A stretch of DNA of 57,052 nucleotides from an uncultured virus (IMG/VR IMGVR_UViG_3300028393_000031). Taxonomy: Duplodnaviria; Heunggongvirae; Uroviricota; Caudoviricetes. The stretch lies in the IMG/VR virus record IMGVR_UViG_3300028393_000031, one strand, 5' to 3'. The notes beneath the pieces are model-generated. The model saw only the letters and a program-made list of their open reading frames with translations, ran no database searches and was not told the origin of the DNA. The position numbers and the translations under genes were made by a program. Numbering within the stretch: position 1 is the stretch's first letter; each line of letters starts with the position of its first letter. Shown one piece after another: positions 1-57,052 of the stretch.

Positions 1-126
1 ACATATACTACACCATTTACCATGTCCAGCGGTGATTACCTTACTATTAGTATAACCCAAGCAGGATCTAGTAATAATCCTGGGAGTGAACTTTACGTAC
101 AGCTGAAATACACGCAGACCAGTTGA
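1..126 (+). CDS. C-terminal end of a virion fibre/structural protein (partial)
   Basis: Frame 1 is open from the window edge and reads TYTTPFTMSSGDYLTISITQAGSSNNPGSELYVQLKYTQTS* (TGA 124-126). It resembles C-terminal beta-sandwich tips of phage fibre proteins. Confidence 0.6.
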   Translation, partial: TYTTPFTMSSGDYLTISITQAGSSNNPGSELYVQLKYTQTS

Positions 127-132
127 TTGAGC

Positions 133-164
133 TATAAATAGTTAGATTGATCTAAACATAAATA
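133..164 (+). promoter_or_regulatory. Tandem T4-type late promoters
   Basis: TATAAATA at 133-140 and ATAAATA at 158-164, upstream of SD AGGAG and ATG 191. Confidence 0.75.
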
Positions 165-190
165 CACAATAGGTCTAGGAGTTTTATAAA

Positions 191-2035
191 ATGGCAATAA
201 TTAGAACAGCAAAATACGCAGTACAGGTTCCTGCTCTAGTAGAGGATCCGTATCCAAATTCGGGCAAACTCTACTTCCAAAACGAAGCATACAGCAGTGC
301 CAACTTGAGCGTGTTTTTTGATAAAACTATCTCGTACAACACCGCCGGTACTGGGTATAGCACATTTGGCTACAGTACAGTAACAGGAGCCACAGAAGCC
401 TTGGGCGGTGTACTAAATCTCAAAGGTGAAGTAACTTTTGTTCGCCACGCCACATTTAATACTCAAGCGGTACAAAGTAATAACCTAGACCAAGCACCGT
501 TTGCCAGTATGGATCCCACCCGCCCTATTATACAAAGCAGATACGACACAGATGGTGTCAACAACCAAGTACTTATAAGTTACAATCAGCAGACACTAGC
601 AGCCGCAGGAGATCTGATCGCCTACTATCGTCGTGTCAACATAGGTAATGACAGCAGCACAGGTTTTCCAATACAAAATGCCACACATTCAACCAGTTAT
701 ACCGGATTTCCAGTTTACAGAAACCCCAGTACCAATCATATGGTAATAGTGGCCAATTATCATATCACTGGTTATGTTCCAGGATCGACCACTGGCGCAC
801 ATTTACCCAACATGTTCAGTGCTACAGCACCAACGTTGGCTACTCAAGTTGCCGGGCAAGCGTCTGGAACCAATACTGTGCAATTCTTAGGCGTAAGCAG
901 TGTTGATGGTTTAGCCATGTTTTTAAACAACAATATTGGTAATGATTACACGCAAAATATCTACAAGTACAATGACGGGGCAACTACAGCTACTAACCCG
1001 GGTACATTCACAGCTAGTCCCGGCGCTGATGGTAGGTCAAATGGATCTGCTGGTGGTGCAAGAGTACCACCAGCTGGTGGTTCATTCCAACCCAAGTTTG
1101 CCAGTAGAACTTTTACAGATCCCAATTCTGTTCCGTCTGGTGCGCCCTCAGGACAGACTGGATTTTATGTGCCTTACTTTGATACAGCAGGTACATACCA
1201 TCCCTTCTACTTTGTTTGGAATCGGACCAACGACACCTTTCAAAGATTTGGTAATGTAACAACAACTACCATTGGTACTCAAAATACGTATTGGGCAGCA
1301 GATACAGCAACTGCTACCAGCGTAAGCAGCACAACAGGTATGCAACGTGTTATCTATAACGAATCATTTGTTTTCAGCGGTACTAGATATCTTACCATGA
1401 TGCAGTTCCATGGCGCAGGCGGCATATATGACGGTACCGCCACACAGCGTACATTTATGACCTATGCAATTAACAGCTCAGACTATACACAAACCACGTT
1501 CCATAGTGCTGCTACAATACCCAGCACACCCAAGAACATCTGCTGGTTAAATGATGCTAGAACCTTGATGGCTATCATAGCACACAACTTTACCTATATC
1601 TACAGCTTTAACAGCGCAGTGACCGGCTGGAACTTGACAGCCAGCTTCAACTATCAATTCAATAGCATTGGTAGAGATAGTTTAGGACGCATATGGGCAG
1701 TGGATCAAGGACCATTGGGCTATGGGCGTGTACACCTACTGTCGGGCAGTATGCCGTCTACAGTCAATGTAACACCAGCTGCTACCAGCTACAACTACAG
1801 TGGTACTACTATTTCTACCACTTACACCATTGACACATATGATATCACAGGTGCAAGGGTTGCTGCCAACGTGACCCTGACATCCACTGGATCCAGCATT
1901 GTGTTCTATACCAGTAATATATTAGTGACTACCAGTGCAATTACTGTGACCACCAGTGCCAGTGCAACTACCACTGTAAACGCTGCTGTGGTCAGCGCTG
2001 GTGTTAGTACCATAACTACTACTGTGACATTGTAA
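191..2035 (+). CDS. Virion structural/appendage protein, beta-rich with C-terminal Ig-like segment (paralog A)
   Basis: 614 aa, Thr/Ser/Gly-rich, strong SD and late promoter. Colinear similarity to ORF 2319 (MAIIRT..EDP, YRNPST, FYVPY.DTAG, TPKNI.WLND, GRD.LGRIW). Confidence 0.7.
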   Translation: MAIIRTAKYAVQVPALVEDPYPNSGKLYFQNEAYSSANLSVFFDKTISYNTAGTGYSTFGYSTVTGATEALGGVLNLKGEVTFVRHATFNTQAVQSNNLDQAPFASMDPTRPIIQSRYDTDGVNNQVLISYNQQTLAAAGDLIAYYRRVNIGNDSSTGFPIQNATHSTSYTGFPVYRNPSTNHMVIVANYHITGYVPGSTTGAHLPNMFSATAPTLATQVAGQASGTNTVQFLGVSSVDGLAMFLNNNIGNDYTQNIYKYNDGATTATNPGTFTASPGADGRSNGSAGGARVPPAGGSFQPKFASRTFTDPNSVPSGAPSGQTGFYVPYFDTAGTYHPFYFVWNRTNDTFQRFGNVTTTTIGTQNTYWAADTATATSVSSTTGMQRVIYNESFVFSGTRYLTMMQFHGAGGIYDGTATQRTFMTYAINSSDYTQTTFHSAATIPSTPKNICWLNDARTLMAIIAHNFTYIYSFNSAVTGWNLTASFNYQFNSIGRDSLGRIWAVDQGPLGYGRVHLLSGSMPSTVNVTPAATSYNYSGTTISTTYTIDTYDITGARVAANVTLTSTGSSIVFYTSNILVTTSAITVTTSASATTTVNAAVVSAGVSTITTTVTL

Positions 2036-2045
2036 GGATTTGTAA

Positions 2046-2300
2046 ATGAGTGAAACTGTTGATCGTATAGTAGAAGAACACGACGCCGAAGGGCAAGTGG
2101 TTACCACACGAACCGTTAGATATGAGTTTAACGGAAGTGAATTGCTTATTGGTGAAGTTAGACAAGATGACGACAACAATGAAGTATTCATACCGGGCGG
2201 ATATCAACCCTGGCAATGTATGCCCGATGGTACTAGACAAGCATGGGCAAACGCCACCGATGCGTTTGCTTGGGCCGACGGACAAATGGGTATTAGTTAA
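2046..2300 (+). CDS. Small acidic hypothetical protein, possible assembly chaperone
   Basis: 84 aa with SD AAGGA; fills the gap between the two paralogs. Confidence 0.7.
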   Translation: MSETVDRIVEEHDAEGQVVTTRTVRYEFNGSELLIGEVRQDDDNNEVFIPGGYQPWQCMPDGTRQAWANATDAFAWADGQMGIS

Positions 2301-2318
2301 TAATTTAAGGAATATATT

Positions 2319-4232
2319 GTGGCAGTAATAAGAACATTTAAAAACGCAGTGCAAGCAGCGGCCATATTGGAAGATCCAATTCCTGGAAGTACCTACCTGT
2401 ATTTTCAAACAGATGGAGTTAATAAAACCACACTGACACCGCAGTTTGATGCACAGTATAACTTTAGTCCCAGTGGTATCTTGAGTAATGCACCAGCAAA
2501 CAGTGGACTTATAGCCGACCAACAGATAATGAATACATTTGGTACTCCTATACTAAGTGGAACAGTTAATCAACAATATAATATTAATTTTATTGAGTTT
2601 ACTGGCGTACTAGTACTCAACGGTGAAGTTACTCATTGCAGACATTTTAGTACTGCAACTAATACCTACCTCATCAATCTAGACCATGCCCCGTTCTTCT
2701 CCATGGACCCTAATTATCGCCCAAAACCAGCATCGTATTTTACAGATGGAACAAGCACAGTGGCCTATTGGGTCAAGTGGAATCAAAGTAACTCAGTTAA
2801 TACTCTCACTCAAGAAAGCACAAGATACGTGGTGCTGGTAAATGGTACCAGCGCTGGCATAGCGTCTGGGGCTACCATAGTGACTAACAGTAACTTTATT
2901 AGCACCGTGCCTAATAATAATATTACTTGTGCGCATGCCTATCCTATGTATAGAAACCCCAGCACGGGTAACATGGTATGGCATGGAATGTATACTACTA
3001 CAACATATCCTGGTGCAGGAACTGGGTTTACCTTAGGAAATGCATTTAGTCAACAAGGTACAACAATTCCTGCAACCACCAGTGGCGCCACCACTGGCGG
3101 TATTATAAATTACACAAATCAATTTGTTGGAGTAAGTGCAGTAGACGGGCTGGTGATAACATTACAGATTGGTACTACAGATGATATTAACCAACAATTT
3201 TGGAAATTCAATGATGGTGCCAATACAGCCACACAGTTAAATGCTTTTAGTGCAAGTCCTGCTGCCAGTGGCAGTAGTGTGGGCGGCAACAGAACCACTA
3301 CCCAAGGTAGTTATAAAGCCAAGTTTGCCAGCCGTTGGTTTACAGATCCGCTAACAGCAAACAGTCGTGGTTTCTATGTACCCTATGTAGACACCGCTGG
3401 CAACTACGCACCATTCTACTTTCAGTGGAATACTACAACTGACGCGTTCAGTCGTAACGCTACCAACTGTACTCTAAACTATGGTGGTAATAGTTTGAGT
3501 ACCTACTGGGCACCAGACGCTACCCAAACAGCAGCAATAAGTACTATATATGGCATGTCATCAGTTTGGTACAACGAAACATTTACTGTGGGCTCTAATC
3601 GATATATGATATTCATGCAGTTAAATGGAACTGGGGTAACTGCCGATTCGGCTCCAAAATCATGTACCTTTGTCTGCTATAGCGTAAACGCAGCGGATCC
3701 TAGGATCTTAACATATCACAGCAGCATTCCGGTACCCACAACACCAAAAAACATTGTTTGGTTGAATGATGCATTGACCATCTTGGGCGTGTTCTGTCAG
3801 AACAACTTTTACATCTACACCTTCACTGAAAGCAGTGGTTGGACTCGTACAGCAACTTTACCATTTCAATTTAGTGCAGTGGGTAGGGACAATCTGGGAC
3901 GTATCTGGGGAGTAGAGCCGGGACCATATCGTTGGGGTCGCATACACTTGATCAGTTTGACAGTACCAGTTACTATTGTGGTAACCCCAGATGCAACCAC
4001 CTACACCTATGCTGGTACACCTATCACTGGCAACTTGGCAGTTAAAGCACTGGATGCCAGCGGCAACAGGATCAGTACCACAGTCAAACTGGTTATCGAT
4101 GGCGGCAGTATGTTGTTTGGTGGTAGCAACTATACTACCACTGTCACCACCAGTGCCAGTGCAGATGTCAATGCAGCAGTTACCATATCCGGCGGAGGCG
4201 TCAGCAATATCATTGCCAGCGTGTCGGTATGA
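2319..4232 (+). CDS. Virion structural/appendage protein (paralog B of 191..2035)
   Basis: 637 aa, GTG start with SD AAGGA; full-length similarity to ORF 191. Confidence 0.7.
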   Translation: MAVIRTFKNAVQAAAILEDPIPGSTYLYFQTDGVNKTTLTPQFDAQYNFSPSGILSNAPANSGLIADQQIMNTFGTPILSGTVNQQYNINFIEFTGVLVLNGEVTHCRHFSTATNTYLINLDHAPFFSMDPNYRPKPASYFTDGTSTVAYWVKWNQSNSVNTLTQESTRYVVLVNGTSAGIASGATIVTNSNFISTVPNNNITCAHAYPMYRNPSTGNMVWHGMYTTTTYPGAGTGFTLGNAFSQQGTTIPATTSGATTGGIINYTNQFVGVSAVDGLVITLQIGTTDDINQQFWKFNDGANTATQLNAFSASPAASGSSVGGNRTTTQGSYKAKFASRWFTDPLTANSRGFYVPYVDTAGNYAPFYFQWNTTTDAFSRNATNCTLNYGGNSLSTYWAPDATQTAAISTIYGMSSVWYNETFTVGSNRYMIFMQLNGTGVTADSAPKSCTFVCYSVNAADPRILTYHSSIPVPTTPKNIVWLNDALTILGVFCQNNFYIYTFTESSGWTRTATLPFQFSAVGRDNLGRIWGVEPGPYRWGRIHLISLTVPVTIVVTPDATTYTYAGTPITGNLAVKALDASGNRISTTVKLVIDGGSMLFGGSNYTTTVTTSASADVNAAVTISGGGVSNIIASVSV

Positions 4233-4241
4233 GGACGGCCT

Positions 4242-7200
4242 GTGTCTGCAATACTATCCAGTCTTGATCTAGTAGTCAACCGCCTTACAACCATAACGGT
4301 TGTACAGAGTGGTCCTCAACTCAAAACCACACTGGCAGCAACTCCTGCCGAAACAGTTGTAAGTACCAGCAGCAATGTGGGTATACATAGGATCAACACC
4401 ACTCCGGAATTAAGCAACACAATAAGAGTGGCCTATCCCACCAGCAGTTTTGGCGGTGCCCAATTTGCAGTGGTCGACAGCGTAACCACAACTACATCGG
4501 CCAACGCCAACAGTTTTGCAGTTACTGGTGCAACATCAGTACTTGGCGGGGGATTAAATTACACGTATGGTAGCATAGTTTCAAACGTTAGTGCATATGC
4601 AACAGTAACTTATACCACCCCTGGCACTTATACTTGGACTTGCCCTGAAGGTATAACCATTATAAGTATGGTAGGCATAGGTGGTGGTGGGGGCGGCCAA
4701 CAAAAAGCTGCTGGCGGTGCTGGCGGCGCCGGAGGCTTAATTGATTACTATAATGCTTATACAGTGACGCCTGGTACCAATTATACCATTGTTGTAGGAG
4801 GCCGCGGCAGTCCAGGAACCGCGGCCGGTGATAACGGGGACGCAACTTATTTTATTGATGCCGCTGCAACTGCGCCTGTTATATATGCAGCCGGCGGCAC
4901 CGGTGGCGGCAATATGAGTTGGTTAACTGGTGGTACCGCTGGTAGTATTATTAATAGCACGTATTCTTCAATTGACACATTTACTGCACAAGACTCCAAT
5001 GGCGGAACTATAACTTACAGTGTCGCTAATGGTCCAACCGGTTTAGTAATAAATGCATCTACTGGTGTAATGTCTTATAGCCAACAATCAAGTCCCTCTC
5101 TGTCTGATGGTTACCTTATTACAATTAATGCGACATCAACTAGTGGCAGCAGTATTGATAAATTTTATACATTAATATTTACTGCTGAATCTTATTTGTA
5201 CTATCTATTAGTAGCCGGTGGTGGTGGCGCAGGCGCAGATGGCTCAGTATCTGCAGCCAGTCCGGGCACAGGAGGTGGTGGTGGTGTGGTGTTGGGATCA
5301 ATTGCAATAACATTGGGCAGCGGTTTAGTTACCATTGGTAGTGGCGGCAGCTTAGGTAGCAATGGTGGTAACACCAGTGCAATTGGCACAGCAGTATTTG
5401 GGACTAATGGTGTAGTTGCTATTGGCGGCGGCGCCGGCGGCAGTGCATTAACTGGTACCGGTGGTGGTGCAGGCGGCTCGGGCGGCGGTGGCGGGTATAG
5501 TCCCGACTTGGTTAGCGGCTCGGGCGGCGCGGGCTTACAGCCCACTAGTACGTGGGGCGGTTACGGTACCGGCGGTGCAGCTGGAAATCAAGGTGGCCTT
5601 GGTGGCAGTGCTGGTGGATCGGCTCTAAGCACATTTGCCGCAGGCAGCTTGTTGTTCAATGGTACCAGTCAGTCTCTTACATTTTCAGCACAAACTGCAC
5701 TTTCGTTTGGTACTGGAGATTTAACCATAGAGATGTGGGTGTATCCTACTACTCTTGCACCTGATGGTGGATATGCAGGGATAATAGATGCAAGATCAGG
5801 AACTGCAAGCACATCATGGACAGTTGGCTTAATTTTATCTGCAGGTAATATGTATGCTTACATGGGAATAGGAAATTCAGGAAATCCGACTGGTTCTACT
5901 ATAATTCCATTAAACGCTTGGACACATATAGCTTGGACAAGACAAAGTTCTACATTTAAAATTTTTGTTAATGGTGTTATAGACTACAATGCCAGCGAGA
6001 CTCGTGCAATTGATGCCGGAGGTACTAGTCAAACAATAGGAAGACATAACGAAGCAGGACGTTATTATCGTGGTTACCTCACTAACATTCGTATAGTAAA
6101 AGGTACCGCAGTATATACTTCTGCGTTTGCGCCAATTGTACCGTTATCTAATGTCACCAACACATCGTTACTGTTATTAGTCAACAGCGATGCTACTAAA
6201 ATAACGGATTCAAGTACTAGTCTAAAAACGCTAACCAACGTTGGTAGTGTAACTTACAGCAGTAGTGTAGTACCATCGGCATCAAACACAGCAGGTACAA
6301 CAGCATCGGGTAGCTTGGTGTTTAATGGTTCTAGTTATGTAAGTTATCCAAATAATGCTGCTTGGGCTTTTGGTGCAGGCAATTTCACTGTTGAATGTTG
6401 GTTTTATCAGACTGCTTACTCGGCTAGCGGAACTGGTAACAGTTTGGTAATGCTTTGGCATTCAGGCCCCGGTAGGGCCTTCAACTTCTATGTGAATTCT
6501 GGTGGGAGCCTCGGAGCTGGTTGGAATACATCTAACAGTACGAGTGGTGGCTCTACTAGTTTAAACACCTGGTACCATGCAGCTTTTGTTAGAAACGGTG
6601 CTAGCTTTTATCTTTATTTAAACGGCGCACAAGTTGCTACCGCTGCGGCAGCAACAATTGCAGCCAGCTCTGACCCACTGTTTATTGGCGCTAATAATGA
6701 TGCAGCAAGCCCAACCTGGTTCTTTCGTGGATACATAACCAATGTTAGAATAGTCAAAGGCACTGCCATGTATACCAGTAACTTTGCTCCAACGGTACCG
6801 TTGGCACTGGTTTCTGGTACATCACTATTGCTGACTGTTGCCAACAATACCAACAGAGCAGTTGACAGTAGCAGTAATAATTTTACCCCAACAGTCAGTG
6901 GTGCTACATTTAGCAGTACAGTAGTTCCTAGTATAGGCGCTACAGTTACCACAGCCGGCGGCAGTTTTTTGTTCAACGGCACCAACGCCACACTGACTAG
7001 CCCAATTAATGCAGCATTCAATCTTGCAGCTGATTTTACACTCGAAGCTTGGATATACTTCCAAGGTACCACCGCCGCCTGTACTATTATGGGGCATCAG
7101 GCTGGCCCAAGTCCTGGCCGCGGCTGGTTGTGGGGGTTGAGCGGTACCGGAGAACCAAATTTTGGTTGGTCTATAGCTGGAAATGGTAATATTGGTTCGG

Positions 7201-10200
7201 GTGGAACTTACTATGCCGGTGCCCTAGTTCCATTGAATCAATGGGCCCATGTGGCATTTGTAAGAAGTGGAACAACCTATAAATTTTATATAAATGGCAC
7301 TGCTGCTGGATCCGGAACCATGTCGGGTGCAGTAAGGCACGCGGGATCATTTGGCATAGGCTATACACCAAACGAAACCACAAGCGGACAGTCCTATTTC
7401 AAAGGTTACATGACCAACATCGGGATTGTCAATGGTACAGCCATGTATAATAGTTCGTTCATTCCAACTTTATTATCTGCGGTTACTAATACAACATTAT
7501 TGTTATTAGTTGCTAGCTCGGGCACATACTTAAAAGATTCCAGCGTTAATAATCTCACTGTAACCAGTGTTAATACCACTTATAACAGTACCATTGTTCC
7601 CACAGTAGTAGCTACTAGCGGGCCCATCGCAGTTAACATCCTGGGCAACGTCATTGCCAGATATTCCGACGGCGGATATGCAGCCAATAGCAGTGTTAAC
7701 TATGGTGGTGGTGGTGGCCGTGTTGGATATGGGGTTGCGGGCAATGCTGGAGTAGCTTACTTCTGGTATGCCGGGGCCAGTCGCAGTCCTAGCGGAGATT
7801 TAATTCAAAATATCTCATATGGCGGCACCAATTATTGGTTACACAAATTTGTAAACAGCCAATATCTTAATTTATACCAATTTGGTCTTAATCCACCAAC
7901 GCTGGTGGATTATATCGTTGTGGGTGGTGGAGGCGGCGGCGGCTATACACAGATCTCTAGCGGGTCGGCTGGGGGCGGTGGCGCTGGCGGTATAATAACT
8001 ACAGCGCAGTACAGTACCTACTTGAACGCTGGTGTAGTTAGTGCAACCAATAGCGCATTTGCCATGGGCACCAGTGATTTTACCGTAGAAGGTTGGGCTT
8101 GGATTGATCCTGCATGTGACGCATTGGGCGCCTTTGTGTGTAGTGTATCTAGCAGTCAGCAGGGATTTTTAGTGTATAGAGATGGTGGTGGTGGCATTTT
8201 AAATGCCAATGGTGCAGGCGGTAGTGCTGTAAGCTGGTTAACTGCTTTGCCTACCAGTACCTGGTTCCACTTTGCGCTAACTATGCAGTCAAATACCATT
8301 AGACTCTATAAAGACGGTGTTTATCAAGGTTCCACTACTAATATATATTCTAATAATTCAACCACAATAGCCTTGGGTACCAGATACACAAACAACAATT
8401 CTTGGCCATTTGTGGGATATATAACCAACGTCAGGGTAGTGAGCGGTACTGCTTTGTATACTACAACTGGCACCTTCGCAGTAGCCACTACTCCATTAAC
8501 AGCTATTTCTGGCACTGTGTACTTGACTGCTACTACTGCCACTTTACAGGACATGGGTCCAAATCGGGTTTCTGTTATTGGAACTGGAACTGTAGGTTAT
8601 AGCGCCAGTCAAATACCTTTTGCTAGTACAGCAGCATTTGCCGTAACACAGGGCACTAGTTATACAGTTACAGTAGGTGCTGGAGGTGCAGGAGGCACTA
8701 CAGGCAACGGCTCTAGCGGATCTAATAGTATTTTGGGTACCGTGGGCGGTAGTTTAAGTTTTAACGGTAGCAACAATGTAAGTGTTCCCTACAGTGCAGC
8801 AGCATTCCAAATGACTGGAGATTTTACAATAGAATGTTGGATATATCCAACTTCATACAGTGGCCCAAATGCTCATGCCAGAATGATATTTTCTAACGGT
8901 GGGCAAAGTGGTGGCGACACCGACGGATATAGTCTTCTTATCGCATCTAGCGGTCTTTTTGTTGCAACAAGGTCGGGTAGTGGAAATTATTCTTACCCCA
9001 CTGCTGGTATCGCACCGTTGAATGCTTGGAGTCATGTGGCCTATGTTCGCTCTGGCGGAAATCATAATATTTGGTTCAATGGGGTATTTAACAGCTACAC
9101 CGGCAATCAAATCACTGGTAGTATAGGAAATTCAGGTTATCCGTTTTATGTAGGTGATGAATCAGTTAACTACCGCTGGAACGATCCGTTTGTTGGATAC
9201 ATTACCAACGTTAGGGTGGTTAATGGAACTGCAATGTATACCACTGCACTGTACCCCACTGGATTTACACCAGCAGTTCCGTTGAATGTTACTAATACAA
9301 AATTATTATTAAATGTAACCACCAGTGCATTATATATAACTGATACTAGTAGTAGTCCTCTTACCCCAGTAAATAATGGTGGAGTTACATTTAGTACACT
9401 TGCTCCAGGCGGCATTGCTACTGGCGTATATGCCACAGGCGGTGGTGGAGGTGGCTATGCTGCCAACGCCTCACCGTATGCTTACGCAGGTTTATTGGGC
9501 GGATCAGGCGGCGGCGGCGCAGGTGGGACTGCGGCCGGTACTGGTGGTGCAGCCATGGCTGGCCAAGGATTTGCAGGTGCAGCTGGCTCTAGTACTTCGA
9601 CAGCATTTGGTGGCGGTGGTGGGGGAGGAGGAGGAGGTGCAGGATTGGCGGGATCGGCCAGTGCTGGTGGTGCAGGAGGTGTAGGAGCCATAACGCCATT
9701 GATTACCACTACGCAGGCCAATACTGCGGTAATTGGACAAGTTGTAACTGGTAATGTTTATTTTGGTGGCGGTGGTGGCGGTGGTGTATATGCTAGCACC
9801 GCCATTGGTGCCGGCGGAGTGGGCGGCGGTGCAAGTGGTGGCAGCGCGATAGTATCTGGTGCTGTAAGTTTTGCTGGTGCTGGACAATATTTAAAAATTG
9901 CTTCCACCTATGACGCTGCATGGTCATTCCCTGGAGATTTTACTATGGAGGCATGGGTATACTGGCCAGGTACAGTACCCACCGACGCCGGGCAGTACAC
10001 AATTATGAGTGACATGGAAACTGCTGAAAATCGGCAATGGGAATTCCAGTACTATAACAATTTTTGGCGCCTGGCTGCGTATGGGTCATCAACAAATTCT
10101 CCCAGTATATCGGCCTGGTCGATAGCTGGAAATAATACAGCAGGATCGGGAAAAATTGTAGGCAATACCTGGTACCATATAGCAGTGACAAGATCTGGCA

Positions 10201-10799
10201 CCACTGGAAAAATGTGGGTAAATGGCGTAGATGTTACTGCCAGTGATAGTATAGGCAGCAGCGACTTGACTTCTGCTAACAACGCCACCAGTGGGCATTC
10301 GGCACTGTATATTGGACAGTCGGGCATAAGTTCAACCTGGCGTTGGACCGGATATATCACCAACGTGCGTATAACCAAAGGACAGTCATTATACAATACT
10401 GCATTTACCCCAGCTGCGCCTCTGTCGGCTGGAGCCAATACTACAGTGTTATTATTGTTTAATACAGATCTTACTAAATTAGTTGATTCGAGTACAAATG
10501 CTTTTCCAGTAGTCAACAACGGCAGCGTAACCTGGTCAAATTCAACTTTACCATCCGGTAGTGGCGGCCTAATAGCCAATGGCGCCGCCGGAACTGTCAA
10601 CACCGGTGGTGGCGGTGGTGGTGCAGGAGCTAAATCCGGCGGCGGAGGTGCAGGGGGCGCAGGTGGTGCAGGTGTAGTCGTCATCCGTTACCCAGATGCA
10701 TATAACATTGCAGCAAGTACTACAGGTAGCCCAATATTGGAAACTGCCAATGGATATAGGACATACATATTCAAGACTTCTGGCTCGATCACATTCTAA
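4242..10799 (+). CDS. Giant fibre/adhesin: glycine-rich domains, an Ig-like domain and six LamG/ConA-like modules
   Basis: 2185 aa, GTG start with GAGG SD. Six repeats of the S(L/V)xFNG...DFTxExW...W(T/Y)H(I/V)A...GY(I/L)TN(I/V)R pattern. Gly-rich motifs TTPGTYTWT, YIVVGGGGGG and GVVVIRYP. Confidence 0.85.
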   Translation: MSAILSSLDLVVNRLTTITVVQSGPQLKTTLAATPAETVVSTSSNVGIHRINTTPELSNTIRVAYPTSSFGGAQFAVVDSVTTTTSANANSFAVTGATSVLGGGLNYTYGSIVSNVSAYATVTYTTPGTYTWTCPEGITIISMVGIGGGGGGQQKAAGGAGGAGGLIDYYNAYTVTPGTNYTIVVGGRGSPGTAAGDNGDATYFIDAAATAPVIYAAGGTGGGNMSWLTGGTAGSIINSTYSSIDTFTAQDSNGGTITYSVANGPTGLVINASTGVMSYSQQSSPSLSDGYLITINATSTSGSSIDKFYTLIFTAESYLYYLLVAGGGGAGADGSVSAASPGTGGGGGVVLGSIAITLGSGLVTIGSGGSLGSNGGNTSAIGTAVFGTNGVVAIGGGAGGSALTGTGGGAGGSGGGGGYSPDLVSGSGGAGLQPTSTWGGYGTGGAAGNQGGLGGSAGGSALSTFAAGSLLFNGTSQSLTFSAQTALSFGTGDLTIEMWVYPTTLAPDGGYAGIIDARSGTASTSWTVGLILSAGNMYAYMGIGNSGNPTGSTIIPLNAWTHIAWTRQSSTFKIFVNGVIDYNASETRAIDAGGTSQTIGRHNEAGRYYRGYLTNIRIVKGTAVYTSAFAPIVPLSNVTNTSLLLLVNSDATKITDSSTSLKTLTNVGSVTYSSSVVPSASNTAGTTASGSLVFNGSSYVSYPNNAAWAFGAGNFTVECWFYQTAYSASGTGNSLVMLWHSGPGRAFNFYVNSGGSLGAGWNTSNSTSGGSTSLNTWYHAAFVRNGASFYLYLNGAQVATAAAATIAASSDPLFIGANNDAASPTWFFRGYITNVRIVKGTAMYTSNFAPTVPLALVSGTSLLLTVANNTNRAVDSSSNNFTPTVSGATFSSTVVPSIGATVTTAGGSFLFNGTNATLTSPINAAFNLAADFTLEAWIYFQGTTAACTIMGHQAGPSPGRGWLWGLSGTGEPNFGWSIAGNGNIGSGGTYYAGALVPLNQWAHVAFVRSGTTYKFYINGTAAGSGTMSGAVRHAGSFGIGYTPNETTSGQSYFKGYMTNIGIVNGTAMYNSSFIPTLLSAVTNTTLLLLVASSGTYLKDSSVNNLTVTSVNTTYNSTIVPTVVATSGPIAVNILGNVIARYSDGGYAANSSVNYGGGGGRVGYGVAGNAGVAYFWYAGASRSPSGDLIQNISYGGTNYWLHKFVNSQYLNLYQFGLNPPTLVDYIVVGGGGGGGYTQISSGSAGGGGAGGIITTAQYSTYLNAGVVSATNSAFAMGTSDFTVEGWAWIDPACDALGAFVCSVSSSQQGFLVYRDGGGGILNANGAGGSAVSWLTALPTSTWFHFALTMQSNTIRLYKDGVYQGSTTNIYSNNSTTIALGTRYTNNNSWPFVGYITNVRVVSGTALYTTTGTFAVATTPLTAISGTVYLTATTATLQDMGPNRVSVIGTGTVGYSASQIPFASTAAFAVTQGTSYTVTVGAGGAGGTTGNGSSGSNSILGTVGGSLSFNGSNNVSVPYSAAAFQMTGDFTIECWIYPTSYSGPNAHARMIFSNGGQSGGDTDGYSLLIASSGLFVATRSGSGNYSYPTAGIAPLNAWSHVAYVRSGGNHNIWFNGVFNSYTGNQITGSIGNSGYPFYVGDESVNYRWNDPFVGYITNVRVVNGTAMYTTALYPTGFTPAVPLNVTNTKLLLNVTTSALYITDTSSSPLTPVNNGGVTFSTLAPGGIATGVYATGGGGGGYAANASPYAYAGLLGGSGGGGAGGTAAGTGGAAMAGQGFAGAAGSSTSTAFGGGGGGGGGGAGLAGSASAGGAGGVGAITPLITTTQANTAVIGQVVTGNVYFGGGGGGGVYASTAIGAGGVGGGASGGSAIVSGAVSFAGAGQYLKIASTYDAAWSFPGDFTMEAWVYWPGTVPTDAGQYTIMSDMETAENRQWEFQYYNNFWRLAAYGSSTNSPSISAWSIAGNNTAGSGKIVGNTWYHIAVTRSGTTGKMWVNGVDVTASDSIGSSDLTSANNATSGHSALYIGQSGISSTWRWTGYITNVRITKGQSLYNTAFTPAAPLSAGANTTVLLLFNTDLTKLVDSSTNAFPVVNNGSVTWSNSTLPSGSGGLIANGAAGTVNTGGGGGGAGAKSGGGGAGGAGGAGVVVIRYPDAYNIAASTTGSPILETANGYRTYIFKTSGSITF

Positions 10800-10800
10800 G

Positions 10801-10806
10801 TAAATA
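10801..10806 (+). promoter_or_regulatory. Late promoter, probably giving a leaderless mRNA
   Basis: TAAATA ends 5 nt before ATG 10812; no SD. Confidence 0.65.
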
Positions 10807-10811
10807 CTAGT

Positions 10812-13800
10812 ATGACAATAAGTAGCTCGTTTCTATCAAACGTCACAGTTGAAACACTGGTAGTGGCCGGTGGCGGTGGCGGAGGAACTAACTATAACCT
10901 GCGTGGTGCAGGTGGCGGAGCAGGGGGATTAGTCTACATTGGTAATCTACAAATACCTGCAGGAACCACCGCCAATGTTGTAGTTGGCAGTGGCGGATTG
11001 GTCAGTGCCAGAGGCGGCGACAGTGCCATATTACCTTATGTGCCCACCTACAGCCATTGGTTTAATGGTTATAGCACTTACGACTATTTAACAGTTACAA
11101 ATACAGCATATCCGTTCAGTCTGGGTGGTGACTTTACTGTCGAAGCCTGGATCTATCTTAATGCTTATGGATCTACCTACACTAGTATTGTTGATACCAG
11201 GACTGGTGCGGTGGCTCAAACTTGGAACTTTGGTGTTTACGGCACCGGCTTGGATTTTTATTGGGGCGCAAGTAGGGCGACCAGCAGCATGCGAGTTCCA
11301 AGTGGACAGTGGACACATGTCGCAGCTACTCGACAAAGCGGTAATGTATATCTCTACGTAAATGGATATCGTGATGCTATCTCGGTTACTGGTGTTACTA
11401 CCTGGATGCAGCAAACGAGCACGACAGTTTGGATTGGTAATAACAGAGATGGTGCAGCCACCGGGCAAAACACATACTCGGCTAATGTCTATATTTCAAA
11501 TCTACGGACTGTATCGGGTATTGCTGTCTACACCGGCAACTTTACACCGCAAACTACAAATTTATCTACCACACAGTCCAGTGGTGCCAACATTGCTGCT
11601 ATTTCTTCATCGCCAACGGTAGCAAACACAGGGGTATTCAACGGAACAACTAGTTATCTTCTACACACTTATGCAGGCAACGGGCCCATGGATTTAGCCA
11701 CAGGACAACCCAGCTGGACTGTAGAATGTTGGTTCTATTGTACTAATTATGCTGCCAAGCAAACTGCCATATTTGATGCAAGTGGTCGAGTAGGTGTTGC
11801 TAATTCGGCGTTGGCGTTTTGGTTAAGTGCAACCGGAGTAGGCGCCTGGATCATAGGCAACGGTGGCGGCGGCTATATAGCCTATGTACCCACCATGGCT
11901 ACTACATTTACACTTGGCACCTGGTATCATGTTGCAATGGTACGCAACACCAGCACAGGTCGAGCTCAAGTATATGTCAATGGGGTATTAGATGCAAATT
12001 CCAATATTGTTACCAGTGGTAGCATGGCCAACGCCTATAGTTTGGACTTTTCAATAGGCAGTGATATCGCCACACAGCTGGCGGGAGCTTCATTATTTTA
12101 TGGATATATAAGTAATTTACGAGCAGTTAAAGGTGTTGCTGTATATACCGGCAATTTTACTGTGCCATCAATACCACTGACAGTTACACAAAGTTCTAGC
12201 GGTAACATAGCGGCTATCTCTGGTTCACAAACCAGTTTATTGATACTACAAGGAACACCTATAGCGGATGCAAGTTTAAATTCTATATCTATAACTAATT
12301 CTGCAGTGACAATGACTCAGTTAGTGGTTGGAATTGGTACTACATTTTTAAGTTTGCAAAATTCAACTCTAATAGATAACAGCATAGCTAATTCACCAAT
12401 CGTAAAATACTATGGTAGTGTGAGTCCCAGCATATTTTCACAGAGTACACCAGTGACTGATGGATACGCCAGCGTCTACTTCAATGGTGCAACCCTGTTG
12501 CAGTACACCAACTCAACAGCACTGACTACAATAGCTGCTGTTGATGTTAGTGCGAATCAATTTACCGTGACCAGTACAGCATCAATACCAAACGTGATTG
12601 CAACAGCACCTGCAATTACACCTTTGGGCACTGTAAACAGTATTAGTTTTGCTGGTAGCCAATATTTAACGGTAACAGCAAACGCCGCCTTTGCATATGG
12701 CACTGGTAGTTTTACTGTTGAGTGTTGGGTTTATATAACTACAGCTTTGGCTGCTGGTGCGTTTGTTGGCCCATGGACTGGTACCGCAGCAACCAGCTCT
12801 TGGGTTTTTACACAAGGCAGTCCTACTGCTACTAATTTAAGATTTGGTGTTTCAGATGGAACAACAGCAACATTTTATCAAGGCGGTGGAGGATTATCCA
12901 TAAACACATGGATACATGTAGCTGCGGTTAGAAATGGTACTACACTGACATTGTATTCTAATGGAACATCAGTATCCACAAACGCTGGTATTTCTACAAA
13001 CATATCAGTGGCATCACAGGCACTACAAATTAACGGTGTCGCAGGAGCAACTTTTTTAACAACTGGTTACATATCCAATCTACGTATAGTCAAAGGTGTA
13101 GCAGTCTACACCGGCAATTTCACAGTACCCACTGCCCCATTAACAATTACCCAAAGTTCTAGCGGCGCAAATATTGCAGCCATCACAGGCTCACAAACCA
13201 GCCTGTTACTGCAACCTGTTGCTGGATGGACAGCAGAATGTTGGGTTAACCCATCTGGCGACTATAGTACTTATAGGACCGTATTTGCCAAACGTGTAAA
13301 TGCCACAGTCACCACCGAATATGAGGGTTACCTGCGATTGACCAGTGGTGTTATCAGTTTCTATAACGGAACCAATTACGAAAGCACAACAACATTAACT
13401 GCCAACACCTGGAGCCACTGTGCCTGGGTTTACACTGGAACCAATATTGTTATCTATGTAAACGGGACGCAAGTATACACAAGCGCAGTCACTATCACCA
13501 CCAATACTGAACCCATGATTATTGGCGGTGTTAGGACCGGTAGTGAATATTTTCTTGGCTTCTTGAGTAATTTCCGTTTTACTAGAGGAATTGTATATAC
13601 CGGCGCATTTACCCCACCCACTACACCACTGCGAGCTACTCAAACTGTGTCAGGCAACATTGCTGCCATTACTGGCAATGCCAGCAGCAGTACCAGCTTG
13701 TTGGTATTACAGAGCAGTACCTATAAAGACAACAGTGTGAACAATTACTTATATGGTTACAGCTATACTATCTACACCGGTACACCCATAATCAAAACCG

Positions 13801-15368
13801 ATGTTGCACCGTTTGTTGATCCTGTGCGCGGTATTGTTGCTTATGGTGGTGGTGCAGGTGCATTTAATAATACAACAAACAATGCCAATACAGGCGGGTC
13901 AGGTGGCGGCAGCTGGTATCCTGGTTACGTTGGCGCCCCAGCAAGCCAACCCCCCACTAGCTATTATGCTGGCATTGCTTATACTAATACTGGCTTTGGC
14001 AATACAGGCGGACTAGGTGGTGGAGTGCAGCCATATGGCGGCGGCGGTGGCGGCGCCGGCGGCGTTGGATCTGGATACACAGACATATATGCTGGAGGTG
14101 GTGGAATAGGTCGCCAATACACAATAAGTGGCGTACCTGCATACTATGCAGGCGGCGGTAGCAGTGCAGCATACCCACTCGAAGCTGGATACTTAATAAA
14201 TGCCGGTGGCCTAGGAGGTGGTGGACAGGGCGACAACAGTGTATGGGCAGCAACACAAGTTACAGGTTACACAGGCAGCACTGGTACTGTTAACGCAACT
14301 GCCAATGGCTCGCCATATACCGGCGGCGGCGGTGGCTCGGGTGGTTGGGGTGGTTCGGGCATAGTCATCATGCGCTATCTAGGCACACAAATAGCCACCG
14401 GCGGTACAGTAACATCAATCGGCGGATATACCATACACACATTTACCACAGCAGGAACATTTACTATAGCTGCTAATATTTCAGTTGGCAGCGCAGGCGG
14501 CAACGGTGGACCTTACGCCGGCGGAGGTGGTGGCGCAGCAGGTTACCTGGGCTTTGGCGGCAACGGTGCAGCAGGGGCCAGCCTAGCAGCTGGCAGCTAC
14601 GGCATCGGCGGCGGTGGGGGAGGTGGTGGCTCCAGTGCAACATTTGGCGGAGGTGGCGGCGGAGTGGACATTTGGGGCCTAGGTGGATATTCTGGTGCAG
14701 GAGGCACAGCAGGTCAACCCGGCACTGGTGGTAGTCCAGAAGTTACGCTTGGCCTGACTGGCAATGGCGCACAGCCTGGATTTGGCAGCAATGGCGGACT
14801 CTACGGTGGCGGAGGTGGCGGCGGCGTTACTAGTTCATTGGATACCTCACGTGGATGGGGAGCAAATGGTGCATTTGCACTGGTATATTCAACTACATCT
14901 AGCACCTATACATATCCATACATCAGTCCAATCAATTTGGTGTACCTTGGCAATCTACAATCTACAAATACAACCCAGTTTACTTCAAATGTGTCAGGTG
15001 TGATAACGGACTCGAACTTTGATCAAAACGTAATTGGGAACCTGGCATACAGCCAAACCAGCGTAAACATGCCAGTCGCATACGAGTCACAGTATACCAA
15101 TAATACTGTTTCTGTATACAGAACCGCATCATTAGCAGCCAATAATGTCATAGCCAGCGACATCACAGTGACCGTCAACTATCAAGCCGAGTGGATGCTG
15201 CGTAATAGCGATCCTGCTTTTCCGGCCACATATGATAAGCCGTTTAATTATCAAACTGCTCAACCAGTGACTACTACCAATGATCCACGTAAGCTAACAT
15301 TGAAAGCCAGCTTTATTACCAAAACTGGTACTCAACAAGATCCCACTGAGCCGGATCAGTACCTATAA
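10812..15368 (+). CDS. Giant fibre/adhesin: glycine-rich domains with four LamG/ConA-like modules
   Basis: 1518 aa with four LamG cores (FTVEAW, WTVECW, FTVECW, WTAECW). C-terminus similar to that of ORF 15385 (NSD...NYQTxQPVT..NDPR...LK). Confidence 0.85.
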   Translation: MTISSSFLSNVTVETLVVAGGGGGGTNYNLRGAGGGAGGLVYIGNLQIPAGTTANVVVGSGGLVSARGGDSAILPYVPTYSHWFNGYSTYDYLTVTNTAYPFSLGGDFTVEAWIYLNAYGSTYTSIVDTRTGAVAQTWNFGVYGTGLDFYWGASRATSSMRVPSGQWTHVAATRQSGNVYLYVNGYRDAISVTGVTTWMQQTSTTVWIGNNRDGAATGQNTYSANVYISNLRTVSGIAVYTGNFTPQTTNLSTTQSSGANIAAISSSPTVANTGVFNGTTSYLLHTYAGNGPMDLATGQPSWTVECWFYCTNYAAKQTAIFDASGRVGVANSALAFWLSATGVGAWIIGNGGGGYIAYVPTMATTFTLGTWYHVAMVRNTSTGRAQVYVNGVLDANSNIVTSGSMANAYSLDFSIGSDIATQLAGASLFYGYISNLRAVKGVAVYTGNFTVPSIPLTVTQSSSGNIAAISGSQTSLLILQGTPIADASLNSISITNSAVTMTQLVVGIGTTFLSLQNSTLIDNSIANSPIVKYYGSVSPSIFSQSTPVTDGYASVYFNGATLLQYTNSTALTTIAAVDVSANQFTVTSTASIPNVIATAPAITPLGTVNSISFAGSQYLTVTANAAFAYGTGSFTVECWVYITTALAAGAFVGPWTGTAATSSWVFTQGSPTATNLRFGVSDGTTATFYQGGGGLSINTWIHVAAVRNGTTLTLYSNGTSVSTNAGISTNISVASQALQINGVAGATFLTTGYISNLRIVKGVAVYTGNFTVPTAPLTITQSSSGANIAAITGSQTSLLLQPVAGWTAECWVNPSGDYSTYRTVFAKRVNATVTTEYEGYLRLTSGVISFYNGTNYESTTTLTANTWSHCAWVYTGTNIVIYVNGTQVYTSAVTITTNTEPMIIGGVRTGSEYFLGFLSNFRFTRGIVYTGAFTPPTTPLRATQTVSGNIAAITGNASSSTSLLVLQSSTYKDNSVNNYLYGYSYTIYTGTPIIKTDVAPFVDPVRGIVAYGGGAGAFNNTTNNANTGGSGGGSWYPGYVGAPASQPPTSYYAGIAYTNTGFGNTGGLGGGVQPYGGGGGGAGGVGSGYTDIYAGGGGIGRQYTISGVPAYYAGGGSSAAYPLEAGYLINAGGLGGGGQGDNSVWAATQVTGYTGSTGTVNATANGSPYTGGGGGSGGWGGSGIVIMRYLGTQIATGGTVTSIGGYTIHTFTTAGTFTIAANISVGSAGGNGGPYAGGGGGAAGYLGFGGNGAAGASLAAGSYGIGGGGGGGGSSATFGGGGGGVDIWGLGGYSGAGGTAGQPGTGGSPEVTLGLTGNGAQPGFGSNGGLYGGGGGGGVTSSLDTSRGWGANGAFALVYSTTSSTYTYPYISPINLVYLGNLQSTNTTQFTSNVSGVITDSNFDQNVIGNLAYSQTSVNMPVAYESQYTNNTVSVYRTASLAANNVIASDITVTVNYQAEWMLRNSDPAFPATYDKPFNYQTAQPVTTTNDPRKLTLKASFITKTGTQQDPTEPDQYL
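13076..13159 (+). repeat. 84-bp near-perfect direct repeat, copy 1 (copy 2 at 16341-16424)
   Basis: caatctacgtatagtcaaaggtg(t/c)agcagtctacaccggc...acccaaagttc; one mismatch in 84 nt by manual alignment. Confidence 0.9.
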
Positions 15369-15373
15369 CCAGT

Positions 15374-15379
15374 TAAATA
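15374..15379 (+). promoter_or_regulatory. Late promoter, probably giving a leaderless mRNA
   Basis: TAAATA ends 5 nt before ATG 15385; no SD. Confidence 0.65.
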
Positions 15380-15384
15380 CAAGT

Positions 15385-17967
15385 ATGTCATTTAGCCAAA
15401 TAACTGCCGTAGATCTAGTAGTAAATCAAATAGTTACTATAGTCACCAAGTACAGCCCGTCATCACCTGCAGGCGTTAATACCACGGGAGACGTCGTTCC
15501 TACTGAAACCATAGTACGTACCAGCAGCAATGTGGGCTTGAATCAGATCAACACCAGGCGGGAGTTGTCCAACACGGTACAGGTCTACAATCCACTGTAT
15601 TCATTTGGCAATCAGACATTTAACTACTCAAATAGTCCGTTGCCGGATATTAAAAGTCAATTGAGTATAACTCAACCGATTGATCTGGGTAATCGCCCGT
15701 TTGGTTTTAATATAATTGGCAATGCTACACCGGTTGTGGATACTGGGGCATCGTATGGTCAGCAACCTTTCTTAATTTATAACACATTGCCTACGGTCTC
15801 TTCACTTGATCCAGTATTGGAATTGACCAACAACAATGTTGGTGGCCTGGCTGTTATTGGAAGCCTTCGGGGGTATGGTAGTATATTGTTTAATGGTACT
15901 AGCCAATATTTAACAGTGGCTGCAAATGCCGCATTTGATTTTAGTACTGGTGATTTCACCATGGAATGTTGGATATACACAACAAGTTTGGCTGCTACTC
16001 AACAAACAATTGATCTCTTTAGCAATGCAGCTGGATCATATATCGTTGGACAATGCCAACTTCAATTGTTAACTACCGGAGCGGTTGCTTTTGCTTATGC
16101 CACCTCCACCTCCGCTGCTACCTTTTTTGGCACAGCAGCATCGGCAGTGACCATAAACTCTTGGTATCATATTGCTGTGGTTCGGTCAGGCTCTGCCGTT
16201 GGAAACTTAAAAATTTATGTAAACGGCGTGCTTGCAGCAACCAGCGCAGGAGCATTGACCCAAGCCTTTGGTACCACTGGATCAATGTCCGTTGGTAGAC
16301 AAACAAATAATACTAGTAACTTCTTTTCTGGTTATATTAGCAATCTACGTATAGTCAAAGGTGCAGCAGTCTACACCGGCAATTTCACAGTACCCACTGC
16401 CCCATTAACAATTACCCAAAGTTCCGGCACAAACATCTCGGCCATTACAGGCTCACAAACTAGTTTGTTATTGAATACCCCATTTAATGCAGCTGCCCTC
16501 AATGATACCTCATCGTTTGGGTTCACATTAACAAATACAGGTACAGCAACATCTAGTTCTATAAATCCATTTCCGCCAGGTAGCGTACTGCTGAACGGTA
16601 CTACTCAATCACTCACAGCAAACACAGCAGCCACCTGGACCTACCTACACAATGGATTGCAGGACTATACAATAGAATGTTGGTATCGTAGTAGCTCTAC
16701 TGTATATCAAAATCTATTAGGCACCAGTGGCACGACTGCATCCATTGGCTTTGAGTTGTCAATAAACAACCCCACAGTGGGAGCAGTGACAGTGGTTTAC
16801 ACTAGGGGTGTGTCAACTAATAACACATGGACTTATGCGAACAGTGCTGTTGCAACCAATGCCTGGTACCATGTGGCAACAACTTTTGCCAGTAGTACAA
16901 AACGATCAAACATTTATGTAAATGGTAACTTGGCAGGTACTGCTGCTAATGTGGCGTTTGCTTATAGCGCATCAGCACCCACAAACACATTGGGCATTGG
17001 GTTTACCACTGGCACTGGGCAATTCAACGGTTACATGACCAGTGTGCGTATAACTAAATCTATCGTATATACTGCAAACTTTACACCAGCAGTTCCGCTG
17101 ACCAGTATCAGTAGCACACAATTATTATTACAGTTCAATTCCAGTGGTGCTTTGTTGACTGATTCTGGCCCCAATAACAATACCATTACCAACGTTGGTG
17201 CAGCAACATTTTCTACAGTTGCGCCAACTGTGGCCAATGTGGCCACAGTGAACAATTACTACAACTACTCACAATTGTATTTTAACGGTGGGTTGAATAT
17301 ACCCTACGGAGATATTACATCAAACGTATTAGCGTCTAGCAGCCCAGTTAATACCTATACCAATCCCAGTGGTGCAATGTTGAATGCAAACGCCAGTATA
17401 CTGACCACCGGCACTGTTGATAGGGTTGGCCGTTTTGACCAAAGTAATGTTACTGTAATTTCTGTTAATCTACAGCCAGGTTCGGTGGCAACACAGGCTG
17501 GCTCACAGGTGTTGTTAGCAGATCTATCGCAGGATATCCAGTCTAATCACATCAGCGGTTACCTTGCCCTTGGGGCACCATTCCTCTATTATGATTTAGT
17601 GTCGACGCCCGCTACGTATAACACAGCCAATTATTCTGCACCTGCGCTAGTAAACCAAACTATAAATTTTGATCTAGGTCAAAAAAACATATCATCACAA
17701 CGCTACTTTGTGCCCAACGGTGCCTCTGTGAATTCGGTAACAAATAACCGGTCGCCGCAGCAGACTATCATTGTAAATGCACAGCCCGAATTTATGCTGG
17801 TCAATTCGGATCGGAACTTTGTAGCTAGTAATGTTAATCCAACCAATTATCAAACTATACAACCTGTCACGCCCGACAATGATCCGCGTTTGGCCAGCTT
17901 AAAGGTAGGATTTGCAGTCAAAGGTCAAACTGGAACTAACCCGTATAATCCACAAAACATCTATTAG
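15385..17967 (+). CDS. Fibre/adhesin protein with two LamG/ConA-like modules
   Basis: 860 aa with two LamG cores. N-terminus similar to that of ORF 4242; C-terminus similar to that of ORF 10812. Confidence 0.85.
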   Translation: MSFSQITAVDLVVNQIVTIVTKYSPSSPAGVNTTGDVVPTETIVRTSSNVGLNQINTRRELSNTVQVYNPLYSFGNQTFNYSNSPLPDIKSQLSITQPIDLGNRPFGFNIIGNATPVVDTGASYGQQPFLIYNTLPTVSSLDPVLELTNNNVGGLAVIGSLRGYGSILFNGTSQYLTVAANAAFDFSTGDFTMECWIYTTSLAATQQTIDLFSNAAGSYIVGQCQLQLLTTGAVAFAYATSTSAATFFGTAASAVTINSWYHIAVVRSGSAVGNLKIYVNGVLAATSAGALTQAFGTTGSMSVGRQTNNTSNFFSGYISNLRIVKGAAVYTGNFTVPTAPLTITQSSGTNISAITGSQTSLLLNTPFNAAALNDTSSFGFTLTNTGTATSSSINPFPPGSVLLNGTTQSLTANTAATWTYLHNGLQDYTIECWYRSSSTVYQNLLGTSGTTASIGFELSINNPTVGAVTVVYTRGVSTNNTWTYANSAVATNAWYHVATTFASSTKRSNIYVNGNLAGTAANVAFAYSASAPTNTLGIGFTTGTGQFNGYMTSVRITKSIVYTANFTPAVPLTSISSTQLLLQFNSSGALLTDSGPNNNTITNVGAATFSTVAPTVANVATVNNYYNYSQLYFNGGLNIPYGDITSNVLASSSPVNTYTNPSGAMLNANASILTTGTVDRVGRFDQSNVTVISVNLQPGSVATQAGSQVLLADLSQDIQSNHISGYLALGAPFLYYDLVSTPATYNTANYSAPALVNQTINFDLGQKNISSQRYFVPNGASVNSVTNNRSPQQTIIVNAQPEFMLVNSDRNFVASNVNPTNYQTIQPVTPDNDPRLASLKVGFAVKGQTGTNPYNPQNIY
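16341..16424 (+). repeat. 84-bp near-perfect direct repeat, copy 2
   Basis: Matches 13076-13159 at 83 of 84 positions. Confidence 0.9.
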
Positions 17968-17999
17968 AGGTTTATTTTTCAAGACAATGAGTGTATACT

Positions 18000-18005
18000 T
18001 AAATA
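18000..18005 (+). promoter_or_regulatory. Late promoter, probably giving a leaderless mRNA
   Basis: TAAATA ends 4 nt before ATG 18010, inside the small inverted repeat AGTGTAT/ATACACT. Confidence 0.55.
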
Positions 18006-18009
18006 CACT

Positions 18010-21000
18010 ATGAAAATTGCTATTATCGACATCATCGGCCTACCATACGATGGAACTACTGTGTTTAAACAGGGACTTGGTGGATCCGAAAGTGCTGTAA
18101 CTTTTATGGCACGAGAACTGGCACAAATTGGATTCGATGTCACAGTATTCAATAATTGTAATATAGATCAAGCACAAGCCGGTGTGTATGATTTAGTTAC
18201 TTACTGTCCGCTTACCGATCTAGCCTCAGAACATTCATTTGATATTGTTATCAGTAGCAGGACAGTAATTCCTTTTGTAGATGCAATTGACTACCACAAA
18301 TTGCAAGATAATAGAGCATTTGCATTACAACCATATAATCTATACGACAGAATTATAGCTCAAGCAAAGATGCGCATATTGTGGATGCACGATACTTTTT
18401 GTTTAGGTGATAATTTAATAGAAGAATTAGCAGTTGCCGATCGTATCACAGATATATTCACACTTAGTGATTTTCACCTTACCTATGTGGCCAATTGCAA
18501 TCACGGGCGCAGAAGGAACTTTGAAGTATTAAAGCGTAAAATGTTTATTACCAGGAATGGCGCTAATTGCTATGTACCCGAAGTAGATATCGCTGCTAAA
18601 GATCGAAACTTATTTGTTTATAATGCCAGTGTAACTAAAGGTATGATACCTTTGGTGAATGAAATTTGGCCTAGAGTTAAATCACAAATTCCAGATGCTC
18701 GATTAAAAATAATTGGTGGCTACTATAGATTTAGTTCAGCATCAGAACCAGACGCACAAGAACAAGACTGGCGACGAATGGTTGCTGATCCCAAGTATAC
18801 CAATTGGGGAATAGAATTTCTAGGAGTGATACCACAACAACAAATTGGATCAATACTAGCGCAATCAAACTTTATGATATACCCTTGCGCATTTCCAGAA
18901 ACGTTTGGTATATCTATATTAGAAAGTCTACTGTACAATACTCCGGTTATTACTTGTAGATTTGGTGCAGCAGAAGAAGTAGCACTAGAAGGTGCCAGCT
19001 ACTTGATTGATTATCCAATTGAGCCTAATAGTTTATTTCCTGATGTTAATACAGCACAGCAAATTGATCAATTTGTAGCAATGACTGTGCGAGCCTATAA
19101 TGATACATATTTGCATCAACAAAAACAATATTATTGTAACATTGTAAAACCATTGGCTGGATGGGATACAGTAGCTTTGCAATGGAAACAGCTCTTCTTT
19201 CATCGATCCGGCAAGTACTTGTCGAGACAACAATATCAACAGATAACAAAAATAAATCGACAAGTTCATAAAGTTTGGCAGCGTAGATATCATAACGTAG
19301 TTGAACTAGAACACCATAAAACTGGAGCAGAGCAAGAAATAATTATTGTAAGCACGTTTTATAATTGTCATGATTATATAGCACGTTGTATTGAAAGTGT
19401 AGCTGCACAAGATTATGATAACTATCAACATATTTTAATTGATGATAAATCAACCGATAATACGGTTGAGGTTGTGCTTGCTACTTTAGATACATTACCT
19501 GAATACTTACGCAACCGTTTTGTTATAGTATCAAATAAAGAACGCTTAGGTGCAGTATATAATCAAGTTGCATCTATTAGAGAAATAGAGAATCCTAATG
19601 CTATAGTAATGATACTTGACGGCGACGATAGTCTAGTCAACGATAACACCATATTCAATTATTATAACGCCATATACGACGGCACTACTGAATTTACATA
19701 TGGTTCATGTTGGAGTATGGTCGATAACATACCATTGATTAGTCAACCATATCCAGAGTCTGTTAAACAAGCCAAATCATATAGACAACATCATTTTAAT
19801 TGGATATTGCCGTATACACATTTACGAACATTTAGGAAATATCTCATTGAAGACATTCCAGACAGCAATTTCCAAGATAGTACCGGTAAATGGTTCAAGG
19901 CCGGTGGCGATGGATCTACTTTTTATAGTCTAATAGAAGCAGCAGATCCTGCACAAGTAAAATGTTTACAACAAATAGTTTATAATTATAATGATGCCAA
20001 TCCATTAAATGATTATAAAGTGAATAGTAAGGAACAAACAGCCGCGGCACAGGCTATTATTAATAAACAAACAAAACCTGTTGTGGCGCCCGATACAAAG
20101 AAATATTCTATTGTAGTGCCCACCATGTGGAGATTAAAAGATCAATTTGTTTCTTTTATTAATCAGTTGTGTTTGCATCCTGCTGTAGATGAGATTATTA
20201 TTATTGATAATGATAATACACAAACACCTCAATTGTCTCATGAAAAAATAAAAATAAAAGATTTTGGCAAAAACATTTATGTTAATCCTGCTTGGAATCT
20301 TGGAGTAGTGGTTAGTCGTAATAATCGTATATGCATTCTCAATGATGATGTAATGTTTGATCTTGGCTTATTTGAAAAATTACAAGATCTGATTACTCCA
20401 GAATCTGGGGTGTTTGGATTGTGCCCGGGCGTATCAGATTTTAATCAGCCGCCGTACATTAATGGCGCCATAGATGTTATTCCGTGGACTACGCAACACA
20501 CCTACGGATTTGGTTGTTTGATGTTTATACATAAAGATTCATGGCAACCAATTCCAGAGGGATTAAAAATATATTATGGCGATAATTATATATTTGATTT
20601 ACAATTAAGTCGTAATAAAACTAATTATCTAATAACAAATGTAATGTTCCACACGCCATTTGCTGTCACTACGTCTGATACTAGCATCACTGATGGGTTT
20701 CTAGATAAAGAGACTATAGAGTATCAGCAAGTCAATCCGTTAACAAATAAAAATATTATGCCTATTCCAAATAAGAAAAAAATTCTAATAGCTATACCAA
20801 CAGCCAAATATATAGAGCCAGAGACATTTAAAAGCATCTATGATTTAATTGTGCCTGATGATTGCGAAGTAACATTCCAATACTTTTTTGGATATCGCGT
20901 GGATCAAGTACGTAATTTAATAGCAGACTGGGTAGTTAACGGATTTGATTATTTGTTTAGTGTTGATAGTGATATATCGTTTGAAAGAGATACATTACAA

Positions 21001-21372
21001 AAATTATTAGCACATGATAAAGATATGGTCTCTGGATTGTATATACAACGTGTCCCTGGCACACAAATAGTGGAAATTTACGAACACAATCAATTTGGTG
21101 GCGTTGTAAACATTCCATATGATAGATTAAAAAACCGAGGATTAGTGAGTATTGCCAGTTGTGGTTTTGGCTGTGTCTTGGTTAAGAAACGAGTATTTCA
21201 ACATGTCGGATATCCGCAATTTGAATATCATCCGGCCATTAGTCACAGTAACACAATATCTGAAGATGTTGATTTTTGTAAAAAAGCATTAGCTAAAGGA
21301 TTCGGCATCTTTGCTGATACTTCTATTTTATGTAATCATATTGGTAATTACAATTTTGAAATTAAACAATGA
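18010..21372 (+). CDS. Multidomain glycosyltransferase (GT4-like plus three GT2/GT-A-like domains)
   Basis: N-terminal GT-B domain (GLGGSE, LWMHD, FPETFGISILE). Three GT-A domains follow: IIIVSTFYN..IDDKSTD..LDGDD, YSIVVPTM..IIIDND..LNDD, and ILIAIPT..FSVDSD..GFGCVLV..SEDVDFC. Confidence 0.88.
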   Translation: MKIAIIDIIGLPYDGTTVFKQGLGGSESAVTFMARELAQIGFDVTVFNNCNIDQAQAGVYDLVTYCPLTDLASEHSFDIVISSRTVIPFVDAIDYHKLQDNRAFALQPYNLYDRIIAQAKMRILWMHDTFCLGDNLIEELAVADRITDIFTLSDFHLTYVANCNHGRRRNFEVLKRKMFITRNGANCYVPEVDIAAKDRNLFVYNASVTKGMIPLVNEIWPRVKSQIPDARLKIIGGYYRFSSASEPDAQEQDWRRMVADPKYTNWGIEFLGVIPQQQIGSILAQSNFMIYPCAFPETFGISILESLLYNTPVITCRFGAAEEVALEGASYLIDYPIEPNSLFPDVNTAQQIDQFVAMTVRAYNDTYLHQQKQYYCNIVKPLAGWDTVALQWKQLFFHRSGKYLSRQQYQQITKINRQVHKVWQRRYHNVVELEHHKTGAEQEIIIVSTFYNCHDYIARCIESVAAQDYDNYQHILIDDKSTDNTVEVVLATLDTLPEYLRNRFVIVSNKERLGAVYNQVASIREIENPNAIVMILDGDDSLVNDNTIFNYYNAIYDGTTEFTYGSCWSMVDNIPLISQPYPESVKQAKSYRQHHFNWILPYTHLRTFRKYLIEDIPDSNFQDSTGKWFKAGGDGSTFYSLIEAADPAQVKCLQQIVYNYNDANPLNDYKVNSKEQTAAAQAIINKQTKPVVAPDTKKYSIVVPTMWRLKDQFVSFINQLCLHPAVDEIIIIDNDNTQTPQLSHEKIKIKDFGKNIYVNPAWNLGVVVSRNNRICILNDDVMFDLGLFEKLQDLITPESGVFGLCPGVSDFNQPPYINGAIDVIPWTTQHTYGFGCLMFIHKDSWQPIPEGLKIYYGDNYIFDLQLSRNKTNYLITNVMFHTPFAVTTSDTSITDGFLDKETIEYQQVNPLTNKNIMPIPNKKKILIAIPTAKYIEPETFKSIYDLIVPDDCEVTFQYFFGYRVDQVRNLIADWVVNGFDYLFSVDSDISFERDTLQKLLAHDKDMVSGLYIQRVPGTQIVEIYEHNQFGGVVNIPYDRLKNRGLVSIASCGFGCVLVKKRVFQHVGYPQFEYHPAISHSNTISEDVDFCKKALAKGFGIFADTSILCNHIGNYNFEIKQ

Positions 21373-22058
21373 CTACATTAGAAGAAAAACAAACTCGGCT
21401 TCGAGAGTTGGGCAGTCAAAGATTAATGCCATGGGATCATGTCAAGTATCTCATGTATCTGCAACGCGAATATAATTTTAATCCTACAGTTGTCTATGAT
21501 GTTGGTGCATGTGTATTGCATTGGACAAACGAAGCTCGACAAATATGGCCTACTACAGATTTTGTAGTTTTTGAAGCAATGGATACCAGTGAATTTTTGT
21601 TTAAAGAACAAGGGTTAAAATACAACATTGGGGTATGCAGTGATGTTAGCGGAAAAGAAGTTGATTTTTATCAAAACGATTATCATCCTGGCGGCAATAG
21701 TTACTACAAAGAAAACGAAGCAGTCAATCCCGAAGCACCTGACTATTTCAATGAGTCACATCGTCGCAGATTAACCACTGTTACATTAGATGATGTTAGA
21801 CGTCAAAAGTCTTTTCCTATGCCACAGTTAATTAAGATGGATGTTCAAGGTGCAGAACTAGATGTACTTAAAGGTGCAGTTGAAACATTACAATCAGTTG
21901 AGCATGTTATATTAGAATTACAAATTGTTGAATATAACAAAGGTGCACCGTTAAGGAATACTGTAATTGAATATATGAGCAGTATTGGATTTGAATGCAT
22001 GGGCCTGTTTAGTAACAATGGCCCAGACGGCGACTACCACTTTGTGCGTAGACATTAA
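21369..22058 (+). CDS. FkbM-family SAM-dependent methyltransferase
   Basis: VYDVGAC and LIKMDVQGAELDVLKG motifs; ATGA overlap with the upstream glycosyltransferase. Confidence 0.88.
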   Translation: MTTLEEKQTRLRELGSQRLMPWDHVKYLMYLQREYNFNPTVVYDVGACVLHWTNEARQIWPTTDFVVFEAMDTSEFLFKEQGLKYNIGVCSDVSGKEVDFYQNDYHPGGNSYYKENEAVNPEAPDYFNESHRRRLTTVTLDDVRRQKSFPMPQLIKMDVQGAELDVLKGAVETLQSVEHVILELQIVEYNKGAPLRNTVIEYMSSIGFECMGLFSNNGPDGDYHFVRRH

Positions 22059-22492
22059 CAATTTAATTGTGCTATCTGAATTTTTTTATAAATCTCTTCA
22101 GAATTAAATGTTCTGTAAAGTCCTGGGTGCATTGGTTTAGGGGCCGCACCTAACGGAACCCATGCATATCCTAAATGTTCGTTGTTGAGTTTAGGCACAA
22201 ATTCAAAATCAACCGCAATAAAAAAAGTGTGATATACAAATCGTTCGTTGTTACTAGTGAACATTTCTATAGGTATAAACTTTGGATCTAGTATTTCTCC
22301 ATCAAGTTCTTCTCTAATTTCTCTCATTAATGCTTTTGATGAGTTTTCATTGAAATCAATTTTACCACCGGCAAGTCCCCATGTCAGTGGCCAGCTGCCT
22401 GATGCTCTAAGTAAAAACAAATATCGTTGGCTATTTTTAGCGTAAATTAATGCGCCAACTCCTTCGGTTACGGTTGCGGAATGACTCTCCAT
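22055..22492 (-). CDS. Nudix hydrolase
   Basis: Nudix box GGKIDFNENSSKALMREIREEL and LNNEHLGYAW. Start taken at the internal ATG (MESHS); the exact start is uncertain. Confidence 0.85.
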   Translation of the reverse strand: MESHSATVTEGVGALIYAKNSQRYLFLLRASGSWPLTWGLAGGKIDFNENSSKALMREIREELDGEILDPKFIPIEMFTSNNERFVYHTFFIAVDFEFVPKLNNEHLGYAWVPLGAAPKPMHPGLYRTFNSEEIYKKIQIAQLNC

Positions 22493-23877
22493 GCGCCCGA
22501 TCCGTACCTGCCCTCTACTGATTTTATCCATTGTTGATCTTTCCATTTATATTGAGTATTTGTTCTTAAATTAGTTATAAATTCTATTGTAGAGGTTTCC
22601 TGACTATTAAATACCACACTCCAATGGCCATCGGCAAATTCAATTATGTCATTTGATTTTGCAACTAAAAATGGTTTATTAGGTCTATTCCAAGCGATCG
22701 CCCCTTCGACATCATTGATTGCTCCGATGTCGTCTAAGATTAAAAATCTACTTCCATCACCCGGAGTTAATATTTCTGAATCAACAACTACAGTTCTTGG
22801 ATCTATTATAGCATCAATTGGTGGCAATGTGTTAGCGGGCAGTGTGTCAACTATTGGAGTAAACAGTAATAGACTTTCATCTGTCGGATGATGCGAAACT
22901 GTTCCAACTACAACAATATTATCCTGCTCAAGAGTAACACGACTTATGCCATTAATTAACCCACCATAATTTTTAAATAACAATGTCCAACTATATGCAT
23001 TGGCATAAGAAGTAGTACCTGGTGTAAAAGTTACTGGTAAGTTTACCAAAAAGTTACTTTCTTGTTCTGATTTTATTAATCTGAGTGTATTACCAATATA
23101 GATAATATTAGATCCAACCGGAGTATACACATGTCTAGCCATTAAATCTCCGGGGTTGTATGTACCCTCGTTGAGTTCGTGAGTAATATTAGTAGCATCC
23201 CAGGTGCTGGTAATAAAGCGTCGAATTACCCCCATATTTTTAACTTTTGCAGGAGGAGAAATCCAGATAGGTAAATCAAATGTCATTGTACCTATATCAA
23301 TCGGATCTTCTGTACCAGTGGGAACAACTCTACTAGAAAAGTTGACATCTGTTAATGTGATATAACTCAGGCTGGTCCAGTCAATATAATTGTCTGAACT
23401 TTGTATATCTAAACTTGGATTAAACAGCACAGCAATTTGTTCAAATAATTGCAATTTTTGATCTGTGTTACTAGTCCAAATATCGCATTTTATAGTCAGC
23501 ATATACGGAACTGGCATTAGCCTTTCTACTGTTAACATATTACCTGCCGCAGCAGTAAAGTTTCCTGCTGGATCCACTGCACGTTCGGTTACTTGTAATT
23601 TACTTACATGGAATGGTTCCTGCATTCTTTTTTGGTCGTATCGGAATCCTGTTACATAAATTGACATAGCAGGAACCGTGGGTAGCGCATTTTCGCTATT
23701 ATTACGTAATATGCTAGCCGCCTGCCTACTGCTATCTCCGTAGTAAATAGGGACCTGTAAAAGATGTACATTTCCATCTCTATCTTTTCCAAGCGAAACT
23801 TGAAAATTACTGAGTATCCTTACAAATTGTTGTAAAAATCGACGTATTTGGCCTGAGTAAAAATATGTATTATTCAT
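22468..23877 (-). CDS. gp15: Tail sheath stabiliser/terminator (T4 gp15-like) with C-terminal extension
   Basis: N-terminal YFYSGQIRRFLQQF..VPIYYG..P.MS..MPVPY..Q.FEQI.VLFNPS pattern typical of gp15; adjacent to the gp14-like gene. Confidence 0.8.
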   Translation of the reverse strand: MNNTYFYSGQIRRFLQQFVRILSNFQVSLGKDRDGNVHLLQVPIYYGDSSRQAASILRNNSENALPTVPAMSIYVTGFRYDQKRMQEPFHVSKLQVTERAVDPAGNFTAAAGNMLTVERLMPVPYMLTIKCDIWTSNTDQKLQLFEQIAVLFNPSLDIQSSDNYIDWTSLSYITLTDVNFSSRVVPTGTEDPIDIGTMTFDLPIWISPPAKVKNMGVIRRFITSTWDATNITHELNEGTYNPGDLMARHVYTPVGSNIIYIGNTLRLIKSEQESNFLVNLPVTFTPGTTSYANAYSWTLLFKNYGGLINGISRVTLEQDNIVVVGTVSHHPTDESLLLFTPIVDTLPANTLPPIDAIIDPRTVVVDSEILTPGDGSRFLILDDIGAINDVEGAIAWNRPNKPFLVAKSNDIIEFADGHWSVVFNSQETSTIEFITNLRTNTQYKWKDQQWIKSVEGRYGSGAWRVIPQP

Positions 23878-23878
23878 T

Positions 23879-24976
23879 TTATGGAGGTGGAGTGTCTGGT
23901 CTTATTCTGAGTACATCATTTAGATTTTGTTTTTGCGGATTAATAACATTATTAACATCAATCCAGGTATTATTATTATTAATAAAACTATGACGTAAAG
24001 TATTATTATCGTCGGCGCCTTTAGTTAAATTACTGCGTACAGCATCTTCAATTTTTAACCAACGCCTACCATCGAATCTAAATAACCTATTAGGCAAGTA
24101 ATCGAGTCTTAAACAAAAGTCTCCTTGTGCTGGTGTTGCTGGAAAACTAATACCTTGCGATACCGGATAACCATTGGGTGCAATTCCGTCGCCACTTAAA
24201 AATCCTTTTGTTTTAGAAACAGGAGTTGGTTCATTGTCTGGTGCATAGTTATATAAGTTATTAACATAATATCCACTTTTTGGAACTTCGTCTTCGGCTT
24301 GTTGTAGTATTGCTTCGTTGATTGATAATTTTTTATCATATATGCTTAAAATATCTTTTATTGGAGTATTATCTGTATCACTAACTGTAATAGTGTTTAA
24401 TATATCTTTGTATTCTTGACTATCCACCATTGGATTAATTTTACAACGCCATAAATGCGGCCACCAAGTTGGGCTAAATCCTTCGGATGCTCTGGTGGTA
24501 TCCCCAACTACAAAAAATCGTTTTAATGCAATTGGTAATTCTACATTTAATGTTTCATAATCCACAAGATGCATTAATTCTAACACATCGCCGTTCATTA
24601 ATTTACGACCCAATATCGATATCATATCATTGATATGAAAGGTCATGAACAGTGTACCAGTTTGTAAAAATAATCCAAATTGCGTTAGATCGAAATCATT
24701 ATCGGTTACTTGATAATGGCCGCGCATAGTGTAAACACTAGTATCATATTTTCGATCTCTATTTTCTAAGAATAGTAAATCTTGTATATTCATTTCGCTT
24801 TGATTTGTATATTGTGGCAAGGTTAAATCATTAGTAGGACCTTGATCAATTGTTCCTTGATATTTGTGTATTAAAACACCGGTTCCCCCAATGGTAAACA
24901 TCTCTGAAATCCTACGATCAAAGAATTTGTAATCTGAAGAGTGATTACCATCTTTCCATAAACTTAATCTTGGCAC
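23879..24976 (-). CDS. gp14: Neck/head-closure protein (T4 gp14-like)
   Basis: GTG start with GGAG SD; motifs DLLFLENRDRKY, FDLTQFGLFL, GRKLMNGDVLEL; upstream of the gp15-like gene. Confidence 0.7.
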   Translation of the reverse strand: MPRLSLWKDGNHSSDYKFFDRRISEMFTIGGTGVLIHKYQGTIDQGPTNDLTLPQYTNQSEMNIQDLLFLENRDRKYDTSVYTMRGHYQVTDNDFDLTQFGLFLQTGTLFMTFHINDMISILGRKLMNGDVLELMHLVDYETLNVELPIALKRFFVVGDTTRASEGFSPTWWPHLWRCKINPMVDSQEYKDILNTITVSDTDNTPIKDILSIYDKKLSINEAILQQAEDEVPKSGYYVNNLYNYAPDNEPTPVSKTKGFLSGDGIAPNGYPVSQGISFPATPAQGDFCLRLDYLPNRLFRFDGRRWLKIEDAVRSNLTKGADDNNTLRHSFINNNNTWIDVNNVINPQKQNLNDVLRIRPDTPPP

Positions 24977-24999
24977 AATAAATCTCCAATACTATTAAC

Positions 25000-25005
25000 T
25001 ATTTA
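25000..25005 (-). promoter_or_regulatory. Late promoter for the gp14-gp15-Nudix operon
   Basis: ATAAATA on the minus strand about 24 nt upstream of the GTG. Confidence 0.65.
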
Positions 25006-25063
25006 TGGATTTAATTAAGTTTGATTTTTATAAATAAATTTGCTAAAATGGCCCATTTTTTGC

Positions 25064-25092
25064 TTGACAAGTGGGCCCGAACCTGCTATAAT
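25064..25092 (+). promoter_or_regulatory. Sigma70-type early promoter
   Basis: TTGACA-17 nt-TATAAT with extended -10 TG. Confidence 0.9.
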
Positions 25093-25123
25093 AGCAGCTT
25101 AACTAACAAAACGGAGTATATCT

Positions 25124-26299
25124 ATGGCAATAGTAGCTGGCGTTAAAATTAAAACAAAAGTACATAAAACCCGTAATCCTTTGTTTGTAGATGAAAAATA
25201 CACAGGTGGTGAGCCCCAATGGGATGCCAATCGAGCAGAAGAATTTACAGACGATGAGTTTGACCACCACTTACGTCAAAGTTTTTATTATTACAATTAC
25301 TACTACAATCAAAAAGATTGCAAGAAGTATGTAGTGGAGTGGATGAAGTCTACCAAAGATTTTGATAAAGATCAGATTAGAAGTTTTGAACGTGCAAGCG
25401 ACAAATGGTTGCCAATGACAGCATGTAGCCTAATAATGGCTAATCGAATTGGCATGCCTCTACGTGCTCGTCATATTGAGTTTTTAAATACCAGCATTAA
25501 CAATGTTATTGCTCGAATCGATTTAGAACCCGCTGAAGAAACTGTAGTGGTAATTAAAGGTGGTGAAGTTTATCGTCCTACAATACAAGATCGTCTGAAC
25601 GAAAAGACATCTGAGGCAATTGGAGAAATTGAAGGTGCATTTGATGATGTTGTGACTAATGTTAAATCTGATTTTAAAGCCTACGACTTTTTAACAGTTA
25701 ACAAAGTACCACAAAGCCAATTGGGCAAGTATCAAGCAGTATTTGAATCGCATCGCGACGAATTTATTCGTGCGCAGTCTAAAGAAGATGAGCAGTTGAT
25801 TGAAGGATACAAGTTCCTTAAGGCAGCAGACTTCCGGCGTATCATTGCCTGGATTGATTCATTGCTGGCAGCAATTGAGCAATATCGCGATGTTAAAAAG
25901 GCAACTAAAAAAGCAGCAGTGCGTAAAGCACCTAGCAAAGAAAAACTGGTTGCTAAACTTAAATACGCCAAAGAGGACAAATCGCTTAAAATTGTTAGCA
26001 TTAATCCTGCTACCATAATTGGCGCCGCCGAGTTGTGGGTTTACAATCCTAAAACACGTAAGCTAGGAAAATATGTAGCATCAAGCTACCAAACTTTGGC
26101 TATCAAAGGATCTACTATTGTGGGATTTGATCTTGATAAGAGTGTTTCTAAAACATTGCGTAAACCCGCAGAGCAATTGTCTGATTTTGCAAAGGCAGGT
26201 AAGGTTGCATTACGCACCTTTATTAAGGATATTAAGGCAGTTGAGGTTAAACTTAATGGGCGTATCAATGTTGATGTTTTACTATTAAAAGTAGCATAA
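25124..26299 (+). CDS. Early hypothetical phage protein, basic C-terminal domain
   Basis: 391 aa with SD GGAG and a consensus early promoter; no function recognised. Confidence 0.8.
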   Translation: MAIVAGVKIKTKVHKTRNPLFVDEKYTGGEPQWDANRAEEFTDDEFDHHLRQSFYYYNYYYNQKDCKKYVVEWMKSTKDFDKDQIRSFERASDKWLPMTACSLIMANRIGMPLRARHIEFLNTSINNVIARIDLEPAEETVVVIKGGEVYRPTIQDRLNEKTSEAIGEIEGAFDDVVTNVKSDFKAYDFLTVNKVPQSQLGKYQAVFESHRDEFIRAQSKEDEQLIEGYKFLKAADFRRIIAWIDSLLAAIEQYRDVKKATKKAAVRKAPSKEKLVAKLKYAKEDKSLKIVSINPATIIGAAELWVYNPKTRKLGKYVASSYQTLAIKGSTIVGFDLDKSVSKTLRKPAEQLSDFAKAGKVALRTFIKDIKAVEVKLNGRINVDVLLLKVA

Positions 26300-26307
26300 G
26301 TTGGGTA

Positions 26308-26345
26308 TCTGTTGCTAAGTATATGGCTAAATACTTAGCAACAGA
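26308..26345 (+). terminator. 15-bp perfect hairpin containing a late promoter (TAAATA 26328-26333)
   Basis: TCTGTTGCTAAGTAT-8 nt-ATACTTAGCAACAGA between an early gene and gp13. Confidence 0.7.
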
Positions 26346-26361
26346 ATAGGAAATTATTTAA

Positions 26362-27495
26362 ATGGCCACACTTAAACCCGGACTAGATCCAATAACTCAA
26401 AGTATTAGTGCTGACAGCCTGGGCGGTCCAGGGCCAATTGCGTTTGATGAATCTTTGCTTACAGCACTTGACGTAAAACGCAATGAAGTAATTGATTATA
26501 TTCGTCTTAGATTGGCCGATGGCATAGTCGACGTTGAGCTAGACCAAGAACACTACTTCTTAGCTATTAAACAAGCATTAATAAAATATCGTCAACGGTC
26601 ACAGAATGCAGTTGAAGAAAGCTATGCATTTTTAAATTTGCTGCCCGAAACTCAAGAATACATTCTCCCCAGTGAAATCATTACAGTCAAACAAGTGTTC
26701 CGCCGAGGCATTGGTAGTGTAACAGGAACTACAGCAAGTCAATTTGAACCATTTGCTAGTGGGTATTTGAATACTTATATGTTGCAGGCAGGTCGAGTTG
26801 GCGGTCTTGCTAATTATGAATTGTTTGCTCAATATCAAGAGCAATCAATGAAAATGTTTGGTGGATACATGAATTTTACATGGAATCCTACAACTAAAAA
26901 AATAACATTAGTTCGTAAAGTACCTGCAACTGGTCATAGTTATGTTAGGTTAACATCTATGACCGCCAATGCTCAAACAGTTGGTAGCACAATAACTATT
27001 GTTACAGAAGATGCGTGGAATGTACAAGTCGGCGGTAGTTTGGCTATTTCTAACTGTAAGGTTGTTGGATATAACGGATACTATCAAATTAAAACAGTAG
27101 ACGGATTAGCCAAAACCATTACAATTACTTCAGTGAATCAATTACAGGATACCACTGTAACAACATTTAATCTTCGCAGTACACAAGTCTGGAGTCCGTC
27201 AACAGATATGCCATCAGAATCTGTGTTGTTGCATACATACAATTATAAACCAGATGCAATGTTATTAAATGATCATATGGCATATCCTTGGTTGCAAGAT
27301 TATGCATATAGTTTTGCTAAAAGAATATTAGGCGAAGCACGTAGTAAATTTGCACAAATTGCAGGACCTCAGGGCGGTACTACATTAAATGGTGATGCAT
27401 TAAAATCCGAAGCATTGGCAGAGATGGAACAATTAGAAAACGATCTTAAGAACTATGTTGATGGTGGTCAGCCATTAACTTGGATCATTGGATAA
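26362..27495 (+). CDS. gp13: Neck protein (T4 gp13-like) with an inserted beta domain
   Basis: IDYIRLRLADGIVDVELDQEH..WLQDYAYSFAKRILGEARSKF..GPQGGTTLNGDALK..EMEQLE..WIIG, a gp13 pattern. Confidence 0.88.
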   Translation: MATLKPGLDPITQSISADSLGGPGPIAFDESLLTALDVKRNEVIDYIRLRLADGIVDVELDQEHYFLAIKQALIKYRQRSQNAVEESYAFLNLLPETQEYILPSEIITVKQVFRRGIGSVTGTTASQFEPFASGYLNTYMLQAGRVGGLANYELFAQYQEQSMKMFGGYMNFTWNPTTKKITLVRKVPATGHSYVRLTSMTANAQTVGSTITIVTEDAWNVQVGGSLAISNCKVVGYNGYYQIKTVDGLAKTITITSVNQLQDTTVTTFNLRSTQVWSPSTDMPSESVLLHTYNYKPDAMLLNDHMAYPWLQDYAYSFAKRILGEARSKFAQIAGPQGGTTLNGDALKSEALAEMEQLENDLKNYVDGGQPLTWIIG

Positions 27496-27505
27496 ATAAT
27501 GTATT

Positions 27506-27877
27506 ATGAAAATTAAAGACATTATTGTTGAACATGGTGGGATGGCAAAACTTCATCCTGAGCACAAAGCACCAATTCAAAATTTAACTACCTTTCCTGG
27601 TCAAAACATGAGTACTGGATCAGCATACAAAAATTATCGATTTGGTATTGCATTAGCAGGTGCTCCCGACTATCCCACTAAAGCAGACAATTACATTGCA
27701 GGTGATCCACTGTTAGCACCTTATACCAAAGAAGAAATGGATATGATAAATGCTGCGGCTGCACAAGTTGGTGACGGAACTAAACAAACTTGGAGTAGTG
27801 GAAGAAGCCAAGAAGTGCCCGGTGTAAACAGAGTTAGTACTACTGCAAAAATTAAAAAAAATAAGTACGGCGTGTAA
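27506..27877 (+). CDS. Hypothetical late protein, candidate internal head protein
   Basis: 123 aa; N-terminus MKIKDIIVE; TAAATA ends 7 nt before the ATG. Confidence 0.7.
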   Translation: MKIKDIIVEHGGMAKLHPEHKAPIQNLTTFPGQNMSTGSAYKNYRFGIALAGAPDYPTKADNYIAGDPLLAPYTKEEMDMINAAAAQVGDGTKQTWSSGRSQEVPGVNRVSTTAKIKKNKYGV

Positions 27878-27881
27878 TACA

Positions 27882-27910
27882 TTGACACTAACCAAAGAAT
27901 ATGCTAAAAT
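27882..27910 (+). promoter_or_regulatory. Sigma70-type early promoter for dNMP kinase
   Basis: TTGACA-17 nt-TAAAAT with extended -10 TG. Confidence 0.8.
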
Positions 27911-27931
27911 GCCCTTAAGAGGGCATTTTTT
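27906..27931 (+). terminator. Intrinsic terminator overlapping the -10 element
   Basis: AAAATGCCCT-TAAG-AGGGCATTTT followed by further T residues. Confidence 0.75.
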
Positions 27932-28543
27932 ATGATTATTGGAATATGCGGATTCATCGGATCTGGAAAAGACACAGCAGCGGATTATCTAGTTAACTTC
28001 CATGAATTCCGCCGCGAAAGTTTTGCAAGTACATTAAAAGATGCAATAAGTGCTATCTTTGGATGGGATAGAGAATTGCTTGAAGGGCGTACCAAACAGG
28101 CTCGTGAATGGCGAGAACAACCAGACTTATGGTGGAGTGAACGCCTTGGTATATCCGAATTAACTCCTAGATGGGTGCTGCAAAACTGGGGTACAGAAGT
28201 ATGCCGTAAAACATTCCACGATGATATATGGATTGCCAGCTTAGAAAATAAGCTACGAAATAGCAAAGACAATGTAGTTATTAGCGACTGCCGTTTCCCC
28301 AACGAAATTAAATCCATTAAAGAACAAAACGGTATTATAATTTGGATACAACGAGGTGAACTTCCTTGGTGGTATGACATCGCAGTTAAAGCTAACCAGG
28401 GCAATATATACGCTGCTCAAGCACTACACTCACATAGCATTCACCCTAGCGAAACTTCTTGGGCAGGCGCAAACTTTGATGCTATTATTCACAATAACAA
28501 CGGCATAGAAGATATGTATGCTCAACTTAAAAATCTGGTATAA
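27932..28543 (+). CDS. gp1: Deoxynucleoside monophosphate kinase (T4 gp1-like)
   Basis: MIIGICGFIGSGKDTAADYL P-loop, TPRWVLQNWGTE, VVISDCRFPNE, HPSE. Confidence 0.92.
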   Translation: MIIGICGFIGSGKDTAADYLVNFHEFRRESFASTLKDAISAIFGWDRELLEGRTKQAREWREQPDLWWSERLGISELTPRWVLQNWGTEVCRKTFHDDIWIASLENKLRNSKDNVVISDCRFPNEIKSIKEQNGIIIWIQRGELPWWYDIAVKANQGNIYAAQALHSHSIHPSETSWAGANFDAIIHNNNGIEDMYAQLKNLV

Positions 28544-28892
28544 TTTTTCCAGGTATCCAAGACGTAGTGATATTTTTTATTTCAACCTGACAGTTTAAAC
28601 ATATAGTTTTCAGATTAGACCAATTGACGTTTTTTTCGTTACCGTCGGTATAATAGACGTTTGCTTGTCCTGAAAATTTAAATTTAAACCCGCACTTATC
28701 ACATTTTTCTGTTTTCCTGTATCCAGATTTATACCAATTTGGAGCCTCGGGCTTGATTTTTTTTCCTTTGTGTATACACGATGTACACATTGCGCGGTAG
28801 TATACTTTACCATGACGATGGTAGTTGACTGCCACGTGGTAAAATTTACACACAGGGCATAATTTTTTAGATATCAATTGTTGATTGGGCAT
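28527..28892 (-). CDS. Zinc-finger protein, degenerate HNH-like
   Basis: Four CxxC pairs (CPVC, CTSC, CDKC, CLNC) and an HNH-like DGNEKNVNWSNLKTICLNC segment that lacks the usual His; TAAGTA ends 6 nt before the ATG. Confidence 0.7.
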   Translation of the reverse strand: MPNQQLISKKLCPVCKFYHVAVNYHRHGKVYYRAMCTSCIHKGKKIKPEAPNWYKSGYRKTEKCDKCGFKFKFSGQANVYYTDGNEKNVNWSNLKTICLNCQVEIKNITTSWIPGKIIPDF

Positions 28893-28959
28893 ATTATATA
28901 CTTATACGTAAAGGACCAGATAAAGGATCGCTAATACCCATGATTTTGCAATCAGAAAA

Positions 28960-28965
28960 TAAATA
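28960..28965 (+). promoter_or_regulatory. Late promoter for the tail sheath gene
   Basis: ATAAATA upstream of SD AAGGA and ATG 28997. Confidence 0.7.
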
Positions 28966-28996
28966 ACTACAACCACGTTTATAAAGGACGAATATC

Positions 28997-31900
28997 ATGG
29001 CATTAGTATCACCAGGCTTAGAAATCTCGATAATTGACGAGAGCGCATACCTACCCACCGGAGTAGGCACAATACCTTTTGTAGTTTTTGCTACAGCTGA
29101 GAATAAAACACTTAGTGGAAAAATAGCACCAGGAACTTTAAAAAGTAATGCAGGGAAATTATACGGTATTAGCAGTCAACGCGAATTAGCAAATACATTT
29201 GGGTATCCTATTTTCCGTAGAAGTACTGCCGATACTGCATTACACGGACACGAATTAAATGAATATGGAATTATGGCAGCATATAGTGCATTGGGTTTAG
29301 GCAATCGTGTCTGGGCAATGCGTGCCGATGTTGATCTTAACTCCCTAATAGGAACTTCAATCCGCCCGCAAGGTGAAAGTGCAGACGGCACAGTTTGGTT
29401 GGATACCTCTACTACTAAATTTGGTATTTGGGAATATACAGCAGATACTGATAGTTTTGAAGAAAAAACCCCAATTCTAATTACTTCTTCTGCACAAACT
29501 GTATCGGGATCGGTTGTTCCAAAATCATCAATTGGATCTATTGGCTCGTATGCAGTTGATGTATTTTCAAATAACAATTATATATTTTACAAACAGAGTA
29601 ATAATACATGGAAACAAGTAGGAAGTTCGGCTTGGTCAGACGCAGTACCTGTAGTTACAAGTACAACTTCGTCGGTTGATATTCCTAAAGGAAGTCGAGT
29701 AAAAATGAATTTTGCCGGCAACGGTGGCGAAATTGTGTTTAATAATCACATTACTACTATGGCAGACTTGGCAACCTACATCAACGGCGATGTATCAGGA
29801 TGGGTAGGTAATGTTGCTATTACAGCAAGTGTTGTAAGCGGCCGCCTGGCATTGTTTGCAGAGATTGGAGCAACAAATCAGGATACAGCCACTGATGGTT
29901 ATAGCGTTGGTGTTATTAATATCGAAGATTCAACTATTGCAAATGTTGCTTCCACAGCATTGGTTACTGGCGTAAGATATAAAATCATTACACCAGGCGC
30001 ACAAGATTGGACAGTATGTGGAGCCACTGATAGTGCTGCAAATACTGAATTTGTTGCGACCAATGTTGGATCAGATGTAGCCGCAATTGCACAGCCAATA
30101 GTACTTCATAATTTAAGTTCAATTGGCATAGATTCTTATGTATATGGTCGTGCAACAGTCGAGTATGCATCATTTGCACAAGTTCCGCAGTGGACTGAAT
30201 TTGATCCTATTGCTCGTCCTAGCAAGAGCGTATGGATTAAAACATCTCAACAAGGTGGCGGTGCTAATTTTACTATTAAAAAATACAGTGCTCCTTCGGA
30301 AACATGGAAGCCAGTTATAGCACCTTTATATTCTAGTGCATATCCTGTATTAGCTAATTTAGATCGTGTAGGTGGCGGCGGCAATATCCCGGTTGGCACA
30401 TTCTTTGTTAAGTACGATTCGCAAAATAACGGAATTGGAAGTTTCACAATTTATACACTAAGTAAAAAAGGTGCAACTAAAGTTGTAGGATCTACTATTC
30501 CTGGAGCACTTGCTTTTACAAGTGGTCATACATTTGATATGATAGTATCGGTAACTGGTAGCGACACGCCTAGTACACATTCATGTACTTTAAACGGTGC
30601 AAGTCCTAGCGATTTTGTTGCAGCTATCTTAGCGGCAGGAAACAATGATGTTACAGCAACAGTTGAACAAACTGGTGCAATTTCTATTACACATCGTTCT
30701 GGTGGTATTATTAGTTTGATAAACACAACACAAGGTGGTAATCCAGTATCAACAGCTGGATTTACAACTTCAACAGAAGGTGTAGTTTCTAACATTGTAT
30801 CTAGTACAATTAACTTAACAAACTGGAGACCTGCTGTTTATACATACAGTTCTACAGAACCATCTACTGCACCTGCAAATGGTACACATTGGTATTATGA
30901 TGATGCAACCGCAGTTGATATAATGATTTGTGGATCAGATGGATGGAAAGGTTATCAAAATATAACTCGCGATGGTCGCGGATACGATTTATCAATGACT
31001 GATCCTAATGGAGTTATTGTAACTCCATCGAAGCCAACTTCACAAAGTAATAATGCAGGATTAACTCCGGGCGATCTATGGTTGGATACTGGTGATTTAC
31101 AAAATTATCCAAAATTGAATAGATATAACGGAACAATTTGGGTGCCAATTGATAAAACCGATCATACAAGTTCTAATGGAATTATTTTTGCAGATGCACG
31201 TTGGGACGATTCGGGTACAACCGATACAGTAACTGGTACTATACCAAGTACAAAAACATTGTTAACCTCAAATTATATTGATTTAGATGCACCTGACTAC
31301 AGACTATATCCACGTGGTACATTATTGTTTAATACAAGACGCAGTGGATATATTGTTAAAAAGTTTGTACAAGACTATTTTAATACAAACTCATTTAATG
31401 TGACTGCTGGTGATTTACCAGATGTTACATCAACATGGGTATCTGAAATTCACTTGAACGAAGATGGTTCTCCAATGATGGGGCATAAAGCACAACGTAG
31501 CGTTGTAGTTGCAGCATTGAAGGCAGCAGTTGACGGTAGTAATGATCTAAGAGAAGAAGCATACGCATATAATTTATTAGCTTGCCCGGGCTATCCTGAG
31601 GTAATTGTTAATTTAGTAGCGTTGAATAACGATCGTGCTAACACTGGCTTTATTATTGGTGACACACCAATGACATTGGCAGCTAATATGACCGACATTA
31701 CCAAATATGATGCAGCACAAACAACGGCAGATCCATACTTGGGTGTATACTATCCTAGCGCATTGAGCACCGATTTAGCAGGCAATGAAATTGCAGTGCC
31801 AGCAAGTCATATGATGTTGCGTACATTCTTGCATAGTGATAATTTAAGTTACCAATGGTTTGCGCCAGCTGGCACACGACGTGGTCTAATAGACAATGTT

Positions 31901-32404
31901 ACTGCAATTGGTTATCTTGATGAAAATAGTGGATTGTTTATTCGTTCTGGTATTAGTCATCAAATGAGAGATACTTTGTACGAAAAGAGACTTAATCCTA
32001 TTACACAATTACAAGGTGCCGGCATTGTAGCATATGGTCAAAAGACTCGTGCTCCATCAGTTGGCGGCGGCGGTAGTGCAATGGATCGTGTTAATGTAGC
32101 ACGTTTAGTTAACTACTTACGTACAGTATTGCGCGGTGTTGCTAATAGCTTCTTGTTTGAGCCAAATGATAAAATTGTACGTGATCAAGTTAAACAATTA
32201 GTTGAAAGCGTGTTGAATGATTTGATTGCAAAACGCGGATTGTATGACTACTTGGTAGTATGCGATATAAGCAACAATACAGCAGATCGTATTGCTCGTA
32301 ATGAGTTGTATGTTGATGTTGCAATTGAACCAATGAAAGATGTTGAGTTTATTTATATTCCAATTAGACTTAAAAATCCTGGATCAATTAATGGATTGAA
32401 ATAA
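28997..32404 (+). CDS. gp18: Tail sheath protein (gp18-like), enlarged
   Basis: MALVSPGLEISIIDES N-terminus; C-terminal WFAPAGTRRG, LNPI, GQKT, DRVNVARL, FLFEPND, VVCDISNN, AIEPMKDVEFIYI. Confidence 0.95.
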   Translation: MALVSPGLEISIIDESAYLPTGVGTIPFVVFATAENKTLSGKIAPGTLKSNAGKLYGISSQRELANTFGYPIFRRSTADTALHGHELNEYGIMAAYSALGLGNRVWAMRADVDLNSLIGTSIRPQGESADGTVWLDTSTTKFGIWEYTADTDSFEEKTPILITSSAQTVSGSVVPKSSIGSIGSYAVDVFSNNNYIFYKQSNNTWKQVGSSAWSDAVPVVTSTTSSVDIPKGSRVKMNFAGNGGEIVFNNHITTMADLATYINGDVSGWVGNVAITASVVSGRLALFAEIGATNQDTATDGYSVGVINIEDSTIANVASTALVTGVRYKIITPGAQDWTVCGATDSAANTEFVATNVGSDVAAIAQPIVLHNLSSIGIDSYVYGRATVEYASFAQVPQWTEFDPIARPSKSVWIKTSQQGGGANFTIKKYSAPSETWKPVIAPLYSSAYPVLANLDRVGGGGNIPVGTFFVKYDSQNNGIGSFTIYTLSKKGATKVVGSTIPGALAFTSGHTFDMIVSVTGSDTPSTHSCTLNGASPSDFVAAILAAGNNDVTATVEQTGAISITHRSGGIISLINTTQGGNPVSTAGFTTSTEGVVSNIVSSTINLTNWRPAVYTYSSTEPSTAPANGTHWYYDDATAVDIMICGSDGWKGYQNITRDGRGYDLSMTDPNGVIVTPSKPTSQSNNAGLTPGDLWLDTGDLQNYPKLNRYNGTIWVPIDKTDHTSSNGIIFADARWDDSGTTDTVTGTIPSTKTLLTSNYIDLDAPDYRLYPRGTLLFNTRRSGYIVKKFVQDYFNTNSFNVTAGDLPDVTSTWVSEIHLNEDGSPMMGHKAQRSVVVAALKAAVDGSNDLREEAYAYNLLACPGYPEVIVNLVALNNDRANTGFIIGDTPMTLAANMTDITKYDAAQTTADPYLGVYYPSALSTDLAGNEIAVPASHMMLRTFLHSDNLSYQWFAPAGTRRGLIDNVTAIGYLDENSGLFIRSGISHQMRDTLYEKRLNPITQLQGAGIVAYGQKTRAPSVGGGGSAMDRVNVARLVNYLRTVLRGVANSFLFEPNDKIVRDQVKQLVESVLNDLIAKRGLYDYLVVCDISNNTADRIARNELYVDVAIEPMKDVEFIYIPIRLKNPGSINGLK

Positions 32405-32413
32405 CATTTTGAT

Positions 32414-32444
32414 CAAAACAGGTGCAATTATTGCACCTGTTTTG
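32414..32444 (+). terminator. Intrinsic terminator after the sheath gene
   Basis: Perfect 15-bp inverted repeat CAAAACAGGTGCAAT/ATTGCACCTGTTTTG. Confidence 0.8.
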
Positions 32445-32516
32445 TTAATTTGTGTGTTTCATTAAAGCTAGTGTTAATGACAAATTTGGCCAATAGTTTT
32501 TTTGTTCGAAATGTCA

Positions 32517-32522
32517 TAAATA
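32517..32522 (+). promoter_or_regulatory. Late promoter for the tail tube gene
   Basis: ATAAATA upstream of SD AGGAG. Confidence 0.7.
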
Positions 32523-32547
32523 TTTTTATAAGAATTAGGAGAATAGT

Positions 32548-33168
32548 ATGGCAATTGCCTCGCTTACAAAATTTACAGTACCGTTAAACACTAGTACCAG
32601 TTCTAGTACACAGGGCCTATTGATGCCTAAACTGCAATATCGTTTCAGAGTCAGCTTTGAAGGATTTGGAGTTAGTGCAGATAAAGTAGAATTAACAAAA
32701 CAAGTAATGTCATTTGCTAGACCGTCGGTTAGTTTTGGAGACATCGATGTTCATGTTTATAACAGTTTAGTCAGATTAGCAGGTAAGCCAACCTGGGCTG
32801 ATACAACGGTTACATTACGTGATGATGCAGCCGGTAACGTAAGTAGATTGGTTGGCGAACAGTTACAAAAGCAATTTGACTTTATGGAACAAAGTAGTGC
32901 TGCTAGCGGTAGTGACTACAAATTTGTTACCCGTTTAGAAATGCTAGATGGCGGCAACGGAGCAGATGATCCGGCAGTACTAGAAACTTGGGAACTATAT
33001 GGTTGTTTCTTACATGAAGCAAACTATCAAGAAGTTAACTATGCTAATAACGAAGTTGTACAAATACAATTAGGCATACGATTTGATAATGCAAATCAGA
33101 ATGCTGGTGAAGGTGTTGGCACACCGGTTGGGCGTACCGCTGGTGACTCGATTACTGGTACATCTTAA
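32548..33168 (+). CDS. gp19: Tail tube protein (gp19-like)
   Basis: 206 aa directly after the sheath; PKLQYRFRV, AGKPTW.D.TVTLRDD, WELYGCF, IRFDNA. Confidence 0.88.
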   Translation: MAIASLTKFTVPLNTSTSSSTQGLLMPKLQYRFRVSFEGFGVSADKVELTKQVMSFARPSVSFGDIDVHVYNSLVRLAGKPTWADTTVTLRDDAAGNVSRLVGEQLQKQFDFMEQSSAASGSDYKFVTRLEMLDGGNGADDPAVLETWELYGCFLHEANYQEVNYANNEVVQIQLGIRFDNANQNAGEGVGTPVGRTAGDSITGTS

Positions 33169-33183
33169 TAGTATTAAGACAAT

Positions 33184-33213
33184 AAAAAAAAGGATCCTTT
33201 GGGTCCTTTTTTT
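33184..33213 (+). terminator. Intrinsic (probably bidirectional) terminator
   Basis: A-tract, AGGATCC-TTT-GGGTCCT, T-tract. Confidence 0.85.
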
Positions 33214-33219
33214 ATGAGA

Positions 33220-33234
33220 TAAATATTATAAATA
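33220..33234 (+). promoter_or_regulatory. Late promoter(s)
   Basis: TAAATA at 33220-33225 and TATAAATA at 33227-33234, before ATG 33244. Confidence 0.7.
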
Positions 33235-33243
33235 GGTGCATTT

Positions 33244-34875
33244 ATGGCTGATACATTCCCTGACCGTCCTACACCATACCCTGGTGATCCAAGAATACCT
33301 CCTGCACGGACATGGGGTCCGGGGCCCGAACCACGTAAAAAATCAAAAAATTATCCAATATTAAAAGACTACGCTCATGCAAGTAAATTGTATGTAGGAG
33401 ATGGATATAGGTTACTTCCAAAATTTGGATTTTTATTCCATGTATTCATTGATATAAATCCAGGAGCAGATTCTCAAGATGCCGGAAACCCTCTTGTAAC
33501 AGCCGAACTTGGTATGCTAGCAAAATCGGCCGATTTACCAAAATATTCAATGGAGACAAAAACTTTTAATACATATAACAGAACTACAGTTATACAAAGT
33601 AAAGTAAAGTACGATCCTATTACTATAGTGTTCAATGACGATAGTGCCAACGTTGTTAGAAACTTTTGGAGTAAATATTTTAAATATTATTATAGAGATA
33701 GTGATTATGATTTAACCCAAGCAGCGATAACACAAAAATACAGTAATCAACAAATCGTAGACTTTGGCCTTACTCCTGATAAAGCAATGCCTTTTTTAAA
33801 AGCTATTCGAATTTATAGTTTACATCAAAAAGAATTCAGCGAATATATATTAGTTAATCCTATCATTAAAAATTTCAAACATGGTCAACACCAACAAGGT
33901 GAAAATGAAACTTTGAAACACGAAATGACTATTGAGTATGAGGCCGTTATATATCAGTCTGGTACTACCACTCTAGGCGGTGACCCAAAAGGAATTGCAA
34001 CATTGCATTACGATAACAGACCTAGTCCTCTGAAAAATAAAACTGGTTATAAAGTTGACCGAGGAAATAATAAAATTAATTCAATTATACCAAGGGCAAG
34101 TAATTCGGGCATAATGGGTAATAAGATGTTTTCTAGTATGTCGGGATTGAATGCATTGAGAAGTGGATCATTGAAAGATGCACTGCCGGAAAATTTAACC
34201 GGTGCTGTAACTGATGGGTTGAAACAGGGAAATCCTGGTATCAGTACATTTATTCCCAGTATATTGAATAGTAATGGCATAATATCAACGCCATTTGGTG
34301 GAATAAACTTAAAGAATAGTATAGTAAAATTAGCCAGCGGTCAAAATCCGTTGCCAACTGCGTTTGACTTAAAACAAGGATTAAAATCAATTATAGGAGG
34401 AAAGCTGAGTAGCTTTACTAGACTATTTCCTAAAAATAGCATCGGACAAGCATTGGCACAAGTAGCTGTATCAAAAACAATGAAAATAGTAAATAATGAA
34501 CTAGGTAACAAATCACCAACAAATCAGGAACGTGTAAATGTGTCAGCAAAGAAAAGAGTAATTGATAGTAAAATCACAGCATTAACTGCACAACAAAAAA
34601 ATATAAGCACCGCTGCCACTAGAGCCGATACACAATTAAAAAATTCAACCGCATCATTGGCAGCACTTAATTCAAAACTCGCAGCAGCCAAAGCATTGCC
34701 AGACACAAGTCCAGCTAAAGCAGCATTATTAACGCAAATACAAAGAGATATAAAATTACAATCTAGTATTAAAGATAAAGCAACCACAGAAAAAACAGCA
34801 AAAACAAATGAGTTAGCTAAAGTTACTCAACAGATTGCGGCTGCAAAAGCAGAAAAAGATACAACCAAAAAATAG
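33244..34875 (+). CDS. Tail-tube-fold baseplate/tube initiator protein (gp54/gp48-like) with Lys/Ala coiled-coil tail
   Basis: KSADLPKYSMET..YDPITIVFNDD..LVNPII..MTIEYE tube-like fold in the N-half; follows gp19. Confidence 0.65.
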   Translation: MADTFPDRPTPYPGDPRIPPARTWGPGPEPRKKSKNYPILKDYAHASKLYVGDGYRLLPKFGFLFHVFIDINPGADSQDAGNPLVTAELGMLAKSADLPKYSMETKTFNTYNRTTVIQSKVKYDPITIVFNDDSANVVRNFWSKYFKYYYRDSDYDLTQAAITQKYSNQQIVDFGLTPDKAMPFLKAIRIYSLHQKEFSEYILVNPIIKNFKHGQHQQGENETLKHEMTIEYEAVIYQSGTTTLGGDPKGIATLHYDNRPSPLKNKTGYKVDRGNNKINSIIPRASNSGIMGNKMFSSMSGLNALRSGSLKDALPENLTGAVTDGLKQGNPGISTFIPSILNSNGIISTPFGGINLKNSIVKLASGQNPLPTAFDLKQGLKSIIGGKLSSFTRLFPKNSIGQALAQVAVSKTMKIVNNELGNKSPTNQERVNVSAKKRVIDSKITALTAQQKNISTAATRADTQLKNSTASLAALNSKLAAAKALPDTSPAKAALLTQIQRDIKLQSSIKDKATTEKTAKTNELAKVTQQIAAAKAEKDTTKK

Positions 34876-34877
34876 AT

Positions 34878-35249
34878 ATGGCAAGCCCTAATAATTTATC
34901 CGAATCCGTGTTGTCAGGGAATACAACAACATTGACATTCTTTAATAACTTTTTCCAACCGGGATTTACAGTATCGCAAAACATTGACGATGCTGTGCTG
35001 GGATTCTTTGAACAAATATGCAATAATAAACAAGCTGCAAAAATTTTAGCCAGTTCTATTATATACACAAGTATAGCACAAAGATTAGATCCAATGGATA
35101 TATTAGCTAACTTTTCTAAAATGGATAATCTAGAACTAAACGCATACATAACAATGTTTTTAAACTTAAACAGAGTAGGAACAAGTTTTTTAGGTGTAAA
35201 AAACTCACCTAGGGTTAGCAAATACGTAAAAAGAATGATACTTCCATGA
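34878..35249 (+). CDS. Hypothetical protein in the tail/head operon
   Basis: 123 aa, tightly packed, ATGA overlap with gp4. Confidence 0.7.
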   Translation: MASPNNLSESVLSGNTTTLTFFNNFFQPGFTVSQNIDDAVLGFFEQICNNKQAAKILASSIIYTSIAQRLDPMDILANFSKMDNLELNAYITMFLNLNRVGTSFLGVKNSPRVSKYVKRMILP

Positions 35250-35677
35250 GCAAATATGCACAAGGTAAGTACCAAATAAAACATATAGAAAAATATATAG
35301 GAAAGAAAACTCCTACTTATCGTAGTTCGTGGGAGTTTTCTTTTTGTACATTCTGTGATAATAATCCTGCGGTAATACAATGGGCAAGCGAACCATTTAT
35401 GATTCCTTATAGAAATCCGTTAACAGGAAAAAATACCATCTATGTGCCAGACTTTCTTATGATTTACATAGACAAGTCGCAGAAAAAACATGCTGAAGTG
35501 GTCGAAGTTAAACCAATGAAGGAAACTAACTTTGAGAGTGCTAAAAGTGTTAGAGATAAGGCAGCAGTTGCATTAAACATGGCCAAATGGGCTGCCGCCC
35601 GTGCATTTTGCGCCAACAGTGGAATGGTATTTCGTATAGTAACAGAACACGACATTTACACCGGTACCCGACGTTAA
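35246..35677 (+). CDS. gp4: Head completion nuclease (T4 gp4/gp50-like, TnsA-type fold)
   Basis: KYIG..TYRSSWE..FCD.NP..WASE..IPY..YVPDF..EVKP..N.AKWAAA..FRIVTE. Confidence 0.9.
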   Translation: MSKYAQGKYQIKHIEKYIGKKTPTYRSSWEFSFCTFCDNNPAVIQWASEPFMIPYRNPLTGKNTIYVPDFLMIYIDKSQKKHAEVVEVKPMKETNFESAKSVRDKAAVALNMAKWAAARAFCANSGMVFRIVTEHDIYTGTRR

Positions 35678-35704
35678 AAATAAATAACAAAAAGGGGAAA
35701 TAAA

Positions 35705-36223
35705 ATTACCAAACGTTTAGAAGAACTATTCAATTTGCCTGCCGATGAGCAAATAGAACAACCCGAAATTCATATCAATACTGCAAAATCTATAATTGAT
35801 AACAATCAAGCAGAACTCGTACGTGCAAATGATATTATTGATAAGATTGATGCAGCATTACCACAAGTGTCAGATTTAGATAGCGCCGACGACGAGTTAG
35901 ATGAACTTAGCAATATAGCTAGAGAAAAATTTGAAGACCTAATGAGCTTAGGGATGAATGTTGAAGCCAGATTTAGCGGCACCATATTACAAACAGCTGG
36001 CGTACTATTAGGGCATGCAATTACAGCTAAACAAGCAAAAATTGATAAAAAACTAAGAATGATAGATCTACAATTGAAAAAAATGAGATTAGATCAAGCA
36101 GCCGACAGTAAAAATTCTGATCCTAGATTGCCCACAATTGATGGACAAGCTACAGTAATAGATCGCAATCAGTTATTGGCACAAATTTTAGAATCATCCA
36201 AAGCAGCAAAGTCTGTCAAATGA
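35705..36223 (+). CDS. Probable terminase small subunit (gp16-like), likely ATT start
   Basis: Helical protein with a gp16-like central segment. SD AGGGG sits 7 nt before the in-frame ATT at 35705 (giving MTKRLEELFNLP). Late promoter TAAATA at 35681. Confidence 0.55.
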   Translation: MTKRLEELFNLPADEQIEQPEIHINTAKSIIDNNQAELVRANDIIDKIDAALPQVSDLDSADDELDELSNIAREKFEDLMSLGMNVEARFSGTILQTAGVLLGHAITAKQAKIDKKLRMIDLQLKKMRLDQAADSKNSDPRLPTIDGQATVIDRNQLLAQILESSKAAKSVK

Positions 36224-36231
36224 TATAAATA
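36224..36231 (+). promoter_or_regulatory. Late promoter
   Basis: TATAAATA before SD AGGA and ATG 36253. Confidence 0.75.
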
Positions 36232-36252
36232 CTCTATATTAGGATCTTTCCA

Positions 36253-36834
36253 ATGAAACCTTTCACCCAATATTTACAAGAAATGAATCGGCTATACGAG
36301 TTTAATATTAAACTTGCTGGCTGTGACTATAACACCGAAATGCAAAGCAAATTAAAAAATGCTATGGAAATTTATGCTGTTGAAACTGTTGGCAAAGCAA
36401 AGAGCTTGCCAATTCAAGAGCACATAGATTTTCCAGGTCAGGGTGCATGCGAGTGCCATATGATTGATGTAGCACTTAAATATCCTGTTGTAACTGATCA
36501 GTTACAACAAGTTGTTGCCGAAAAGCTAGGTATCCCCCGTCAGCGTGTGTTAGTGAGAACTAAAACACAAGCCGAGAACGCAGAGCCAATGCCAGAACCA
36601 AAAAAAGCTAAAGATGGATCTGTATTAAGCAACCCTGATTTAGAATCAGACGACGGTGCTCAACTATTAGTTGGTGAAAAACGCAAAGAAAGTATGCTAA
36701 AAGAATTAGAGAGCCGTAAGTATGAATTTGCTGCCGACGCTCCGTTGACCAAATCTCCTGCAATCAATCAAGGTAATACAAGCCCAGTTGGTTCAAAACA
36801 AAACACAATACCTAACCTACGTAAAGGAAAATAA
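36253..36834 (+). CDS. Hypothetical late protein, candidate prohead core/internal protein
   Basis: 193 aa; N-terminus MKPFTQYLQE resembles the T4 capsid-targeting sequence. Confidence 0.7.
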   Translation: MKPFTQYLQEMNRLYEFNIKLAGCDYNTEMQSKLKNAMEIYAVETVGKAKSLPIQEHIDFPGQGACECHMIDVALKYPVVTDQLQQVVAEKLGIPRQRVLVRTKTQAENAEPMPEPKKAKDGSVLSNPDLESDDGAQLLVGEKRKESMLKELESRKYEFAADAPLTKSPAINQGNTSPVGSKQNTIPNLRKGK

Positions 36835-36836
36835 TA

Positions 36837-38864
36837 ATGAATTTCGCAAAAATGATAGCAAAAATTGATAGTATAGAATCGGCATCCGCTGTAGGTGAGG
36901 GCAAAGGCGACGATATTGCCGACAAAGTAGCCAAGAAGAAAGAAGAGCGCGACGATCCGTTTAGCAGTTCTTACAAAGATAAAGACGAAAAATCCAGTGG
37001 TGTTACCCGAGTTAAAGGTACGAGCTATGGTAATCAAGATTCCGAAGATGGACATAAATCCGACGATGATAGCGATCAAGACGAAGACGGCAAAAAGAAA
37101 AAGAAGAAAAAGTCTAAATTAGAAGAAGCCAACGAATGTACTTGCACCGATGATAAAGAAGATACGGATTGCCCAGTCCACGGCGATCATGTAGAAGAAG
37201 CTATACATACAGGTGCTGCTTTAAAAAAATATCAAGATAATCGTTTTGCACCTCAAAACGAACCTGCAAAAGAAGTTGAAGAAAGTGGTAGTGTTGTTAA
37301 TCCAGTAATGATCCCTGCTATTAAGAGAAAGAGTAATGCAAGAGGAGGTAACTTCCCAATGAGTTTAGATCAAGTTCGTTCTGGAGAAATAGGACAGATA
37401 CAAAAACTTGCCGGAATTGGTAATAACAATTTTAACGGACTAAAGCCAGTTACTATGCCCAAAGGCCCGGCTGGTCCACGCGGATTAAATGAATCTTTTG
37501 GTCGGGCAATGGAAGAAGATCAATTAGATGAGATCAGTGATCAGTTAGCAAATGACACATACAATCAAAGACTGAATAATTATCGTGATGCTCAAAAATC
37601 TTCTGAAATGGTTCGATATAATCAAGCACAAAAAAATAAACCAGAAGATGATGTCCGCGCCCAGGCAGTTGCGGCGGCGGCCAAAGGGGGATATGTCTCG
37701 GGTCGAACCGACACTGGTGATTTTGAAGATCCAGAAAAACAAAAGCAGTATCAAATTCAACAAAACCAACAGCAGCGTAGTAGAGATCGAGTTGACCAAA
37801 AAACAGAAAATGATAGAGTTAAATGGTTAAATAATCAAAGATTACAACAAAATAGATTGAGCAAAGCTGGAGTAGCTGGCTCCTCTGCTAACGGTCAACT
37901 GGGTAATGTTAAGACTGGCGCACAGCCACCAGTAGATCCATCTAGAAACCAATACAACTACGAGAGCAAAATGGAAGAAGAACAAGTTGACGAAGTAGCA
38001 GCACCGGGACAACAAGATTGGGTTAAAGCAAATAAAGAACGCTTTATTAAACAATACGGCAAAGAAAAAGGTATGAGTACATTGTACGCCACAGCATGGA
38101 AACGTCATTATGCTGCCAACGAAAACAAAAATCTAGAAGAATGCTACGATCAAGCAATGATGGCTCAGCCAGAAGAAACCGGCATGAACATTAACAGTTC
38201 AATGGATACTAAAACTGGAAGTAAGTCACTGACTGTGTCTGCACAAGGGCAAGCAGCAGAAGAACTAGCTCAAATACTAAAACTTTCTGGCTTACTTGAT
38301 GGTGGTGCTAGTCATGAAATGGAACCAGAAGTTATTGATATTGAACTAGACGAATACGCTAACGAACCAAATCCAATTACGCAAAGTGCAGAAGTGCAAT
38401 TCAATGCAGGCAATGACTTGAATAGAAAAAAGCATAGTCAAACAGTTGGTGCACCAGTTGCAATTGGGAACCTAGCAGAACAACAAAAATTAGCCGAAAT
38501 TGAACGCAGACTAATGGCACAATTAAATGAACTAAAAGTTGTAAGCAAAAAGAAATTACCATCAATGGCCCACATTGAAAAAATGTGTAAAAAAGGAATG
38601 AGTGTGGCAGAAATTTGCAAAATGCATCCTGATTGCGACCGTGCAGAATTAAAACAAATGGTAGCTGATTGCAAAAAAACATTAGATGAAGCCAATACGG
38701 AATCTAAAAAAGAATTCTTAGCTCGTCAGGCAAGACTGGCGGCCGCAAGTGCTGAAACTGCAAAAGATCCAGCACGTTTAAAAAGAATGATGAATATTCC
38801 TGGATACTCAGCGGCAATGGATTTAGCTAAAAAAGCCGACACAGACGTTAAAAAGTCAAAATAA
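36837..38864 (+). CDS. Highly charged candidate internal head/core polyprotein
   Basis: 675 aa, low complexity, with many (L/V/M)-x-E motifs (LEE, VEE, LNE, LDE, VDE) separating unrelated segments. Confidence 0.65.
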   Translation: MNFAKMIAKIDSIESASAVGEGKGDDIADKVAKKKEERDDPFSSSYKDKDEKSSGVTRVKGTSYGNQDSEDGHKSDDDSDQDEDGKKKKKKKSKLEEANECTCTDDKEDTDCPVHGDHVEEAIHTGAALKKYQDNRFAPQNEPAKEVEESGSVVNPVMIPAIKRKSNARGGNFPMSLDQVRSGEIGQIQKLAGIGNNNFNGLKPVTMPKGPAGPRGLNESFGRAMEEDQLDEISDQLANDTYNQRLNNYRDAQKSSEMVRYNQAQKNKPEDDVRAQAVAAAAKGGYVSGRTDTGDFEDPEKQKQYQIQQNQQQRSRDRVDQKTENDRVKWLNNQRLQQNRLSKAGVAGSSANGQLGNVKTGAQPPVDPSRNQYNYESKMEEEQVDEVAAPGQQDWVKANKERFIKQYGKEKGMSTLYATAWKRHYAANENKNLEECYDQAMMAQPEETGMNINSSMDTKTGSKSLTVSAQGQAAEELAQILKLSGLLDGGASHEMEPEVIDIELDEYANEPNPITQSAEVQFNAGNDLNRKKHSQTVGAPVAIGNLAEQQKLAEIERRLMAQLNELKVVSKKKLPSMAHIEKMCKKGMSVAEICKMHPDCDRAELKQMVADCKKTLDEANTESKKEFLARQARLAAASAETAKDPARLKRMMNIPGYSAAMDLAKKADTDVKKSK

Positions 38865-38873
38865 TACAATTCG

Positions 38874-38901
38874 GGTGGCTATTGCTAACAAAATAGTCAC
38901 C
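38874..38901 (+). terminator. Hairpin between the internal-protein gene and the terminase
   Basis: GGTGGCTATT-8 nt-AATAGTCACC (one G-U pair), followed by the variant late promoter TATAAGTA at 38917-38924. Confidence 0.55.
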
Positions 38902-38934
38902 GGTTAATTATGTACATATAAGTACATTTAACTT

Positions 38935-40500
38935 ATGAGTAAAGCACCCGAATTCGCGTTAGTCAAAAAACCTTTTACTATATCCTCTTTCACTGAGGAT
39001 GAACTACAAGAGTTTGTTAAATGCGCAGACCCAATCGATGGTCCGCAGCATTTCATGAACAAATATTTTTACATACAACATCCTGTCCAAGGCAGGATAT
39101 TGTATCACCCTTTTCCGTATCAAGCCAGATTAATTGATACATATCATAATTTTCGTTTCAGCATAAGTCTAATGCCTCGTCAAACAGGTAAAACTACTAG
39201 TGCAGCCGGATACTTATTATGGTATGCTATGTTTGTTCCCGACAGCACTATCCTGGTTGCAGCACACAAATACACAGGTGCTCAGGAAATTATGCAACGT
39301 ATACGCTATGCATATGAATCTGTTCCCGATTTTATACGTGCCGGAGTTACTAACTACAATAAAGGTAGTATAGAATTTGAAAATGGATCGCGTATAGTAG
39401 CACAAACAACCACCGAAACAACAGGTCGTGGTATGTCTATATCATTACTATACTCGGATGAGTTTGCTTACGTGAGACCTACCATTGCCAAAGAGTTCTG
39501 GACTAGTATTTCGCCTACACTTAGCACTGGTGGTAAAGCAATTATCACATCAACGCCTAACAGCGACGAGGATCAGTTTGCTATACTTTGGAAAGAAGCA
39601 AATAAATGTCTAGACGAGTACGGTAATACTACTACGTTGGGTATTAACGGATTTAAAGCATATCGGTCAACATGGGACGAGCATCCGGATCGTGACGAAA
39701 AATGGGCATCAGAAGAACGCGGACGTATTGGCCCAGACAGATTCAGGCGTGAGCACGATTGCGAATTCTTGATTTATGATGAAACATTAATAAATGCGTC
39801 AACATTGTTAGATTTAGAGCCTAGTAACCCAATTGAAAAACAAGGACAGATACGTTGGTTTTCTAAACCCAAAAAAGGATGCACCTATATGATAGGATTA
39901 GATCCTAGTTTAGGTACTGGTGGAGACTTTGCAGCATTGCAGGTAGTTGAATTACCATCGTGTCGACAAGTAGCCGAATGGCAACATAATCGTACACCTA
40001 TTCTTGGGCAAATATATGTGCTTAAAGAAATATGTAATTATCTGTATGAACAAATTGGTACAGAAACTGACATATATTATAGCGTAGAAAACAATTCAAT
40101 TGGCGAAGCCGCATTGATTGTAATTGCAGAAGTTGGTGAGGAAAACATACGCGGAGTATTTTTAAGTGAGCCAGCAAGAGTAGGGCAAGCAAGGCGCTAT
40201 CGTAAAGGGTTTACTACTACCAATAAAAGCAAAATTACTGCCTGCGTTAAGTTTAAAAGCATGGTTGAGCATAAAAAATTGTTCATTGGCAGTTCAAATT
40301 TAATTAGTGAACTAAAGACATTTGTTGCGTCAGGTGGCTCATTTGCAGCAAAAATTGGGGAAACTGACGATCTGGTAATGAGCATGTTGTTAGTTATACG
40401 TATGTTATCAATTTTGCAAAATTATGATCCTACTTTGGATAATCATCTTAAAGACATGAACGACGAAACCATGATGCCTATGCCCTTCATAATGTTTTAA
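38935..40500 (+). CDS. gp17: Terminase large subunit
   Basis: Q-motif PFPYQ, Walker A MPRQTGKTT, Walker B LLYSDEFA, coupling motif ITSTPN, nuclease motifs IGLDPSLG and TDDLVMS; no intein. Confidence 0.96.
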   Translation: MSKAPEFALVKKPFTISSFTEDELQEFVKCADPIDGPQHFMNKYFYIQHPVQGRILYHPFPYQARLIDTYHNFRFSISLMPRQTGKTTSAAGYLLWYAMFVPDSTILVAAHKYTGAQEIMQRIRYAYESVPDFIRAGVTNYNKGSIEFENGSRIVAQTTTETTGRGMSISLLYSDEFAYVRPTIAKEFWTSISPTLSTGGKAIITSTPNSDEDQFAILWKEANKCLDEYGNTTTLGINGFKAYRSTWDEHPDRDEKWASEERGRIGPDRFRREHDCEFLIYDETLINASTLLDLEPSNPIEKQGQIRWFSKPKKGCTYMIGLDPSLGTGGDFAALQVVELPSCRQVAEWQHNRTPILGQIYVLKEICNYLYEQIGTETDIYYSVENNSIGEAALIVIAEVGEENIRGVFLSEPARVGQARRYRKGFTTTNKSKITACVKFKSMVEHKKLFIGSSNLISELKTFVASGGSFAAKIGETDDLVMSMLLVIRMLSILQNYDPTLDNHLKDMNDETMMPMPFIMF

Positions 40501-40532
40501 CTAAATATACATAGCAACACAGGGTTATACCT

Positions 40533-42044
40533 ATGAAAAATAATATAGATAGAATAGCAGAAGAACTTTTTGATAAAATTCGTAGTCGATTTGACGATAT
40601 AAGTTTGGGCGATGAAAATGTAGAAGAACCCAAAGACGATAATCCAAGTTTAGCTAGATTTTTTAACTTTGATTATAAATCAGCAGACGGTGTAAATTAT
40701 GGTAATATTACCATGAGCATTTTGGATGAAGAAAGTTTGAAAATTTGGTACAGTTCAAATCTAACTGATAAAATACAAGAGCAAGAAGCAGATGTTAAAG
40801 AATGGTTTAACTTTTTAAAGTCGCTTAGATATTTTGCTAAACGTAATATGATGAAGTTTGACGTTAGAGATATTAGCGCAGATAATTTAACTATTAGAGA
40901 TTTAAAGAGTATAGCCAACACAATGTCGTCTTATGATACAAACGACAAAGCTACTCAATCAGTCAACGAAAGTCAATTCTATAACAATAGTCGTACCAGC
41001 ATACAAGAATTTGGGCCAGTTAAATTAGTTATACGCCATAGTGACCCTGTTAACGAAGAAATTCCAGGTTCTAGATCACGTAAAATTCATAATATGTTTA
41101 TAGAAACTGAGCTAGGCGAACGGTTTCTATTGCCCTTTAAAAGGGTAAATGCTGGCCGAGCAATGGCAGAACATTTAGCTCACGGTGGACTAATACATGA
41201 CGACGTTAGTAAACATATCGTTGGCATAGTAAATGAAATGGGTAACTTGGCTTTCTTTGTACGTGGCACAAAAAATCGTGTATTTGAAGATAATGAAACA
41301 CAAGCAATGGTAGAAGCAGCTATTTCAAGATACCATAATTTACGTTCGGATTTAAAAAAATTAGGAGGTTCAAGAGGTTATGAGAATTTCGCTGAAACTT
41401 TTCAACCTTCTGCACCAATTGAAGAACAATACGACCTCGAAGAATTAAAAAATCGTTTTGTTAAAAAGATGTTTGATGACAGATTAACTAACGCATTACC
41501 TTATGTTCATAGGGCTTACACTCAACACAAAATGACTGAAGAAAACAAATACATTAAAGAGTTTGACGATTGGGCAGACGAAGTAACCGGTGACGAAGAC
41601 ATTGATATTTCTGGAATAGGAAAATTAATGCAGAAACCAATTGAAGTGGGAATCGATGGGTTAGATGCTATTAATGCTATCAAACCGTTTATACCAGATA
41701 ATAACGAAGATTTGTTTTCGAAAATTAAAAAATTGGGCGACGATATTGGAAACTCAGTTGATGCACGACCGGTTATACACGACTGGCTACAAGACAATGG
41801 ATATCCTTCTTCTTTTAAAAGTGAAACAGATCCGGAACAAGAACCTCAGCCAGAGCTACCACCGGCGCCTGCACCGGAACCTGCAGAACCAACTCCGACT
41901 CCCACTGCACCACCACCTCAACCAAAGGCATCACCACCCCAACCAAAGGCACCACCTCAGCCTGGAGTGTTACCACAGCCTATGCCATTACCCGGCAAAC
42001 CATTAGCTGAACTAGCGGCATTAAAGCGGTTAGCAGGACTTTAA
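40533..42044 (+). CDS. Late hypothetical (probably head-associated) protein with a proline-rich C-terminal tail
   Basis: 503 aa, late promoter TAAATA at 40502; PPQPKA repeats before terminal ELAALKRLAGL. Confidence 0.75.
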   Translation: MKNNIDRIAEELFDKIRSRFDDISLGDENVEEPKDDNPSLARFFNFDYKSADGVNYGNITMSILDEESLKIWYSSNLTDKIQEQEADVKEWFNFLKSLRYFAKRNMMKFDVRDISADNLTIRDLKSIANTMSSYDTNDKATQSVNESQFYNNSRTSIQEFGPVKLVIRHSDPVNEEIPGSRSRKIHNMFIETELGERFLLPFKRVNAGRAMAEHLAHGGLIHDDVSKHIVGIVNEMGNLAFFVRGTKNRVFEDNETQAMVEAAISRYHNLRSDLKKLGGSRGYENFAETFQPSAPIEEQYDLEELKNRFVKKMFDDRLTNALPYVHRAYTQHKMTEENKYIKEFDDWADEVTGDEDIDISGIGKLMQKPIEVGIDGLDAINAIKPFIPDNNEDLFSKIKKLGDDIGNSVDARPVIHDWLQDNGYPSSFKSETDPEQEPQPELPPAPAPEPAEPTPTPTAPPPQPKASPPQPKAPPQPGVLPQPMPLPGKPLAELAALKRLAGL

Positions 42045-42075
42045 CAATTTGGGCAGATTGATGCCCAAATTTGTT
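42043..42075 (+). terminator. Hairpin/terminator abutting the -35 of the gp32 promoter
   Basis: AACAATTTGGGCA-GATTGA-TGCCCAAATTTGTT. Confidence 0.65.
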
Positions 42076-42123
42076 GACTTTCTTTATATATTATTATATA
42101 CTGCCTTACGTATGTACTAAATA
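42074..42123 (+). promoter_or_regulatory. Early promoter plus late promoter for gp32
   Basis: TTGACT-17 nt-TATACT (42074-42102) and TAAATA (42118-42123). Confidence 0.7.
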
Positions 42124-42198
42124 CATATGTTACATTCTAATTTCTGAATGTATCTAAGCAAACTTAAAGACCATCTTAATTTATAAAGGAAACACATC

Positions 42199-43212
42199 AT
42201 GGCAACTACTCTAGCAGAAATCCGCGCAAAATTGCAAGCAGCCGAGAACCGTGGCTCAACTGGTTCACAATCAAATGGCGAATCGCCCATTTATCCGCAC
42301 TGGAATATCCAAGAAGGTACTAGTGCAAAAATCCGTTTCTTACCCGACGCAGACCCAAAAAATTCATACTTCTGGGTTCAACGTGAAATGATCAAATTAT
42401 CATTTGTTGGCGTTAAAGGCCAACCAGATAGCCGTCCTGTACAAGTGCAAGTTCCATGTATGGAAATGTACGGTAAAGATGTACCGTGCCCTATCTTGGC
42501 AGAAGTCCGTCCTTGGTTTAAAGACCCAGCATTGGAAGAAATGGGTCGTAAATACTGGAAGAAAAAATCTTATTTGTTCCAGGGTTTTGTGCGTGAGAAT
42601 CCATTGAGCGATGAAAAGACTCCAGAGAATCCAATACGTCGTTTCATTATCAGTCCTCAGATTTTTAACTTAATCAAGAGTGCAATAATGGATCCCGATC
42701 TTGAAAACATGCCTACAGACTATATGTCTGGACTGGACTTTACAGTTACTAAGACTACCAAGGGTGGTTACAGTGACTACAACACCAGTAAGTGGGCTCG
42801 TAAAGAAAGCGCATTGACTAATACTGAACAAGATGCAATTGAAAAATTTGGATTGTTTAATCTATCTGAATTTATGCCTAAGAAGCCGGGCGAAGTTGAA
42901 CTCAAGGTAATGAAGGAAATGTTTGAAGCCAGTGTTAATGGCGAAGAATATGATCCAGAGCGTTGGGGACAATATTTTAAGCCCAGCGGCATGAACTTTG
43001 GTGATGCCGCACCAGCAGCTAAATCGGCAGCTAAACCAGCAGCAGCAGCACCAGCACCAGCAGAATCTACTCCTTGGGAAGATGATGTATCAGCAGCTGA
43101 GAAATCTTTTACACCAGCAGAGCCTACTCCAACAGCACCTGTTGCAGCACCGGCTACTTCAAGCCAACGTGCAGAAGATATCCTAGCAATGATTCGTAAT
43201 CGTCAGAAGTAA
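42199..43212 (+). CDS. gp32: Single-stranded DNA-binding protein (gp32-like)
   Basis: KIRFLPD, CPI, RKYWKKKSY, GLDF..KT..GGYSDY.TSKW and a flexible Ala/Pro tail; precedes uvsX. Confidence 0.9.
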   Translation: MATTLAEIRAKLQAAENRGSTGSQSNGESPIYPHWNIQEGTSAKIRFLPDADPKNSYFWVQREMIKLSFVGVKGQPDSRPVQVQVPCMEMYGKDVPCPILAEVRPWFKDPALEEMGRKYWKKKSYLFQGFVRENPLSDEKTPENPIRRFIISPQIFNLIKSAIMDPDLENMPTDYMSGLDFTVTKTTKGGYSDYNTSKWARKESALTNTEQDAIEKFGLFNLSEFMPKKPGEVELKVMKEMFEASVNGEEYDPERWGQYFKPSGMNFGDAAPAAKSAAKPAAAAPAPAESTPWEDDVSAAEKSFTPAEPTPTAPVAAPATSSQRAEDILAMIRNRQK

Positions 43213-43279
43213 AAAAACACGGCTTGGGCCTCTGCGGGTTGATCTCCGTACGCCCGGGTTATCTATTAGGAGTAAAAGT

Positions 43280-44350
43280 ATGGCAAAACCATTTGACGTA
43301 AGTAAATTTAGAAAAACAATTACCAAAGCAATTGACGGAATTGGCTTTGGATTTAATGATCCCACAGACTGGATCAGTACAAACAACTATGCATTGAACT
43401 ACCTTATCTCGGGTGAGTTTAATAAAGGAATTCCTTTAGGCAAAGTAACAGTATTTGCCGGAGAGTCCGGCGCAGGTAAGAGCTTCATCTGTAGCGGTAA
43501 TCTAGTTAAAAATGCACAATCACAAGGCATCTATGTTATCTTAATTGATACAGAAAATGCATTAGATGAAAAATGGCTACATGATCTTGGAGTAGATACT
43601 ACCGAAAGTAAGTTACTTAAACTTAACATGGCCATGATTGACGATGTAGCCAGAATGATCAGTGAGTTTGTTAAAGAATATAAATCAATCCCAGAAGGCG
43701 ATCGTCCCAAGGTATTGTTTGTATTAGACAGTCTCGGCATGATGTTAACACCAACAGATGTTAACCAATTTGAGGCAGGTGACATGAAAGGTGATATGGG
43801 TCGAAAGCCTAAAGCACTTACAAGTCTTGTTCGTAATTGTGTTAACATGTTTGGTAACTTAAACCTAGGGTTGGTATGTACTAATCATACATACGCAAGC
43901 CAAGACATGTTTGACCCAGATGATAAAATCAGTGGCGGACAAGGATTCATCTATGCAAGTAGTATTGTAGTTGCTATGAAGAAACTCAAACTCAAAGAAG
44001 ATGAAGATGGCAATAAGATATCAGAAGTAAAAGGTATCCGTGCCGCGTGTAAGATTATGAAAACACGTTATGCCAAGCCCTTTGAAAGTGTACAAGTTAA
44101 GATTCCATATGAAACAGGTATGAATCCTTACAGTGGACTAACTGATTTGATTGAAGCACGTAATATGCTCAAGAAAGAAGGTAATAGTTTAGTGTACACT
44201 ACAGCAGACGGAGAGATCATTAAGAAGTTCCGTAAGGCGTGGGAACGCAACGACGAAGAATGTTTGGACAAAGTGATGGCAGATATTGAGGCCAATCCTA
44301 ACATTGCACAGAATAAAGATGTTACAATAGCTGACGAGGAGTTAATATGA
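43280..44350 (+). CDS. uvsX: RecA-like recombinase
   Basis: Walker A GESGAGKS, IDTENALD, LDSLG, GDMG, TNHTY, SGG.G..YASS. Confidence 0.95.
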   Translation: MAKPFDVSKFRKTITKAIDGIGFGFNDPTDWISTNNYALNYLISGEFNKGIPLGKVTVFAGESGAGKSFICSGNLVKNAQSQGIYVILIDTENALDEKWLHDLGVDTTESKLLKLNMAMIDDVARMISEFVKEYKSIPEGDRPKVLFVLDSLGMMLTPTDVNQFEAGDMKGDMGRKPKALTSLVRNCVNMFGNLNLGLVCTNHTYASQDMFDPDDKISGGQGFIYASSIVVAMKKLKLKEDEDGNKISEVKGIRAACKIMKTRYAKPFESVQVKIPYETGMNPYSGLTDLIEARNMLKKEGNSLVYTTADGEIIKKFRKAWERNDEECLDKVMADIEANPNIAQNKDVTIADEELI

Positions 44351-44577
44351 GTATCGAAATTGACACACTATCCGAAGTTTACACAATCCTTAAACAATAT
44401 ATTCCAGTTAAGGATCGTCAAGAAGCAGCCGATAACCTAATGGGGTTGCTAGTTGATATGCTTGACGATCTTGAACTCAAAGAATTGAGTGGAGTGGATT
44501 CTGTATTGAGCAGGGCATATAAAGAATATGCCGGCGAATCCGACGAAGAAGAGATTGATCTAGGCTACGAAGATTAA
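44347..44577 (+). CDS. Small acidic hypothetical protein
   Basis: 76 aa with SD GAGGAG and ATGA overlap with uvsX. Confidence 0.75.
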   Translation: MSIEIDTLSEVYTILKQYIPVKDRQEAADNLMGLLVDMLDDLELKELSGVDSVLSRAYKEYAGESDEEEIDLGYED

Positions 44578-44579
44578 CA

Positions 44580-45032
44580 ATGTGGTATAATCGAGTTGTC
44601 AATTCTCTTAATGCAATACCCGATTTTATTGACTACTACGAAAACGAATTAAATTCGGCACGTACCGAATGCCGAATTTCGGGTATTGTAGAAAAAAACA
44701 TTGCAGCTCTGCCGGGTATAACAGAACATAGATTTAATCAGCTTCAAGAAATTGAAGCTGTATTAAACTTTCTCAACATACAGCTAAAGAAAATTAGACG
44801 TAAGCACTTCCAAAAATATTTGGAAGGATATGCCCGTGCATTAACTAGTCGTGATGCAGAAAAATATGTTGACGGAGAAGATGAAGTAATTGACTACGAA
44901 ACAATTATTAACTCTGTGGCACTAGTACGTAATAAGTACTTAGGTATACTTAAAGGTCTTGAAACCAAAGCATTCCAATTGAGTAACATAACTCGATTGA
45001 GAGTTGCTGGGATGGAAGACATATCTGTATAA
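44580..45032 (+). CDS. uvsY: Recombination mediator protein UvsY
   Basis: 150-aa helical protein; DAEKYVDGEDE..YLGILKGLETKAFQLSNI..R.AG matches the UvsY C-terminus; uvsX context. Confidence 0.8.
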   Translation: MWYNRVVNSLNAIPDFIDYYENELNSARTECRISGIVEKNIAALPGITEHRFNQLQEIEAVLNFLNIQLKKIRRKHFQKYLEGYARALTSRDAEKYVDGEDEVIDYETIINSVALVRNKYLGILKGLETKAFQLSNITRLRVAGMEDISV

Positions 45033-45038
45033 CCTATC

Positions 45039-45308
45039 GTGAATGACATACAATTTAGAGCACAAACTTTACTAGAACAATGGCATATATATAGAAATAG
45101 CGGAAGCTGTGTAGATCTATTGGATATACAGCAGGCTAAAGACTATATGGATAAAATGTCTGAAGTTCTCACGGCTCAAATGTATTGTTCACTTACAGAT
45201 ATTGATTTAAGTGACCAATGCGATCGCTTTGAATTTGAACTATTTAAGTTTAAAAATAAGTTATTTAAAGATTTGATATCCGGATTACAAGTATCGATCG
45301 ATAAATAA
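45039..45308 (+). CDS. Hypothetical protein
   Basis: 89 aa, GTG start, fills the gap; weak SD. Confidence 0.55.
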   Translation: MNDIQFRAQTLLEQWHIYRNSGSCVDLLDIQQAKDYMDKMSEVLTAQMYCSLTDIDLSDQCDRFEFELFKFKNKLFKDLISGLQVSIDK

Positions 45309-45313
45309 CAAAT

Positions 45314-46843
45314 ATGCGTGATCTAATTAACCTCCTTACAGAAAGTCGCGGTCTTGGTGCTAGAAGGTCCGGTGAAATATTTGCCGATCCCGAAGGCAAT
45401 CAGATACGATTTGTTAGTATTAACTTCTACCCAGATGGTGGCGGCAATTACGAAACTGAAGAAGAAACCCAGTTAGCAATTAATGCTGTACTAGATCAAT
45501 TAGATGCAGATCCTACCCCTACTAATTGGTTTAGAAAAGGTCAGACACGAGCATTTGGCGTTGCTCAATTCATTGGTGATGATGGGCCAATGACATTTAT
45601 TAAATACTTTAAATCTGTACAGTCTGATCCAACCCAAAATGATTGGGACAATCAAACTGGTATACCTGGTTATAGATATGCAAGTAAAGCCGCTGTTAAA
45701 ACACAATCGCATGCCACACCTCAAGACATACTAACCGAGCTTGAAGACCTAACACCAATGGATATTGTAGAGCAAATATCTGCAAAGTTTCCTAACAGTA
45801 TATTAGTAGCAGTTGCCCAACACTTGGCTATTGGCGGCGAACTACCGTACACTTTTCCTGCTCCAACAGAAATGGATTTAGCTACATTCCAGGACTATTT
45901 CTGTGAGTTATTGCAGCCAATAGCATTACAGTCTGGGCAATACGAAGGCGAAGCTAAAATGGCCGAAGAAGCATTCCTAGGCGGCGTTGGCTATGCAGGA
46001 ACATTAATTAGTTTTGGCAATACTAAAACCGAAGGACTTAGTGATAGTATATTAGTCGCCGAGGATGGCAGAACTATGAAAGTTAGTACAAAAGGTGGCA
46101 AGGGCGCCGCTGCTAGTACAAAAAATATTCTTGATGCTTACAATCAATTGGTTAAAACCAAAGAAGGTAAAAAGATACTAAAACAGGTCGACGATGCAAT
46201 TAGCATCATTAATACAGTAAGTGAAGCTGGACAAGCAGAAGCGCCATTGTTATTGGGTGTTGAGTACGGTATAATAGATGAAAAAGATGCTGACTTTATT
46301 CGTACAATGAAGGCATATCCTATATTGGACTTAAACGATTTTATTACATCAAAAGATGTATCTAAAACATTAATAAAACTAGCTACTGAGCGCGGAACAA
46401 AGACGCCCGAATCTACTAACTTATTCTTTCACTTAACTGCGGCAGTTGCACATAAAGTTGCAGACTATGTTAACGAGAGCACCAATTTTAAACATGATGC
46501 AGCATTGATATTAAATCACAGCGCATTGGTGCAAGTTTATTCAAAAGTAACTTTCCAAGGTAAGCAATGGACATTACATAAGTTTACTAGTAAGTGGCCA
46601 GGCAGTGCAATTAGTGAAATTGAATTCGATGCTGGTAAGAATTACTATAGTACTGGAATCAAAGGCAATTTTACATTTGTTGTTGACCCTACTAAGAAAA
46701 GTAAAGGCAAGGATGCCCAAGGCATACCAGCAGCCAAACCAAAAGCAGCCGGAGCAAGTATGTCAGCAGACAAAACTAGTCATCTTCGAAAAGATAGACC
46801 GCCATCCGAAAAACAAAAAAGTGTCGGAAGAGAAAAACGATAA
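45314..46843 (+). CDS. Late protein, candidate internal head protein with a PD-(D/E)xK-like nuclease motif
   Basis: 509 aa; MRDLINLLTE N-terminus; TAAATA ends 6 nt before the ATG; E..(L)SD-x12-VSTK motif. Confidence 0.65.
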   Translation: MRDLINLLTESRGLGARRSGEIFADPEGNQIRFVSINFYPDGGGNYETEEETQLAINAVLDQLDADPTPTNWFRKGQTRAFGVAQFIGDDGPMTFIKYFKSVQSDPTQNDWDNQTGIPGYRYASKAAVKTQSHATPQDILTELEDLTPMDIVEQISAKFPNSILVAVAQHLAIGGELPYTFPAPTEMDLATFQDYFCELLQPIALQSGQYEGEAKMAEEAFLGGVGYAGTLISFGNTKTEGLSDSILVAEDGRTMKVSTKGGKGAAASTKNILDAYNQLVKTKEGKKILKQVDDAISIINTVSEAGQAEAPLLLGVEYGIIDEKDADFIRTMKAYPILDLNDFITSKDVSKTLIKLATERGTKTPESTNLFFHLTAAVAHKVADYVNESTNFKHDAALILNHSALVQVYSKVTFQGKQWTLHKFTSKWPGSAISEIEFDAGKNYYSTGIKGNFTFVVDPTKKSKGKDAQGIPAAKPKAAGASMSADKTSHLRKDRPPSEKQKSVGREKR

Positions 46844-46868
46844 AAAACGGTGCTTAGACACCGTTTTT
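46843..46868 (+). terminator. Intrinsic terminator
   Basis: AAAAACGGTG-CTTAGA-CACCGTTTTT. Confidence 0.8.
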
Positions 46869-46869
46869 C

Positions 46870-46898
46870 TTGATCTAATAGTGCATCTATGTTACAAT
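46870..46898 (+). promoter_or_regulatory. Sigma70-type promoter
   Basis: TTGATC-17 nt-TACAAT with extended -10 TG. Confidence 0.6.
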
Positions 46899-46925
46899 TA
46901 GTCTTATTAACTACTTTTGGGTACT

Positions 46926-47171
46926 ATGTCTAAACTTTCTTATATGGGCCGTCCCTGGGCTGTGTTTGATGCATCAAATCGCGAGCATCGAAGATGGTTT
47001 GCCAATTTTCAACATTCTGGCACTTGGGGTACATGTCCAGTTCGATTTGTAATTGCAGATGATCATGGAGATTTGGTTACTATGATTCAACGTAGATTAA
47101 TTGATTTTTATGTAACTAAAGAGTTTGCCAAAGAAATATCTAAAAGTCGCAGTCGTGTTAAAATCGCTTGA
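46926..47171 (+). CDS. Hypothetical protein
   Basis: 81 aa from ATG 46926 with SD GGGG; RPWAVFDASNREHR..WGTCPVRF. Confidence 0.75.
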   Translation: MSKLSYMGRPWAVFDASNREHRRWFANFQHSGTWGTCPVRFVIADDHGDLVTMIQRRLIDFYVTKEFAKEISKSRSRVKIA

Positions 47172-47196
47172 TTTGTCAATGATATTGTGTTACAAT
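47168..47196 (+). promoter_or_regulatory. Sigma70-type promoter
   Basis: TTGATT-17 nt-TACAAT with extended -10 TG. Confidence 0.6.
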
Positions 47197-47221
47197 CGTT
47201 AATCCAACAAAGGAATCTATT

Positions 47222-47383
47222 ATGTTTGAGTCAATTGAAATTCGAAAAGCCGCAAATGGTTTTATCTTAGTAGTTACAAAAGAAGATGAAACTAAAGAAT
47301 ATGTATATGACACAAGTCGAAAAGCTCTTCGTGTTATTAAAGAATATTTAGAACAAACTTCTAATTCTAAATCTGACGCATAA
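47222..47383 (+). CDS. Small hypothetical protein (53 aa, not in the ORF track)
   Basis: MFESIEIRKAANGFILVVTKEDETKEYVYDTSRKALRVIKEYLEQTSNSKSDA*, with SD AAGGA and a promoter upstream. Confidence 0.75.
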   Translation: MFESIEIRKAANGFILVVTKEDETKEYVYDTSRKALRVIKEYLEQTSNSKSDA

Positions 47384-47388
47384 CGCCT

Positions 47389-48111
47389 ATGATACGTACA
47401 GTTTTTTTAGTCACTAGTGCTATCAATACAAAATTTGGTGTGTACTCAAAAGAAGAACGGTTGAAACAAACATTAGATACTATTGCTAGTGTAAAAAAGT
47501 TTGTGCCAGACGCACGTATTTTTCTACTAGAAATGGCGGGTATACCGTTAAGTGAGAATCAGCTATCTGCCTTGAGCTCTGAAGTAGAAAGTGTGTTAGA
47601 CTTTACTGTCGATCCCGATGTGGTCGGCCTATACAACAGCACCGACAATTGGGATGTTGTTAAAAACGTCACAGAAGTCATGTGCTTTAATAAAGCATTA
47701 AAGCGTTTGCATGTCGATTTAAATAAATTTGAAAATGTAGATCGCATTTTTAAATTAAGCGGGCGCTATCTACTTAACGATCAATTTGATTTGTCATATT
47801 ATGACAACTATAAAGTACAAAATCAAATTGTAGTTGGTGTAAGTAGAGATAGTCAATTTCCATATTCACTTACTCTGATTAAAAGGCAATATATGAGTCG
47901 CCTTTGGTCTTGGCCTATTAGTTTAACCAATGAAATCATTAGGGTATATGACCAAAGTTTAGTGTACATGGGCGAACGTTTAGCAAACCAAGGATATGCC
48001 GATATAGAGCATGTATTATATAAATTCTTAGACTCGGATAAGTTACTAGAAAAACAAGTACTAGGCGTCCAGGGTAATATATCTCCTAATGGAATTGCAG
48101 TAAGAGACTAG
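47389..48111 (+). CDS. Putative GT-A-like glycosyltransferase
   Basis: FLVTSAI..ERLKQTLDTI.S..RIFKLSGRY..DIEH pattern; first gene of the glycan cluster. Confidence 0.55.
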   Translation: MIRTVFLVTSAINTKFGVYSKEERLKQTLDTIASVKKFVPDARIFLLEMAGIPLSENQLSALSSEVESVLDFTVDPDVVGLYNSTDNWDVVKNVTEVMCFNKALKRLHVDLNKFENVDRIFKLSGRYLLNDQFDLSYYDNYKVQNQIVVGVSRDSQFPYSLTLIKRQYMSRLWSWPISLTNEIIRVYDQSLVYMGERLANQGYADIEHVLYKFLDSDKLLEKQVLGVQGNISPNGIAVRD

Positions 48112-48113
48112 TT

Positions 48114-48971
48114 GTGAAGATCCTAATAATCAGACAAGGTGCGCTTGGTGATGTTATAATGGCCACAGGAATTGTTCGTGCTGTATACGAAAAATATAAT
48201 GCACCAACGATTGATGTGGCTACTGACTATTCTGATGTATTCTTGAATAACATCTATGTCAATCGTGTTGGGCAATTAAACACACTGACAGAAAATAATT
48301 ATGATTTAACTATCAATTTGGATATGGCATATGAAATGTCTCCTGCCATACATGCCATTAATGCATATGCATTACGTGCCGATTTAAATTATAACGAAAC
48401 TGATTTGCATACTGAATTGTTTGTACAAAAAGAATCATACGATTCTTTGTCCCAATACAATCTGCCTGAAAAATTCATTGTACTACATCAACGATATCAT
48501 TATTGGTCTAATAGAAATTTGCCCGGTGAGTTTTATATTGACCTTGCTAGTAAAATTATAGGTGTTACTGGGCACCCAGTGGTGCAAATAGGTGGCGAAT
48601 TTGATCATAAGTTTGGTACAATTGATGGATTGTTATACGACCTAACTAACAAGCTGTCTTTACACGAAACTGCTGCACTTATTGAAAAAGCAAAAGCCTT
48701 TGTTGGCATTGATGCAGGTCCTATGCACATTGCATCTGCAACCAATACCCCTGTTGTTGGACTATTTACTAGTGTTAAAGCAGAATATAGAGAACCAAAA
48801 AATCGTACAGTTCCGCACATTAACATTGCCAGCAATATTGAATGCTATGGATGTGTAGATGCCTTGCCAGCACCAGTTACAGAATACCATTGCGGTCGTG
48901 GTGATGACGAATGCACTCGTCGTTTCTCTTCTGATTTTATAATTGAAAGATTAAAAACTTTATTATGTTGA
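48114..48971 (+). CDS. GT9-family (ADP-heptose:LPS heptosyltransferase-like) glycosyltransferase
   Basis: MKILIIRQGALGDVIMAT..LSLHETAALIEKAKAFVGIDAGPMHIASA..PVVGLF with a C-terminal Cys cluster. Confidence 0.9.
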   Translation: MKILIIRQGALGDVIMATGIVRAVYEKYNAPTIDVATDYSDVFLNNIYVNRVGQLNTLTENNYDLTINLDMAYEMSPAIHAINAYALRADLNYNETDLHTELFVQKESYDSLSQYNLPEKFIVLHQRYHYWSNRNLPGEFYIDLASKIIGVTGHPVVQIGGEFDHKFGTIDGLLYDLTNKLSLHETAALIEKAKAFVGIDAGPMHIASATNTPVVGLFTSVKAEYREPKNRTVPHINIASNIECYGCVDALPAPVTEYHCGRGDDECTRRFSSDFIIERLKTLLC

Positions 48972-49726
48972 CATACAAACACTCGGGCACCACCGGTGAC
49001 TTAATTTACAGCCTTTATCTTGTTAGAAAAATGGGCGGCGGCCACTACAAGGTGGCTATTGAAAATATTGAAAACTGTGTATCCAAATATGGTTACATAC
49101 GTGGTGATGTGGATCCAGCACATCGAGGCAGATTTACCACTCAAGACTTTGAATGGTTAAAACCTCTACTAGAGCGACAACCTTACATCAATGAGGTGTC
49201 AACTTGGCGTCAGGGCGACTCGGAACCTGACATAGACCTAGACCAATTCCGTGGAGTACTCTATCGCAGCTTTGAAGGCAACATACTAGAAGCCTATCAT
49301 AAAACTTTTAATATTCCTTTTAGCAAAAGTGATTATAATAATCCATGGTTAGAAGCAGATGCAATTAAAGAAGCACCAGTGGTAATAACAAGAAGTTCTC
49401 GCTATTTGCCTCCTAACGGAGAAGCAGCCTGGCGCGAATTGGTCAAACAAATTGATCTAACTGCTGTAGCCGTGTTTGTTGGTACTCCCACCGAGCACAA
49501 AACCTTTGTAGATATGTTTAATGTAGCTGTACCCTATAGGCCGGTTAAGGATTTCTTAGAGCTAGCCAGTGTTATCAATGGCGCTGATTTATTTGTAGGT
49601 AATCAAGGATTTGCCTATAGTCTGGCAACAGGCCTAGGAAAAACTACTTCTTTAGAAATCAATAAAGTAGTACCAAATTACATGAACGAATGCTATTTCC
49701 CTCGCCCAGCCGCACAATATTTTTAA
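48965..49726 (+). CDS. GT9-like glycosyltransferase
   Basis: HSGTTGDLIYSL..DFLELASVINGADLFVGNQGFAYSLA. Confidence 0.7.
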   Translation: MLTYKHSGTTGDLIYSLYLVRKMGGGHYKVAIENIENCVSKYGYIRGDVDPAHRGRFTTQDFEWLKPLLERQPYINEVSTWRQGDSEPDIDLDQFRGVLYRSFEGNILEAYHKTFNIPFSKSDYNNPWLEADAIKEAPVVITRSSRYLPPNGEAAWRELVKQIDLTAVAVFVGTPTEHKTFVDMFNVAVPYRPVKDFLELASVINGADLFVGNQGFAYSLATGLGKTTSLEINKVVPNYMNECYFPRPAAQYF

Positions 49727-49730
49727 TTTT

Positions 49731-50414
49731 ATGACCACCCAACTACACTTAACAGCACAACAAATACGCGACCTTGATATCAAAGAGGTATTTGCAGGAC
49801 AAGCCATGGCGCAACATCGACAGGATGTCTTTGTTTTATCCGAACTTGGATTTAAAAAGAATGGATACTTTGTTGAATTTGGAGCAACCAATGGCAAGGA
49901 TATTAGCAACTCTTGGGTATTGGAAAATGTATTCGGATGGACAGGTATATTGGCCGAGCCTGGAAAGAATTGGCATGAAGATTTATTTAAAAATCGTAAA
50001 TGTCATATTGAGACTAAATGCGTTTGGAAAGAAACCGGCCCAATTCTTACTTTTAATGAAACGCTAGTACCTGACCTATCTTGCATTGATAAATTCAGTG
50101 GGCATGACATGTGGGCACATTCTAGAGAGAATGGCAAATTGTATGAAGTTGAAACTATATCGTTAAACGATATGCTAGCCAAATACAATGCACCCAATGA
50201 AATTGATTATTTGTCAATTGATACAGAAGGCAGTGAGTTTGATATACTAAACACCTTTGATTTTGATAGATATAAGTTTAAAGTAATCACATGTGAACAC
50301 AATTTTACCCCGATGCGAAATACTATATTTCAATTGCTAACATCAAAGGGTTACATTAGAAAATACACAGAGATTTCTAATGTTGATGATTGGTATGTGT
50401 TACCGCCACAATGA
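49731..50414 (+). CDS. FkbM-family methyltransferase
   Basis: GYFVEFGATNG..SN..GWTGILAEP..IDYLSIDTEGSE..ITCEHN. Confidence 0.9.
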   Translation: MTTQLHLTAQQIRDLDIKEVFAGQAMAQHRQDVFVLSELGFKKNGYFVEFGATNGKDISNSWVLENVFGWTGILAEPGKNWHEDLFKNRKCHIETKCVWKETGPILTFNETLVPDLSCIDKFSGHDMWAHSRENGKLYEVETISLNDMLAKYNAPNEIDYLSIDTEGSEFDILNTFDFDRYKFKVITCEHNFTPMRNTIFQLLTSKGYIRKYTEISNVDDWYVLPPQ

Positions 50415-51185
50415 CTCTAAATTATCTATAGTTATAGCATATTCATTTGATATTTCATCTTCGTGCAAATATCTATGTTGAGGATATAACCAAGTCTTTT
50501 CCCATTCCATTTTATCTCCGGGTACAAATACATCCGGGGATTTTTTCATTTGTTCAACACTTGGAAAATTAATAATAATATTTGATTTTAGCCCTATAGC
50601 AGTTGCCAGATGCATTAAACCAGAATGCATTCCAAAGTAGTATTTACAATTAGCCAATAGACTAATAGTTTGCTCTAATCCAATACCTGTCTTTACTATA
50701 GTATTATTGAATCCAAAAGATTTAGAACCTATTTCAATAAAATTAAAGTAATCTTTATTTTTAGAAATAAATTCTTGTACAGTGACTCTATGTTCTGGAT
50801 ACAGTTGCCTGGGTCTTGGATGCAACTCGGTTTGCATAGACACTCCCGCACCAACATCAAAACTAAAAGCAATATTATTTTTAACTGGTTTATATTCAAT
50901 TAAATCAAGCATTGCTTTAGGTTCGTCTAAAGAATCTAATCCTGAGGCTATACGTACACGATTAAAAAGGTGTGGGCGATGATTTCCAAAATCACGATCT
51001 ACTAGTAAATGAATTCCTAATCCTTGTCCAATGGGAGTTTCTAAAGTGGGAATACTACTATACTTTTTCAATATAGAAAAATGCGGGCTTGGAGACCAAA
51101 TTGGTTTATTGGTGTTAAAACACGATATGCAATCACCCAATCCGTGACTTGGGTTGTATACAAAAAAATCAGAAGTGTCAGACAT
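50400..51185 (-). CDS. GT9-like glycosyltransferase
   Basis: HGLGDCI..LEQTISLLANCKYYFGMHSGLMHLATAIG; own late promoter TATAAATA at 51199-51206 on the minus strand. Confidence 0.7.
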   Translation of the reverse strand: MSDTSDFFVYNPSHGLGDCISCFNTNKPIWSPSPHFSILKKYSSIPTLETPIGQGLGIHLLVDRDFGNHRPHLFNRVRIASGLDSLDEPKAMLDLIEYKPVKNNIAFSFDVGAGVSMQTELHPRPRQLYPEHRVTVQEFISKNKDYFNFIEIGSKSFGFNNTIVKTGIGLEQTISLLANCKYYFGMHSGLMHLATAIGLKSNIIINFPSVEQMKKSPDVFVPGDKMEWEKTWLYPQHRYLHEDEISNEYAITIDNLESLWR

Positions 51186-51267
51186 TATTTTTATAAAATA
51201 TTTATAGACATTAAATACTACTATAAAATTAACTTGCTATTCAAATTGAAATATGCAATAATACATA

Positions 51268-51885
51268 ATGACAAACAAAACATTTAACCCTGACCGTTTG
51301 GTTGGACACGAGACACACAAAAGTTATCAATATCTGATAGAATCTGGATTTATGCAAAAATATTTCAGTGGTGATAATATCATTGAGGTAGGGTATGCAG
51401 GGCGAGGCGGATGTGTGCCTATTACAGAAAACGCCATTGGTATTGATAACGATTACCCTGGCTATGATGGTTTGCATTTACCGTTCCCTAATCAAAGTCA
51501 AGACACAGTTTATTCTAGTCATTGCCTAGAACATATACCCGATTCACGTGCAGCATTGGCAGACTGGTTTCGTGTAATAAAACAAGGCGGGCACTTGATT
51601 ATTGCAGTACCGCACCAACAATTGTACGAAAAGAAAATGGCCTTGCCCAGTACCTATGCTCCGTATGACCATGTTAAATTCTACATGCCTGGAATTCTAT
51701 TAAAAGAAATCGAAGAAGCATTACCATTTGGTGAATGGCGACTGCGCGGTATTTACGATAACGATATGGGGTTTGATTACTCATTGACAGCATACCAACA
51801 TAGCGTTGGTTGTTATGAAATAGTTGCAATTGTTCAGCGCATACATAAGTATCCGTATATTGATCAAATGTTAAATAGGTATTAA
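51268..51885 (+). CDS. Class I SAM-dependent methyltransferase (type 11-like)
   Basis: [46 protein letters not shown]. Confidence 0.88.
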
Positions 51886-51892
51886 AAATAAA

Positions 51893-53029
51893 ATGAGATT
51901 TCACATATTAGGTTTACCACATACGGTTACAAGCAAAGAGTATAATGCCTGCGCATATACACAAAAAGTAGTTAAATTTGGTAAGATGATGAAGGCCCGT
52001 GGTCACACCATTATACATTACGGTCATGAAGATAGCGATTTAGTTTGCGACGAACATGTAACTGTACTCACCAACCAGGATTTAGAAATAGCATATGGAA
52101 ATTATGACTGGCGAAAGAACTTTTTTAAATTTGACGTAAAAGATCACGCCTATCAAGCATTCTATGCTAATGCTATTATGGAAGTAGGAAGAAGAAAACA
52201 AAAGAATGACTTTATATTACCTTTTTGGGGCAGCGGGGTAAGACCAATTTGCGATGCCCATCCAGATCTTATAACAGTAGAGCCGGGTATAGGTTACGCA
52301 GGTGGTCATTGGGCCAGATTTAAGATTTTTGAAAGCTATGCAATTTATCACGCATACTATGGTTTACCAGCAGTGGGGCATTGTAAACAAGATTGGTACG
52401 ATGTTGTTATTCCTAATTATTTCGATGTTGCAGATTTTGATTATAAGCCCGAAGAAAAAGAAGATTACTTTTTATATGTCGGTAGGGTCTACGATGGCAA
52501 GGGTGTTAATATTGCTATACAAGCAACTGAAGCAATTGGTGCCCGTTTAAAAATTGCAGGTCAGGGTAATTTATATGAAATGGGATTTACAAGTATTCCG
52601 GACCATGTGGATTTTGTAGGTTATGCAGACGTTGAGGCAAGAAGAAAACTCATGAGCCGTGCCAAGGCTGCATTTGTTCCTAGTATGTATGTTGAACCAT
52701 TCGGCGGCGTGCAAATTGAAATGTTAATGAGCGGTACTCCTACTATATCAACTGATTGGGGTAGTTTTGCCGAAAATAACTTACATGGCGTAACTGGATA
52801 TCGTTGCAGAACATTTGAACAATTTGTCTGGGCTGCTAAAAATATTGATAATATTAGCACCGAGGCTTGCCGTAATTGGGCAGTGGACAATTTTAGTTTA
52901 GATAAAGTTGCAGTTATGTACGAGGAATATTTTCAATCTGTATTGAACATTTATAATGGCAAGGGCTGGTATGAAACCAATCCAAACCGAGTTGATTTAA
53001 GTTATAACGGTAAAGTCTTTCCAAAATAA
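51893..53029 (+). CDS. GT4-family glycosyltransferase
   Basis: [43 protein letters not shown]. Confidence 0.92.
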
Positions 53030-53031
53030 AG

Positions 53032-53087
53032 TGTTGTAAATTTACAACAAAAAACTAGTTGACAACATATCAATAATCCAGTAAAAT
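53032..53087 (+). promoter_or_regulatory. Early promoter with an upstream 18-bp palindrome
   Basis: TGTTGTAAATTTACAACA (53032-53049), then TTGACA-17 nt-TAAAAT (53059-53087). Confidence 0.85.
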
Positions 53088-53115
53088 ACGGGCTGTAATA
53101 AACTTTGGACTCAGT

Positions 53116-53445
53116 ATGAAAGTTATTCAAGAAACAACAGCCTGGAAAGATTCGTCTATTCCTAATCACGTGTATTATGTTGATGACTCTATGAGTAAAA
53201 TGGTTTCCTACATTCCAGTAGGAACCAATGATAAAATTACATTCAAAAAACCAATTGCCTTTGATCGCCGAGGCCGTAGTTTCACTGTATTGAAAACAGT
53301 TAAAACAGAAGACTCAATACAAGTAAACGGCAGCAAAGGCGCAGTATATACTCTAACCCGTAATGATGGTAAATGGGCCTGTTCATGTCCTGGGTTTAGT
53401 TTTAGAGGGGCATGCAAGCATACAGCATCTGCTCCTGCTTCTTAA
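53116..53445 (+). CDS. SWIM zinc-finger protein
   Basis: GSKGAVY..WACSCPGFSFRGACKH (CxC...CxH). Confidence 0.85.
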   Translation: MKVIQETTAWKDSSIPNHVYYVDDSMSKMVSYIPVGTNDKITFKKPIAFDRRGRSFTVLKTVKTEDSIQVNGSKGAVYTLTRNDGKWACSCPGFSFRGACKHTASAPAS

Positions 53446-53456
53446 ATACAGTTACT

Positions 53457-53708
53457 ATGACAAAATGTTTTACTTGCAATCAAGAAATTAATCCCAATTG
53501 TGAATTTAATCAAGGGCGCTGTCCGCATGCTACACCATTAATTAATATTCAGCCCAAGGATACCAGTCAAGGTCATTTCTATGTTAGTGTTGTAAAGAGT
53601 GCGGTGCGTATTGCCGCAGGCTCTGCACTTATTATGGGATCACTAGCCGTTTGCGGGTGGTTACTTATATTAGCAGAAATACTAGGAGTGGTAGAGGAGA
53701 TAGTATGA
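53457..53708 (+). CDS. Small membrane protein with an N-terminal Cys motif
   Basis: Likely start ATG 53457; CFTC..C..CPH, then a hydrophobic segment ending AEILGVVEEIV. Confidence 0.65.
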   Translation: MTKCFTCNQEINPNCEFNQGRCPHATPLINIQPKDTSQGHFYVSVVKSAVRIAAGSALIMGSLAVCGWLLILAEILGVVEEIV

Positions 53709-53908
53709 TTATACGCGAACACATTATTCGAAATATGTGCATGACTTACAGGCACGACTACGAACTAGATCGACATCCCGACAATGCTGCCTTTGTAGCA
53801 GGAATGACAGGATCGGAACGTAAAGCATTATGGGACAAAATGGCCCAAATCTTTGATAATAACATATGGCCGCATATGGATTTTAGGAACGAGGACGACT
53901 GGAAATAG
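53705..53908 (+). CDS. Hypothetical protein
   Basis: MIIREHIIRNMCMTYRHDY..., SD GAGGAG, ATGA overlap. Confidence 0.7.
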   Translation: MIIREHIIRNMCMTYRHDYELDRHPDNAAFVAGMTGSERKALWDKMAQIFDNNIWPHMDFRNEDDWK

Positions 53909-53914
53909 GCATTT

Positions 53915-53969
53915 TGTTGTAAAAAAACAACAAAAAACGGTTGACAACATCCCAAATTGGCACTATAAT
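53915..53969 (+). promoter_or_regulatory. Early promoter with an upstream 18-bp palindrome
   Basis: TGTTGTAAAAAAACAACA (53915-53932), then TTGACA-17 nt-TATAAT (53941-53969). Confidence 0.88.
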
Positions 53970-54012
53970 TAGTGTTTTAGCAGCAGGACTTCGTTGTAAT
54001 ACTGCTAGAAAA

Positions 54013-54068
54013 TGTGGTTTTTATACAACAAAAAAACAGTTGACAAGTTAGCCGTTTCTATGTATAAT
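54013..54068 (+). promoter_or_regulatory. Early promoter with an upstream 18-bp palindrome
   Basis: TGTGGTTTTTATACAACA (54013-54030), then TTGACA-17 nt-TATAAT (54040-54068). Confidence 0.88.
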
Positions 54069-54099
54069 ACTTACTTACACACACAAAACAGGAGTTTTA

Positions 54100-55122
54100 A
54101 TGTCAACAGCAACTATTCGTATCACGTCCGGAACCTATCGTGCTAAGAAAGTAAACGGCATGTCGTTTGCACTAGTTGAGCAATATCGCAGTACACCTAA
54201 AGGTGGCTATGTTACTGTTAAGAATGATGGAAACTTTCCCGGTTTCCCTGAAGAAATTCGTGTCAAAGTCAACGGACCTACTGACTACGAATTTGTCTCT
54301 GGCACTGAACTTGCTCAAGTTGAGCCAGAAGTTGTTAGCACCAAAACCGACGAAGAACGCATAGAAGAAATTGCAGAGCGTTTTGAAATCCTGACAGATA
54401 TGACTAAGGCTGCAATCAGCGGCGACATCCGTGCTATGATTGTATCGGGCCCGCCCGGTGTTGGCAAGAGCTATAGCGTTGAGCAAGAAGTTGAAAAAGC
54501 ATGTCTACTAGATCAGATCAGCGGCAAGCGTCTTCGTGCAGAAGTCGTTAAAGGTTCTGCTACTCCTATCGGACTGTATCAAACTCTTTACAAGTATAGC
54601 GATGCCAATTGCATGGTTGTATTTGACGATTGCGATAGCATTCTGCTTGACGACGTTGCCTTGAACTTGCTAAAGGGTGCTCTTGACTCTGGCAAGAAAC
54701 GTAAAATTTCTTGGCTCAGCGAGTCGAGCACTTTACGTCGTGAAGGCATCCCAGATCAATTCGAGTTCAAAGGTAGTGTAATCTTTATTACCAATTTGAA
54801 GTTCGACAAGATGAAATCGCAGAAACTGCGGGATCACTTGGATGCATTGCAATCACGTTGCCATTACTTGGATCTAACACTAGATACCATGCGTGACAAA
54901 GTATTGCGTATCAAACAGATTGCTCGTACCGGTGATTTGTTTGATGGCTACGATTTCGATCAATGCGCTCAAGATGAGATTGTTGACTTCATGGATGAGA
55001 ACAAGATGAAACTGCGCGAGATGAGCTTGCGTATGGCAACTAAAATTGCCGACTTGCGTAAGAGCTTTCCTTTGCGTTGGAAGTCGCTAGCACAGACTAC
55101 GTGTATGAAGCCAGCGGCATAA
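54100..55122 (+). CDS. AAA+ P-loop ATPase (early)
   Basis: Walker A GPPGVGKS, Walker B VVFDDCD, sensor IFITN, arginine finger ALQSRC; SD AGGAG. Confidence 0.9.
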   Translation: MSTATIRITSGTYRAKKVNGMSFALVEQYRSTPKGGYVTVKNDGNFPGFPEEIRVKVNGPTDYEFVSGTELAQVEPEVVSTKTDEERIEEIAERFEILTDMTKAAISGDIRAMIVSGPPGVGKSYSVEQEVEKACLLDQISGKRLRAEVVKGSATPIGLYQTLYKYSDANCMVVFDDCDSILLDDVALNLLKGALDSGKKRKISWLSESSTLRREGIPDQFEFKGSVIFITNLKFDKMKSQKLRDHLDALQSRCHYLDLTLDTMRDKVLRIKQIARTGDLFDGYDFDQCAQDEIVDFMDENKMKLREMSLRMATKIADLRKSFPLRWKSLAQTTCMKPAA

Positions 55123-55193
55123 GTTAACCCCCGCAGTGTGCGTAAGGGCAATGTCAATAAGTCCCTTCCGATAAATTTTAAAAGGAGTTAGAT

Positions 55194-55301
55194 ATGTTTC
55201 AAGTGTGGGATGGTGATTTGTTTTTGTTCACTTGCGAAGCCGACGAAGTTGACGCATACAAGTCTGAAGGTTTTTCTGTTAAACGTAACGTAAAGGATTA
55301 A
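55194..55301 (+). CDS. Small hypothetical protein (35 aa, not in the ORF track)
   Basis: MFQVWDGDLFLFTCEADEVDAYKSEGFSVKRNVKD*, with strong SD AAGGAG. Confidence 0.7.
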   Translation: MFQVWDGDLFLFTCEADEVDAYKSEGFSVKRNVKD

Positions 55302-55303
55302 AA

Positions 55304-55456
55304 ATGAAATCAACTAAAGTTTCCAGCAGCGGCGGCATTATCACATATAACTATGACAAGGATGGAAAGTATCTTGGTCTGATCCATACTGCTAAGAATG
55401 GATTATATTCGGGCAAGTTGGCAGTTCAGGAATCCAGGAACAAGAAAAATAAATGA
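55304..55456 (+). CDS. Small basic hypothetical protein (50 aa, not in the ORF track)
   Basis: MKSTKVSSSGGIITYNYDKDGKYLGLIHTAK...KKNK*, SD AAGGA, ATGA overlap with the next gene. Confidence 0.7.
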   Translation: MKSTKVSSSGGIITYNYDKDGKYLGLIHTAKNGLYSGKLAVQESRNKKNK

Positions 55457-55677
55457 TCACACTAACAGGACTAACTGCTAAACAGCGTACCTTATGTGAT
55501 ATCATGTGGGAGCTCGAAGCGCATGATGCAGTTGAGGCATTTATTGCTACCTTGCCTAAAAAAGATCAGCGCGAGTGCCGAACTCTGATTGATTTAATGG
55601 TAATGGCTTTTGCTGATGAAATTGCAGGAGTCGATGAAGCAAAAGATACGTTGAAACAATTTAGACTAGGAGCATAA
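55453..55677 (+). CDS. Hypothetical protein
   Basis: 74 aa, translationally coupled. Confidence 0.75.
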   Translation: MITLTGLTAKQRTLCDIMWELEAHDAVEAFIATLPKKDQRECRTLIDLMVMAFADEIAGVDEAKDTLKQFRLGA

Positions 55678-55678
55678 T

Positions 55679-55897
55679 ATGAAAGAAGGACTCATGGCAC
55701 TAGGTGCAATCGTGGCAGGGATCGCTACACTGGTATTCCTATCCTTTGTCCTAAGTTGGCCAGTAATGATGCTGTGGAATGGATGCTTGGTGGGTGCTAT
55801 CGACGGTGTTAAAGAAGTCACATGGCTACAGGCTTGGGGTATCCAGTTCCTATTTGGCGTCCTGTTCAAAGCCACCCCAATCACTAAGAAGGATTAA
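55679..55897 (+). CDS. Small membrane protein
   Basis: 72 aa, two hydrophobic segments, SD AGGAG. Confidence 0.8.
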   Translation: MKEGLMALGAIVAGIATLVFLSFVLSWPVMMLWNGCLVGAIDGVKEVTWLQAWGIQFLFGVLFKATPITKKD

Positions 55898-55898
55898 T

Positions 55899-56063
55899 AT
55901 GACTAAGCCCTTTAGTACCTGGTTGCAAGATTTGTGGCGTGAAAACTGCGACGAGCACGATGGTTGGGGGCAACCTCGTCTAACCCTACAGGAGTATTTT
56001 GGCAAATATAAGTGGTGGTTACGGCGAGAATATCGCTATCAACAAAGCGTCAAAACCCAGTAA
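55899..56063 (+). CDS. Hypothetical protein
   Basis: MTKPFSTWLQDLWRENCDEH..., 54 aa, SD AAGGA. Confidence 0.75.
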   Translation: MTKPFSTWLQDLWRENCDEHDGWGQPRLTLQEYFGKYKWWLRREYRYQQSVKTQ

Positions 56064-56076
56064 AAAGAAGGAAAAG

Positions 56077-56153
56077 TGTGGCAAAAATACCACATTTTTC
56101 CTGCAATTTTCTGCAATTTTTTGGTTGACAAACGGGCAAAACCGCTGTATAAT
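56077..56153 (+). promoter_or_regulatory. Early promoter with an upstream 18-bp palindrome
   Basis: TGTGGCAAAAATACCACA (56077-56094), tandem CTGCAATTTT x2, then TTGACA-17 nt-TATAAT (56125-56153). Confidence 0.88.
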
Positions 56154-56182
56154 ACATACTTAAACAGCAAAAAGGAGTCGTT

Positions 56183-56515
56183 ATGCAAGTCCGTGAAACT
56201 GAAACTAAACGTGCAGGTTTTTATGCTTGGGGCGCCGCCCGCGATGCAGCTATCAAAAGCTATGCAGCCAGCACTACCTATTCTGATGCGCAGAAGCTAA
56301 AGGCAGAACGAGTTAAATTAGGACTCGAACTTTGCTATCACAGTCGCGCTATTCACATCAACTTCCGTAAAAAGTGGATCACGGTTCACATCGAAGAACC
56401 TCAAGTGCGCGATGTACGTAATCTTGCTCTGCTGGAAGCAGACTACGAACTGCAAGGAATTTCTAAATCTGTTAACAAAGATGGCGACATTTCTTACAGA
56501 ATTATGCGAGCATAA
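56183..56515 (+). CDS. Early hypothetical protein
   Basis: 110 aa, SD AAGGAG, own promoter. Confidence 0.8.
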   Translation: MQVRETETKRAGFYAWGAARDAAIKSYAASTTYSDAQKLKAERVKLGLELCYHSRAIHINFRKKWITVHIEEPQVRDVRNLALLEADYELQGISKSVNKDGDISYRIMRA

Positions 56516-56520
56516 AACGG

Positions 56521-56549
56521 TTGACAGCTAGCTCGAAATACGTTATAAT
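56521..56549 (+). promoter_or_regulatory. Sigma70-type early promoter
   Basis: TTGACA-17 nt-TATAAT. Confidence 0.9.
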
Positions 56550-56576
56550 ATACACTTACACACACTGGAGCACACG

Positions 56577-56849
56577 ATGAAAGTTTCCGCACTCACAGCC
56601 TATGTAGATCAGAAGAATCGTTGGAACGCCATCTTCAAAGGCGAGCAGTTTGAATTCCAAAGTACTAAAGGTCGCCAACGCATCGCTGATGCACTAGACG
56701 CAGACCTAAGCCCCGAGAACTTGAGCTGCGACGGCGAACTGCCCCGTGCAGAAATTCAACGTCGTTACAAGTCTCTGCGTGAAGCGGCTGTGCAGTTGAC
56801 AGCATTGGATCCACAGGTTAAGATGTACGAATTCTACACTGGAGAATAA
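56577..56849 (+). CDS. Early hypothetical protein
   Basis: 90 aa, SD GGAG; LSPENLSCDGEL motif. Confidence 0.8.
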   Translation: MKVSALTAYVDQKNRWNAIFKGEQFEFQSTKGRQRIADALDADLSPENLSCDGELPRAEIQRRYKSLREAAVQLTALDPQVKMYEFYTGE

Positions 56850-56850
56850 T

Positions 56851-57052
56851 ATGGGAACACGTTCACGCATTGGAGTCATGCACGGTGACAAGGTCAAAAG
56901 CGTTTATTGCCACTGGGATGGCTATCTCGCACACAACGGAGCAATCCTCCAAGAGCATTACGATAGTGCCCGAGCCAACAACCTCGTAGCATTAGGCGAC
57001 ATGAGTTCGTTGGGCCGGGTAATTGGTGAAGCACATCCGTTCAGCCCACACA
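56851..57052 (+). CDS. Early hypothetical phage protein (partial, YCHWDGY motif)
   Basis: MGTRSRIGVMHGDKVKSVYCHWDGYLAHNGAILQEHY..., open to the window end, SD GGAG. Confidence 0.8.
   Translation, partial: MGTRSRIGVMHGDKVKSVYCHWDGYLAHNGAILQEHYDSARANNLVALGDMSSLGRVIGEAHPFSPH

Follow-up and report, generated by a model that had tools for sequence, protein, structure and literature searches.

The long tail fibre of phage T4 (gp34-gp37) comprises a proximal baseplate-binding protein and a distal tip protein that are encoded by adjacent late genes, and none of its joints is known to consist of two halves of a single domain. Other fibre-like proteins combine Gly_rich_2 (PF21722) domains with LamG domains nested inside them. 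In Salmonella phage S16 gp38 and cyanophage Pam3 gp24, a conserved scaffold close to the distal tip of the myovirus fibre is made of Gly-rich motifs, which have variable parts between them and are proposed to bind the receptor (PMC9608196). Here we describe a locus of an uncultured virus in which the two halves of a single Gly-rich domain, hereafter the hub, are encoded by neighbouring genes.

The window, a stretch of 57,052 nucleotides, appears to come from an uncultured jumbo myovirus of fresh water and to be its structural region. It encodes a gp15-like protein, sheath, tube and adaptor proteins, a UvsX-like RecA and a T4-type terminase that is 53% identical to the terminase of Pseudomonas phage PA5oct. 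The locus has the attributes of a tail fibre, namely a position in the tail gene block (gp15-like, sheath and tube neighbours), an anchor shared between paralogs and a middle that varies between relatives, and its PHROG matches are to generic tail families. Its features are listed in Table 1. ORF 4242 and ORF 10812 lie in the same frame with one TAA and 12 nt between them. Laminin_G_3 (PF13385) exceeds the gathering score in all three ORFs, with six stretches in ORF 4242 (321 bits), four in ORF 10812 (210.6 bits) and two in ORF 15385 (115.9 bits). The pattern TAAATAC-N3-4-ATG is also found upstream of 15385 and 18010.

Table 1. Features of the fibre locus (positions in the window)
Feature	Position	Strand	Remarks
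ORF 4242, proximal fibre protein	4242..10799	+	2185 aa, GTG start; module map
N-terminal anchor module, aa 1-70	4242..4451	+	common to ORF 15385; present in 22/267 proteins
Hub N-half, aa 123-223, TPGTYTW-subtype Gly_rich_2	4608..4910	+	Pfam positions 1-97/226; own HMM positions 2-100 confidently aligned
Linker ('NMSW..') and cadherin-like Ig domain, aa 224-312; left end of nested insert	4911..5177	+	PF05345 on homologs; Foldseek matches to cadherin EC domains
LVVAGGGG-type Gly-rich domain array with nested LamG (6 Laminin_G_3 stretches), final motif GYRTYIFKTSGSITF	5178..10796	+	
TAA stop and 12-nt spacer	10797..10811	+	TAAATA inside, 10801-10806
ORF 10812, distal fibre protein	10812..15368	+	1518 aa
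N-part (aa 8-67) of split Gly-rich domain in ORF 10812	10833..11012	+	own HMM positions 16-77, 41.8 bits; Pfam positions 16-74
C-part (aa 1007-1189) of the same split domain	13830..14378	+	own HMM positions 94-256, 30.7 bits, E 8e-11
beta1-like motif GGYTIHTFTTAGTFTIAAN; right end of nested insert	14418..14474	+	equivalent motif in P0018
Hub C-half, aa 1222-1358, 'GGPY..VDIWG..GGLYGGGG..GAFALVY'	14475..14885	+	TPGTYTW-type HMM positions about 112-256; join test
C-terminal tip module	14886..15368	+	common to ORF 15385; present in 35/267 proteins
ORF 15385, single-gene paralog: anchor, 2 LamG domains, tip; without Gly-rich hub	15385..17967	+	860 aa

A preliminary description of this DNA had proposed that a Gly-rich domain begun in ORF 4242 breaks off at 4911 and resumes at 14475 in ORF 10812. 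We found that the regions 4608-4910 and from 14475 are indeed complementary halves of one domain subtype ('TPGTYTW...VDIWG...'). ORF 4242 scores 50.2 bits against Pfam Gly_rich_2 (gathering cut-off 24.3), its aa 125-222 covering model positions 1-97 of 226 with 44.6 bits, and further matches lie at aa 2092-2150 of the same ORF and aa 12-68 of ORF 10812. The piece from 14475 has no Pfam match at E<=1 and was negative when compared with the 'LVVAGGGG..IVIIRY' subtype (score -21.6; hhalign probability 0.7%), a reference of the wrong subtype for this domain. We generated an HMM of 257 positions from nine contiguous TPGTYTW domains of other proteins. With this model, aa 123-237 of ORF 4242 align to positions 2-114 with 71.9 bits and aa 1202-1358 of ORF 10812 align weakly to positions 93-256 (11.9 bits, E 1.8e-4, high glycine bias of 84). 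Confident alignment stops at aa 223 of the former and restarts near aa 1225 of the latter.

The halves, when rejoined within the script, align as one domain over positions 2-256 with 93.2 bits, as had been predicted. For comparison the native first 520 aa score 71.7 bits and two joins to wrong partners score 62.4 and 49.2 bits; the correct join gains 21.5 bits, and a wrong partner costs 9-22 bits. The C-half modules of six different proteins start at HMM positions of about 93-142 and end at 256 (E 8e-7 to 2.5e-4). The order of motifs in the halves matches that in contiguous domains, of which this subtype has 175 in 123 of the 267 proteins compared, and a homologous domain in contiguous form is colinear with the flanks of the block, as in a nested insertion. 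The part of an L026 protein homologous to the hub N-half is predicted to fold alone (pLDDT 75-95). One homolog, P0079, runs uninterrupted through this hub site in a single polypeptide; a nested Gly-rich domain splits its hub at another place, near HMM position 145 (the P0079 anchor and tip were identified by eye only). Nesting recurs inside ORF 10812, where a domain of the other Gly-rich subtype is opened at the corresponding loop and about 940 aa of LamG modules separate aa 8-67 from aa 1007-1189, and at least 12 further proteins have a split near HMM positions 92-95.

The layout is conserved. The two relatives that span both junctions, L003 and L024, show the same peptides there and likewise have two genes. 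The paralogous fibre present in L024, L025 and L026 repeats this plan, with the N-half and Ig in gene one and the beta1 motif, C-half and tip in gene two. Each of the two modules, N-half with Ig and C-half with tip, is kept in proteins of 33-45% identity. The adjacent gene pairs, seven distinct ones in the window, L003, L023 (two), L024, L025 and L026, have spacers of 1-46 nt and a shared frame in three of seven, and are therefore genuinely separate genes. The ends shared with ORF 15385 were also as described earlier, with 47% identity over 75 aa to ORF 4242 at the N-terminus (E 3e-16) and 50% identity over 64 aa to ORF 10812 at the C-terminus (E 1e-13).

Each half also occurs without the other: P0066, P0070, P0076 and P0196 carry the N-half and Ig with other C-termini and no C-half, and P0169 carries the C-half and tip behind an unrelated N-domain, so that the hub halves may be independent modules today. 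The 390-aa single-gene protein P0011 aligns to the L026 proximal protein until just before the hub and, from aa 180, to P0015 just beyond the hub C-half; the whole hub with its insert is therefore one indel, either an insertion or a deletion. The junction between Ig and Gly-rich array is fused in ORF 4242 and P0068 and is a gene boundary in L026, and gene boundaries therefore move. Recombination between paralogs is active, judging from a tract of 149 nt with 88% identity between 13063-13211 and 16328-16473. An intermediate of about 520 aa with anchor, contiguous hub and tip was found in none of the 267 proteins.

One explanation for this layout, given in the preliminary description, is that a DNA circle with a complete fibre gene of 3183 aa integrated Campbell-style through the 5-bp AATAT, and that two new chimeras arose from the 520-aa fibre gene it entered. 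Much of what it was built on is correct: AATAT stands at both junctions in equal codon phase (4911-4915 and 14475-14479), the flanking segments are the two halves of a single domain, the block of 9564 nt is 3 x 3188, both sums hold (223+297 = 520 aa; 1221+1962 = 3183 aa), and a stop, a TAAATA motif and an ATG all lie within the insert. Circularising the block does give a continuous ORF, but the same holds for every in-frame insert that has a single stop, and the point carries no evidential weight; the TAAATA called a promoter is present, and TAAATAC-N3-4-ATG precedes the next two genes as well. AATAT encodes N-M at the first site and N-I at the second, is AACATC at the second site of L025 and is missing from paralog junctions because the residues differ there; it appears to be nothing other than one lineage's codons for Asn-Met and Asn-Ile. 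The junctions are conserved in L003, L024, the paralog lineage and proteins of 33-45% identity, and a 5-bp scar could not survive such divergence. The same two-gene layout is found in L003 and L024, and with the plan present in paralog fibres and in those distant proteins a recent event is not supported. The 'NMSW' linker and Ig always follow the N-half (23 proteins) and never the beta1 motif, no joint between beta1 motif and linker plus Ig being found in the 267 proteins, which also include neither an unpermuted, circle-form gene nor an empty-site form. No 4910-to-14475 joint is among the contig joints listed for the public runs, and a Pfam scan of the 28 window ORFs found no integrase family, in agreement with the earlier remark that none is visible. 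We consider the circle highly improbable; what survives of the claimed integration is, relative to a simpler fibre, a large in-frame block with a gene boundary inside one Gly-rich domain. Mis-assembly of repetitive glycine-rich DNA is a negligible prospect. The DNA is rich in G, short false joints are numerous and read depth peaks sharply at 13916-14349, but error-free contigs cross 4911 in four of four public runs and 14475 in three of four, including two runs other than the likely source, and the independent contigs L003 and L024 show the same layout. Contigs bridge 10797-10812 in two of the four runs. The assembly is confirmed at both junctions.

It is also conceivable that the halves are unrelated Gly-rich segments, complementary by composition only, in beads-on-a-string fibres with shared ends. 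The lack of a Pfam match for the C-half, the negative first HMM and hhalign tests and the low, strongly biased C-half score would fit, but the consistent HMM positions of the six C-half modules, the conserved motif order, the gain on joining against the loss with wrong partners and the contiguity of P0079 through the site make this very unlikely. Alternatively, an ancient event, either a double crossover or an illegitimate insertion, may have put into the hub, in one step and with no circle, a linear fragment that spanned the junction of two neighbouring fibre genes and carried 3' sequence of the first and 5' sequence of the next, in which case the stop and start are as old as the insert. A fused polypeptide of Ig and C-half is not seen, the tip occurs in none of the 23 proteins with N-half and Ig, all seven gene pairs are split and both insert ends are kept in both paralog lineages, as this would predict. 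Against it, P0079 indicates that hub nesting is possible inside a single polypeptide, and the boundary in L026 at the junction fused in ORF 4242 and P0068 points the same way, with few full loci sampled; we regard the one-step insertion as unlikely.

Taken together, these results suggest that the locus is probably an ancient nested-domain architecture of a two-gene tail fibre and not a recent DNA-circle insertion. ORF 4242 and ORF 10812 would be the two genes of one conserved fibre, the first protein with the baseplate-anchor module and hub N-half, the second with the hub C-half and conserved tip. The plan runs from anchor and hub N-half through a nested insert of 3183 codons (the cadherin-like Ig, arrays of the second Gly-rich subtype split by LamG, and the inter-gene stop and start) to hub C-half and tip. 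This 'Russian-doll' plan is probably older than the duplication that gave two fibre loci and than the split of the relatives of 33-45% identity, and it probably expands and contracts by ordinary gain, loss and recombination among repeated modules. In the version we prefer, the insert would have grown stepwise and been nicked into two genes later. ORF 15385 and its relatives probably represent the form without hub and entire insert, and are single genes for that reason.

Gene context and domain types point to a fibre function, and we infer that the two proteins form one fibre whose LamG, Ig and Gly-rich arms would bind host surface glycans. One proposal for how they join, which we hold to be possible though doubtful, is that the hub is naturally split and that its halves re-associate in trans as the joint of a branched, not linear, fibre; the larger share of our expectation goes to end-to-end docking or another mode. 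With re-pairing, anchor and tip would sit side by side at one hub. Two free arms, lectin-rich and composed of Ig, Gly-rich and LamG domains over about 1960 and about 1220 aa, would branch off from it, and the boundary between the genes would amount to a nick that is tolerated within a nested loop. Profile searches with both fibre proteins found no sequence similarity to any solved chain, and the predicted model of the distal protein has a pLDDT of 35.

The locus illustrates how uncultured jumbo phages may build their giant mosaic fibres, by nesting at several levels in permissive Gly-rich loops, and that a gene boundary can sit within a domain nest. For annotation, both ORFs are best treated as a single fibre system, and their 'half domains' should not be taken for pseudogene debris. 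A pattern in which deletion of a block restores a gene may stem from ancient nesting and not necessarily from a mobile element. If re-pairing in trans is true, the hub would be a natural split-domain joint in a branched receptor-binding organelle, of relevance to fibre assembly and the engineering of modular binders.

Compared with known systems, the locus resembles Campbell-type integration (lambda attP x attB) in having a short identical sequence at both ends of a block, but here the 'repeat' is 5 nt of lineage-specific coding sequence and no recombinase, empty site, circular or unpermuted form, or polymorphism was found. As in T4 gp34-gp37, a proximal anchor-end protein and a distal tip protein come from neighbouring genes; homology to gp34-gp37 was not detected, PHROG matches being generic only. 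Relative to S16 gp38 and Pam3 gp24, the 'variable parts' between Gly-rich motifs are here whole domain arrays. The locus shares with nested Gly_rich_2/LamG proteins a Gly-rich domain in which a permissive loop is opened to house whole lectin-like domains. It differs from them in an insert of 3183 codons, in several levels of nesting, in its occurrence in two paralog lineages and in a gene boundary inside the insert, because of which the halves of the parent domain lie on two polypeptides.

ORF 15385, a single-gene fibre paralog, shares an N-terminal module (the anchor; 47 % identity over 75 aa) with ORF 4242, the proximal fibre protein, and a C-terminal module (the tip; 50 % identity over 64 aa) with ORF 10812, the distal fibre protein. 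ORF 4242 and ORF 10812 are in a common frame with one TAA and 12 nt between them. AATAT is found at both 4911 and 14475 in the same codon phase, giving a block of 9564 nt. The shared ends, the two AATAT copies in one codon phase and the block size were correctly reported in the preliminary description of this DNA.

Coordinates of the fibre genes and of other features in the window
Feature	Coordinates	Strand	Length
ORF 4242, proximal fibre protein	4242-10799	+	2185 aa
ORF 10812, distal fibre protein	10812-15368	+	1518 aa
ORF 15385, single-gene paralog	15385-17967	+	860 aa
TAAATAC and 3-4 nt before ATG of ORF 10812	10801-10811
TAAATAC and 3-4 nt before ATG of ORF 15385	15374-15384
TAAATAC and 3-4 nt before ATG of ORF 18010	18000-18009
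88 % identical stretch, copy in ORF 10812	13063-13211		149 nt
88 % identical stretch, copy in ORF 15385	16328-16473
Stretch of high contig depth	13916-14349
Upstream ORF	191-2035		614 aa
Upstream ORF	2319-4232		637 aa
Sugar-modifying genes	18010-22058
Sugar-modifying genes	47389-53029

The same description regarded two glycine-rich pieces, one in ORF 4242 and one starting at 14475 in ORF 10812, as halves of a single domain. The first piece (aa 125-222) corresponds to positions 1-97 of the 226 positions of Pfam Gly_rich_2. The second has no Pfam match, scores -21.6 bits against an HMM of nine intact 'LVVAGGGG...IVIIRY' domains and obtains a probability of 0.7 % with hhalign against this subtype. 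These tests had pointed to unrelated halves, a conclusion overturned by the discovery of a second domain subtype. A motif scan revealed domains starting with TPGTYTW followed in order by GGGVGIYG, GGLYGGGG and GNGAVRIIW, and this subtype occurs as a contiguous unit in other proteins (175 domains in 123 of the 267 proteins compared).

We built an HMM of 257 positions from nine contiguous TPGTYTW domains. ORF 4242 aa 123-237 are placed on positions 2-114 (71.9 bits) and ORF 10812 aa 1202-1358 on positions 93-256 (11.9 bits, E 1.8e-4), with the confident columns stopping at aa 223 of the former and restarting near aa 1225 of the latter. Five further modules equivalent to the second piece extend from about positions 116-142 to the end of the HMM (E 8e-7 to 2.5e-4). 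Joining the two pieces in silico (520 aa) results in a single match over positions 2-256 with 93.2 bits, compared to 71.7 bits for the native first 520 aa and 62.4 and 49.2 bits for two wrong-partner joins. Taken together, the HMM placement, the join scores and the existence of the contiguous subtype indicate that the central observation is right, the joined product scoring as one domain. We define this domain as the hub, with an N-half in ORF 4242 and a C-half in ORF 10812; at the sequence level its breakpoints are located to within a few residues.

The two-gene layout is found in relatives. Contig L003 (70-76 % protein identity) carries the same three genes (1471, 1505 and 526 aa) and the junction peptides of the window, GGTGGGNMNWLTGG and TFTIAANISIGS, and L024 has the gene layout of the window. 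In the window and in L024 the two genes share a frame and lie 12 nt apart; in L023 and L003 they are out of frame, with spacers of 13 nt and 46 nt, respectively. These differences in spacer and frame indicate real separate genes with no read-through product. Programmed read-through of the in-frame TAA is ruled out because the genes are in different frames in L003 and L023.

The second fibre, of the ORF 15385 lineage, consists of two genes on an equal plan in L024, L025 and L026. Gene 1 encodes the anchor, N-half, an 'xxYW' linker and an Ig domain, and gene 2 a Gly-rich domain, the motif that ends the nested insert (beta1-like), C-half and tip. The junction residues of this lineage differ (SSLYW and LDTGQ) and are thus without AATAT. 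The trio of anchor, N-half and Ig is found in proteins of 33-36 % identity (P0065, P0066, P0068, P0070, P0076 and P0196), the C-half plus tip in proteins of 42-45 % identity (P0159 to P0163, P0164, P0166, P0167 and P0169), and 23 of the 267 proteins carry the N-half with Ig. Searching viral contigs found no loci for P0169, P0079 and P0070. Relatives diverge chiefly in the middle modules, and the conservation of both junctions in distant homologs identifies them as old module edges.

Some anchor/N-half/Ig fibres (P0066, P0070 and P0076) end in a globular domain of about 280 aa ('AYWFSTTKQPTPFQAYVKFNYIDGGDW...LPGYVWVR'), which also stands alone (about 293 aa) in four metagenome loci (L028-L031). 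A metagenome scan with query A3 matched stand-alone copies of this domain only. It is another module either fused or separate.

The fibre family is a set of nested modules. Domains of the LVVAGGGG subtype house whole LamG domains in one loop; one such domain is divided in ORF 10812 into aa 8-67 and aa 1007-1189, about 940 aa apart, and splits close to the same HMM positions, 92-95, occur in no fewer than 12 additional proteins. In the TPGTYTW hub the corresponding point (positions 100-112) is interrupted, and it accommodates the Ig domain, the beta1-like motif and all that lies between them, including the gene boundary. P0079 is a single polypeptide contiguous over the hub split site, with one nested Gly-rich domain elsewhere, near position 145; a segment resembling the anchor and an end resembling the tip were recognised in it by eye. 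The single-gene protein P0011 (390 aa) aligns to the L026 proximal protein until just before the hub and, from aa 180, to P0015 just past the C-half. These alignments indicate that the hub and its whole insert are one indel between single-gene and two-gene fibres. Both anchor and tip are present in six of the 267 proteins, all without the Gly-rich hub, and ORF 15385 is this hub-less form plus two LamG domains.

The preliminary description explained the arrangement by a DNA circle carrying a complete fibre gene that had integrated, Campbell-style, through AATAT and created two new chimeric fibres. While the architecture it described stands, the mechanism and the recent timing that it implies do not. 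The junctions and the two-gene layout recur in L003, L024, the paralog lineage and distant homologs, which argues against a recent event. AATAT, the proposed microhomology, is the codon pair Asn-Met or Asn-Ile; residue conservation accounts for its presence in L003 and L024, and the second site of L025 has AACATC instead. The continuous gene of 3183 aa obtained by circularising the block is arithmetic rather than evidence, since any in-frame insert that contains a single stop will, once circularised, inevitably read open from the ATG after that stop all the way back to it. The promoter-like motif is not confined to the block: TAAATAC-N3-4-ATG precedes ORF 15385 and ORF 18010 too. No integrase family was detected in the 28 ORFs scanned, the empty-site form and the beta1 motif joined to the Ig linker were each found in 0 of 267 proteins, and the empty-site joint is absent among the joints listed for public-run contigs aligned to the window.

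The assembly of the window was checked with contigs of four public runs. Perfect contigs bridge 4911 in four of four runs, 14475 in three and the gene boundary in two, and many short-sided joints (20-24 letters) appear in glycine-rich DNA. One contig of the public run X2 agrees with the window to 4909 and continues with different sequence that is still glycine-rich in frame. Its next letters differ from those 3' of 14475, so it is not the predicted empty-site junction; it may represent a related fibre whose hub continues differently exactly at the junction. Contig depth reaches about 440-690 in all four runs over part of a glycine-rich domain in ORF 10812 compared to 2-110 elsewhere, and this part is evidently common word-for-word to many other organisms in the samples.

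The TAAATAC motif lies directly 5' of three consecutive genes with a spacing that leaves no room for a Shine-Dalgarno sequence. It may be a late-promoter-like element producing leaderless or near-leaderless mRNAs. Separately, ORF 10812 and ORF 15385 share a stretch, 88 % identical, that covers the end of a LamG domain together with the linker 'YISNLRIVKG.AVYTGNFTVPTAPLTITQSS'. The two genes are much more alike here than in their remainder; the stretch shows that the fibre paralogs still recombine, probably by gene conversion of recent date.

We infer that ORF 4242 would account for attachment and ORF 10812 for the tip. Together the two proteins match the role that ORF 15385 has in one chain, so they would form one two-protein fibre, whose LamG, Ig and Gly-rich arms would bind host surface glycans. 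How the chains might join can be viewed in two ways. By the logic of nested domains, the hub halves would re-pair and give a branched fibre. We consider this rather doubtful, as the module of N-half and Ig has a confident fold by itself in a structural model (pLDDT 75-95) and is present in proteins without the C-half, while the C-half is found behind an unrelated N-domain in P0169.

Alternatively, donor-strand complementation would operate at the gene boundary, the beta1 motif at the proximal end completing the first domain of the distal protein, which has beta2 at its start. Seven gene pairs fit this possibility, which is nevertheless weakened by a confident model that assigns the final strand of the L026 proximal protein to its Ig domain, by Gly-rich domains that directly follow Ig without beta1, and by other proteins that have the motif at their end but are not followed by a beta2-start gene (L004_6695). 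The L026 proximal model is reliable over aa 145-343 only, and a PDB search with it yielded a cadherin-like Ig domain as the sole identification; the AF2 model of the distal protein P0018 (pLDDT 34.6) is unusable.

The window is a tailed-phage region of structural and replication genes, encoding a T4 gp15-like sheath stabiliser, sheath, tube, head-tail adaptor, T4-type large terminase and a RecA/UvsX-like protein. The large terminase is 53 % identical to its counterpart in the jumbo Pseudomonas phage PA5oct. Fibre-region DNA has no near-identical match among cultured phages, in which matches to ORF 15385 are confined to its LamG parts; near-identical DNA is present in metagenome runs from freshwater and lakes. 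Upstream of the fibres lie two ORFs that belong to no Pfam family and each match phrog_20698 with the C-terminal 250 aa; they are probably paralogous structural proteins. Many sugar-modifying genes adjoin the fibres, among them a 1120-aa protein with GT1 and GT2 domains (synteny kept in L003, L002 and L024), two FkbM-type methyltransferases, a GT9 heptosyltransferase-like protein, another GT1 and a class I methyltransferase. Elsewhere in the related phages, L004 (8375-19573), L005 (8375-18853) and L006 (7142-20422) each contain a single ORF, 3492-4426 aa long. Their LamG-type C-terminal endings ('..ARYTG.F.PP') and few Gly-rich matches mark them as further giant fibre-like genes.

Our literature search found no paper on PF21722 / Gly_rich_2, none on split fibre domains and none combining tail fiber, strand complementation and gene fission. 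PDB sequence searches with profiles of both fibre proteins gave nothing relevant except cadherin. A published source (PMC9608196) describes glycine-rich receptor-binding domains at myovirus fibre tips, those of S16 gp38 and Pam3 gp24, to which no sequence link of the window fibres was found. Within nested mosaic fibre proteins, the unusual point is that here the parent domain is divided between two conserved genes.

Follow-up and report, generated by a model that had tools for sequence, protein, structure and literature searches.

Gene B of an uncultured T4-like phage encodes a complete LamG module that sits inside a loop of another LamG module, and the chain order of the inserted module is tail-first. 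The DNA analysed here is a stretch of 57,052 nucleotides (the window, IMG/VR record IMGVR_UViG_3300028393_000031). Profiles trained without gene B confirm that a LamG is interrupted and resumes beyond a complete inserted module. The architecture is real, is conserved among the orthologues of gene B, and has counterparts in tail-first inserts of other phage proteins.

The window comes from a large T4-like phage of fresh water. A terminase, a tail sheath, gp15, gp32 and a RecA-like gene were found among the 20 open reading frames scanned, related records are 199-260 kb long, and the sequencing runs that contain window DNA carry the labels freshwater, lake water or unspecified metagenome. Three adjoining genes, A (4242-10799), B and C (15385-17967), carry six, four and two LamG modules respectively, and all of these are head-first except the nested insert of gene B. 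Gene B (Table 1) matches Laminin_G_3 (PF13385) over four stretches with 210.6 bits (cut-off 27.6), which places it in that family. Its product is probably a virion fibre or adhesin. The gene is absent from the record nearest to the window, a 15-kb fragment.

Table 1 Features of gene B and of the first LamG of gene C, with positions in the window
Feature	Position	Strand	Description
Gene B	10812..15368	+	1518 aa, Gly-rich and LamG; four LamG modules as two nested pairs (from Laminin_G_3, profile parse and orthologue clusters)
First nested pair	11052..12445	+	B1 at ~11052-11600 with its tail at 12336-12445; B2 inserted head-first before the LL strand of B1
Host LamG head, first two strands	12468..12530	+	aa 553-573; 73-100% identical among 8 orthologues
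Insert, first part	12531..12629	+	tail-type segment (D-x-S-x-N-x-F type) and linker; left breakpoint uncertain by ~5 codons
CTGTTG, left copy	12538..12543	+	kept in L001/L086; not in L010, L011, L087
Insert, rest	12630..13214	+	head, variable core (~12660-13065), conserved end to the LL strand
Host LamG remainder	13215..13820	+	core, LL strand and own tail; 81-94% identical among 8 orthologues
CTGTTG, right copy	13216..13221	+	altered in all 5 related loci with DNA
First LamG of gene C (C1)	15868..16572	+	core 80% identical to the insert core of orthologue P0006

An ordinary LamG module consists of a head of two strands, a core, an LL strand and a tail, in that order. In gene B a complete LamG lies between the head and the core (aa ~802-1000) of the host. 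This inner LamG starts with the usual module tail and stops at the strand found just before the tail in ordinary modules. The best non-orthologue matches of the leading segment of the insert are ordinary tails. Based on a profile of the eight LamG modules of genes A and C, aa 609-801 correspond to model positions 3-182 and aa 805-978 to positions 28-197, i.e., a headless host; the match of aa 559-593 to the tail of this profile is weak (-2.3 bits). A larger profile of 575 modules, from which 14 gene-B records were left out, gives the order head (model 9-21, residues 547-559), tail (188-198, residues 577-587), full core (13-181, residues 607-800 from head to LL strand) and host core (41-194, from residue 806). 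When the insert is rotated by script, its best single-domain score rises from 163.2 to 175.5 bits and its cover of the model extends from 8-181 to 8-202. Closing the host in the same way raises its score from 136.2 to 148.6 bits, with the head now covered. Because rotation and closing each gain ~12 bits, the insert aligns fully only once permuted and the head and tail pieces are complementary, which answers the preliminary description's question of a permuted or colinear alignment in favour of the former. Thus, complementary host pieces flank a complete inserted domain (an A1-B-A2 insertion), and the insert is circularly permuted at the protein level relative to the family profile rather than to a donor. 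Uninterrupted homologues of the host exist as colinear modules that are 45-64% identical to the host core, for example in L080, P0080 and P0017.

A structure prediction of aa ~550-1000 had also been proposed. The AlphaFold model of the nested region (pLDDT 80.7, pTM 0.71) was built from an alignment of 60 rows, 56 of which are hand-chosen two-module stretches from ordinary arrays. A first fold from 9 alignment rows (pLDDT 43) was discarded, and one alignment (A6), in which host-type rows were placed on the insert, was not folded. Given as first and last residues only, model residues ~1-453 (head and host) superpose on solved single LamG/pentraxin domains (e.g., 4dqa, Z 20.9, rmsd 2.4, 189 aligned) and residues 22-229 (insert with the leading tail segment) superpose on 5hon_A (Z 19.3, rmsd 2.6, 186 aligned). 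The fold is a jelly roll (Z up to 21, rmsd 2.4-3.7, ~190 aligned). Since solved domains of ~200 residues span model residues ~1-453, the head would have to sit in the host domain of the model. The superpositions fit the nesting and support, rather than prove, the folding of the host pieces as one domain: the host head has few alignment rows and a pLDDT of 53-59, and the leading tail segment (model residues 31-40) has one of 82. Solved LamG-like domains with the tail segment in front also exist.

Eight orthologue clusters cover both ends of the insert and all eight are nested, none showing one junction alone; a ninth cluster, cut at its start, has the right junction. At least nine gene-B protein clusters, 81-100% identical to the host core, are among the matches listed. 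Both junctions vary by small indels among alleles. We take the insertion to predate the split of the gene-B phage clade, so the junction bases have had time to change.

The core of the insert is swapped like a cartridge between conserved flanks. Among the eight orthologues it falls into five classes that are 28-39% identical to one another, whereas the host is far more constant (Table 1); the 3' end of the insert is 67-98% identical. A variable domain is thus projected from a constant host, as in split domains. At the DNA level, the identity of the insert core to L011 drops to 36-55%. Compared with a LamG encoded by a different gene of the L001 phage, the insert core of orthologue P0005 reaches 0.94 of its self-score; the 199-kb record of that phage has 26 LamG matches. 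C1 and the 3' end of the gene B insert have 97 nt in common at 95%. A contig of run X7 joins 12521 to 13092 with 588 other letters between, i.e., a replaced cassette, and a contig of run X1 joins 12530 to 13089 and skips that stretch.

Two small features of the host head were observed. About 50 bp (12478-12526) are identical in four aligned alleles, with flanks that are 60-85% alike. Inside this invariant stretch, just left of the cassette crossover zone, lies a 6-bp inverted repeat (12488-12502).

The preliminary description explained the architecture by a single-domain DNA circle that integrated at a 6-bp microhomology, CTGTTG. Both copies are present, in frame and 678 bp (226 codons) apart. 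For junction zones of 27 and 21 nt, chance alone yields an in-frame repeat of at least 6 nt in 10% of 4602 random zone pairs and in 17% of 5000 synonymous recodings. In the closest relative the right copy carries a silent change, and each of the 5 related loci, which represent three distinct alleles, has a longest in-frame repeat of 3-5 nt at other positions. The repeat is therefore at chance level and unconserved, and its proposed role as the integration site is not supported. Joining the insert ends does give the normal module order, as described, but the join leaves a loop of four residues between LL strand and tail. In ordinary modules (380 of 575 measurable), the spacing from the LL strand to the tail aspartate is 8 residues in 243, 5-7 in four and 4 in none. 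The CTGTTG breakpoint pair ranks 41-49 of 140, 6-7 bits under the best, and the best-scoring pairs imply an insert of 229-230 aa rather than 226. At the other insertions of the window the longest in-frame junction repeats are 5-6 nt; at 17 tail-first inserts they are mostly 3-5 nt, and reach 6 nt or more in 2 of 17, which is chance level. No shared junction repeat or signal above chance was found in either group. We conclude that the CTGTTG repeat is unable to carry the mechanism. Similar dipeptides occur at both junctions in several alleles, and an older, eroded junction repeat is possible.

Searches for the predicted intermediates were made in several collections. An empty host allele, lacking the 678 bp, was found neither in 9 viral loci, 19 metagenome loci and the best 120 of 153 protein matches, nor in 3 loci with the head motif or the contigs of 4 runs. 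A search by tail for a donor with contiguous insert ends yielded only 4 orthologues among 49 candidates, and a profile search yielded 3 matches, one an orthologue and two unrelated repeat proteins. Four related phage records contained weak ordinary tails only, and a DNA pattern search returned 3 orthologous loci and 1 unrelated locus. Circle-junction sequences, also suggested as a check, did not occur in the assembled contigs of 4 of the 24 listed runs; runs sharing few words with the window were left out as evidence. As neither an empty host allele nor a donor was found, we infer the direction of the insertion and its route.

Whole-module insertion is routine in gene-B phages. Loci L077, L079 and L087 are without B2 and have one or two LamGs in the head loop of B1, which is empty in the window. 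This polymorphism is reciprocal between window positions 11052-12445 and L077:5625-10148 and L087. Orthologue P0010 has an extra head-first LamG (aa 600-816) in its C-terminal Gly-rich region that the window is without. In gene A, LamG modules (the array A1-3, A4, A5 and A6) break Gly-rich domains at four places, all head-first; the gene A product is 2185 aa long in the window and 1353-1787 aa in orthologues, so module number varies.

To place the insert among other LamG proteins, we scanned 274 partly redundant proteins (1168 cores). Out of 38 complementary parses, 29 are head-first, 7 tail-first and 2 doubtful; the 7 tail-first parses all come from the gene-B clade, the scan having missed RCC1-family cases. 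The filter for nested LamGs under-counts (gene B itself was dropped) and gave 1 false match in 13. In giant RCC1/LamG phage proteins (RCC1 by Pfam), tail-first is the standard insert form. By our reading of the parse of L021, L027 and L056/L060, the 28 LamG units start tail-first in 26 cases, LL-first in 1 and unclearly in 1, a count that is not independent because most of L021 is orthologous to L027. Two head-first inserts occur in L046. Tail-first inserts occupy RCC1 loops and three different loops inside other LamGs, i.e., four or more unrelated host sites, and one interrupted LamG host in the RCC1 family has uninterrupted paralogues in the same protein. The leading segment of the gene B insert is no closer to the tail-first segments of the RCC1 family than to ordinary tails, in a noisy comparison with several mis-cut segments, and the import of a ready-made module thus receives no support from it. 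No RCC1 match was found in 4 LamG-bearing records (G002-G005), three of them incomplete.

The RCC1-repeat proteins (L021:1510-11307, L027:3-12230, L056 and L060) are 3200 to over 5000 aa long in these loci, and L056 and L060 are overlapping parts of one contig and apparently of one longer gene. Another locus, L055, has a 4554-aa frame (from position 3 onward) that encodes a deeply nested LamG protein ending in consecutive LL/tail units, which suggests several nesting levels.

We somewhat favour, as the origin of the nested pair, a single ancient event in which a permissive loop took up an entire tail-first module in frame and at both ends, and after which the core was exchanged. The clade ancestor would have captured the complete module in one in-frame step, in the loop that follows the first two strands of the host LamG. 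The likeliest route would be two-ended illegitimate recombination, or a template switch, copying a unit with defined ends, whether a tail-first module already present somewhere or a single period from a tandem array. The chain ends of these LamG modules cluster at one pole, and the fold can be opened at three loops close to its termini, so that three orders (head-first, LL-strand-first and tail-first) occur and whole modules fit into loops; the insert would have been retained by selection because both domains fold. Since then, the host and the ends of the insert have remained constant and the core has been exchanged, probably by homologous recombination in the conserved flanking motifs, with replacement cores drawn from other LamG genes. 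As in T4 biology, the recombination proteins of the phage would drive both capture and exchange. The host would then be a split domain that projects a variable and, to judge from its fold, probably glycan-binding domain. Weighing against the capture, among 817 modules the head scores of the 30 closest relatives of the host core are not higher overall (p = 0.16), so that the tie between host head and core is loose at the sequence level.

Module order follows gene family, as expected if end-defined units are copied, whereas fresh circles should mix the orders. Therefore, we rank capture first, a circle second, deletions third and a shuffling activity last. A one-module DNA circle, excised from a tandem LamG array by recombination between adjacent modules, opened between LL strand and tail and integrated by a single crossover at a microhomology, is rather unlikely, and it is unproven and less likely than linear capture. 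It would need a single illegitimate junction, tandem arrays able to shed circles are common, the length of the insert is very nearly one period and its two ends fall within a single short loop, as a circle would automatically give, and the similar junction dipeptides could reflect an eroded repeat. The circle retains weight because the insert is odd in its family, one period long and untied to the RCC1-family modules. Against it stand the chance level and lack of conservation of CTGTTG, the implied loop length and breakpoint rank, the lack of a donor in the searches, and the lack of circle joints or empty joints in the contigs searched, which drop rare variants. One opening is found in all 8 clusters with both ends, and the same donor DNA opened at different points was not found among them; module order clusters by gene family where a mix of permissive loops is expected. 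As the tail-first order recurs at several unrelated sites, random opening of each circle is disfavoured. The circle mechanism of the preliminary description is thus not borne out by the repeat, the searches or the pattern of orders elsewhere.

Two complementary deletions in an array X-Y-Z could also yield the nested order, if X lost its core, so that its head came to abut its tail, and Y's tail and Z's head were lost, with folding selecting the product. No insertion machinery is needed for this, arrays are abundant, and head and host core are without a significant sequence link across the 817 modules. We nevertheless consider it unlikely: it requires a pair of deletions whose ends match and passes through a misfolded form, no one-junction relative occurs among the 8 clusters with both ends, and the leading segment of the insert is unlike the host's own tail. 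True insertions with empty alleles occur in gene B and L021, and the host head resembles the heads of P0080 and P0086, two of the closest relatives of the host core, which rank 2 and 9 by head score among the 817 modules. One-step insertion is the more economical explanation.

A dedicated module-shuffling activity, of unspecified type, that moves LamG-coding cassettes with defined ends to new sites is improbable. Many independent in-frame insertions of whole modules at non-homologous sites, with family-specific ends, would be accounted for in this way, but the ends differ by several codons, the junctions have no common repeat or motif, and no integrase or transposase was found among the 20 window reading frames scanned. 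Finally, an assembly artefact between similar LamG repeats in this repetitive region, where several strains occur together in run X1, can be regarded as refuted, given that unitigs 12468-13129 and 13130-13478 of X1 (which may be the source sample) span both junctions without differences and that independently assembled contigs and the 8 orthologue clusters agree.

The preliminary description regarded a 9.5-kb block of the window as a first case of circle integration. This reading fares poorly, the left junction of the block recurring in distant relatives. At this junction a Gly-rich half runs into an Ig-like unit that begins at its natural start, and the flanks of the block have only a 5-nt in-frame match in common. 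All 3 loci that cover the left end of the block contain it, as do those loci, out of 6, that extend to the right end, and its empty form was not seen in the loci examined. The start of gene A (4242-4600) is similar to the start of gene C, and the end of gene B (15000-15368) to its end, which gives A and B the look of a single C-like gene that the block has interrupted.

A broader proposal is that large freshwater T4-like phages mobilise single LamG modules as DNA circles or end-defined cassettes, without a transposase, and insert them in frame into loops of LamG, RCC1 and Gly-rich domains. We regard this as doubtful. If true, it would be a mobile element system at the level of domains, which builds branched adhesins and generates circular permutants in one step, and the insert of gene B would be a circle opened in the loop between LL strand and tail.

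Precedents exist for domain insertion, for permuted inserts and for lectin-projecting split domains, and gene B is a real, conserved and unusual variant of domain insertion. The published description of the RTX adhesin AhLap of Aeromonas hydrophila includes split domains, beta-sandwiches that are broken near the first strand(s) and project a lectin-like, ligand-binding domain, with nesting that can run several levels deep (PMC12077191). The gene B host is likewise a beta-sandwich broken near its first strands that projects another domain. The AhLap host is Ig-like and part of a bacterial T1SS adhesin (PMC12077191), whereas host and insert of gene B are both LamG in a phage product; in addition, the gene B insert is circularly permuted and its core exchanged among alleles, and its ligand binding is a prediction from the fold. 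According to the text of a survey of domain insertions, these occur in 20% of multidomain proteins, inserted domains can be circularly permuted, and 65.8% of the insertions surveyed join different homology groups (PMC13114784). Unlike that majority, the LamG family inserts into itself, repeatedly and in three chain orders. The main text of the survey lacks the term 'concanavalin', and its supplements may list such cases (PMC13114784).

As reported for a 17-kb Zygosaccharomyces bailii segment of wine yeasts, a permuted order of inserted DNA argues for a circular intermediate (PMC5499181), and the circle argument for gene B is of the same kind. The yeast segment has one known donor (over 99.7% identical) in several permutations (PMC5499181). 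In contrast, the gene B clade has one permutation, the same order is found across many insertions, and a donor was not found.

Laminin_G_3 proteins of uncultured Caudovirales and T4-like cyanophages have the same fold and gene type as gene B. For the best viral fold match, A0A6J5T0F1 (84% identity), the annotation reads simply concanavalin A-like lectin/glucanase and mentions neither nesting nor a permuted order or swappable core. T-even adhesins exchange variable receptor-binding segments between conserved Gly-rich motifs, whereas gene B exchanges a whole LamG core within a nested domain. Permutation by duplication creates new termini from tandem repeats. Judged by search listings, no nested or permuted LamG modules in phages are reported in the open-access literature searched.

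From its fold, gene position and pattern of variability, gene B would encode a variable adhesin on a constant split domain. The constant host and swappable core point to the part of the protein that probably governs binding to the host cell in this uncultured group of phages. The case reveals loops of the LamG fold that accept whole-domain inserts, and a single family that is self-inserted in three chain orders is a rare natural test bed for the origins of domain insertion and permutation. For several sites, closely related phages include both filled and empty alleles, so the route is testable.

Other genes flank the LamG genes. Upstream of gene A are two paralogous reading frames of ~620 aa each (191-2035 and 2319-4232) without a Pfam match. 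Directly after the LamG genes, 18010-22058 encodes a 1120-aa multi-domain glycosyltransferase (GT1 and GT2 families) and what we take, by resemblance, to be a probable methyltransferase; the two may modify the fibres.
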